Below are positions 1 through 32,000 of a DNA stretch of 32,000 bases, one piece after another. Below the pieces are notes generated by a model that worked only from the letters and a program-made list of their open reading frames with translations, did no database searches and was not told the DNA's origin. This DNA comes from Caldivirga maquilingensis IC-167 (GTDB taxonomy: Archaea; Thermoproteota; Thermoprotei; Thermoproteales; Thermocladiaceae). Where the stretch lies: the NCBI RefSeq assembly GCF_000018305.1, contig NC_009954.1:1-32000 (forward strand), given 5' to 3'. The first letter of the stretch is position 1. Each line of letters begins with the position of its first letter. Position numbers and translations under genes: made by a program.

Positions 1-2
1 TC

Positions 3-3000
3 TTACTTAGCGCCAGGCCCAAATAAGCCTCCTGCCAACCTCCTCCTCCTCCAGTTACCGTACTCTATCAGCAGCACCACTATTATTATTATCACAATCA
101 GTATTATGACTGCCACTAGTATTAGCGTACTTAACGGCACGAAGGCACCGAATATTACGTAGCCGCTTATTGGCACAATAGCCCTAACACTCATCACTGA
201 GCCAACGGTTGGAGTCACTGTGGTTGAGTTGGTTACACCATAAGCACTCACACTAACTGTGTATGACACGCCACCTGGCACTATAACGCTCACTGAACCA
301 ACACCAGCTGCAATCTGCTTACCACTGTAAGTTACGGCAATCTGTGCATTACTCAACTGAACACCATTAATGGTGTAGGCGGCTATACTCAACTGGCTAA
401 CCGGCACACTCACTGATGCCTGTGTACCAGGTGACACAGTGACTGTTATTGGTGATAATGGTACACCACTCACATTACCAATCAGTGAATATGTTCCACT
501 CGGCACAATTATACTTACATCACTGGCCGAACCACTGGCAATAGTCCTACCATTATACTGTAGGGCTAGTGAGTAGCTGCTCGGTATCAAACCACCGGCA
601 AAGCTGACTGCAATCTTACCAACAGGTATAGTGGCTGATGCTACTTGCCCAGTAGCCACTGACACACTTATTGGTGATAATGGTACACCACTCACTACTC
701 CAGTTAAACCATAGGTACCAGCTGGAACAACTATACTCACTGCACTTGCTGATCCACTGGCAATAACCATACCATTGTACGTTAAGTTCAATGTGTAGCT
801 ACTTGGCACGTAACCACCAGCGAACTGGACGGCAATCTTACCCACCGGTATAGTTACCGATGCCACTGAACCAGCACCAACACTAAAGCTCATTGCTGAC
901 AGCGGCACACCGTCAATTGTACCATTTATACTGTATGAGCCGGCTGGGACAACAACACTTACATCACTCACACCACCACTGGCAATAACCATACCATTAT
1001 ACAGCAGGTTCAGTGTGTAGCTGCTTGGTACTAAGCCACTGGCGAAGCCAACAGCTACCTTACCAACAGGTATGGTGACTGGGGTAGTGGTGCCGTTGGT
1101 GACAGACACTGATATTGCTGATAATGGTACACTAGTAACCACACCGGTTAAGCTGTAGCTACCTGGTGGTAACACTAAGCTTACGTCACTGGCTGATCCA
1201 CTGGCAATAACCATACCATTGTATGTTAAATTCAACGTGTAGCTGGTTGGTGTTAAGCCGCCGGCAAACTGGACAGCCAATGCACCAGCTGGGGCAATTA
1301 AACTCTGCACTGCACCATTCATTACTGTGGCGCTTAGGCTCTCTGGAACACCCTGTATTGAAATATCCACGGTGTAGGTTGTACCACTGGCACTATTCAC
1401 AGGTAGTACGAATGTACCAGGTAGTGAACCAGTGGTTACCTGCGTTGTACCATAATATACTGTCACTGAGGTCTGCTCAGTGGGTAACGGCTTCAAGGCT
1501 GGTGTCACTGTTAATGCACCAGCTGGTACAGTGTACTGTATTGGTGCTGTGGCATTGCTTGGAGTCAGTGTGTATATCCTGGTTGAGTAGACGCCTATGG
1601 GTACATGCATCCACTGTACTGTGGTTACATTAACAATAGCACCACTTACGCTTATTGGTAATACTGGTGTAGTTACAGTACCACTTGATGGCACAGTGAA
1701 CGCTCCTGAGAATACCTGCGCCGGAATGGGTCCACTAATTATTGGTACACCAGCACTAGTTATACCATTGAAAATATACTCTGGTTCAGTTACCGTTATA
1801 CTAACATTGGCTCCAGTTGGTATACTGCCAACACTGGTTAATGTGCTAAGTGATAATAAACCAGTGCTGACACCAACGATTACCGGTACGTACACTGCCC
1901 TTAATGTAACACTGAAGACACCGCTTGGCACAGTGGCACCACGCTGTATACTGAATGTTGCATTACCAGCCTCAACATAACTATTATCATACACCGGCAC
2001 GTATGCTATAATGAAGAAGCTTGTTGCAGGTACCTGGCTATACACAGTGGTGCCTATGCTACTCACCCTATGGTCGTATATTGTTGCTGAACCACTGGTT
2101 CCGGTGGTTGTCATGCCCTCAAACTCAACACCCTGCGCTGTTGAATCATAGACTAGTACAGTGGCATTGCTAACTGGCTGACCACCAGTGTTCTCCACTG
2201 TAACAGTCATGGCGTACACATACGTCCTAACACTGGTTGCTGAGAATGAGTCACCTAACTGGTACACGTCATTGGGTACTGAGGTGTCGTAGATGTCTAT
2301 GAAGTAGTACTTCTTCGGGTTAAGTAACCAAAGTGGGTAACTATCATACCAGTACACCGCAATCCTAACCGGTGGCTTGGCTGAAGTCGCCGCTGTTACG
2401 CTTGACTGACCCACTGTGACACCGTATGCGCTTGACGTGTAGGTTGTGGTGAATGCAGTACTGTTAATACCCTTTAATGCTGTTGATGTTACTGAGGTGC
2501 CGTTGGCGTATGTTGCCGTTGCTGATACTGAGACGCTGACTGGTAATGGTTGGGCTAGTGTACCATTCTGCGTTGTTACAGTTAAACCAACTAGATTGTT
2601 ACCGAAGTACACTGCCACGGTCTGGTTTGCTAGTGGTCTACTGTTCCAATCCTGCACCACGGTTAATGGGGCATAGTAGACGCTTACAGTGAAGGTACCG
2701 GCCAACGTTGTCTTAATGTACTGGTCACCGTCAGTGGTTGGGAACGTCATACCTGTGTCAACCCAACCACCAAGCACCTTACCAACAAGCCTATAGTAAC
2801 CACTGCTCACTGATGCTTGTACAACCGTGGCGTTTGTGCCTGCGTATAATTCAGTGAAGGGTATCTGTATGTTGGCTGACTGGCTAACCACAATTGGTGT
2901 AATGAAGCCTTGCACCGCACTTAATGGTAATTCACCGGTATAGCCATTAACAGTCACCGGCTGGCCAGCGTAGTTGTATAGGTAGAATACGAAGGCCTCA

Positions 3001-6000
3001 GTGTACGGTGTGTAGGTTACGTTGTACAGGTACTTGACGTAGTATGATATGCTTAAGTCCATTGAAGGCTCAACAAAGGACATTACATTAACTGGAGCCA
3101 TCTCGCTCTCTAATGCGGCTAAAACCTCAGTGGCGTTTATTGCGAAGGTTGAGCCGTATAGTCCAGTCACCGGTATGGTGGTTATCATGCCGAACGGTAA
3201 CTGGACTGGTGTGGGGAATGATGCACTGGTTATTTCAGTTCCGTTAACGTAGTATACGTAGCCTGTGGCGTTGACGCCAGCCATCACTGTGGCGTATGGT
3301 ATTGGTGATGGTGGCGTCATGGTGTTGTACACTTGAATACCCTCAAGGTACACTGTGGGTAGGTTAATCGCGTTATGCATTATATCAATGAAGGCCAGTG
3401 GCTTACCCTCAACGACACCGTATATCGCATACAGTGGCCAGAACCCGGCTCCAGTGCCGAATCCAACACCAGGTATGCCTTCACTCATGTCACCACTGAA
3501 TGATGCAGCAACCACGCCAGGCTTCAGTGAGCTAACGTATATTGTTGACCAGTTACCTGTCACGTTATAGGCGTTAAGCACCATGAATAATGAGGCGTTA
3601 ACATATGGTAGAGTCACTATGGCGTTGCTTGGTGCGTAACCAGTAGTCATGACTGAGATCCAGCTTGGCTGGTTGGGTGTGCTTGGTGTACTTAACACAT
3701 ATGCCCTAGCAATCCTAGCGAAGAATAATGCATTAGCAGCCTCACTGCTTGGTGACGTGGTTAAGAGGCTTGGGTATAGCGTACTCACCTTAATCAGTAC
3801 CCTGGTTAGGTTGAGTTCAGGCAGTATTGGCGTGTAGCCAGCGGTGTTTAATGCGTAGGTTGGTATGTCTACTAAAGCCTCACCGCTTGGCCCAACTGAA
3901 ACCAGTAGCGTGAATGGTGAACCGAAGTAGTTGGCCCAACCAACTGGTGTTGTGGCTGTGGCGAACGGTAGCGTTGTGCCATTAACCGGCACAACCCTCC
4001 ACCACACTAGGCCCTTACCGTATCCAGTACCGTTATTGTAAACAGTGATACTGCTCCTGGATAAGTAGCCACCCATTGCTGTTGAGATCACTGGCGTTGT
4101 CTCAAAGGCCCAGCCTGAACCAGTACCGTAAACTATTATTGAAACAACCTCACCAGTAACCGTCGCCTTTCCACTTAAGACCTGGGTTAGTAGCTTAGCT
4201 GCGGTTAAGTTTGTTACCTGGGTTAATAGACTCTGAACACTCACAGTGAACGCCATGGGTACCCATCTGCCAACAGCCAGGTTATAGTACATTGTTAGGT
4301 TCTTAGTGGCCACGTCAACAACGAAGGTACCCGTTGCGTTGGTGACCAGTAACTGCACCACTGCCGTGGCGTTGATTATGCTGCTGCCTGGCTCAACATA
4401 TATATATGCCTCAAAGGTCCTTAATGCCAACGCCGCAGTGGATGGTGAGAAGCCTAATGATACAGTGCTATTGAATCCGTAGAATGAGCCTAGGGTAACA
4501 GGGGTGGTTGTTGGTAGTGTTACCTCGGCTGCAAGCTCATTAATCTTAACTGCACCGCTTAGGCTTGGTGGGAATAGTAGTGAGACGTATGGCGTTGTCA
4601 CGTATGTTGGTACACTGGTTGTGAATATTGATGTACCAACAGTCACATTAGTTATGTAGGCTGAGCCACTCCAAATGAAGTTACTCATGGGTAGCTCAGT
4701 GATGCCTACACCAGGCGCCATTACGTAGCCTGCTAGGTTGGGTAGGTAGTAGGCTATTAATGCGTACTCTGATTGCGGTGAGGCGTATTTACTGTAGTCA
4801 ACGCCACTGTAGCTATTGGATATGTACTCTGAACCCTCCCTGGCTATGTAGGTTGCTGCATTAATGTAGGCTTCACTCAACGTCTCGAATGGTGAAAGTA
4901 ATGATGATAGGTAGCCGGCTGCCCATGATGATACACTTGACGGTACTGCTTGACTTGGTATAAGTACCTTGAATAATGAATCGTAGAATGTTAAAGCAAC
5001 CACAGTGTTACCCACATTATAACCTAAGCTCTTACTGGTGACGTTAAGTAACACTGGATACACGCTGCTAACTATAACTATTGAGTTAGGTGGCACTTGT
5101 ACAGGCATACCACCCTCATACACAGTGTAGCTGCTCACGAACTTAATGGTGCCGTTGGCGTAAACCAGGGTTATCATACCCGGCGGCGGCACTATTATGT
5201 TGCCGCTGAACACCTCATAGCCCAGGTAGAATACTTTACCGTAGAATACTTGATTAGGCATGAATAACCTAACCAGGAAGCCTGTTGATGACCTACCGTA
5301 TGGGTATGATGGTATCTTGAATACTGCGTACTGGCTTGTACCTGAGGCGTTGGCTAAGTATATTGAGGTTAATAGGTATGACTGATTGTTAAGCACATCA
5401 CTGTATAATCCCTCACCTAAAGCCACAGACGTCAGGTTATAGAATATTGAAGCCAACCTAGTGTACAGTGACTTAGCTCCAGCAACACCCATTGTACTGA
5501 AGAATGTTAGGTTCCATGCATTATATGGGTAGGTGAACCAGACGCTTGCACCATTGTATGGACTGAAGGCGTCGTAGATAAGTAACGTAGTATTCATCCA
5601 GACTGCGGCACCAGGCAGCGCCATGGCTGGGTAAACCAACTGGTTGGCTAGGACATTATTCTGGGCATCAACCACGTAGGCGTGCAGGTTCTCAACATAG
5701 ACAGGTATCTCGAAGGTGTAGTAGCAGGATGTGTTAACTGGTATTGAATACTGGGCATTATAGTAAGCCACTAATCCCTCATCAATCTGAGCCCTAGTAC
5801 CAAACGTGTACGCTGAAACACCTGATGGTAGGCCTAGCCAAGCCGCGTACTCCGCATAGGTCTGGTTCCATAGTGACTGCAGGTAGGTGTATGTCCAAGA
5901 CTCCTCAGTACTCGGTATAATGGTTCTGACCTTTAATTCAAAGTAACTATTAGGCATTATGTAACTTGCGTTAATGGGTACATTCATTATGACTGCGGTA

Positions 6001-8819
6001 CCGTAGTTGGGTAACCCGGTTTGAGCATTAGCTGGAGGTAACTGGAACCCGGTAATGTGGCCATTAGCCACGAACTCAGTGGTGCCGTTGGTAATACCCT
6101 CAGTTATCTTCTGCCCAGTAACTGAACTGTAGGCCGCCACAACAAAGCCAGGTAGCGGTGTTGCCGGTGTAGTTACATTAGTTACTACCTGAATCACCAC
6201 GTCAATCAATGGGAAGTATATGAGGTTAACCACAGTGGGCTCTAGGGTTATTGGAGTCGTTATGGCCTGCCTTGTGAATGGATTAACAGGCGGCATTACG
6301 TAACCGAAGTAGTTCAGTGTGAAGCTTGCTGTTGGTGAAACAACAGTAACGGGTACATTCCACATGTTAACCTGCACTGGGAACTGGAGCACTGTGTATG
6401 GGTAGGCGAATAACAGTGACACATTGAACTTACCGTACGTTGTAGATACCGTGACAACACCCTGGGTTATGGTTTCATTGCATAGGTTAACGAACTCAAC
6501 CTTATATAAAGCAACGTGAACAGCAGTAATACCCTGCTCAGCAAAGTATGAGCCAGTAGCCGCAGTGAAGAAGGCCTCTTGGGCTGTGCCGTATAGCGTA
6601 TTGTTAACTAGGCTTGGGTAATACTGAGATGGATAATAGGCCTCAAATATTGGGTATATGTAGCCGCTTGGTATTGCTAATGGGGCATTGTAAACATTAA
6701 CACTTGAACTATTATAACTGGCCTCAAAAACACCTGAACCAACCAGTATTGTACCGTAGTAGAGCTGTAGGTTGAAGTACTCCAATTGAGTTGTTGGGTA
6801 GTAGAATGGCTCAGCGGTTAGTGATTCACCAGGTATTACTGATGCTGAGCTGAAGGTACCCTGCAGTGTGGGTAAGGGTAGTTCAACAACAGGTGATTGA
6901 GCCAAGAAGCCGTTACTTATGTGAACTACTTGAAGCGCCGGGAACACGGCTACTGTTGCTACTGTTGATGCTGAACTATACATTGTTACGTTACCAGTGG
7001 CCATTAGCGATAACTGTGATGTGGATGGACCGGCTAATAACACTGCCTTAATCTGCTCAGCCTTCTCAGCAAGTAGAGGCTCTTGACTAGTTACTGCAAC
7101 ACCGGGTGTGTACAAGGTTACCTCAAGTACAGTGGGTAGTAGTGATGTCCATATACTGCTTATGGTTACTGTGGGTGTATTATACTTTATGGCTAGGTTG
7201 ATTAATGATGATATGTTTAGTAAGGCTACATCCCAAGTACCACTTGTTGTTTGAAGCTCAATGGTAAGCATCATCTTAGTTGGTGAAATAGGTTGAGCCG
7301 TTGGTGATGTTGGTGGGTATACAGTGCCCGTGAATTCAACAGCCGGTATTGTGAAGCCCTCTATTAGGAAGCTTATTGGCAATGGACCATAGAGTATCTG
7401 CGCCAACTGCGGGCCAGTGGTTATCTCAAAGAGCAGTGAGGCTGTTGGTGAGAACTCGAAGCTGCTTGCAGCTATCAAATTACCCTTAATATCATATATG
7501 TTATGCGCTAACAGTGTTATTAAACCGCCTGCAATAACTAAGTCAGGTAAGCCTTCAAAATGCAGAACCCCTGTTGACGACTTCACTACACCATACCCGT
7601 AACCATCCATTGACGTTATGTTGAAGAAGGCATCATAATGGAAGTCGTAGCCAACCAATGCACCACCGAGGAGTAGACTACCGTTTGAGTATCCAGCTGA
7701 GGCGTAGTTGGTGGTTGCGTATACTGGCACTGACACAATACTCTGGGTACCTGGGTTGTAGTAACTGTACGTTACATTTATTGTGAAGTAAACTGGGTTA
7801 CTACTACCACCCTCAGCGTAACCCAGTAGGTGACCGTTCTGGAATATTAAACCAGTGAAGTACACTAATGGCCCGAAGGCGGCATAGCTGACACCGTCAC
7901 CGTATATGCTGGTGCTGAATTGACTTGCCGTTGGGTTGTAGGATAATGAGGAATTCACTATAATAGGCGTACCATTATAATACTCAGCGAATGTTAAGGC
8001 CAAGTCACTTAGTATTGATGATGACACTGAGGAGGCTACTCTTGAATCATTTAAATCAGTCCCAAACCAAATATATATTACATTAACACCAGGCAATGGT
8101 AACGCGTAGTACTCACCCGTAGTGCCGTTAACCTGAACCATTATTTGGAATTCCTTACCATTAGGCGCCGTTAAGAATGAGGGTGTTGAGCTTGATGCAG
8201 CACTAGTTAAGTTGGCTAGTAGGCTACCTAATTGGGCTGGTGCAGTGGTGAAGTTGAATGCAACCCACTGGTAACCATCATAGTTAATAGTAACTACAAC
8301 GAACCAGGAGGCGGTGAAGCTTGAGTAGTTCAGTGACTCAGGTGATACCGGTAGCTGGAAGCTGCTGGTGAATCCACCAGTGCTGTTTAGGGTTACTGTG
8401 AATGATTCACCAACCAGTAGGCCTATATCACTGGAGACTGCCGTATTGAAGTAGTCTAGGTAGGAGCCTGGAACCAGTGTGCCGTCGGGGTACTTTATGT
8501 CTGATGCGTTAAGTATGTAGAATGTTATTGTTTGCCCAGCGACACCGTAGTATGCTGGGACTGTGTCGTAGAGCAAGTGGTACATGCCCACTAGCGTAGT
8601 GTTTAGACTACTTACATAGGATACTGGTGGTTGAGCGTAGGCTAGGTTTAGTGATATTGTGAAGGTTTGATTAACTATCTTAACAGTAGGCGGCACCGGT
8701 GGACCAGGTAGGCTTATTGCCTTAACCGCATGCCCAGCCCAGGCTAGGGCCAGGGCTAGGGCTACTGCGAGCACTGGTAGTATTTTTGCTATTCCGTATT
8801 TCCCGGATTTATTGGACAT
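3..8819 (-). CDS. Giant (2938 aa) exported, C-terminally membrane-anchored, N-glycosylation-sequon-rich surface protein; candidate S-layer/envelope glycoprotein
   Basis: Uninterrupted 8.8-kb ORF with a true ATG (cat at 8817-8819) and a TAA stop (tta at 3-5). The N-terminus MSNKSGKYGIAKILPVLAVALALALAWAGHAVKA/IS is a classic signal peptide (nt ~8718-8819). The C-terminus has one very hydrophobic helix (FGAFVPLSTLILVAVIILIVIIIIVVLLI, nt ~66-152) followed by RRRR and a short tail. Composition is dominated by S/T/V/Y/N/A/G with sparse D/E/K/R and only 2 Cys. I counted 11 N-x-S/T sequons in the first ~290 residues, and similar density continues. No catalytic motif was recognised. The S-layer assignment itself is inference (about 0.35); the confidence given is for the CDS and its exported, anchored nature. 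Confidence 0.85.
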   Translation of the reverse strand: MSNKSGKYGIAKILPVLAVALALALAWAGHAVKAISLPGPPVPPTVKIVNQTFTISLNLAYAQPPVSYVSSLNTTLVGMYHLLYDTVPAYYGVAGQTITFYILNASDIKYPDGTLVPGSYLDYFNTAVSSDIGLLVGESFTVTLNSTGGFTSSFQLPVSPESLNYSSFTASWFVVVTINYDGYQWVAFNFTTAPAQLGSLLANLTSAASSSTPSFLTAPNGKEFQIMVQVNGTTGEYYALPLPGVNVIYIWFGTDLNDSRVASSVSSSILSDLALTFAEYYNGTPIIVNSSLSYNPTASQFSTSIYGDGVSYAAFGPLVYFTGLIFQNGHLLGYAEGGSSNPVYFTINVTYSYYNPGTQSIVSVPVYATTNYASAGYSNGSLLLGGALVGYDFHYDAFFNITSMDGYGYGVVKSSTGVLHFEGLPDLVIAGGLITLLAHNIYDIKGNLIAASSFEFSPTASLLFEITTGPQLAQILYGPLPISFLIEGFTIPAVEFTGTVYPPTSPTAQPISPTKMMLTIELQTTSGTWDVALLNISSLINLAIKYNTPTVTISSIWTSLLPTVLEVTLYTPGVAVTSQEPLLAEKAEQIKAVLLAGPSTSQLSLMATGNVTMYSSASTVATVAVFPALQVVHISNGFLAQSPVVELPLPTLQGTFSSASVIPGESLTAEPFYYPTTQLEYFNLQLYYGTILVGSGVFEASYNSSSVNVYNAPLAIPSGYIYPIFEAYYPSQYYPSLVNNTLYGTAQEAFFTAATGSYFAEQGITAVHVALYKVEFVNLCNETITQGVVTVSTTYGKFNVSLLFAYPYTVLQFPVQVNMWNVPVTVVSPTASFTLNYFGYVMPPVNPFTRQAITTPITLEPTVVNLIYFPLIDVVIQVVTNVTTPATPLPGFVVAAYSSVTGQKITEGITNGTTEFVANGHITGFQLPPANAQTGLPNYGTAVIMNVPINASYIMPNSYFELKVRTIIPSTEESWTYTYLQSLWNQTYAEYAAWLGLPSGVSAYTFGTRAQIDEGLVAYYNAQYSIPVNTSCYYTFEIPVYVENLHAYVVDAQNNVLANQLVYPAMALPGAAVWMNTTLLIYDAFSPYNGASVWFTYPYNAWNLTFFSTMGVAGAKSLYTRLASIFYNLTSVALGEGLYSDVLNNQSYLLTSIYLANASGTSQYAVFKIPSYPYGRSSTGFLVRLFMPNQVFYGKVFYLGYEVFSGNIIVPPPGMITLVYANGTIKFVSSYTVYEGGMPVQVPPNSIVIVSSVYPVLLNVTSKSLGYNVGNTVVALTFYDSLFKVLIPSQAVPSSVSSWAAGYLSSLLSPFETLSEAYINAATYIAREGSEYISNSYSGVDYSKYASPQSEYALIAYYLPNLAGYVMAPGVGITELPMSNFIWSGSAYITNVTVGTSIFTTSVPTYVTTPYVSLLFPPSLSGAVKINELAAEVTLPTTTPVTLGSFYGFNSTVSLGFSPSTAALALRTFEAYIYVEPGSSIINATAVVQLLVTNATGTFVVDVATKNLTMYYNLAVGRWVPMAFTVSVQSLLTQVTNLTAAKLLTQVLSGKATVTGEVVSIIVYGTGSGWAFETTPVISTAMGGYLSRSSITVYNNGTGYGKGLVWWRVVPVNGTTLPFATATTPVGWANYFGSPFTLLVSVGPSGEALVDIPTYALNTAGYTPILPELNLTRVLIKVSTLYPSLLTTSPSSEAANALFFARIARAYVLSTPSTPNQPSWISVMTTGYAPSNAIVTLPYVNASLFMVLNAYNVTGNWSTIYVSSLKPGVVAASFSGDMSEGIPGVGFGTGAGFWPLYAIYGVVEGKPLAFIDIMHNAINLPTVYLEGIQVYNTMTPPSPIPYATVMAGVNATGYVYYVNGTEITSASFPTPVQLPFGMITTIPVTGLYGSTFAINATEVLAALESEMAPVNVMSFVEPSMDLSISYYVKYLYNVTYTPYTEAFVFYLYNYAGQPVTVNGYTGELPLSAVQGFITPIVVSQSANIQIPFTELYAGTNATVVQASVSSGYYRLVGKVLGGWVDTGMTFPTTDGDQYIKTTLAGTFTVSVYYAPLTVVQDWNSRPLANQTVAVYFGNNLVGLTVTTQNGTLAQPLPVSVSVSATATYANGTSVTSTALKGINSTAFTTTYTSSAYGVTVGQSSVTAATSAKPPVRIAVYWYDSYPLWLLNPKKYYFIDIYDTSVPNDVYQLGDSFSATSVRTYVYAMTVTVENTGGQPVSNATVLVYDSTAQGVEFEGMTTTGTSGSATIYDHRVSSIGTTVYSQVPATSFFIIAYVPVYDNSYVEAGNATFSIQRGATVPSGVFSVTLRAVYVPVIVGVSTGLLSLSTLTSVGSIPTGANVSITVTEPEYIFNGITSAGVPIISGPIPAQVFSGAFTVPSSGTVTTPVLPISVSGAIVNVTTVQWMHVPIGVYSTRIYTLTPSNATAPIQYTVPAGALTVTPALKPLPTEQTSVTVYYGTTQVTTGSLPGTFVLPVNSASGTTYTVDISIQGVPESLSATVMNGAVQSLIAPAGALAVQFAGGLTPTSYTLNLTYNGMVIASGSASDVSLVLPPGSYSLTGVVTSVPLSAISVSVTNGTTTPVTIPVGKVAVGFASGLVPSSYTLNLLYNGMVIASGGVSDVSVVVPAGSYSINGTIDGVPLSAMSFSVGAGSVASVTIPVGKIAVQFAGGYVPSSYTLNLTYNGMVIASGSASAVSIVVPAGTYGLTGVVSGVPLSPISVSVATGQVASATIPVGKIAVSFAGGLIPSSYSLALQYNGRTIASGSASDVSIIVPSGTYSLIGNVSGVPLSPITVTVSPGTQASVSVPVSQLSIAAYTINGVQLSNAQIAVTYSGKQIAAGVGSVSVIVPGGVSYTVSVSAYGVTNSTTVTPTVGSVMSVRAIVPISGYVIFGAFVPLSTLILVAVIILIVIIIIVVLLIEYGNWRRRRLAGGLFGPGAK
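393..1280 (-). repeat. Four tandem 222-nt (74-aa) near-identical repeats inside the giant CDS, immediately N-terminal to the membrane anchor
   Basis: The string ccactggca recurs at 532, 754, 976 and 1198, an exact 222-nt spacing. Protein units are (L/V/I)AVxFAxGLxPSSYTLNLxYNGMVIASGSASDVSxVVPxGSYSLxGxVSGVPLSxISVSVxxGxxxxxTIPVGK at aa 2514-2809. More degenerate copies flank them at 162..392 and 1281..1472. Confidence 0.9.
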
Positions 8820-8841
8820 AAGCCCCTCCTAGAGCCACCCC

Positions 8842-8849
8842 TATTTAAA
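8842..8849 (-). promoter_or_regulatory. TATA box (TTTAAATA on minus strand) of the giant gene
   Basis: The A/T octamer lies 23-30 nt upstream of the ATG at 8819, the same spacing seen for most first-in-unit genes here. An AGGAGG (8825-8830) also sits 5 nt before the ATG, so a leaderless mRNA versus a short leader cannot be decided from sequence. Confidence 0.55.
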
Positions 8850-9054
8850 GAACCCCTCAGCCTCATCATGGAACAGTTAAAATAAGATCATGGAACCAAG
8901 CAAAACCATCAATGAACCAACACGACTAAGTAAACTCAACGCAATTCCACCATTAATTAACATCAATACGGCTTAATCACACATGGGCTTAAGCCGGAGG
9001 AGTGATTCAGTTTGAAGAAAATGGTTTAATTATTTTAAAGGTAGTTCACTTTAA

Positions 9055-11400
9055 TTACTTGTCAAGCAGTTGCGTACCGTAGTACACCAGGTTACCCACG
9101 TCTAGTGAACCAAAACCATTGACAGGGTTCCAGATGCATGGATTCTTAATAACCCAACCATTCACAGCCGTGGCGCCGTTTTGACCATATATTGATGGGT
9201 AGAAGACACCGTGGGTGTTTGTGCCGTAGACTGATGTTGGGTAGTAGGCGTTGCAGAAGCTTGAACCAGCCTCAGTGGCCCATATTTGGCTTAATGGCAC
9301 TGCGGCTAAGCCTACTTGGTAAGGTATGCCGGCTTTATTCAAGTAGTCCTGCCATAGGGCAACCATACCCATGGTTAATGGTGACGCCAGGCTAGTGCCA
9401 CCCCATATGAATGGGTTAAGTTCACCATCAATCACTATCAACACACCTGTATATGGATTAGCGTCAGCTGAGACTATTGGGTAACCCTTAGCGCCAATGG
9501 GTACGTATAGGCTTGGATAAAGCATCCACTCAAAGGTCCTGTAGAGGGGCGTGTATGGGTTAATGTTGAGTGTGGGTACGTAGGGTTCATTAACGAAGAA
9601 TTGACCAAGCAATAGACCCCATATTAATGGCTGGAACTGGGTTTGCTCATAGAAATTACCCTCACCTATTAGGTTGAATATGTACTGGTACTGGTAGAGC
9701 GGCATATCGAAGAATATTGAGTAACCACCGCCACTCCCCCAATATATTAAGTCCCATGGAGGTAGGCCGAAGCTGTAGAAGCTCCACGCGGTAATGAACC
9801 TTGATCCACCTGGGAACAGGTAGCTTGTTGTTCCACCAACCCCAGTGACCCATGGGTCAATGGATGGGTGGAAGGCTGAGACGAATGGGTAGAACTCGTA
9901 GGCACCAGAGTCACCGGAGGAGGCGAATACACCAATGCCCTGTGCCGCTGCCTGCATGAATATTTGATCGTAGGCTAAGGCATAGTATGGGTCAAGGTAG
10001 TCCTCTGATAAACCCCAGCTTAGGCTAATGAAGTTAACTAGGCTCTCATTAACCATGTACTCAATGGTAACGTATAAGTCATCCCCAGCATCAGGGGACA
10101 CCCCGAAGACTATCCTGGCCCCTGGGGCTATTGCGTGAACCCACTCATTATCGAGGACTGATTCAAAGGACCAACCGCAAGCATCAACGCTGTTAAACGG
10201 AGTGATGAATGGTTCACCAGCCGGGTATATTACTGTAATACTCGCTGGAGGTAGGTCGAAGAGTGATGAGAATGCATTAACATCACTAACTATTATATCG
10301 TTGTACGGTGATAAGGCGTAGCCGCAGAATCCGTTAACTAAATGACTCTCAGCGTCACCGAAGGCGTCAACTATACCCACGGTAACTGATGAACCGTTGT
10401 AACCGTTGTAATCACCAATGAACCAAAGCGGGTACAGTGGTGTGGCATTGTAAAGTAGCTCAATACCCTGGGGTAGGTATACTTCTATTGGGAATTGCAG
10501 TATGAATTCACTGGGCTTATTTAACGCTGAGTTGGCTAAGGCGCTTTGAGCCTCCAATTGAACAGCAACAGGCTTACCGTTAATCACCAGCGGTGACTTT
10601 GAGACAACGCCACTGGGCTTAATCATACTGTAGCTAGGCTGCACCTGAAACTCCCTAGCCAGGTATAGGGCTAAGGCGTGGCCAACACTGTAACCGTGGC
10701 TACCCCTCACGTAGACGGCATACTTCATTAAGACTGGTTGACCCTTATAAGTTACCGGTAGTTGGATTACACCAGTGTTATTATTAATAGATTCAACGGT
10801 CTTAAGCAACTGCTGAAACTCACCGGGTGTTATTTCAAGGAAGAAGCCCTGTGGATTAGTCTCAGTAACCAACACCCAACTAACCCATGAAAACGAAGCA
10901 TTATTGTAAATGAAGTACTCTATCGTCGCGTTAATTATTGATATGCAGGCGTTGTAAGCATTACTCTGCACACCTAATGCAGCATACATTGGTGCTGACT
11001 TAACCTCCGTGGTTAAGTTATAGTAACTGTATATTGCCGTTAAGTTACCGTAGACGCTTGCTGGCGCTGAGTACCATTCATCGAATTCAGCCGCTGATAT
11101 GAACCTGTGGTATAGTGGGCTTGAGGGATTATAGTACTCACTATAAAGCACGTTACCTAAGCCTGTGGCGTTGTTTAGGTATAGGAACGTTATTAGGCTT
11201 GTTGGGTAGGGTAACGGTATAAAGGTCCCATTAGGTGCAATAATTCCATATTCTATGCAAAACACCTCTGAGCCCAGGTAGTATGGGTTTGGTTGATCAG
11301 GTGATTGAGCGTTAACCACGTATAGTGAGATGACTATAGCCACTGTTACAGCCACTAGTATTGCAGCTATTTTACCCCCTTTACTGAATCTATAATCCAT
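9055..11400 (-). CDS. Secreted sedolisin-family (MEROPS S53) serine-carboxyl peptidase with a long N-terminal pro/extra region
   Basis: True ATG at 11398-11400. N-terminal signal or signal-anchor KIAAILVAVTVAIVISLYVVNA/QS. The S53 catalytic set is recognisable: E413-x3-D417 in SFESVLDNEWVHAIAPGA (codons 10162-10164 and 10150-10152), oxyanion Asp in ASSGDSGA (D497, 9910-9912), and the nucleophile Ser in WGGTSLASP (S670, 9391-9393). The catalytic domain starts near VTVGIVDAFGD (aa ~340). Confidence 0.85.
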   Translation of the reverse strand: MDYRFSKGGKIAAILVAVTVAIVISLYVVNAQSPDQPNPYYLGSEVFCIEYGIIAPNGTFIPLPYPTSLITFLYLNNATGLGNVLYSEYYNPSSPLYHRFISAAEFDEWYSAPASVYGNLTAIYSYYNLTTEVKSAPMYAALGVQSNAYNACISIINATIEYFIYNNASFSWVSWVLVTETNPQGFFLEITPGEFQQLLKTVESINNNTGVIQLPVTYKGQPVLMKYAVYVRGSHGYSVGHALALYLAREFQVQPSYSMIKPSGVVSKSPLVINGKPVAVQLEAQSALANSALNKPSEFILQFPIEVYLPQGIELLYNATPLYPLWFIGDYNGYNGSSVTVGIVDAFGDAESHLVNGFCGYALSPYNDIIVSDVNAFSSLFDLPPASITVIYPAGEPFITPFNSVDACGWSFESVLDNEWVHAIAPGARIVFGVSPDAGDDLYVTIEYMVNESLVNFISLSWGLSEDYLDPYYALAYDQIFMQAAAQGIGVFASSGDSGAYEFYPFVSAFHPSIDPWVTGVGGTTSYLFPGGSRFITAWSFYSFGLPPWDLIYWGSGGGYSIFFDMPLYQYQYIFNLIGEGNFYEQTQFQPLIWGLLLGQFFVNEPYVPTLNINPYTPLYRTFEWMLYPSLYVPIGAKGYPIVSADANPYTGVLIVIDGELNPFIWGGTSLASPLTMGMVALWQDYLNKAGIPYQVGLAAVPLSQIWATEAGSSFCNAYYPTSVYGTNTHGVFYPSIYGQNGATAVNGWVIKNPCIWNPVNGFGSLDVGNLVYYGTQLLDK

Positions 11401-11423
11401 GAATTACTTAAACCCACTGTAGG

Positions 11424-11435
11424 TTTTTTAAAAAT
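11424..11435 (-). promoter_or_regulatory. TATA-like A/T block (TTTTTAAAAAA) upstream of the S53 peptidase gene; its T-run could also terminate the upstream 1149-aa gene
   Basis: It lies 24-35 nt upstream of the ATG at 11400, inside the 53-nt gap between the two genes. Confidence 0.5.
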
Positions 11436-11453
11436 TCACCTATAGCTTCAGCG

Positions 11454-14400
11454 TTACCTTAATCTTCTACTCAATACAATTAATAATACCACTGTAACTG
11501 TAAATATGATTAATGCTATTGAATAATAACCCACCGCTGGTTTACTTAATAGGCATGCTTCATTAATGGGTACTAGTGGTTTAATGATACCGTAGGCGTT
11601 ACTCACCTGCCTAACACTATACTCACCGCACTTAACCATTACTGTTACGAATGGTTCCGGTAACCCCAGTGAATCCGTAACCTTAAACACCCTGTACGCT
11701 ACATCAGCCTCAGCGTTAATGGGTTGATTAACCATTGAGGCGTTTACTATTAATGGTTCCTTAAGCCTAATTGTTAAGTTACCCCATTTAACACTACTGA
11801 TGATTGGGCTGCTTGCATTAACCCACCCACTAATAATAGTTAACGGTGTGTTGTTTAAAGTGTGTACGCTGATGCTTATGAACCACTGCTTAAGGTACAT
11901 TACAGTTACGTTTAATGGGGCATTAACCACCAATTGATTAGAGTTTATCGGCTTCCCATTAACCAGAATACCGCTTAGTATTAGCCTAGTGCTGTTTCCT
12001 AGGCTTAACACTGGGGTTGGGCTTAAGTTAAGTCTAGTTGATGCGTTAACCCAATACTCCTCAAACATCCACGGTGACTCATCTATCGTGGTTACATTGG
12101 TTAATAGGTACTGGGGTGTGTAGGATTCATTAATAATCATTGGACCAGTCACATTAATGATAATGCTATTTACCCTAGGTATGAGCCTGGTTAGGTTGCT
12201 TAACTCAATAATGGTATTAGTTATCTTAATTATTGAATCTGAGTTAACCCATTCACTAGTCTCATTAAACACACCGAGCTTAGAGTATTTAACCATGGTT
12301 ACTAGGAATTGAATAACATAAGTCACGTTAATAATTATCGGCTCATTAACAGTAACCTCAACCACAGGGGTCCTTGGTATTAGCCTAACGCTGCTATTAA
12401 TGTTAACCACCGGCCTCGGCATTACCCTGAGTATTGAGTCTGAGTTAACCCAAAGCCAAGTCTCATTAATTAAACCAAGCCTTGAGTACTCTATTATAGT
12501 TACATTATACTGCCTAGTGTAGTTCACGGTTACTGTAAGTGGCTTATTAACAATCACTGTTACTGGTGTTTCATTAATGAGCCTAGTACCGTTATTGAAG
12601 TACACGAACATAGGGTACTTTATCACATAACCCTCCCTAAACCAACCCTCTGTTGAGTTAATGGGTAACCCATTCACAAGTACATTAACCCTAACCCAAT
12701 ACTCCCTAATCCAAAGAACATCAAGGTAATTAACCATTCTACTCAACCTTATTGAGAATGAGTTATTGGCTATGTATTCACCGTTGAATATTGAACCATT
12801 GTATATTAGTCTAGTTCCATTCCCCAACGTTAAAACCAGTGGTAATGTCACATTAACAGTCTCATTACCGAGATAGTAGCCTGAAAGCTTTAACGCTAAA
12901 CCTGATTCATCCATCACTATTAACTCACTGTGAAGTACAACATTCACCATTATGCATAATGGCCCATAATCAATGTAAATGCTCCCATTGAATAGACTCC
13001 ACGTGTATGCGCATACGGTGTAGGCGCCATTGTTGGTGAAGTTCCTCACTAATTGGAGTGATGTAATGTTGGTTTCATTTAAGGTGAATATTCTTAAGCC
13101 ATTAGTACTTATGATTAATGTTAGGTTACCTGGCTTACTTAGATTAAGGTATATTAATACGCTTTGATTACCAGGTATTATTGGCTTAACACCCATGTCC
13201 TCGATTACCGGCGTTCTCCACGTGATGTTAATTACGTTTAAGCCAGGCTTAAGATGAATAATGGTTTCACCCAGGTATTGAACGGTACCGTTGATTAACC
13301 TAATTGTGAATAACCTAATTAAGCCTACTCTACTTAATGTTAGGTTGAATAATGATGCATTACCCAGTATTATTGAATCATTAACCACACCACTCATAAT
13401 TACCCTATACTCCCCAGCCTCATTGGGTGCCCTAATGGTAACGTTGACTATTGGGGTTAAGTCAACGTCAAGTGTTACTGATGAATTAATGTTTATGTTC
13501 TCCGACTCACCTATGAAGTACCTAGCCTTAATACTCATTGAGTAATTATTACACACAACCATTAGTGAGGCTTCACCCGACCCATTACTCAACGCCACAT
13601 ACTTATTGGCGTTAGGCCAATTACTAACTAGGGTTATGGATGCGTTAGCCACTGGTTCACTGGTTCCATTAACCATAACCCTCACTGTTACATTGCATAG
13701 CCTAACCCTACTCAGCATTAGGTTAATAACCTCATTGGAATCCACAATAACGCGCTCAGTCACGTTATAATAGCCCTCAGCCTGGGCTAGTAAGGTATAT
13801 TGGCCTTGGGGGAGGGGTATTGTTGAATTCGGGGTTATGCTCAATGAGACTGGGCCGCTTAATTTAATTAATGCATTCCGGGTGTTGGTTAATAGGGTTA
13901 CATTATATATTACTGGTATTGCCTCCCGGGAGGCCACCGATGATGAACCATCATTACCAACCACGTAGAGGACACCAGGTGAGATTGGGGTTATTGAGTA
14001 GAGTATTAGCGGTAGGTATAGGTTCCCACCTTGAATAGTGTTGTAGAGTGGTGTTAAACCATATATTGAGTAGTAGCCGTAACCACCATCACCACTTGAT
14101 GTTGAGCCAGCGAAAACATACTCATAATCAATGTAAGTAACACTGGTGAGTAGACTGTATTGGTTCAGGTACATGCTTAAATCCTTGAATTCACCATTAC
14201 TAATATTGAATATGCCAGCCACCGGCACTTGAATTAGGTAACCGGAGGAATTAACCACACCTTCACCAACAACCATGAATCCAAGGGGCCCGTACGCCGC
14301 TGAGTATAGTACGTAATTGTAATTTGATGGTAATTTACTGCTCAGGTTTATTAAGGAACCAGTTGACATATTATAGAACCCTAATGCAGCACCATTAAGG

Positions 14401-14903
14401 CCCTCACCGACAATTAGGAACCCGCCGTCACCGTATGCTGCACCGTAGAGGGCTTTGAAGCCTATTGGCTTAATAATACTGTAACCAACCCCAGTGGTTA
14501 ATACTATTAACCCAGTGTTATTAACTGAACCAAGGGCCATGAAGTAACCGTCACCGTAGGCAACACCATATAAGGCCCCAGTACCATTAATATTAATAAC
14601 ATTATAAGCACCATTGGTTAAATTATAGATGATGAAAACCGGCCCACCGCCCTGGCTCACACCAACGGCAACAGCCATACACCCACCCACAGCCACTGAG
14701 TAGAGTATTGAGACGCCATGCACGCCCACAGTGCTGTATGGACCTGAATTACCCATTACACTAATTAACCCAACACCCCCGGATTCACCAACTATTACAA
14801 TGCGGCCACAGCCATATGCTACACCATAGTATAATTGACTACTCGCCACGAGCGATACGGCTAATGTAATTACAGTGACTATAACCAGTACCTGCAGCTT
14901 CAT
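11454..14903 (-). CDS. 1149-aa exported, C-terminally anchored multi-repeat surface protein (propeller-like N-domain plus tandem beta-modules)
   Basis: True ATG at 14901-14903. Signal peptide MKLQVLVIVTVITLAVSLVASS. C-terminal helix YYSIALIIFTVTVVLLIVL (nt ~11472-11528) followed by SRRLR and the stop. Many N-x-S/T sequons. Internal repeats are listed separately. Two segments resemble carboxypeptidase-regulatory-like beta-sandwich patterns (CNVTVRVMVNGTSEPVANASITLV and YRVFKVTDSLGLPEPFVTVMVK); that resemblance is a weak by-eye call. Confidence 0.85.
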   Translation of the reverse strand: MKLQVLVIVTVITLAVSLVASSQLYYGVAYGCGRIVIVGESGGVGLISVMGNSGPYSTVGVHGVSILYSVAVGGCMAVAVGVSQGGGPVFIIYNLTNGAYNVININGTGALYGVAYGDGYFMALGSVNNTGLIVLTTGVGYSIIKPIGFKALYGAAYGDGGFLIVGEGLNGAALGFYNMSTGSLINLSSKLPSNYNYVLYSAAYGPLGFMVVGEGVVNSSGYLIQVPVAGIFNISNGEFKDLSMYLNQYSLLTSVTYIDYEYVFAGSTSSGDGGYGYYSIYGLTPLYNTIQGGNLYLPLILYSITPISPGVLYVVGNDGSSSVASREAIPVIYNVTLLTNTRNALIKLSGPVSLSITPNSTIPLPQGQYTLLAQAEGYYNVTERVIVDSNEVINLMLSRVRLCNVTVRVMVNGTSEPVANASITLVSNWPNANKYVALSNGSGEASLMVVCNNYSMSIKARYFIGESENININSSVTLDVDLTPIVNVTIRAPNEAGEYRVIMSGVVNDSIILGNASLFNLTLSRVGLIRLFTIRLINGTVQYLGETIIHLKPGLNVINITWRTPVIEDMGVKPIIPGNQSVLIYLNLSKPGNLTLIISTNGLRIFTLNETNITSLQLVRNFTNNGAYTVCAYTWSLFNGSIYIDYGPLCIMVNVVLHSELIVMDESGLALKLSGYYLGNETVNVTLPLVLTLGNGTRLIYNGSIFNGEYIANNSFSIRLSRMVNYLDVLWIREYWVRVNVLVNGLPINSTEGWFREGYVIKYPMFVYFNNGTRLINETPVTVIVNKPLTVTVNYTRQYNVTIIEYSRLGLINETWLWVNSDSILRVMPRPVVNINSSVRLIPRTPVVEVTVNEPIIINVTYVIQFLVTMVKYSKLGVFNETSEWVNSDSIIKITNTIIELSNLTRLIPRVNSIIINVTGPMIINESYTPQYLLTNVTTIDESPWMFEEYWVNASTRLNLSPTPVLSLGNSTRLILSGILVNGKPINSNQLVVNAPLNVTVMYLKQWFISISVHTLNNTPLTIISGWVNASSPIISSVKWGNLTIRLKEPLIVNASMVNQPINAEADVAYRVFKVTDSLGLPEPFVTVMVKCGEYSVRQVSNAYGIIKPLVPINEACLLSKPAVGYYSIALIIFTVTVVLLIVLSRRLR
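11709..12941 (-). repeat. Five to six tandem ~66-77-aa modules (pattern ...xTRLIPRxxxxxxxVxxPxxxNVTYxxQYxVTxxxYSxLGxxNETxxWVNSDSIxxx)
   Basis: Protein-level periodicity spans aa ~655-1065. Two adjacent units keep DNA-level similarity: ctgagttaaccca at ~12238 and ~12437, a spacing of about 198 nt. Resemblance to bacterial InlB-B-repeat-like beta modules is a by-eye impression only. Confidence 0.65.
13910..14830 (-). repeat. About seven degenerate ~40-50-aa repeats with motif (L)Y(G/S)(V/A)AYG-x-G-x-(F/I)(V/M)(V/I/A)VG-E/S-G; beta-propeller-like
   Basis: Units seen in the translation: YYGVAYGCGRIVIVGESG, LYSVAVGGCMAVAVGVSQG, LYGVAYGDGYFMALGSVNN, LYGAAYGDGGFLIVGEGLNG, LYSAAYGPLGFMVVGEGVVNSSG, LTSVTYIDYEYVFAGSTSSGDG and LYSITPISPGVLYVVGNDGSS. 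The propeller fold is inferred from periodicity only. Confidence 0.6.
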
Positions 14904-14922
14904 TGCAGTTGAATCAGGGTGC

Positions 14923-14931
14923 TTAATTTAA
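14923..14931 (-). promoter_or_regulatory. TATA-like box (TTAAATTAA) of the 1149-aa gene
   Basis: It lies 20-28 nt upstream of the ATG at 14903, in the 73-nt gap after rps24e. Confidence 0.45.
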
Positions 14932-14976
14932 GCATTATTGCGATGAGTGCGCTTAATGAGGCGCCTCCGCTATTGC

Positions 14977-15420
14977 TCACTTACCCTTGGCTGCAGGCTT
15001 CTTCTCAGACTTCCTCCTACTCTTCAACTCATCCCTAATCTTCTTAGCCTGATCCTTAGGCATATTCCTAAGCCTAACATAGAGTGGCTCAACTAATTCA
15101 GCTGTATTCTTATCAAAGTACACGTGGACCTCAATCCTAGAGACCCCGACACCATACTGCGTATACACGTGCGTCACATAGGTGAGTTCCGGGTTTGAGC
15201 CAAGTGCCTTAGCTAACTCCTCCCTTAACTGAAGCCTCTGGGGTGTTGGTAAACCAACGTGATAGACTATGGCCTTAACCTCCTTACGCTGCAGCAGTGG
15301 GTTATTAAACTGCTCAATAACCTTAACCTGAACCTTACCAGGCTCCACACCCTCAGGTAGGGGTGAGATTACTAAACCACCCCCAGCCTGCTCCCTACCC
15401 TGCTCTTCACCACTACTCAT
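14977..15420 (-). CDS. rps24e: 30S ribosomal protein S24e (eS24)
   Basis: The core VKVIEQFNNPLLQRKEVKAIVYHVGLPTPQRLQLREELAKALG...YGVGVSRIEVHVYFD is typical of S24e, with a Lys-rich tail. I moved the start to the ATG at 15418-15420 (MSSGEEQ...) because a TTTAAAAA box sits 24-31 nt upstream. The ORF-track start at 15471 would include the promoter. Confidence 0.9.
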   Translation of the reverse strand: MSSGEEQGREQAGGGLVISPLPEGVEPGKVQVKVIEQFNNPLLQRKEVKAIVYHVGLPTPQRLQLREELAKALGSNPELTYVTHVYTQYGVGVSRIEVHVYFDKNTAELVEPLYVRLRNMPKDQAKKIRDELKSRRKSEKKPAAKGK

Positions 15421-15443
15421 TAAACACCAGTAATTTAGGTGCA

Positions 15444-15451
15444 TTTTTAAA
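15444..15451 (-). promoter_or_regulatory. TATA box (TTTAAAAA) of rps24e
   Basis: A/T octamer 24-31 nt upstream of the ATG at 15420. Confidence 0.6.
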
Positions 15452-15985
15452 CTCTGACCCAGCCTCACCATATGATTGATGCAGGGACTGTTGATGGATA
15501 TATTGATCCACTTACCCCATTTAATGCATTATAATTCACTGCTAGAATATAGCCTAACTGCGGATTAGCCGCATTCGTATTATATCTAGTAACTGTACTA
15601 GATTATTGCGCTTATGACTAATGATGTAGTTGTTTGAGTAAACGTAACAGGTAGTATTGAGGTTGACGTTAAGATGCTTGTAACTGGAGGTGCAGTGGAT
15701 TTAACGTAAAAACCTACGAAAAACCCGCAATTACGGCAAATAACATAACAACAGCAGTTATTATAGCTGGAGTATTTGATGCATGTTCCCCATAATAATA
15801 TTAGCCATTAAACATTTCATAAGTATTGTATCATTACCACATAGTATATATTTTACTATAATGCATTGATTCTACCACTATCATGGTGTTGAAAAGCGGA
15901 TGAATTAACCTTTACTTTAAGGGATGGGTGAATCCACTTACTAGTTTGCTTACTGACCCCTTTACTTGAGGGTGTGGGTTTAGTC

Positions 15986-17809
15986 TTAATCCGTGAGTTC
16001 AATTACCTTGCTTAACTCACCCTCAATGAAGCCTAAGCCAAGTCTCCTCAGTGTGCTTCTCCTGGGAATACCCCTCTCATCCCATCCCCTAGCCTCATAG
16101 TACCAGTTCAGCATCTGCTGGTATGCGTTATAATCCAGTTTAGCCCCCTTGAGTGGGCCCTTGGTTAATGGGTCCTTAAACCACCTAATGGGTGGTGTAT
16201 CGTAGTCCCTTGACCAACCCCCATACTCCCTAATCCAGAAGGCCCTAATGAGCGTGTAAACCCTATTAGCAACCCCCTCTAGGTCTAGGTCCATGCCTGT
16301 TGCCGCCTTATACATTCTCCAGTACCAGTCCAGTTCAAGGCCTATTTCAACCCACGGTAGCCTGCACCCAACCATAACCTCAAACCAACCTCCCCTAATG
16401 TTCTGTAGTTCAATAACCTTAAGCACCTTATCCCTACTGTAGGCGAACCTATTGGTTTGAACCTCCCATGAAATAACCCACGCATCCTTATGGTGAGCAC
16501 CAATTGGGCTTGTGGCGAAGGCTAAGGCCATGCCTGGTGCCGCGTGGCAATCGTAGGCGCTTACCTCAAGACCCTTAACATGCATTGCGAATCCCCCTGA
16601 CCCACCGCCGATTCTACTTGAGGCACCCTTAACCCCAAGTCCAAGCAACCTACCTAATTCACTCCCCTGGTGGGCTATGTCTAAGGTAACCTCAGCAGCC
16701 CTCTTGTAATCACCCCACTCTAAGCCATCCTTAATAAGCCCCCTCTCAGTGGCCTCCATGGCCCAGCCTAACGCGGAGCCTAGGCTTATCGTATCCATAC
16801 CCATCATGTCCGCTAACCTATTCAGGTAGGCGACCTCCTGTAGGTTTCCTACGCCTATGTTACTGCCCAGCATTGCAATGTTCTCGTAGTCTAATTCCGA
16901 TAACTGATCCTCAGCATCCTTAACCACGTGGCCACAGGGCATTACGCAGTTTGGGCATGATCTAGTGGTTACGTTATTCTTCTCAACCATGACGCCGCCT
17001 ATCCTATCATAGTAATCAAACTGCCCCTCCCTATAGTTAAACGCCGGGAGTACGCTTGCCTCCTGGGCCCACTCCACCGTGGCCGTTGTCCCTTGCTTAA
17101 GCCAGAAGCCGTAATTCTGCTTAGCCTTAGCCGCTAAGTCGGCATCAACCCCAATTCTACTTAATGCTGGGTCGGCGGGCTGGGGGAGTGGTTTAGTGCC
17201 CCTTATTACAATGGCCTTAAGCCTCTTACTACCCATAACAGCCCCCATGCCTGGCCTACCCCCACTCCTACCCCTCTGGGCAATCACGGTGGCGAATCTA
17301 ACCATGTTTTCACCAGCCGGTCCAATAATCAACATGCCTACGTTGGAGCCGTGAATCCTCCTTAACTTATCCTCGGTGGTGAACGTGTCTAATCCCCATA
17401 GGTCATCAGCCGGCATTAAATCAACCTTATCATTATCCATGTAAATGTAGACTGGTTTACTTGAAGCACCCTCAATAATCATTGCGTCGAAGCCAGCCTT
17501 CCTAAGGTGCACCGAGGCCCAGCTACCAATATTACCGTCACCGTAACCCCCAGTTAACGGGCTCTTAGCAGCAATCACCAGTTTACCCGTATTTGGACCT
17601 GGGTAACCTGTTAATGGGCCGGTTGCAATTATTAACTTGTTTAATGGGCTAAGTGGATCAACACCCCTCGGTAACTCATCCCAAAGCAGCTTAATGGCTA
17701 ACCCCCTACCGCCTATGTAATTCATGAGGATTAATGGATCAATATCCTGTATCCAGTACTTGCCTAGGCTTAAGTTAACCCTAATTAACCTACCTGTCCA
17801 ACCCCTCAT
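15986..17809 (-). CDS. aor: Tungsten-containing aldehyde:ferredoxin oxidoreductase (AOR family)
   Basis: The N-terminus MRGWTGRLIRVNLSLGKYWIQDI...YIGGRGLAIKLLWDE is the canonical AOR N-domain. The [4Fe-4S] ligand motif is CPNCVMPC (C-x2-C-x3-C) plus a later Cys (VGCRLPW). At 607 aa the length fits. True ATG at 17807-17809. Confidence 0.9.
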   Translation of the reverse strand: MRGWTGRLIRVNLSLGKYWIQDIDPLILMNYIGGRGLAIKLLWDELPRGVDPLSPLNKLIIATGPLTGYPGPNTGKLVIAAKSPLTGGYGDGNIGSWASVHLRKAGFDAMIIEGASSKPVYIYMDNDKVDLMPADDLWGLDTFTTEDKLRRIHGSNVGMLIIGPAGENMVRFATVIAQRGRSGGRPGMGAVMGSKRLKAIVIRGTKPLPQPADPALSRIGVDADLAAKAKQNYGFWLKQGTTATVEWAQEASVLPAFNYREGQFDYYDRIGGVMVEKNNVTTRSCPNCVMPCGHVVKDAEDQLSELDYENIAMLGSNIGVGNLQEVAYLNRLADMMGMDTISLGSALGWAMEATERGLIKDGLEWGDYKRAAEVTLDIAHQGSELGRLLGLGVKGASSRIGGGSGGFAMHVKGLEVSAYDCHAAPGMALAFATSPIGAHHKDAWVISWEVQTNRFAYSRDKVLKVIELQNIRGGWFEVMVGCRLPWVEIGLELDWYWRMYKAATGMDLDLEGVANRVYTLIRAFWIREYGGWSRDYDTPPIRWFKDPLTKGPLKGAKLDYNAYQQMLNWYYEARGWDERGIPRRSTLRRLGLGFIEGELSKVIELTD

Positions 17810-17831
17810 TATGAGGTAAACAATACTTCAG

Positions 17832-17877
17832 TATAAATTACTTCTGCTCAAGCAATCTAGGTGAATTAATATTAAAC
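17832..17877. promoter_or_regulatory. Back-to-back divergent promoters: TTTATA (minus, 17832-17839) for aor and TTAATATTAAA (plus, 17867-17877) for the antiporter
   Basis: Each A/T box lies 22-32 nt from its own ATG (17809 and 17899) within an 89-nt divergent spacer. Confidence 0.5.
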
Positions 17878-17898
17878 CCTCGCTTAATTTTGAATCCC

Positions 17899-19425
17899 AT
17901 GAATGAGCTTATTGCATCATTACTGTACGTTGGTTTAATGCTTATTCTAGCTAAGCTACTTGAGGAGGCTTTCCTGAAGATTAAACTAGTGCCATTCGTG
18001 GGCGCTATAATTGTAGGGGTGATGCTGGGTGATGGCGTGTTAGGGCTTGTTAACGTGAACATGGTGATTCAATTCATATCCTCCTTAGGCATAATCCTAC
18101 TATTATTCCTATCCGGTGCAGAGGAGTTTGAGTTTAGAAGTAAATTAAGCCTAAGCATCACAGCCGCTGCGGCTATTGAATTAGCTTTACCATTCTTATT
18201 AACCTACGTATCAGTGGCATTAATGAATCTGAGACTTGAGCCATTACTCATAATACCACTTATAATGACTAGTGTTGGGCCATTGGCTAGGCTACTCATG
18301 GATATGGGTATAACGAGGACTAGTCTAGGTAATTCACTATTTCAACAGGGGGTATTGGTTGAAATAGCCTCAGTGGTGCTTTTCGCCGTTTTACTAACTC
18401 TTCAGTTAGGGGGATCACTGGTAACATTACTTAGTATTATTCTCCTAATAGCCTTAGTTTTCATAATGGGGCCTTGGGTGTCTAAACTCCTTGAGAGGGT
18501 TGAAGGCTACATTAAGGTTAGGGAGATTGAGTTCGCGGCTGTTATTTCCCTAATACTCATTATGGCGTTTCTAGCTGAGTTAGTTAACTTTAACTCAGCC
18601 ATAATGGCCCTCTTCCTGGGTATACTGCTGAAGCGTTACCTTAATGATAGACCTGAATTACTTGAGAAGCTGCACGGCTTCACCTACGGGTTCTTTGAAC
18701 CCTTATTCTTCGTTAGTATTGGCCTATACTTCACTAAGGTTAACTTAGGCATCTTGGCATTGGGCTTCTCACTGGCGTTAATACTACTTGCATCAAAGAT
18801 CCTTGCAGGAGCCTTATCAGCCATGGTGCTTAAGGTTAAGCCCTTGATTAATGGCTTAGGCACATCAACTAAGGGTGGGGTTGATGCATCACTACTGGTA
18901 ACCCTGCTGACAATGGGTTTAATACCTAAGGTAACCTACTCCTACCTTGCATTAGCCATAATAGTTAACTCACTGGCTGCACCATTATTCTTCAGACTCA
19001 TTACTAGGCCGGTGATTCAAGTTAACAATAACATTAGGGTTAAACTCAATAGTAGAATAATGAGTATTAGTGACCAGGTGAAGCCATTAACAGCATCATG
19101 CGGTGAAAGCCTTAAGGTTATTATTAATAGGATTAATGAGAGGGGTGTTAGGGCTATTGCAATTGTTGATAATGATAATAAGCCATTAGGGTACTTATCG
19201 GTGCAGCAGTTGCTTGACGTGGATCCAGCACTTTATGAAACCACGCTTGCCTGTGACTTACCGTTGAATGAATTAGTAACCATTGATAGTAATGCTAAGG
19301 TAATAGATGTTTTAAGGAGGTTTAGGGAAACTGAGGCGCCTCTAATTGCTGTGGTTGATGATTCTAATAGGCTAATTGCGACAATTTACGAGAGGGAATT
19401 ACTGAGACTATTAACGGTGGTTTAA
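17899..19425 (+). CDS. CPA2-type monovalent cation:H+ antiporter (Na+/H+ exchanger family) fused to a C-terminal CBS-domain pair
   Basis: About 12 hydrophobic helices. The N-terminus LLYVGLMLILAKLLEEAFLKIKLVPFVGAIIVGVMLGDGVLGL is typical of Kef/NapA-like exchangers. The C-terminal ~120 aa (nt ~19060-19422) shows two CBS-like units (VRAIAIVDNDNKPLGYLSVQQLL and APLIAVVDDSNRLIATIYERELL). The ORF-track start at 17890 is TTG, so I use the ATG at 17899. Confidence 0.8.
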   Translation: MNELIASLLYVGLMLILAKLLEEAFLKIKLVPFVGAIIVGVMLGDGVLGLVNVNMVIQFISSLGIILLLFLSGAEEFEFRSKLSLSITAAAAIELALPFLLTYVSVALMNLRLEPLLIIPLIMTSVGPLARLLMDMGITRTSLGNSLFQQGVLVEIASVVLFAVLLTLQLGGSLVTLLSIILLIALVFIMGPWVSKLLERVEGYIKVREIEFAAVISLILIMAFLAELVNFNSAIMALFLGILLKRYLNDRPELLEKLHGFTYGFFEPLFFVSIGLYFTKVNLGILALGFSLALILLASKILAGALSAMVLKVKPLINGLGTSTKGGVDASLLVTLLTMGLIPKVTYSYLALAIIVNSLAAPLFFRLITRPVIQVNNNIRVKLNSRIMSISDQVKPLTASCGESLKVIINRINERGVRAIAIVDNDNKPLGYLSVQQLLDVDPALYETTLACDLPLNELVTIDSNAKVIDVLRRFRETEAPLIAVVDDSNRLIATIYERELLRLLTVV

Positions 19426-19491
19426 TGCGTAGGGATTAAGATAACGTAGTGAGGGAAGAAGAGGGAATTAAATCTAAGCCGGAGTTAACTG

Positions 19492-19496
19492 TTTTT
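19492..19496 (+). terminator. Oligo-T tract (T5), candidate archaeal terminator for the antiporter gene
   Basis: The only T-run in the 73-nt convergent gap, about 65 nt after the antiporter stop codon. Confidence 0.3.
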
Positions 19497-19498
19497 AA

Positions 19499-21175
19499 TT
19501 AATCACTACTGGTTCCGCCTTCCTCACCGGTCTTTGACTCCTCACCGGCCTTACCCTTACCTGTGGATGACTTTGTCTGGCCGGCTGCTATTATGTCATC
19601 TATCCTAAGCACCATTATCGCTGCCTCAGTGGCGCTTCTCAGTACCTGCATCTTAACTATTAATGGGTCCCATATGTTTAATTCACTCATCCTTGTTATC
19701 CTGCCTCCAAGCACATCCACACCGGCGTCAAGCTCACCCTTATCATGCCTACTCCTTAATTCAGCTATTGCATCCACTGGGTCTAGGCCCGCGGTTAGGG
19801 CTAGTATTTCAGGAACCTTCTCCACGGCCTCGGCGTACCTCATTACCGCTAACTGCTCCTTACCTGGAAGCTTCCTACCCCACTCCCTAAGCCTCCTAGC
19901 AACCTCAATCTCAAATGCCCCACCGCCTGGGACTATTCTCGGATCCCTGAATAGGTCCCTTGTGACGTGTAGTGCATCGTTTATCGACCTCTCAGCCTCA
20001 TCAAGCACCCTGTCCGCGGCACCCCTAATGAGTATTGTGACTGCCCTTGGGTTGGGGCATTGCTCAACGAACACCATCTTCTCCTCACCAACCTTCCTCT
20101 CCTCAACTAACCCAGCTGTACCGAGGTCCTCGGGCTTAAGATCCTTAATACTGGTGGCTATCCTAGCCCCAGTTGCCTTAGCCAGCTTCTCAATGTCACT
20201 CCTCTTAACCCTCCTAACAGCCATAATACCGGCCTTAGCCAGGAAGTGTTGAGCAGTCTCATCAATACCCTTCTGCGTAATAACTACGTTGGCCCCTATC
20301 TCCTTAAGCTTATCAACGTAACCCTTAAGTATGTTAGCCTCCTCCTCAAGGTAGGCCTTAATCTGCTGCGGTGATGAAACCGATATCTTAGTGGTCCACT
20401 CAGGCTTCTCAATCTCAAGTGGCGCATCTAAGACAGCTATCTTAGCCTTCTCAATCCTCTTAGGCATCCCTGGGTGAACAACCTCCTTATCCAGTACAAT
20501 ACCCTGGATGAATTGAGTCTCGTATAGGCTCTGGCCCTTCTTCTTCTCAACCTTAACCCAATCTAAATCCAGGTTGTACTTACCGTTGGTTTGCTCAGCG
20601 GCAATGTAGGAGGCGTCAACAACTATCTTGGCTAAGTAATCCCTAGCCTCAGCAACAACCTTACTGCTCAGTGAGTTGGCAACAATCTTAGCAACCTCAT
20701 CCCTATTACTTAAGTTAACAGGGTATATTAGGTTCGGTACCTCGGTTATGGTTGAGTTTATGAAGTCTAACGCCTTCTTAAATCCGTCAATTATTATAGT
20801 TGGGTGAATACCCTCATCCAGCAGTATCTCAGCCTGCTCAAGGAGCTTACCCGCCAGTACAACCACGGTTGTTGTACCGTCACCAACCTCAGCGTCCTGT
20901 GCCTTAGCCACCTCAACAAGTAGCTTAGCGGCAGGGTGCTGGACCTCCATTTCCTTGAGTATTGTTGCACCATCACCGGTTATTGTCACGTCACCGAAGG
21001 CGTCAATGAGTAACTTATCCATTCCCCTGGGTCCAAGGCTTGTTTGAAGAACCTCTGTTATAACCTTAGCAGCCATTATGTTACTCCTCCTGGCATCCGC
21101 ACCAGTTGTCCTTGAACTACCCTCCTTAAGTATGGCTACTGGAACACCACTCTTAGGTTGTTGAGCTGTTGACAT
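19499..21175 (-). CDS. Thermosome subunit (group II chaperonin, Cpn60/TCP-1 family)
   Basis: Motifs [23 protein letters not shown] and [10 protein letters not shown], with a charged flexible C-tail. Two in-frame ATGs exist at 21181 and 21175. The TTTATATA box at 21198-21205 is 23-30 nt from 21175, so that start is preferred. The subunit type cannot be assigned. Confidence 0.92.
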
Positions 21176-21261
21176 ATGCATCCCCAGAAGCCGCTTCTAT
21201 ATAAACCTTTCCCTAAGTAACCATAGAAACCTAGGACACTGGAATAAACAGTATTGAGTGC

Positions 21262-22281
21262 TTAAATAAGCCTCATAGCCCTCATAGTCTCTAAGGTCAA
21301 TATCGTTATACCCGCAGCACCCCTAACCAGGTTATCGCCTAAGGCAACCATCCTAACAACGTTACCTGAGGCCATTAACCTACCCACAGTGACGGCCATG
21401 TGATCCAGATCCCTAGCCGGCTGGGGGGCGTCAGGCCTATCGGATACTATTATCGGCCTGGGTGGTGCAGTGGGTAGGTTAGCCTCCTGGGGTAGTGACT
21501 TGAAGCCTGTTAACTCACGTTTAACATCATCAACACTGTACTCCTTATCCATAACCATGAATATTGAGGCCATGTGACCATACTTAACCGGGACCCTTAT
21601 TGAGGTAACCCTAACGGGTCTACCCCATGGTTCATACTTACCCTTACCCATAATACCCAGCATCTTATTTGACTCAGCAGCTATCTTATCCTCCTCACCC
21701 TTAATGAATGGTATTACATTACCCTCAATGGCTAGGTACGATAAACCCATGTAACCAGCCCCTGAAACAGCTTGAAGCGTAGTAACGTATAATTCCTTAA
21801 TATGCTCCGCCAATGGCTTTATCGCCAGGGTAATTATGGCTGATGTGCAGTTAGGGTTCTTCACGAGCCAAGATCCCTTGGATTCCCTTAAAACCTCAAG
21901 ATGCTGCCAATTCACCTCAGGGTTTATTAAGGGTACATTAGGGTCCATTCTCCTTGGGGAGGCATTAGATATTACGTTTAAACCAGCCTCAAGTAGCTTA
22001 GCCTCAACGGGTTCAGCAACATCATTAGGTAACGCTGATAAAACAACATCAACGTTCCTTTGATCCACAGGGTCAGTTGAGGTTAATTTAATTCCCCTCG
22101 CGTACTCAGGGACGTCGCCCTCTATGAACCACTTAACAACATCACCATACCTCTGCCCAACCTTACCCGGTGAGGCTGATAGGGCGGTCACTTCAATGTA
22201 TGGGTGATTCTCAAGTAGCTTAACCATCCACTGCCCCACTAGGCCCGTTGCCCCAAGTATTGAAACCCTCACCTTATCCAT
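21262..22281 (-). CDS. asd: Aspartate-semialdehyde dehydrogenase
   Basis: NADP-binding motif VSILGATGLVGQ and active-site NPNCTSAIITLA. The gene lies directly downstream of, and overlaps, the aspartate kinase gene. The ORF-track start at 22293 is GTG; the ATG at 22279-22281 gives MDKVRVSILG. Confidence 0.85.
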   Translation of the reverse strand: MDKVRVSILGATGLVGQWMVKLLENHPYIEVTALSASPGKVGQRYGDVVKWFIEGDVPEYARGIKLTSTDPVDQRNVDVVLSALPNDVAEPVEAKLLEAGLNVISNASPRRMDPNVPLINPEVNWQHLEVLRESKGSWLVKNPNCTSAIITLAIKPLAEHIKELYVTTLQAVSGAGYMGLSYLAIEGNVIPFIKGEEDKIAAESNKMLGIMGKGKYEPWGRPVRVTSIRVPVKYGHMASIFMVMDKEYSVDDVKRELTGFKSLPQEANLPTAPPRPIIVSDRPDAPQPARDLDHMAVTVGRLMASGNVVRMVALGDNLVRGAAGITILTLETMRAMRLI

Positions 22282-23402
22282 GACACCACCCACTTGTGCA
22301 GGTCCTTAGCCAACTTAACCGCTTCATCCTGATCCTTAACTATTGATGAGACTGCGTTACCCTCAGTATCATTTACCACGTCCACTGGGTCGTAACTACT
22401 CATGATTAAGTAAACCTCCCTCCTATATTCATCAAGCCCCATTACACAGCCTACAACCGTTACGGCGTACCCACTCTTGAGGTTGATTAAGCCTATTGAA
22501 CCTACATCAGATACTGAGACTAATTTAGGCGTGTTAACGCACCTTGATATTATTGATGTACCGCTACTTGACCATGGGTTAGTCACCATGACGTTAACGT
22601 TACTATCTATTAACGGCTTAAATGTACCTGGGTGGAATTTCTTAGCGCCGGTTAATGATGCTACGTAGGCCTCCTCATGGGTTAGGCTTGGTATCACCTT
22701 AGCATCACCTATTATCCTAGGATCCCCAGTCATTATACCCTCAACGTCAGTGTAGAAGATTAACCTTGGGGCATTAATGTAAGCTGCTATTAATGAGGCA
22801 GTGTAATCACTACCACCCCTACCCAGTGATGTTAACCTACCGTTTAGGCTGATTCCCAGGAAACCTGGAACAACCACAATACTCCTCCTGGATAATGCCC
22901 AGGTTAACCTATGCTTAACGTAATGGGAGCTAACACCCAGCACTGATGCCTTCCCCCAATCCTCATTAGTTGTTATTCCTGGGTCATACACTGCACCTGC
23001 ATCGACACCAAGCTCATTATAGAGTATTGACTCAATCAACATCACTGAGAGTAATTCACCGTGAACAACAACATTATCCCTAACCCACGGTTCCCTAACG
23101 TTAATTAAAGTCTCCAGTCTCTCACCCACACCCTCAATTAATGAACCCAGTTTACTTAAGCCGAACCTATATGCTTCATTTAAGTAAGGTTGAATCGCAT
23201 CCTTTATTAAATGAGGCTTACCTTCATCATAAGCCTTAATTAAGAGGTCGGTGACACCCTTCATTGCAGATACAACGAGGATTAACTTACCATCATCAAC
23301 CATGTGCCTCTCAATGACCTTACTTAAAACCTTCTCAACGTCACCTGGCTTAAGTAGGGAGCCACCCACCTTAGCCACGGTGACGTTTAATGTCCTTGGC
23401 AT
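22269..23402 (-). CDS. Aspartate kinase (amino-acid kinase family), short form
   Basis: Motifs VAKVGGSLL, VVSAMKGVTDLL and GRGGSDYTASLIAAY. The ORF-track start at 23423 is GTG. The ATG at 23400-23402 (MPRTLNV...) lies 25-32 nt downstream of the ATATATAG box at 23427-23434. The TGA stop at 22269-22271 overlaps the asd ATG region by 13 nt. Confidence 0.85.
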   Translation of the reverse strand: MPRTLNVTVAKVGGSLLKPGDVEKVLSKVIERHMVDDGKLILVVSAMKGVTDLLIKAYDEGKPHLIKDAIQPYLNEAYRFGLSKLGSLIEGVGERLETLINVREPWVRDNVVVHGELLSVMLIESILYNELGVDAGAVYDPGITTNEDWGKASVLGVSSHYVKHRLTWALSRRSIVVVPGFLGISLNGRLTSLGRGGSDYTASLIAAYINAPRLIFYTDVEGIMTGDPRIIGDAKVIPSLTHEEAYVASLTGAKKFHPGTFKPLIDSNVNVMVTNPWSSSGTSIISRCVNTPKLVSVSDVGSIGLINLKSGYAVTVVGCVMGLDEYRREVYLIMSSYDPVDVVNDTEGNAVSSIVKDQDEAVKLAKDLHKWVVSWIR

Positions 23403-23707
23403 GTTTCCCGCATTTCCCACCACATCATATATAGCCCCATATTAGCCCTCTTTTAAACATTACCCCCCTAATTAAACTATATTCTATCACCTTAGTGATT
23501 ATTTACTTAACCCATACGCTAGGTATTGCATTAGCCACAGTTACTAAACTATTCATGGGTTAATGCCTTTAACTATGACAAAGAGCACTGAATCCGCATA
23601 ATAATTAAGCACCCTTGAAGCACCTGGTTATGAATTAGCCCTAGAGGAATTGCAACTAGGCCATTGGGACTGGAGTATGTTGGAATCAGGGATTGAGGTG
23701 AGGGTTA

Positions 23708-24331
23708 CTACTGTGAATCCTCCGCCTTGGCTTCACTCTTAGCGTACTTCTCCATGATCTTTGATTTAACCTCCTCAATGTGCTTGCTTATGTTTTCAGG
23801 TTCAAGACCCCTTGCAAGGTACTTGGAGAACCTTATTTTATAGAGTTCCGGGTTGGATTGCTTTAAGTCTGCGGCGTATTGGGCGATATGCTCCCCATTT
23901 AACCTATCCTCACTTGGTTGGACTTCCTCATCATGAGGCACCTCTAATCCAGCATCCACGGCGCCCTTAACCACTGCGAATAATCTACCACCCTTAGTGA
24001 CCCTATGTAGCCCAACGTCCAGTACAGCTAACTTAATGCCCTTTGATAACGCCCTATACCCAATGAGTAAACCCACTAAGTACGCTGCAGGTGTATTCCC
24101 GGTTCCACCAAGCCAACCAAACTTCTTAACCAACTCCCTACTGCTTGCCTCAGCCACCGTGAAGTCGCCCTGTGGTGCTGATACTATTACCTGAGCCAGC
24201 ACGTAGCGGTTACTGAATCTTACAACTAGCCTTGGTTTACCGCTTATTACCATGATCCTCCTCTTATAGTAATCAGTCTTACCCTCCCTCCTCCTCCTGA
24301 ACTTAACCTTATACCTACCGCTGCTTGCCAT
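23708..24331 (-). CDS. rpl18: 50S ribosomal protein L18 (uL18; L18P/L5e)
   Basis: The N-terminus [21 protein letters not shown]...[15 protein letters not shown] is typical of archaeal L18. Its ATG overlaps the rpl19e stop (TAATG at 24331). Confidence 0.9.
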
Positions 24332-24807
24332 TAGGAACCACCCTTGAAGGCTGCCTTAATCTTATCCTCAGTGACGATTCCATTCTGAATCATGTATGTT
24401 CTCAAGTGAGCCAGTGACTCGAAGTAGCCTCCCTTAGCCATCCTGTATAGGTTCCTCCAAGTGGCCTTATCAATAACACCCCTATGCTTCAGTGTGTTTA
24501 GGAATCTCCTAATCCTCCTAATCCTAGGTACCCAAACCTCCTTACCAACAGCACCCCTAGCCTTCCTAGTACCCCTTCTACTTCCCCTACCCCTCCTTCT
24601 ACCGCTCTTCCTCTTCTCATGGGTAATCCTCCACCTACCCCTACTATTACGCTTCCTTGGTTTAACCTCAATTAACCCCTCCTTCATTAGGCTTCTCACA
24701 TCATTCCTAGTTATAGCCTCCTCAAGCTGCTCAAGGGCTTCCTGCTTAATCACAATCCTTGACTTGGGGACGTTAAGTAATCTAGCCACTGTTTCCCTTA
24801 AATCCAC
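24331..24807 (-). CDS. rpl19e: 50S ribosomal protein L19e (eL19)
   Basis: L19e-like sequence [51 protein letters not shown] with an Arg/Lys-rich middle. The GTG start at 24805-24807 lies 1 nt after the rpl32e stop and is preceded by GGAGGTGA. Confidence 0.9.
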
Positions 24808-24808
24808 T

Positions 24809-25402
24809 TCAGGTCACCTCCCTTATGGCTTCCCTAGTCCTCTTATCAACGTTAAGCACCTTAATACCCCTCCTAACAGCCTCCCTAATTATCTCAATCC
24901 TCTTCCTAACACCCACAGTGGACGCTATCCTAATGGCCTGGGTCTCGGGGTTGACCCTAGATAACTCCTCGGGGTTATGTACAATGACCTCAATGAAACC
25001 ACTTGGGTGAATCCCCCTAACACCCCTAGGTCCCCTGTAGCCTACGTTAACCATGGGTGGGTAACCCTTCCTCTTCATCCTAATCTTATTATCAATACCC
25101 TTAGGCCTCCTCCATGGTGAGTCCTCAAGCCTAATCTTATGCTCCTTATTATAATACCTAATGAAGCCGTACCTCTCCCTACGCATTCTTATGGATAATT
25201 TAAGTAACTTAACCACATCAACCGGTATGTTAGGTTTCCTGGAATTAACCTTAATTAACTCATCGAGTAAAGTAGGCCTCCTCTCCTCAACCTTAGCCTC
25301 AGCCTCACTGGGCTTAGCCTCAACCTGCTGCCCACCAGCACCCTCCTGAACCTGCTGAGTCTCCTCAGGCTTAGCCTCAGTGGCCTGACCTTCACCGCTC
25401 AA
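24809..25402 (-). CDS. rpl32e: 50S ribosomal protein L32e (eL32) with an acidic low-complexity N-terminal extension
   Basis: The core RYGFIRYYNKEHKIRLEDSPWRRPKGIDNKIRMKRKGYPPMVNVGYRGPRGVRGIHPSGF is L32e. The first codon of the ORF is TTG (25400-25402) and the first in-frame ATG is inside the conserved core, so a non-ATG start is required. The exact start is uncertain. Confidence 0.8.
   Translation of the reverse strand: MSGEGQATEAKPEETQQVQEGAGGQQVEAKPSEAEAKVEERRPTLLDELIKVNSRKPNIPVDVVKLLKLSIRMRRERYGFIRYYNKEHKIRLEDSPWRRPKGIDNKIRMKRKGYPPMVNVGYRGPRGVRGIHPSGFIEVIVHNPEELSRVNPETQAIRIASTVGVRKRIEIIREAVRRGIKVLNVDKRTREAIREVT
24814..24821 (-). promoter_or_regulatory. Shine-Dalgarno-like GGAGGTGA for the operon-internal rpl19e GTG start
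   Basis: The plus strand reads tcacctcc at 24814-24821, 6 nt upstream of the GTG at 24807, inside the 3' end of rpl32e. Operon-internal genes in crenarchaea commonly retain SD sites while first genes are leaderless. Confidence 0.55.
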
Positions 25403-25528
25403 AGTTGATCAGAGGCACGTTTATACCGGGTTTTTAAGCCTTAAGTATAGTGCGTTTATTCACTGGTCCACTTAATTAATTTACCGCCTCATGGAAAATT
25501 TTATTAAGTTACTGATAATGGGTTCACC

Positions 25529-26380
25529 GTGGACACGCTGATAACTTACCTACCATTCTACAGGATACATGAGGTCATTGATTACTTCATGGTTAACGCT
25601 AAGCTACTTAATGTTAAACACCGCATAGTCTACGTTGATAATGTGTTTAAGGATAGGCAGGTGGAGTTACTTAGAAGGATTCTCCCCGAGGATGTTGAAG
25701 TCAGGTACGGTAATTGGCGTGACAGGAACTTAACGTTCATGAGGATTATAAGGGATGCTAAGGAGGAGGGGTTAGACGCCCTGGTTGTTGATAGTGATAA
25801 CCTGCTTGAGGATGAATTAGCTGAGGCTGATCATGAATTAATCAGCAAATTCAACTACTACACTGTGCTTGACCATGAGACCAAGGGTAGGGCAATATTC
25901 CTAAGTAGGAGTATTAAACTGGGTGACATTAACGTTAATGGGAGGAGCATTGAGGTTTACGGCTACAGGATCCCAGGCTTCTGGAAGGCGATCTTCTTCA
26001 TTGGCCCTAAGCAGGCGGTTAGGTTAAGTAAACCACTCCTTGATTCAGTAAACTTAAGCACCCTGGGTAAGATCGAGGAGTCGCTTAGGGATATGGAGCC
26101 AGGAATTAGGCTTTACGTCAGTGATGAAACAACCCTAGGCCTACTACTATACTATAGTGGTGTAAGGGTGATGCCGTGGGTAACAATGAGCCACCACATG
26201 CATCACGGATCCACCACCGTTAATGATATGAGGACCCTTAAGTTACTTGTAGCCACCGCCCATGCCCAGTTGGGTAGGGGGCTTGTGGCAAGGGGTATGG
26301 GTGGTAGGGTTCTCTGGTATCTTAGTAGATATAAGATATCACAGTTACTCAACTTCATTGTAAGCTACGTAGTTAATTAA
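25529..26380 (+). CDS. Hypothetical protein; possibly a GT-A-fold glycosyltransferase-like protein (weak)
   Basis: 283 codons with a GTG start, 22-34 nt downstream of an AAATTTTATTAAG box (~25495-25507). The pattern LITYLP...RIVYVDN...ALVVDSDN resembles the beta1 / DxD layout of GT-A folds. I recognised no other motif. The confidence covers CDS existence; the product call is about 0.3. Confidence 0.55.
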   Translation: MDTLITYLPFYRIHEVIDYFMVNAKLLNVKHRIVYVDNVFKDRQVELLRRILPEDVEVRYGNWRDRNLTFMRIIRDAKEEGLDALVVDSDNLLEDELAEADHELISKFNYYTVLDHETKGRAIFLSRSIKLGDINVNGRSIEVYGYRIPGFWKAIFFIGPKQAVRLSKPLLDSVNLSTLGKIEESLRDMEPGIRLYVSDETTLGLLLYYSGVRVMPWVTMSHHMHHGSTTVNDMRTLKLLVATAHAQLGRGLVARGMGGRVLWYLSRYKISQLLNFIVSYVVN

Positions 26381-26411
26381 ACCTTGGGTTAAACACCTTA
26401 TTCAGTATGCT

Positions 26412-27662
26412 TCACTTACATGAACCTAAACCACCTGCATCAGTGCCCATAATGTTGATTCTCCAGTTACTTAACAGTGACCTTTCATTAATACTGCTTA
26501 ATTCACTGGCCTTTACCTTAATAATACTTGCCTTAATTACGCCTAATAGGTTAATTACCCTGCTTAATTCCTCGTCAAGCCTACTTGGTGTTGATCTAGT
26601 CCTCGGCTTCCTAGAGAACACTGAGCAGGGTTCAATCATTTTCACTGATTCCTCATACGTACCTATCCTCTTAGCTAACTTAATTATATCATCCTTATCC
26701 ATACCTATTAAGGGCCTGAATATAGGCACATTAATACCCGCTGATGCTGAGTACAGGTTACTTAAGGTTTGACTACTAACTTGACCTAGGGATTCACCGG
26801 TAACTATACCCATGTAACCACCCTCCACAGCTATTGATTCAGCTAACCTGTATAGGAATTTCTTAAAGACAGTGTTCATTAAGTGGCTGTTAACTGAACT
26901 CCTCATGGCGTTAACTAATTGAGTGCAGTCAGCGATCATGATTAATGGGTCGTACCCAAATACCCAATTCTCGTAAAGATACCTAATAACCCTAATTAAC
27001 CCAATAACATCCACTGGTGGGGCTAGACTGCAGAACAATGCATCAACCAAGGCCCCCCTCCTACTCATTAACCAATAAGCCACAGGTGAGTCAAAGCCAC
27101 CGGAGACTAGGGCAAGTACCTTACCTCCCTGTGAACCTAAAGGTAAGCCACCTGGCCCATCTATTACCTCATCGAATAGGAAGGCGTAATTATCCCTAAT
27201 CTCCACATACAACTCCACCTCCGGGTTATCTAAGTCAACACCATTGGAGAATGGGTAGAGTACTGCACCAACACGCTTAGCCACGTCAATTGATGTGAAT
27301 GGGTGATTACCAGTCCTACTAACCCTGACCGCGAACTTCCTCCCATTCACCTTACCACGCCATAGTTCATAGGCCGCAATAACTATATCATTAATGCTAC
27401 TGAAGTTAAGCGAGTAGGCTGGTGATGTTGATACAACGCCAAAAACCCTCGCGGCCATTAGGGCTGTATTAATTAAATTCTCCTTAGGCACGTTAATCAG
27501 AATCCTACCCCTAGTCTTACTAATACTATAGTTTAATACACCTCCTCTCCTTAAGGCTTCCTGAATATTCTTAGTGAGCAGGTTCTCCAACCTAACCCTA
27601 ACCCTATTACTCTTCACTCCTATTTCCCCATACCTAACGAGTACAATTGGGTTAAGGTTCAT
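26412..27662 (-). CDS. thiI: tRNA 4-thiouridine sulfurtransferase ThiI (THUMP plus PP-loop ATPase), no rhodanese domain
   Basis: THUMP-type N-terminus VLVRYGEIGVKSNRVRVRLENLL. PP-loop motif ALVSGGFDSPVA. Conserved IVTGESLGQVSSQT and EPCSVF. The ORF-track start at 27671 is TTG; the ATG at 27660-27662 follows an ATATTAATA box by about 21-29 nt. Confidence 0.85.
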   Translation of the reverse strand: MNLNPIVLVRYGEIGVKSNRVRVRLENLLTKNIQEALRRGGVLNYSISKTRGRILINVPKENLINTALMAARVFGVVSTSPAYSLNFSSINDIVIAAYELWRGKVNGRKFAVRVSRTGNHPFTSIDVAKRVGAVLYPFSNGVDLDNPEVELYVEIRDNYAFLFDEVIDGPGGLPLGSQGGKVLALVSGGFDSPVAYWLMSRRGALVDALFCSLAPPVDVIGLIRVIRYLYENWVFGYDPLIMIADCTQLVNAMRSSVNSHLMNTVFKKFLYRLAESIAVEGGYMGIVTGESLGQVSSQTLSNLYSASAGINVPIFRPLIGMDKDDIIKLAKRIGTYEESVKMIEPCSVFSRKPRTRSTPSRLDEELSRVINLLGVIKASIIKVKASELSSINERSLLSNWRINIMGTDAGGLGSCK

Positions 27663-27694
27663 TAGACCCAAGGCTCCTGTGGTATTAATATTTC

Positions 27695-28252
27695 TTATCC
27701 ATGAACCTGACTTATACTGTTGGTTAAATTCGACTTACCTCTAATGTACTTGAGCACAAGCCTCTTGGCTTCCTCAACCCCCATGAATTCCTTAACCTTA
27801 GTCCACTTACCTGGTTCAAGCTCCTTATAATGTTCAAAGAAGTGCCTAACCTGGTAGAGTATTACATCGGGTAGGTCCTTAATGTCCTTAATCATTGAGA
27901 ACCTTGGGTCAACTCTACTTAGCGGTACTGTTATTAACTTGTAATCAAGCCCCTTCTCATCCTCCATGTTTAAGGCACCCACTGGTCTAACATCAACAAT
28001 GGTGCCTGGTAGGAATGATGCACTACTTATTACTACGGCATCAAGTGGGTCACCATCCTCAGTTAACGTCCCCGGTATGAAACCGTAATTAAACGGGTAC
28101 GACATAGCCGTATAAAGCACCCTATCAACAATAAACACACCACTGGCGCTATCAAACTCATACTTAACATTAGAACCCGCCGGGATCTCAACAACAACAT
28201 AGAGTTCATCCGGCGGATTCCTACCAGGCGGTAGATTAGTAATATTAACCAT
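27695..28252 (-). CDS. ppa: Inorganic pyrophosphatase (family I)
   Basis: Motifs [39 protein letters not shown] and HFFEHYK. The ORF-track start at 28264 is TTG. The ATG at 28250-28252 ([10 protein letters not shown]...) matches the usual N-terminus. Confidence 0.92.
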
Positions 28253-28445
28253 TATATGGGACAATAATTCACCCCTTAATAAAGTTTACTTAGTGCACTT
28301 AGCCGTAACTGAGTGTAATGGTATATAGGGGAATATAGTTAGTGATAAAAATATTCATTAATGATTAATGTTTTAAATAATCCCTAGTAAATCATCAATG
28401 AATTAGGGTTATATTAAGGATTAGTTATGCAGGAGGGAAGCTATT

Positions 28446-28664
28446 TTAGTTTACTTTAAACATTCTATTCCTCTCATCGTAAGTGTACGTTATTGGTGGC
28501 GTTAATATACCGTATATTACCACAATGTTGTCTGGATTCCTTGAGTTTGACGCTATATAGCTTACACTACCATGACCATCCCTACCATTAATCCTCTTAA
28601 CAGTCCTCCTTACCACTGTCTTCTTAACTGTATCTAATGGGATTTTTGTAGTTGGTACGTTCAT
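28446..28664 (-). CDS. Small (72 aa) basic hypothetical protein
   Basis: A stand-alone ORF between two ~180-200-bp AT-rich spacers. A TTATATAA box at ~28701-28708 lies upstream. Candidate starts are GTG at 28673 or ATG at 28664. By my count there are about 12 K/R versus about 5 D/E, and the sequence looks beta-rich. I recognised no family. Confidence 0.5.
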   Translation of the reverse strand: MNVPTTKIPLDTVKKTVVRRTVKRINGRDGHGSVSYIASNSRNPDNIVVIYGILTPPITYTYDERNRMFKVN

Positions 28665-28868
28665 TTCACTCACCTCAAGTACACCTACAGTGGAGGGGGT
28701 TTATATAACTTTCTGAGTTATCTACTATCACTATGTAGCTTAATGGATCTTAAACACAACATAAATATTAAGCACGATTCCCTAGGTAATAATAGTGATA
28801 AATTTTACTTAGTTTATCTAAGGAATTGAAAGATGAGGATTTAACCTAGGCATCAACGTTAAAATACA

Positions 28869-30395
28869 TTACTCAGGCGGTATCTCAGTGTAGGTTAAGG
28901 CAATATCAATGCCAAGTCTCCTCCTATTTAATTCACGGGAAACAAAATACAGTACAATGCCTATTAATACTGCTGCAGCCTCAACACCATAGGCTAACGG
29001 ATTACCACCCCATATTGATGGATACTCCAGGAATTGGTAGGTTAGAAAACCCATTACCGCGGCTTGAAGCATACCAGATACCGCTAACGCTGCCTTACCA
29101 GGTTTACTTAAGCTCATTAAACCAGCCCCCTTAATACCTATTACCACGGCGGCGGCGCCAATAGCCATGTAGTACAGTAACGCCTCAACAACTGCACCAT
29201 ACAGTGCAGTGAATGTACCGTAGAATACACCGGCTAGCGTAATTAGGATGGAGGTTATGGTTAAGTCAAGTAAATGGGCGTAGATTGGTGAACCAAATCT
29301 TGGGCTTAGGTAGGTGAGGAAACTTGGTAGGACTCTGTCAAAGGACATGGCGAACCAATACCTAACAACTATAATTGCACCGTAGGCTAGTATAGCTAGG
29401 TTCCACGTTACTGAACCTATTCCAATAATCCAAGCCAATACGGGGTTACTCGACGCTGCCATGGCTATTGTCCAGTAGTTTACCGTACCATTTATGCTTG
29501 GGTTAGATAAAGCTGCAGTAACGAAGTTGAAGCCTAATGCATGATACATGGCCGTAAAGCCTATTGTTGCGAGGAGCATTGTTAAGAGGGCCGCTGTGGG
29601 TACGTTAAGGCTAACAGCCCTTCTACCCTTAATCTCAGAGGACATGGCAGGCCCCGCGTTGAGCCATGGGTATATGTATATTGCGAAGAAGGGTAGCATC
29701 ATTATTGTTGGGCCTAGTGCGAAGTATGGGCCAGTGTACTGTGAAGCAACCTTACTGTATGTGTATCCATTGGGGAGGAGGCTTGAGACGGCTTCAATGA
29801 TCTTAACCCTAGGTGTGAGGAATAGTACGAGGAATGATAGAATTAGGCTTAGTATTGAGAATAACGTTAACCCAGTCATTAACCTAATACCATACTTAGT
29901 ACCCATTATATTTACCGCGACTATAATGGCGAACAACGCTATTGAGAACACAATACTCTCCACTGGGGTTATTGCAATATTAACACCTAGTAGTGGTAGG
30001 ATTAGTGATAATTGATCAACACCAGCTATGGCTATTAGTGAGTAGTAGACTAAGGATTCTATGACGAATCCGAGGGCCAGCCCGAAAACTAACCAAGCCA
30101 ACTTTGCTCCAAAGGCCCTGGTTAACCATACGTAGTCTCCTCCTGTTCTTGGTATGTGTTTTGTTAGTGTTGTGTATGTTATTATTTGTGGTATTGATAG
30201 TGTGAAGGCTATTATTGATGCTGCAACTAGGTTAACACCAGACACTGTGGGTAAGGAGGCTAGTGTAAAACCAACAGTACCCAAAGCAGCACCAACAGAC
30301 ATATTAGCAACATTAACACTAACAGCATCAACAAAACCAGCCTCCCTAACCAAACCAGTAGAACCCCTAACAAACAAACCCTTACTATTCTCCAT
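28869..30395 (-). CDS. APC-superfamily amino acid/polyamine permease
   Basis: 508 aa with about 12-13 hydrophobic helices. The N-terminal segment GLFVRGSTGLVREAGFVDAVSVNVANMSVGAALG is typical of APC/amino-acid transporters. True ATG at 30393-30395. Confidence 0.8.
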   Translation of the reverse strand: MENSKGLFVRGSTGLVREAGFVDAVSVNVANMSVGAALGTVGFTLASLPTVSGVNLVAASIIAFTLSIPQIITYTTLTKHIPRTGGDYVWLTRAFGAKLAWLVFGLALGFVIESLVYYSLIAIAGVDQLSLILPLLGVNIAITPVESIVFSIALFAIIVAVNIMGTKYGIRLMTGLTLFSILSLILSFLVLFLTPRVKIIEAVSSLLPNGYTYSKVASQYTGPYFALGPTIMMLPFFAIYIYPWLNAGPAMSSEIKGRRAVSLNVPTAALLTMLLATIGFTAMYHALGFNFVTAALSNPSINGTVNYWTIAMAASSNPVLAWIIGIGSVTWNLAILAYGAIIVVRYWFAMSFDRVLPSFLTYLSPRFGSPIYAHLLDLTITSILITLAGVFYGTFTALYGAVVEALLYYMAIGAAAVVIGIKGAGLMSLSKPGKAALAVSGMLQAAVMGFLTYQFLEYPSIWGGNPLAYGVEAAAVLIGIVLYFVSRELNRRRLGIDIALTYTEIPPE

Positions 30396-30454
30396 ATAAA
30401 CCGCTGAGTAAATTGGTTTAAATAGTTTTCCTTTATTTTAAAATAAAATTAAGT

Positions 30455-30493
30455 TAATTGATTACATGATTATCATCATCATGTAATCAATTA
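30455..30493. repeat. Perfect 16-bp inverted repeat (TAATTGATTACATGAT / ATCATGTAATCAATTA) with a 7-nt spacer, between the FAD-protein stop and the permease promoter
   Basis: Read directly: left arm 30455-30470, spacer tatcatc 30471-30477, right arm 30478-30493. On the minus strand it is followed within about 10 nt by AATTTTATTTT and sits just upstream of the A/T boxes (30413-30449) preceding the permease ATG. Confidence 0.85.
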
Positions 30494-30561
30494 CATAAAT
30501 GATAAGCACATAGCCTAGCATGAATCCCAGGATCAATAATGGGGATACCTTGATTTTTACA

Positions 30562-31980
30562 TTACTTCAATTTATTAAATAATTCATTTTTAACATCCTT
30601 ACCAAGCTTAGTTAATATACCCCAGGCAGCAATCACACCTGTAGCTGCTGCAACATTGATTCCCCTTGATAAGCCTGCTCCATCGCCTGCGGCGAATAAG
30701 CCATCAATGGTGGTTTCCATTAACTTATTCACAACAGCCCTCATGCTGTAGTACTTTATTTCAGGCGCGTAGAGTAGTGTGTACTTTGATGCTAAGCCGG
30801 GCACCACGTTATCAACCTTATGTAGGAATTCCAGGAGGTTGTCAATAATCCTGTGGGGTAGCGCCATCCCTATATCCCCTGGCGTCACGAATTTAAGGGT
30901 TGGCTCCACTATACTCCTCCTAATCCTATCCCACGTAGACCTCCTGCCATCCTCCAGGTCACCAAGCCTCTGGATAATTGGCCTCCCTCCACCTAGCTTA
31001 GTGGCTAATTTGGCTATGGATTTACCGTACTCAATAGTATCCTCCATTGGGTCCGTTAACCTTATTGATGTTAGTAACGCGAAGTTAGTGTTACTGCTCT
31101 TCCTATCCAGGTAGGTTTCACCGTTGACGCCGATGGTTTTATCATCGTAATTCTCCATTACCACGAAGCCACCTGGATTAACGCAGAATGTCCTAACCTT
31201 ATCGTCATGTGACTTAGTGTACATTATTACTTTAGGATCCATGTATAGTTCAGTTAAGGGATCCATAACGTATCTAGGTACCTCAACCCTAACCCCCACG
31301 TCCAGTGGATTCGGGTTAAGCTCAATACCAATCCTCCTAGCCTCATCCCTAAACCACTCTGCCCCAGCCCTACCTGGTGCAATAAGCACTGTTTTAGCCT
31401 CCAAGTCACCCCTCTTAGTCTTAAGCCTGAATAAGCCGTCACTACGCGTAATATGTTCAACAGCTGTACCCACTATTATGTTGACGCCGGCCTCCTTAAG
31501 GTATGATGTGAAGTTTTCAATAACCCTGATTGAGCCATCAGTCCCAATGTGCCTTTGCCTAATGGGTACTAATTGAGCCCCAACCTTAGCTAAGGATCTT
31601 TGATAATCCTCGAATAGTGAGCCGCTTGGTTCAAAAACCCTATCCTGCGGTGCACCGAACTTAATGAATACTTCATCAACGTAATTTATAATACTCATTG
31701 ATGCGCTCCAACTACCCACTAGTTCATGCAAGTCACCACCTATGTCTGGTCTCAGGTTTATTATACCACTGCTGAATAATCCCGCACCCCCTATACCGTG
31801 AGTTATGTGGCATGGAACACATACGCATTTACCAACCTTAGATAATGGGCAATGCCTCTGCCTAGCCATATAACCCTTATCCACTAATGCTATTCTTAAT
31901 CCATCAGCATTCCTGGTGAGTTCATACGCCGCAAATAAGCCCGCTGGTCCAGCCCCAATTATCGCTATGTCGTAAGTCAC
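30562..31980 (-). CDS. FAD-dependent oxidoreductase of the uncharacterised COG2509-like type
   Basis: N-terminal dinucleotide fold [19 protein letters not shown] and C-terminal [15 protein letters not shown] Cys cluster C-x7-C-x-C-x2-C lies at codons 31810-31851. The GTG start at 31978-31980 is preceded by GGGGTGAG, which suggests an upstream operon partner beyond the window edge. Confidence 0.75.
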
Positions 31981-32000
31981 TGCGACTCACCCCTTAAATC

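Follow-up and report, generated by a model that had tools for sequence, protein, structure and literature searches.

A sedolisin gene adjoins the likely S-layer protein gene in Caldivirga and Thermocladium

What does a run of three large genes for exported proteins encode on the chromosome of Caldivirga maquilingensis, an acid-loving hot-spring archaeon, and do the three belong together? A first-pass annotation of the window (the whole stretch of 32,000 nucleotides analysed here) had read them as one unit specifying the envelope canopy, an associated protease and a second anchored protein, in organisms whose envelope proteins it called poorly characterised. That last remark has been overtaken by an August 2026 preprint (bioRxiv 10.64898/2026.08.21.746120, not peer-reviewed), which describes a family of “colossal” S-layer proteins with a Pyrobaculum arsenaticum member solved by cryo-EM, sets out the features that mark the family, and names A8M9H4 as the candidate Caldivirga S-layer protein (SLP). 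The largest product of the locus is an exact match to A8M9H4, and we judge it rather probable, taking the explanation as a whole, that the locus specifies the C. maquilingensis SLP together with two envelope genes upstream. The new point is that all Caldivirga and Thermocladium genomes that could be checked have a sedolisin gene beside the S-layer gene.

The three open reading frames are consecutive and, like every feature given below, on the minus strand: 3..8819 (2938 aa; A8M9H4, ABW00855.1), 9055..11400 (781 aa; A8M9H5) and 11454..14903 (1149 aa; A8M9H6). Their description as same-strand genes for exported proteins was accurate, since each product begins with a hydrophobic signal-like segment; so was the statement that two of them end in a single hydrophobic helix followed by an Arg cluster, namely the 2938-aa protein (helix 2896-2918, then WRRRRL...K) and the 1149-aa protein (helix ~1123-1148, then SRRLR), while the 781-aa protein has no anchor at its C-terminus. 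Richness in N-x-S/T sequons was likewise borne out against 300 composition-preserving shuffles, strongly in the giant protein (65 seen, 29.6 expected, z = 7.2) and the 1149-aa protein (55 seen, 15.8 expected, z = 11) and weakly in the 781-aa one (10 seen, 5.7 expected, z = 2.1); the 14 other genes of the window have 0-2 sequons each. Charged residues (D+E+K+R) make up 6.6% of the giant protein and, in gene order, 9.9% and 10.9% of the other two, versus 20-37% in the cytoplasmic neighbours. A TATA-like box precedes each of the three ATGs, as had been noted, at -30..-23 for the SLP gene (TTTAAATA), at -34..-24 (11424-11434) for the second gene and at -29..-19 (14922-14932) for the third; this spacing of about 25-30 nt is consistent with leaderless transcripts from separate promoters. 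The SLP promoter module (8838..8897) consists of GGGGTTCTTTAAATAGGGG at 8838-8856, containing the TATA-like box, and two upstream GTTCCATGAT boxes at 8865-8875 and 8887-8897. It is nearly identical, base for base, across all Caldivirga loci, and Thermocladium has the same layout, with boxes reading GTTCCA(A/C)G and with GGGGTTCTTAAAAAGGGGG.

The third gene does not belong to a conserved unit. Its product, a “PEGA domain-containing protein” (Pfam CarboxypepD_reg, 4e-8, and PEGA, 7e-5) with only five homologues found, was correctly described as an anchored propeller and repeat protein, in agreement with its AlphaFold2 model and with fold comparison: residues 23-330 (13914..14837), with a repeated LYGVAYGDGxFxxVG, are modelled as a seven-bladed beta-propeller of four-stranded blades (pLDDT ~70-83 across most of the region), for which Foldseek returns the propeller receptors BT4663 (4a2m, E = 1e-9) and SorCS2. 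The remainder (11469..13907) comprises the PEGA/CarboxypepD_reg domains (333-482), further modules of beta-sandwich and N-x-T-R-L-I repeat type, a membrane helix at ~1123-1145 and the tail SRRLR, which does not show the SLP-family motif EYxNWRRRR. The gene lies at the SLP locus in the window genome and contig L011 only, and in none of the 65 metagenomic SLP loci. Other Caldivirga have a glycosyltransferase and an unrelated secreted glycoprotein in its place. Between the S24e gene and the SLP promoter lies a variable cassette, holding either the PEGA gene with a clade I sedolisin or GT4, a 488-aa glycoprotein and a clade II sedolisin. Conservation of the three-gene neighbourhood, on which the first-pass annotation had staked its unit, thus fails in the relatives: the PEGA gene is strain-variable, and what it accompanies is one clade of sedolisins and not the S-layer gene. 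Its product may be pictured as a glycoprotein anchored in the membrane, its long beta-sandwich stalk carrying a seven-bladed propeller at the distal end. It is probably an accessory receptor or binder at the cell surface, variable between strains, co-inherited with that clade and standing outside any conserved S-layer unit.

The middle gene, annotated in RefSeq as an “S53 family peptidase”, is the only one of the three with a recognisable enzymatic domain, as had been said. Its sequence is that of a sedolisin (S53) in which none of the four catalytic residues has been lost: it is homologous to kumamolisin in the PDB (E = 5e-14; its Pfam S8 match stays below threshold), and residue-by-residue alignment to kumamolisin 1gt9 places the catalytic-domain core at residues ~400-700 (9301..10203), with Glu413, Asp417, Asp497 and Ser670 retained, as they are in each of the 17 relatives aligned. 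Both the triad (Glu-Asp-Ser) and the oxyanion Asp stand in contexts matching those of kumamolisin and MEROPS S53 (ExxxD, SGDSG, GGTS); the expected pre-pro organisation and the origin in an acidophilic thermophile are further points in common. It differs from kumamolisin in its length (781 aa versus ~550 for pro-kumamolisin), in a long N-terminal region of low conservation, where Pfam detects no pro-domain in this copy, in an insertion at 576-624 relative to clade II, in a C-terminal region past ~690 that falls outside the alignment, and in the linkage of its gene to an S-layer gene. Compared with free-standing relatives, the clade I sedolisins, to which it belongs, carry extra segments at 198-252 and 576-624.

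How constant is that linkage? Of the ~15 informative loci from Caldivirga and Thermocladium, all have a sedolisin gene directly adjoining the 5' end of the SLP gene. It is on the same strand and directly upstream in Caldivirga (the window, L011, L012, L006, L007), in Thermocladium (L001, L004/L008, L009, L010) and in metagenomic loci (L017-L022 and L072), and both flanks of the pair differ between the two genera. Two of four more distant loci, probably from Vulcanisaeta, also have a sedolisin beside the SLP gene (L013/L071 and L062), where it is divergently transcribed, while none of 25 loci of the Pyrobaculum/Thermoproteus type has one. No sedolisin is present at acidophilic Thermoproteus-type SLP loci, so neither acidity nor an S-layer requires one. 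The slot is occupied by two paralogous clades, I and II, only 33% identical to each other beside SLPs that are 73-77% identical, and at L072 a sedolisin remnant lies beside a complete copy. There are also sedolisins elsewhere: on contig L014 the PEGA gene and a clade I sedolisin are followed by AcnX in place of the SLP gene, and the sedolisins of V. souniana and of a “Thermoproteus sp.” MAG are not beside any giant gene. The link is one of gene adjacency only, each gene having its own promoter. The “associated protease” of the first-pass annotation thus has the backing of genome comparison, the pairing being conserved in Caldivirga and Thermocladium despite their differing flanks; a physical or functional association of the two products is putative.

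What, then, would keep the two genes together? A serious contender, to which we give somewhat less than an even chance, takes the sedolisin for an ordinary acid protease, secreted for nutrition and bearing no particular relation to the S-layer, whose gene sits at a site upstream of the SLP promoter that tolerates insertion and replacement of secretome genes and where neighbours are seldom separated. The separate promoters and the 235-bp gap between the genes fit this, as do the variable cassette, the different exported proteins that fill the slot in other lineages, the clade II sedolisins standing alone in V. souniana and the broken adjacency in L014. Nevertheless, the pair persists although both flanks are wholly different in Caldivirga and Thermocladium, non-orthologous sedolisins occupy one slot beside closely similar SLPs, one sedolisin has replaced another at L072, and the adjacency reappears in divergent orientation in a lineage with an SLP of just 30% identity; such recurrence would be hard to reach by chance.

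Less probable, in our estimate, is a dedicated S-layer maturation protease or S-layer-bound protease, kept at the stalks or under the canopy as an acidophile counterpart of STABLE. The adjacency, conserved and repeatedly renewed, speaks for it, the extra segments of clade I could be docking surfaces, and there is the precedent of the S-layer-bound clan SB protease of Staphylothermus (review PMC5744192). In Staphylothermus marinus, a peptide-fermenting hyperthermophile, a clan SB serine protease is likewise paired with a very large membrane-anchored S-layer protein (tetrabrachion) whose canopy stands far from the membrane. The resemblance, which the first-pass annotation had invoked, is good as an analogy and goes no further: the stalk of tetrabrachion is a four-stranded coiled coil, whereas that of A8M9H4 is an all-beta, Ig-like array, with no coiled coil of the kind to which STABLE is bound; STABLE belongs to the subtilisins (S8) and the Caldivirga enzyme to the sedolisins (S53); and the binding of STABLE to the stalk was shown biochemically, whereas the Caldivirga pair is known from gene adjacency only. 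Furthermore, the SLP family functions without a sedolisin in Pyrobaculum and Thermoproteus, and the preprint assigns all of the Pyrobaculum lattice density to the SLP alone and mentions no protease.

All of this presupposes that the giant protein is of the S-layer type, as the first-pass annotation had proposed, and our own searches confirm that by homology it is a member of the “colossal” family of the P. arsenaticum protein (PySLP; 292 kDa, A0A7L4PAH2), independently of the preprint, which lists A8M9H4 as a homologue. An exhaustive profile search yielded only 59 matches among 1.84 billion representatives, mostly proteins of 2168-2772 aa and including Pyrobaculum sp. and Thermoproteaceae proteins. 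For a 2633-aa protein of a related Pyrobaculum sp., the sequence used for comparison in place of the solved A0A7L4PAH2, the E-value was 2.6e-55, and BLASTP gave two collinear alignments (E = 8e-34 and E = 7e-13), the second spanning the N-terminal half. Identity to the Pyrobaculum-type family is 24-30% (~24% to PySLP), and the L013 homologue aligns with the Caldivirga and the other types across more than 2000 residues. It is improbable that the giant is a paralogous anchored adhesin or sheath protein sharing only its stalk and anchor with the lattice formers. In favour of that reading, the stalk-and-anchor module is portable, being found on numerous short proteins (150-730 aa) as well, the C-terminal third is where the resemblance to the Pyrobaculum type is greatest and, according to the preprint, the crown domain is absent outside Pyrobaculum. 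Against it, the N-terminal half aligns collinearly too, the L013 protein aligns with both types over the length given above, only one such giant C. maquilingensis protein appeared among the searches made, its gene has a conserved promoter of strong consensus type, and its size, composition and glycosylation pattern suit an S-layer protein. The gene is thus, as the preprint had already proposed, likely to be the S-layer protein gene of C. maquilingensis.

The architecture of this likely S-layer protein can be outlined on the same grounds. A signal peptide is predicted at residues 1-34 (8718..8819; hydrophobic segment 10-28), with a probable cleavage site between GHAVKA and ISLPGPP, and the N-terminus is conserved among Caldivirga orthologues. 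In a 12-sequence alignment of Caldivirga, Thermocladium, Pyrobaculum and Thermoproteus types, the most conserved block of the family is residues 2040-2320 (1860..2702; QDWNSRPLANQT ... YDxxxxxDVxQLGD ... RTYVY ... SQVP ... IQRGATVP), with which the 65 metagenomic loci were retrieved. The stalk contains four canonical 74-aa Ig-like repeats (2514-2808; 396..1280), visible as a tandem repeat in the DNA (446-1251; period 222 nt, 3.6 copies) and to a repeat HMM (E = 1e-45 to 8e-29) and flanked by degenerate copies at ~2440-2513 and 2809-2883; approximately two copies are missing in Thermocladium orthologues. AlphaFold2, whose model is confident only for the last ~420 residues, builds the stalk as beta-sandwiches (pLDDT 70-87), for which Foldseek finds Ig-domain arrays. 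The structural comparison with SlaA/SlaB suggested earlier gave a match between this stalk and the Ig-like part of SlaB (8qox_B, E = 6.4e-6), in agreement with the preprint's HHpred result. In the model, two short strands preceding the membrane helix form a hairpin (2886-2895; 135..164; GYVIFGAFVP, with Phe2890 and Phe2893) that is kept across the family and agrees with the one described in the preprint. The predicted transmembrane helix (2896-2918; hydropathy 4.13) and the basic cytoplasmic tail EYGNWRRRRLAGGLFGPGAK with its terminal Lys follow (6..134), and the tail pattern EY-x-NWRRR(R/K)L ... K/R is common to family members and occurs once in the window.

PySLP thus offers the closest parallel, with lattice, stalk and anchor in one giant polypeptide, collinearity between A8M9H4 and the Pyrobaculum sp. 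homologue, tandem Ig-like domains, a Phe-bearing membrane-proximal beta-hairpin, a membrane helix at the C-terminus and a basic tail whose last residue is Lys. The Pyrobaculum type differs in its charged residues (16-20%, versus 6.6% in A8M9H4), which makes the positively charged surface discussed for Pyrobaculum unlikely in Caldivirga, and in its cysteines (14 in PySLP versus 2), so that extensive disulfide bracing is absent from A8M9H4. According to the preprint A8M9H4 lacks the crown domain, and the gene neighbourhoods differ as well, with genes for an Ig-like membrane protein, AMMECR1, a thioredoxin-like protein, adenylate cyclase and DNA ligase around the PySLP type and a sedolisin in Caldivirga. 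With the S-layer of another acidophile, Sulfolobus acidocaldarius, it shares a canopy on a membrane-anchored stalk; SlaA/SlaB, however, comprises two or three components and a coiled-coil stalk, whereas A8M9H4 is one polypeptide without a coiled coil.

Taken together, the SLP gene would have a conserved promoter of its own, probably giving a leaderless transcript, and the protein would be exported via its signal peptide and held in the membrane by a single C-terminal helix, followed by a basic tail on the cytoplasmic side. Around six Ig-like modules, the four canonical and the degenerate ones, and the short membrane-adjacent hairpin would hold it off the membrane, and its large N-terminal part would form the lattice, by analogy with the Pyrobaculum protein. 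Heavily N-glycosylated, as its sequons suggest, and nearly uncharged, it has what would be expected of a surface at ~pH 4. The sedolisin would be secreted as a pre-pro-enzyme, giving an acid-activated serine-carboxyl peptidase most probably active at or under the S-layer canopy, where it would digest external protein for a heterotroph that uses peptides; trimming or turnover of envelope proteins may be a further role.

The three window proteins are exact matches to C. maquilingensis records (A8M9H4/ABW00855.1, A8M9H5/ABW00856.1 and A8M9H6/ABW00857.1), and the three minus-strand genes for exported proteins recognized in the first-pass annotation are indeed present, at 3..8819 (the giant protein, 2938 aa, hereafter SLP), 9055..11400 (the sedolisin, 781 aa) and 11454..14903 (the PEGA protein, 1149 aa), with measurable export features. 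All three carry an N-terminal hydrophobic segment, and at the C-terminus of SLP and of the PEGA protein (the first and the third) there is one hydrophobic helix with an Arg cluster behind it. Sequons exceed the number expected from composition in each of them (65 vs 29.6 in SLP, 10 vs 5.7 in the sedolisin and 55 vs 15.8 in the PEGA protein), with 0-2 in each of 14 other window genes, and charged residues make up 6.6-10.9% of the three proteins vs 20-37% of their cytoplasmic neighbours, a low charge that is the usual signature of acid-exposed proteins. The TATA-like box of each gene ends 19-24 nt ahead of the ATG, a placement that fits separate, probably leaderless transcripts, and the G+C content is lower in the PEGA gene region (0.38-0.41 vs about 0.46). 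The other window genes are ordinary archaeal housekeeping genes (ribosomal S24e, L18, L19e and L32e, a thermosome subunit and aldehyde:ferredoxin oxidoreductase, among others); a tRNA scan and an Rfam scan of the window were both empty, and the codon adaptation index, taking ribosomal proteins, the thermosome and pyrophosphatase as reference, lies at 0.59-0.76 for all genes, sets none of them apart and says nothing on expression.

The identity of the S-layer protein of the Thermoproteales had, to our knowledge, been open for decades before a single preprint appeared. That preprint, from August 2026, settled the Pyrobaculum S-layer protein: PySLP of P. arsenaticum, of 292 kDa and with 19 Ig-like domains, was identified by cryo-EM, cryo-ET and mass spectrometry, and A8M9H4 was named as the candidate homologue of C. 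maquilingensis (Caspy et al. 2026, bioRxiv 10.64898/2026.08.21.746120). The accession is given as A8M9H4 in its text and as A8M8H4 in its Fig. 7 legend (10.64898/2026.08.21.746120); the window protein is that of the text, not that of the legend. According to the same source, the family is distinguished by tandem Ig-like domains, a Phe-bearing beta-hairpin between the last of these and the membrane helix, the C-terminal membrane helix itself and a highly basic tail with a terminal Lys, with BLAST identities of 23-39% (10.64898/2026.08.21.746120).

Pfam, NCBIfam and PDB sequence searches with the giant protein gave nothing usable, and a word-indexed homology search gave at least four close relatives. 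An exhaustive profile search with the C-terminal 1200 residues of SLP matched 59 proteins among 1.84 billion representatives; the best matches from outside Caldivirga are proteins of 2168-2772 aa, one of them from a Thermoproteaceae archaeon, and they include a 2633-aa protein from a Pyrobaculum sp. MAG (E = 2.6e-55). Full-length BLASTP against this MAG homologue, which is not A0A7L4PAH2 itself and against which the similarity to Pyrobaculum was measured, yielded two collinear alignments, one over SLP residues 1701-2746 (E = 8e-34) and one from residue 647 (E = 7e-13). A C-terminal module is common to the family, consisting of ...VP-x-(S/T)G...F-x-P-L-(S/P)-T-L, the membrane helix and (I/L/M)EY-x-NWRRR(R/K)L...(K/R), and it is present in full in the window SLP, which ends in ...GPGAK. 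SLP is also of the size and build looked for, with 2938 aa (threshold >2000 aa), a hydrophobic segment at residues 10-28 as signal peptide, and a C-terminal membrane helix with a highly basic tail and terminal Lys (LLIEYGNWRRRRLAGGLFGPGAK at the C-terminal end). In the AlphaFold2 model, two strands (2886-2889 and 2892-2895, GYVIFGAFVP) form the hairpin directly before the helix, and the motif is conserved. On the signal peptide, size, collinear similarity, hairpin, helix and tail, A8M9H4 is therefore assigned to the PySLP family as the preprint defines it, an assignment that these sequence and model comparisons support well. The S-layer-type identity proposed in the first-pass annotation agrees with the profile, the BLASTP alignments, the C-terminal module and the structure matches: the profile and structure searches that it had suggested for the giant protein returned PySLP-type homologues and, from Foldseek with the stalk model, arrays of Ig domains that include SlaB of Sulfolobus. 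The assignment as such is no longer new, since it is already published as a candidate in the preprint.

The AlphaFold2 model of the C-terminal 1200 residues was built with only three sequences aligned. It is confident for residues 2513-2929, which comprise five beta-sandwiches, the hairpin and the helix, with the Ig-like sandwiches (2513-2883) at pLDDT 70-87; over the 774 residues with which the modelled segment begins, pLDDT stays below 50 (about 20-40) and the model is unusable, and with so shallow an alignment we therefore make no claim on the lattice-forming core. Four canonical 74-aa stalk repeats are visible at the DNA level as a tandem repeat of 222 nt (window 396-1280). About two such repeats fewer are found in the SLP orthologues of Thermocladium, which predicts a shorter stalk and a smaller gap between membrane and canopy. 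SLP would assemble into a lattice like that of PySLP, with some six Ig-like modules keeping it away from the membrane. In composition it differs from the Pyrobaculum type: charged residues are only about one-third as frequent in the window SLP, and it has 2 cysteines instead of 14, so that a positively charged surface and bracing by disulfides, as discussed for Pyrobaculum, probably do not apply here.

The C-terminal module of SLP is not restricted to giant proteins. Many short proteins (about 150-730 aa; P0116, P0133, P0134, P0138 and P0151 among the related proteins collected) carry its last Ig-like domain, hairpin, membrane helix and EYxNWRRRRL tail, and in one of them, the Caldivirga-like P0116 (731 aa), the tail is nearly identical to that of the window SLP. 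Such proteins could insert beside the SLP stalks. At the other end of the gene, the SLP promoter region (window 8838-8897, minus strand) contains GGGGTTCTTTAAATAGGGG, with the TATA at -30..-23, and two GTTCCATGAT boxes 22 nt apart upstream of it. [quoted passage not shown]

The middle protein was thought from the start to contain an S53 domain, which is borne out by its homology to kumamolisin (E = 5e-14; tripeptidyl-peptidase 1, E = 3.5e-4) and by its intact catalytic residues, and RefSeq already names A8M9H5 'S53 family peptidase'. Glu413, Asp417, Asp497 and Ser670 align with the catalytic Glu and Asp, the oxyanion Asp and the Ser of kumamolisin, which we take to be Glu78, Asp82, Asp164 and Ser278, and all four are kept in 17/17 aligned relatives. 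The Pfam Peptidase_S8 match stays under its cut-off (18.8 vs 21.8 bits), and NCBIfam gave nothing useful. The Pfam pro-domain (Pro-kuma_activ) has no match in the window sedolisin, and the Thermocladium and clade II relatives (clades I and II being the two sedolisin paralogue groups found beside SLP genes, with the window copy in clade I) match it weakly, at E about 1e-5. The protein has a signal sequence and no C-terminal anchor.

The third protein was described as an anchored propeller/repeat protein, and its AlphaFold2 model (mean pLDDT 66) retains that much, with a seven-bladed propeller at 23-330, a long series of beta-sandwiches and a C-terminal helix; its Foldseek matches include receptors with a propeller, among them BT4663 and SorCS2. 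Two Pfam families score above their gathering cut-offs, namely CarboxypepD_reg (33.9 bits, cut-off 32.3) and PEGA (23.1, cut-off 20.8), the latter being already annotated in RefSeq. Its membership in a three-gene unit with SLP did not hold up. Only five homologues are found in 5.8 billion clustered sequences, and the gene lies beside a clade I sedolisin in 4/4 contigs (the window and L011, L014 and L015) and beside an SLP gene in 2/4, and at none of the 65 metagenomic SLP loci; the SLP-family tail motif is absent from its tail. The PEGA protein is a strain-variable accessory surface protein, and its place in other Caldivirga is taken by a GT4 glycosyltransferase and an unrelated secreted, helix-rich glycoprotein of 488-504 aa (24-26 sequons). 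This last protein was considered as a relative of PEGA or SLP and shows no similarity to either. The segment between S24e and the SLP promoter is as a whole a swappable cassette (window 9055-14903, against L012:4712-9351 and L006:4907-9733 of other Caldivirga), containing PEGA and the clade I sedolisin in the window, and GT4, the 488-504-aa protein and a clade II sedolisin in those loci. Two Thermocladium loci (L001:4847-5959 and L009:4633-5838) encode, two genes upstream of the sedolisin, a C-terminally anchored, sequon-rich, propeller-like protein of 370-401 aa, whose similarity to the PEGA propeller is weak (hhalign probability 61%, E = 8e-5, 89 columns).

Neighbourhoods were compared by a genome-collection scan, a metagenome scan and gene-context look-ups at related loci. 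In every Caldivirga and Thermocladium locus with usable upstream sequence, the SLP gene is immediately preceded by a sedolisin gene in the same orientation (the window, L011, L012, L006 and L007; L001, L004/L008, L009 and L010; and the metagenomic L017-L022 and L072). The flanks are unlike between the two genera (AOR-S24e ... ribosomal protein S2 in Caldivirga, the CCA-adding enzyme and others in Thermocladium), and the sedolisin-SLP pair is the only conserved unit across both. The synteny comparison suggested for the whole three-gene neighbourhood consequently favoured one part of it, this pair, and not the third gene, which is not conserved at SLP loci. In the assembly of Caldivirga sp. MU80, each of two contigs (L006 and L007) contains a sedolisin and, next after it, the N-terminus of an SLP (73% and 69% identity to that of the window), reflecting either two SLP loci or a strain-mixed assembly.

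The enzyme in this position is not always the same. Clade I sedolisins (the window, L011, the related protein P0007 and Thermocladium) share 46-72% identity with the window protein, and clade II sedolisins (L012, MU80 and L017-L020) share 33% with it and 64-68% with free-standing Vulcanisaeta sedolisins; for the adjacent SLPs, identity with the window SLP is 73-77%. In the metagenomic locus L072 (245-3626), the SLP gene adjoins a 128-residue C-terminal remnant of a second sedolisin (89% identity to the L012 type), and a complete clade II gene precedes the remnant; this looks like a sedolisin gene replacement in progress. Where the SLPs are only 29-30% identical, in a group that is probably Vulcanisaeta-like as judged by its tail motif, a clade II sedolisin is adjacent and divergently transcribed in 2/4 informative loci. 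No sedolisin was found at any of 23 informative Pyrobaculum-type loci or at either of 2 acidophilic Thermoproteus-type loci. The upstream SLP neighbour in the Pyrobaculum and Thermoproteus types is a protein of some 640 aa (L049:2002-3942, L055:2040-3962, L040:2157-4082 and L024:23-1921), anchored at its N-terminus and bearing 17 sequons as well as a linker rich in Thr and Pro; it has no Pfam family, is unrelated to PEGA and is probably the 'membrane-associated Ig-like' protein of the conserved neighbourhood in the preprint (10.64898/2026.08.21.746120). That it might be a degenerate sedolisin was ruled out, there being no BLASTP match. The sedolisin-SLP linkage is thus lineage-specific and has been renewed more than once.

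What, then, is the sedolisin doing beside the SLP gene? C. maquilingensis is moderately acidophilic and uses proteinaceous substrates for growth, and the enzyme may be a plain neighbouring nutritional protease, a reading that we regard as a serious possibility, somewhat short of an even chance. Sedolisins do occur away from any giant gene, in V. souniana and in one 'Thermoproteus sp.' MAG, and the Caldivirga-like contig L014 is a counter-example to the pairing: its PEGA and clade I sedolisin genes (54% and 72% identity to the window proteins) are followed by AcnX (5902-6612, opposite strand) in place of an SLP gene, and the clade I PEGA-sedolisin pair is therefore able to occupy other genomic positions. 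The return of a sedolisin to the same slot, on the other side, argues for some selective link, which may or may not involve binding or processing. That the enzyme is a dedicated S-layer partner we consider rather unlikely. The fuller proposal is equally doubtful to us, namely that the S53 sedolisin is the functional partner of the colossal S-layer of Caldivirga and Thermocladium, either bound to it or serving its maturation or turnover, that the 5'-side slot is selected so strongly that two paralogues were recruited to it, and that an S-layer-protease system has here evolved a second time, independently of tetrabrachion/STABLE, the protease-bearing stalk of Staphylothermus marinus. The resemblance to that system, drawn in the first-pass annotation, survives as a functional analogy only, since its coiled-coil stalk and its S8 protease were both tested for and are absent here: the C-terminal stalk of SLP is all-beta in the AlphaFold2 model, with the membrane helix as its only long helix, and STABLE is a subtilisin (S8), whereas the window enzyme belongs to S53, in the same clan SB and with a different catalytic triad. 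As to its most likely action, the sedolisin would be exported and self-activate at the external pH, and would work at or beneath the canopy, mainly in peptide supply and possibly also on envelope proteins.

A literature search turned up no paper in which sedolisins are connected with archaeal S-layers, and no mention of these genes outside the preprint. The present analysis gives independent support for a Caldivirga member of the PySLP family, and goes beyond the preprint with an almost uncharged, nearly Cys-free acidophile SLP, whose composition contrasts with that of PySLP, and with a stalk whose length varies with repeat copy number. Also new are the conserved promoter module, the variable cassette that lies upstream of it, and, in the Thermocladiaceae, the pairing of sedolisin and SLP genes together with the turnover of this pairing. 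If the pairing were physical or related to processing, this would be only the second known enzyme-bearing archaeal S-layer, with a simple experimental handle; if it means neither, the locus remains of use as a marker for S-layer genes in metagenome-assembled genomes of the Thermocladiaceae.

Follow-up and report, generated by a model that had tools for sequence, protein, structure and literature searches.

We found that the 8.8-kb open reading frame at one end of a 32,000-nucleotide stretch of the Caldivirga maquilingensis IC-167 genome (contig NC_009954.1; hereafter, the window) very probably encodes the S-layer protein of this archaeon. Its product is UniProt A8M9H4 (100% identity over the full length, UniRef100_A8M9H4), and we regard it as the orthologue of PySLP, the 292-kDa "colossal" single-polypeptide S-layer protein of Pyrobaculum arsenaticum (UniProt A0A7L4PAH2). 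PySLP was identified by cryo-EM and mass spectrometry, and its hexamer has been solved (bioRxiv 10.64898/2026.08.21.746120; hereafter, the PySLP preprint). The first-pass annotation had read the frame as a crenarchaeal surface protein that is heavily N-glycosylated and withstands acid and heat. The habitat of the organism, a signal sequence, a membrane anchor, an excess of sequons, and homology to the PySLP family all support that reading.

The identification is already known, both in kind and by name. The PySLP preprint names A8M9H4 as the PySLP homologue in C. maquilingensis on the basis of BLAST and AF3 only, and thus our identification adds little to it. The legend of its Fig. 7 prints the accession as A8M8H4, apparently a typo. 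An S-layer protein had also been proposed in the Thermoproteus tenax genome paper (PMC3189178), where TTX_1887 (2663 aa) was singled out by the same reasoning as in the first-pass annotation: it is the largest protein, is rich in S, T, and N, and has an N-terminal signal and a C-terminal transmembrane (TM) helix. According to the PySLP preprint, TTX_1887 belongs to the same family as A8M9H4. In the part of the preprint that was available, we did not meet four features described below, namely, the approximately 3-fold depletion of charge, the sole invariant Cys pair, the longest stalk, and the upstream S53 peptidase gene.

The features of the gene, its product, and its upstream neighbors are collected in Table 1. 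The gene was first singled out as exceptionally large, and this agrees with the literature, according to which neither T. tenax nor P. arsenaticum encodes a protein larger than the orthologue. GGAGG lies 7 to 11 nt upstream of the ATG, and the TATA-like box farther upstream suggests transcription from a promoter of its own, with an mRNA that is leaderless or nearly so.

Table 1. Features of A8M9H4 and of the two genes upstream, in window coordinates.
Feature	Residues	Position (nt)	Strand	Basis or remarks
CDS of candidate S-layer protein	2938 aa	3..8819	-	UniProt A8M9H4 / ABW00855.1 / WP_012185075.1; stop codon 3-5
Predicted signal sequence	1-34	8718..8819	-	Lys-containing n-region, 17-residue hydrophobic stretch ILPVLAVALALALAWAG, then AVKA; hydropathy; cleavage site putative
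Predicted extracellular N-terminal and middle region	35-~2050	2670..8717	-	Matches lattice-forming part of PySLP; 52 of 65 sequons
Conserved core	~770-1280	4980..6512	-	Beta-sandwich domains and two long helices (aa 1116-1158)
Region at the position of the PySLP crown insertion	1281-1720	3660..4979	-	AF2 pLDDT <50
Most conserved family module	2057-2300	1920..2651	-	DWNSRPLANQT ... WYDSYPL ... DVYQLGD ... FSIQRGATVP; invariant columns
Stalk (pillar), six tandem 74-aa Ig-like domains	2430-2877	189..1532	-	Self-BLAST, TRF, repeat HMM
Membrane-proximal beta-hairpin (GYVIFGAFVP)	2886-2895	135..164	-	AF2 strands 2886-2889 and 2892-2895; pLDDT ~63-70
Predicted TM helix	2896-2918	66..134	-	Kyte-Doolittle up to 4.1; AF2 helix aa 2896-2932
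Predicted cytoplasmic basic tail	2919-2938	6..65	-	EYGNWRRRRLAGGLFGPGAK; RRRR after TM helix; last residue Lys
TATA-like box		8842..8849	-	TTTAAATA; 23-30 nt upstream of ATG; read from sequence
Secreted S53 (sedolisin/kumamolisin) peptidase, A8M9H5	781 aa	9055..11400	-	Directly upstream of A8M9H4 gene
Type-I membrane glycoprotein, A8M9H6	1149 aa	11454..14903	-	PEGA and CarboxypepD_reg domains; second upstream neighbor; 55 sequons

We found few relatives of A8M9H4, and their similarity is colinear. An exhaustive HMMER search of 1.84 billion representatives with a profile of the N-terminal 1100 aa returned only 17 proteins, including proteins of 2.3 to 2.7 kaa labelled Vulcanisaeta and Pyrobaculum. 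When full A8M9H4 or an 11-sequence family alignment was the query of a word-indexed search, only Caldivirga proteins were found; a C-terminal profile in the word-indexed search reached Thermoproteus-labelled fragments. Two such metagenome-assembled (MAG) fragments, P0012 and P0013, have 31% identity to the C-terminal third of A8M9H4. By BLASTP, a Thermocladium-like homologue aligned over 99% of A8M9H4 with 44% identity, and the Vulcanisaeta protein P0036 aligned with aa 1 to 2484 (89% of the query) with 29% identity (E = 1e-176). For Pyrobaculum, we used a MAG orthologue, P0026 (Pyrobaculum sp., 2633 aa), as a stand-in for A0A7L4PAH2. It aligned with 23 to 33% identity over 61% of A8M9H4 (E = 8e-33), in blocks at aa 647 to 1213 and 1701 to 2746.

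BLAST similarity to P0026 is absent between aa 1213 and 1701. Across this gap, the anchors P1360 and F1632 are 272 aa apart in A8M9H4 versus 384 aa in P0026, so that the insertion site is about 110 aa shorter. The missing similarity and the shorter site fit the absence from A8M9H4 of the crown domain, in a region where AF2 is unreliable. The PySLP preprint describes the crown as Pyrobaculum specific and reports it absent in other genera.

It had been noted at the outset that no known domain is recognizable in the protein. We found that this holds for sequence searches, as Pfam (with the whole protein and with six 500-aa pieces), NCBIfam, and a PDB sequence search gave nothing above threshold. 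It does not hold for folds, since AF2 and Foldseek reveal arrays of Ig-like beta-sandwiches. The AF2 models covered 1860 residues (all but aa 1 to 739 and 1721 to 2059), with mean pLDDT values of 61.6 and 53.9 and about half of the residues confident; confidence was low at aa 2060 to 2430 and at aa 1281 to 1720. Much of the conserved core has a pLDDT of 80 to 92 and matches the Bacillus anthracis TIE protein and Ig-like domains of Gram-positive pilins. Within the most conserved module, which is also present in P0012 and P0013, a carboxypeptidase-regulatory-like beta-sandwich lies at aa ~2200 to 2250, and there are subthreshold matches to DUF7382 and MG4.

The repeats of the stalk make up about 15% of the protein, and TRF found the corresponding tandem DNA array, with a period of 222 bp, at positions 446 to 1251. 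We found that AF2 models aa ~2434 to 2885 with a pLDDT of ~80 to 88 as six 74-aa beta-sandwich repeats, all beta and without a coiled coil. The top Foldseek matches are tandem Ig-like arrays, including that of Sulfolobus acidocaldarius SlaB (8qox_B; E = 3.9e-5, probability 0.99). The segment from R2293 to P2806 is 513 aa long in Caldivirga, 142 to 147 aa in Vulcanisaeta, and 343 to 347 aa in Pyrobaculum, so the Caldivirga stalk is the longest in the family and about 170 aa longer than that of P0026.

Both ends of the protein are conserved. V32, K33, and A34, at the end of the signal sequence, are invariant among Caldivirga- and Thermocladium-like homologues. In the beta-hairpin, which carries Phe 2890 and Phe 2893, and just before it, P2883, G2886, and P2895 are invariant in the family. 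The tail keeps the motif EY-x-N-W-RRRR...K, with E2919, Y2920, W2923, R2924, and R2925 invariant. A C-terminal Lys is found in 9 of 12 family proteins (eleven full length and one partial); P0016 and P0017 end in Arg, and the partial P0018 ends in Pro. The PySLP preprint gives the hairpin and the Lys-ending tail as family traits. A8M9H4 and PySLP are alike as single colossal polypeptides with a signal peptide (23 aa in PySLP) and an N-terminal region assigned to the lattice, and they show colinear homology. Both have N-x-S/T sites, and in both a pillar of tandem Ig-like domains leads, at the C-terminal end, to a beta-hairpin, a TM helix, and a basic tail with Lys as its last residue.

A8M9H4 differs from PySLP in composition. 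As first noted, the protein is depleted of charge and poor in Cys: D, E, K, and R make up 6.6% of the residues (193 residues; pI 4.74), and there are exactly 2 Cys in 2938 aa. The main residues are V (11.7%), T (10.8%), S (10.8%), A (8.7%), L (8.4%), G (8.4%), Y (6.9%), P (6.8%), and N (5.0%), with S and T together at 21.6%. The 2 Cys, C780 (nt 6480 to 6482) and C1032 (nt 5724 to 5726), both lie in the conserved core; they are invariant in all 11 family members compared and are the only family-invariant Cys. P0026 has 14 Cys. Comparison with other proteins, made within the window, upheld the contrast with cytoplasmic proteins, 12 of which are 20 to 37% charged. However, the exported neighbors are charge poor as well (S53 peptidase, 9.9%; PEGA protein, 10.9%), and the PEGA protein is denser in sequons. 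The composition of A8M9H4 is therefore extreme, yet it is not unique in the Caldivirga genome.

Within the family, we found that D+E+K+R is 5.8 to 7.5% in Caldivirga, Thermocladium-like, and Vulcanisaeta proteins versus 18 to 21% in Pyrobaculum-type and other members; the PySLP preprint describes PySLP as highly charged, with an electropositive crown. The depletion is about 3-fold, is uniform in all ten 300-aa bins, and is confined to the Caldivirga, Thermocladium, and Vulcanisaeta proteins. P0016 is charge rich (18% charged) despite 46 to 48% identity to Vulcanisaeta proteins, which argues that composition is not simply inherited. C. maquilingensis grows optimally at 85°C and pH 3.7 to 4.2, within a range of pH 2.3 to 6.4 (PMC4187147), and Pyrobaculum species grow at pH 5 to 9. 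From this correlation, which spans few lineages, we infer that A8M9H4 may be the acid-habitat version of the protein. Ionizable residues would have been swapped, along the whole length, mainly for Ser, Thr, and Asn, only one invariant pair of Cys would remain, and the protein would bear a dense coat of glycans.

Sequons are far more frequent in A8M9H4 than its composition predicts. We counted 65 N-x(not P)-S/T sequons (2.21 per 100 aa), compared with 29.5 ± 4.7 expected by chance (z = 7.6); none of 2000 composition-preserving shuffles reached 65. Of all Asn residues, 45% lie within sequons, NxT outnumbers NxS by 48 to 17, and the reversed motif occurs only 26 times. The 12 cytoplasmic proteins of the window, taken together, have no excess (16 sequons seen, 15.6 expected). 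The first-pass annotation counted 11 sequons in the first ~290 aa and described the density as continuing throughout. We found the same 11 and a total well above chance, but the density is uneven: there are 12 per 300 aa at the N terminus, and over the final 540 aa the figure drops to 2 to 5. Twenty-six sequons of A8M9H4 recur in the homologues of 77% and 49% identity, and six (N104, N189, N911, N1076, N1145, and N1391) are kept in at least 9 of 11 family members. These patterns suggest that A8M9H4 is N-glycosylated at many of its sequons.

The genes upstream of A8M9H4 encode the S53 peptidase, the PEGA protein, and S24e. A8M9H5 aligns with kumamolisin (1gt9; E = 5e-14), with E413, D417, D497, and S670 opposite E78, D82, D164, and S278. 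All four catalytic residues are present, and the protease is apparently active. S53 orthologues occupy the same position and strand at four other Caldivirga and Thermocladium loci (L001, L002, L003, and L006), and A8M9H5 is a possible partner of A8M9H4. A8M9H6 combines a signal peptide, a TM anchor, and a basic tail, and at 4.79 sequons per 100 aa (z = 10.8) it is the most sequon-dense protein of the window; it probably belongs to the envelope as well. Its sequence does not resemble that of A8M9H4, which rules it out as a paralogue. The neighborhood differs from that of PySLP. For Pyrobaculum and Thermoproteus, the PySLP preprint describes an Ig-like membrane protein, AMMECR1, a thioredoxin-like protein, adenylate cyclase, and DNA ligase. 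We found none of these partners upstream of A8M9H4 or downstream at the 77%-identical Caldivirga locus L002, where ribosomal S2, EamA, and others follow. We concluded that conserved operon partners are not a defining feature of the wider PySLP-like family.

We weighed three other explanations. An unlikely one is that A8M9H4 is an anchored surface glycoprotein of the same family, such as an adhesin or a spacer, and that another protein builds the Caldivirga lattice. The Pyrobaculum-type homology speaks against this, as it covers the lattice-forming region in addition to the stalk. Moreover, the genomes examined have one colossal member each, the largest protein that they encode, and A8M9H4 has the features expected of an abundant envelope protein, apparently including its own TATA box. 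Nevertheless, the Caldivirga lattice is a prediction, and Caldivirga sp. MU80 has two loci with N-terminal homologues. The stalk module is also reused, because two shorter Caldivirga metagenome proteins, P0008 and P0010, combine the same stalk, TM helix, and tail with a different head. Less probable still, we think, is an envelope of two components in which A8M9H6 forms or helps to form the outer layer and A8M9H4 serves mainly as a stalk or an anchor. The anchoring and sequon density of A8M9H6, encoded two genes upstream on the same strand, would suit such a role, and Pyrobaculum organotrophum has been reported to have a two-layered envelope. However, the PEGA gene is missing at the SLP loci of other Caldivirga, Thermocladium, and Vulcanisaeta contigs, A8M9H6 does not resemble the SLP in sequence, and, according to the PySLP preprint, PySLP alone accounts for the density of the Pyrobaculum lattice.

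We give almost no credence to the idea that low-complexity or repeat sequence, or else a spurious ORF, produced the composition as a side effect, with sequons that simply follow the high N, S, and T content. Although there is a tandem array at the 3′ end and S and T are abundant, the repeats are a small fraction of the protein and the charge depletion extends evenly along it. In addition, the 8.8-kb frame is open and is conserved at 44 to 77% protein identity in other genomes. Together with the sequon count, which is 7.6 SD above the composition-matched shuffles, this conservation contradicts a spurious or low-complexity ORF. We therefore favor the reading of A8M9H4 as a PySLP-type S-layer protein.

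Known archaeal surface proteins provide further comparisons. SlaA/SlaB of the Sulfolobales (PDB 7ZCX, 8QOX) are likewise an acidophile S-layer with N-glycosylation, which is heavy there, Ig-like domains, and a stalked canopy. However, the Sulfolobales layer is assembled from two or three components, one of which supplies a coiled-coil stalk, whereas A8M9H4 is one polypeptide with an all-beta stalk. We found no match of A8M9H4 to SlaA or SlaB at the sequence level and likeness at the fold level only to the Ig-like part of SlaB. The combination of lattice region and anchor in a single polypeptide, together with the all-beta stalk, rules out SlaA/SlaB membership. A8M9H4 is also not a haloarchaeal PGF-CTERM/archaeosortase substrate, as it has no NCBIfam match and its C terminus (...GAFVPLSTLIL...EYGNWRRRR...K) lacks a PGF motif. 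The S-layer protein tetrabrachion of Staphylothermus marinus is likewise a giant single polypeptide; its long coiled-coil stalk is anchored in the membrane, and the subtilisin-like S8 protease STABLE is bound to the stalk. In Caldivirga, a possible counterpart of STABLE is the secreted protease whose gene is conserved beside the SLP gene. The systems differ in that Caldivirga has an Ig-like stalk and an S53 sedolisin as the neighbor.

According to our model, the A8M9H4 precursor would leave the cell via Sec, using its N-terminal signal sequence, and would be N-glycosylated at many of its 65 sequons. The single C-terminal TM helix would keep the protein anchored, with the short Arg-rich tail in the cytoplasm. 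By analogy with the PySLP hexamer, the C-terminal Ig-like domains of six copies, including the six 74-aa repeats, would form a hollow stalk. Roughly the first 2000 residues, which would consist of canonical and elaborated Ig-like domains, would then interlock in a hexagonal canopy tens of nanometers above the membrane; for Pyrobaculum, the distance from canopy to membrane is 37 nm.

A broader proposal is more tentative, and we put it forward as a possibility that we do not favor over others. Caldivirga, Thermocladium, and Vulcanisaeta may share an almost charge-free, glycan-shielded version of the colossal S-layer that is suited to acid habitats, with only one invariant Cys pair left in Caldivirga and Thermocladium. 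Disulfides and a charged surface would then be dispensable for heat stability, given the Caldivirga optimum of 85°C. Gains and losses of 74-aa Ig-like repeats may set the length of the stalk, and the upstream S53 acid protease may be a dedicated partner that undergoes maturation on the stalk or binds to it, like STABLE on tetrabrachion.

These archaea have no cell wall other than the S-layer, which is also the surface that their viruses and the environment meet. With the gene known, cryo-EM, glycoproteomic, and virus-receptor work on Caldivirga is directly possible. The family also offers a natural experiment, in which the same architecture of ~2.5 to 2.9 kaa is rich in charge and Cys in near-neutral Pyrobaculum and has one-third of the charges and 2 Cys in Caldivirga at pH ~4, both at 80 to 100°C. 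Through this contrast, adaptation to acid can be told apart from adaptation to heat in a protein lattice that lies outside the cell. The authors of the PySLP preprint propose disulfides and a highly charged surface as hyperthermophile adaptations, and the contrast casts doubt on these as the source of the thermostability of the Pyrobaculum lattice.

The longest ORF of the window encodes a protein that is 100% identical to the C. maquilingensis "hypothetical protein" A8M9H4 (ABW00855.1, WP_012185075.1, UniRef100_A8M9H4). [quoted passage not shown] In PySLP, the core forms the lattice, eight Ig-like domains in tandem make up a pillar, and a crown is specific to Pyrobaculum; the chain ends in a β-hairpin, a TM helix, and a basic tail with a final Lys (10.64898/2026.08.21.746120). 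From BLAST and AF3 models, the same source lists UniProtKB A8M9H4 as the C. maquilingensis homologue, without a crown. Its main text gives A8M9H4 and its Fig. 7 legend A8M8H4; since the window protein is A8M9H4, the legend apparently contains a typo. A8M9H4 is a named member of the colossal S-layer protein family described in August 2026 and a candidate S-layer protein of Caldivirga. We found no other mention of it in a full-text literature search. An earlier genome paper proposed the Thermoproteus tenax orthologue TTX_1887 as an S-layer protein (PMC3189178), by the same reasoning as the first-pass annotation of this DNA.

That annotation had recognized no known domain, and our Pfam, NCBIfam, and PDB sequence searches with A8M9H4 likewise gave no match. 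When 1.84 billion representatives were searched exhaustively by HMMER, a profile built from aa 30-1100 retrieved just 17 relatives, including 2.3- to 2.7-kaa proteins labeled Vulcanisaeta and Pyrobaculum, and a genome scan found further Thermocladium loci with 45-48% identity across almost the full length. By BLASTP, A8M9H4 matched a Thermocladium-like protein (P0004; 44% identity, 99% of query, E = 0), a Vulcanisaeta protein (P0036; 29%, 89% of query, E = 1e-176), and, colinearly, a 2633-aa Pyrobaculum sp. protein with 14 Cys (P0026; 23-33%, 61% of query, E = 8e-33). Invariant motifs, including a C-terminal E-Y-x-x-W-R-R tail, occur throughout an 11-sequence full-length alignment. By hydropathy, the N-terminus resembles a signal sequence, and the one TM segment, at aa 2896-2918, precedes RRRR. 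The full-length homology to the S-layer family, together with these two segments, supports the earlier reading of a surface protein.

We compared the composition of A8M9H4 with that of 12 cytoplasmic window proteins, including ribosomal proteins, thermosome, AOR, ThiI, and pyrophosphatase. V, T, S, A, L, G, and Y predominate in A8M9H4 (pI 4.74), and D+E+K+R make up 6.6% (119 acidic and 74 basic residues), versus 20-37% charged residues in the cytoplasmic set. The scarcity of charge noted at first pass is thus borne out, as are the counts of two Cys (C780 and C1032) and of 11 N-x-S/T sequons within the first 290 residues. A8M9H4 has 65 sequons (NxT:NxS, 48:17), and 45% of its Asn residues lie in them, versus 10% in the cytoplasmic set, which has 0-1 sequons per 100 aa. 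This number does not simply reflect how rich the protein is in N, S, and T: 2,000 composition-preserving shuffles gave 29.5 ± 4.7 sequons (z = 7.6), none reached 65, and the reversed motif occurs only 26 times. The first-pass remark that the density continues throughout needs qualifying: the N-terminus has 12 sequons per 300 aa, whereas the final ~540 aa have 2-5 per 300 aa. Twenty-six sequons recur in homologues that are 77% and 49% identical, and nine or more of the 11 family members have a sequon at N104, N189, N911, N1076, N1145, and N1391. This conservation supports the view that they are real glycosites.

A8M9H4 is the most charge-poor exported protein compared, but its two exported neighbors likewise have few charged residues (9.9% and 10.9%), and one of them exceeds it in sequon density. 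Its composition is therefore the far end of a trend among C. maquilingensis surface proteins and not a singularity.

We modeled aa 2060-2938 and aa 740-1720 with AF2, and these segments resolved an Ig-like stalk and core. At aa ~2434-2885, the stalk is a row of ~74-aa all-β domains (pLDDT, ~80-88); a repeat HMM found six copies (aa 2430-2877). Foldseek matched the stalk to tandem Ig-like arrays (GhpA, TIE protein, contactins, pilins, and Sulfolobus acidocaldarius SlaB). The second model was confident for aa ~770-1280 only, where β-sandwiches and two long helices matched TIE and pilin Ig-like domains. Sequence features, homology, both folds, and the sequon excess are demonstrated by these analyses. 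Within aa 1281-1720, we found no BLAST similarity to Pyrobaculum, and 272 aa separate the invariant anchors P1360 and F1632, versus 384 aa in the Pyrobaculum protein. Both observations fit the reported absence of the crown but do not prove it.

Features of the SLP locus and protein
Feature	Position	Strand	Description
SLP gene (A8M9H4)	3-8819	-	2938 aa
Tandem DNA array	446-1251		222-bp period, youngest stalk copies (TRF)
Spacer	8820-9054		235 bp, between SLP and S53 genes
TATA-like TTTAAATA	8842-8849	-	23-30 nt before SLP ATG
A8M9H5	9055-11400	-	secreted S53 (sedolisin/kumamolisin) peptidase, 781 aa; directly upstream of SLP gene, same strand
A8M9H6	11454-14903	-	predicted type-I membrane glycoprotein, PEGA + CarboxypepD_reg, 1149 aa
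β-Hairpin	aa 2886-2895		GYVIFGAFVP, before TM helix (AF2)

The gene neighborhood reported for Pyrobaculum and Thermoproteus (10.64898/2026.08.21.746120) is absent at the Caldivirga SLP locus. Aligned to kumamolisin, the adjacent peptidase A8M9H5 retains all four catalytic residues, E413, D417, D497, and S670. Its orthologues are found in the corresponding place at two Caldivirga loci, L002 and L003 (33% identity), and at two of Thermocladium type, L001 and L006 (46%); among seven Vulcanisaeta-like contigs, a homologue adjoins the SLP gene in only two, on the opposite strand. The gene pairing recalls Staphylothermus tetrabrachion, whose stalk binds a protease. With 55 sequons, A8M9H6 is the most sequon-dense protein in the window (4.79 per 100 aa, z = 10.8). 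It does not resemble the S-layer protein, and the SLP loci of the other Caldivirga, Thermocladium, and Vulcanisaeta contigs lack its gene. In the spacer, the S53 stop codon gives way to a T-rich tract, and a GGAGG precedes the SLP ATG by 7-11 nt. Together with the TATA-like box, these features suggest that the SLP gene has its own promoter and is not solely cotranscribed with the peptidase gene.

Between invariant anchors R2293 and P2806, the stalk segment measures 513 aa in A8M9H4, 360 aa in Thermocladium-like, 343-347 aa in Pyrobaculum-type, and 142-147 aa in Vulcanisaeta proteins, which predicts differing canopy heights. Two Caldivirga-type metagenome proteins, P0008 (731 aa) and P0010 (724 aa), combine their own Cys-rich N-terminal head with four copies of this 74-aa stalk repeat, and P0008 has exactly the TM helix and tail of P0002, a 2932-aa homologue. 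As paralogues that share the stalk, they might insert into the same pillars. In the Caldivirga sp. MU80 draft, two separate contigs (L003 and L004) each encode an N-terminal SLP homologue, one 73% identical across aa 1-2077 and the other 69% across aa 1-786; these could be two paralogous genes or strain heterogeneity in the assembly. The homologue in the Thermocladium modestius JCM 10088 draft (L007) is spread over six or more ORFs of 150-560 aa, and that at MAG locus L006 is a single 2748-aa ORF. The breaks in L007 are most likely draft-assembly frameshift errors rather than signs of a pseudogene.

Caldivirga and Thermocladium-like SLPs have 2 Cys, Vulcanisaeta SLPs 11-12, and Pyrobaculum-type SLPs 14-16. 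Cys poverty is narrower in spread than charge poverty. Of all Cys columns, just those of C780 and C1032 are invariant in the 11 aligned sequences; the two residues are probably a pair that is essential, as a conserved disulfide or otherwise. Multiple disulfides and a highly charged surface have been proposed as thermoadaptations (10.64898/2026.08.21.746120); in contrast to PySLP, the SLP of Caldivirga (optimum, 85°C) has neither. The accessible part of the preprint mentions neither this Cys pair, repeat-driven stalk-length variation, and the conserved S53 neighbor nor the charge and Cys dichotomy within the family, and each is worth a short follow-up.

By homology with the PySLP lattice, the precursor would leave via Sec and be N-glycosylated, and its C-terminal helix would retain it. 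The Ig-like stalk domains of six chains would then come together as a hollow pillar, and the N-terminal two-thirds would form an interlocking p6 canopy at a great distance from the membrane; such an envelope is the classic one that EM shows in Thermoproteales. On the same analogy, hexamer formation, glycan occupancy, and abundance may be expected of A8M9H4.

The family falls into two composition groups. Caldivirga, Thermocladium-like, and Vulcanisaeta SLPs are charge-poor (D+E+K+R, 5.8-7.5%; S+T, 20-22%; pI 4.2-4.9), versus charge-rich Pyrobaculum-type and several other members (18-21%; 12-14%; pI 4.5-9.1). The ~3-fold depletion is present in every 300-aa bin, and where the charge-rich group is charged, A8M9H4 most often has S, T, or N. 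A 2348-aa NCBI protein, P0016, has Vulcanisaeta SLPs as its nearest relatives (46-48% identity), yet it is charge-rich (18%, pI 9.1, versus 6.9%, pI 4.3). Thus, composition has changed inside one clade and does not merely follow descent. Thermocladium and Vulcanisaeta, too, are moderate acidophiles, and Pyrobaculum species grow at pH 5-9. C. maquilingensis grows at pH 2.3-6.4, with an optimum of 3.7-4.2 (PMC4187147). We consider it fairly likely that charge depletion is an adaptation of the extracellular lattice to acid, which would then present few titratable groups and a neutral polar surface beneath its glycan coat.
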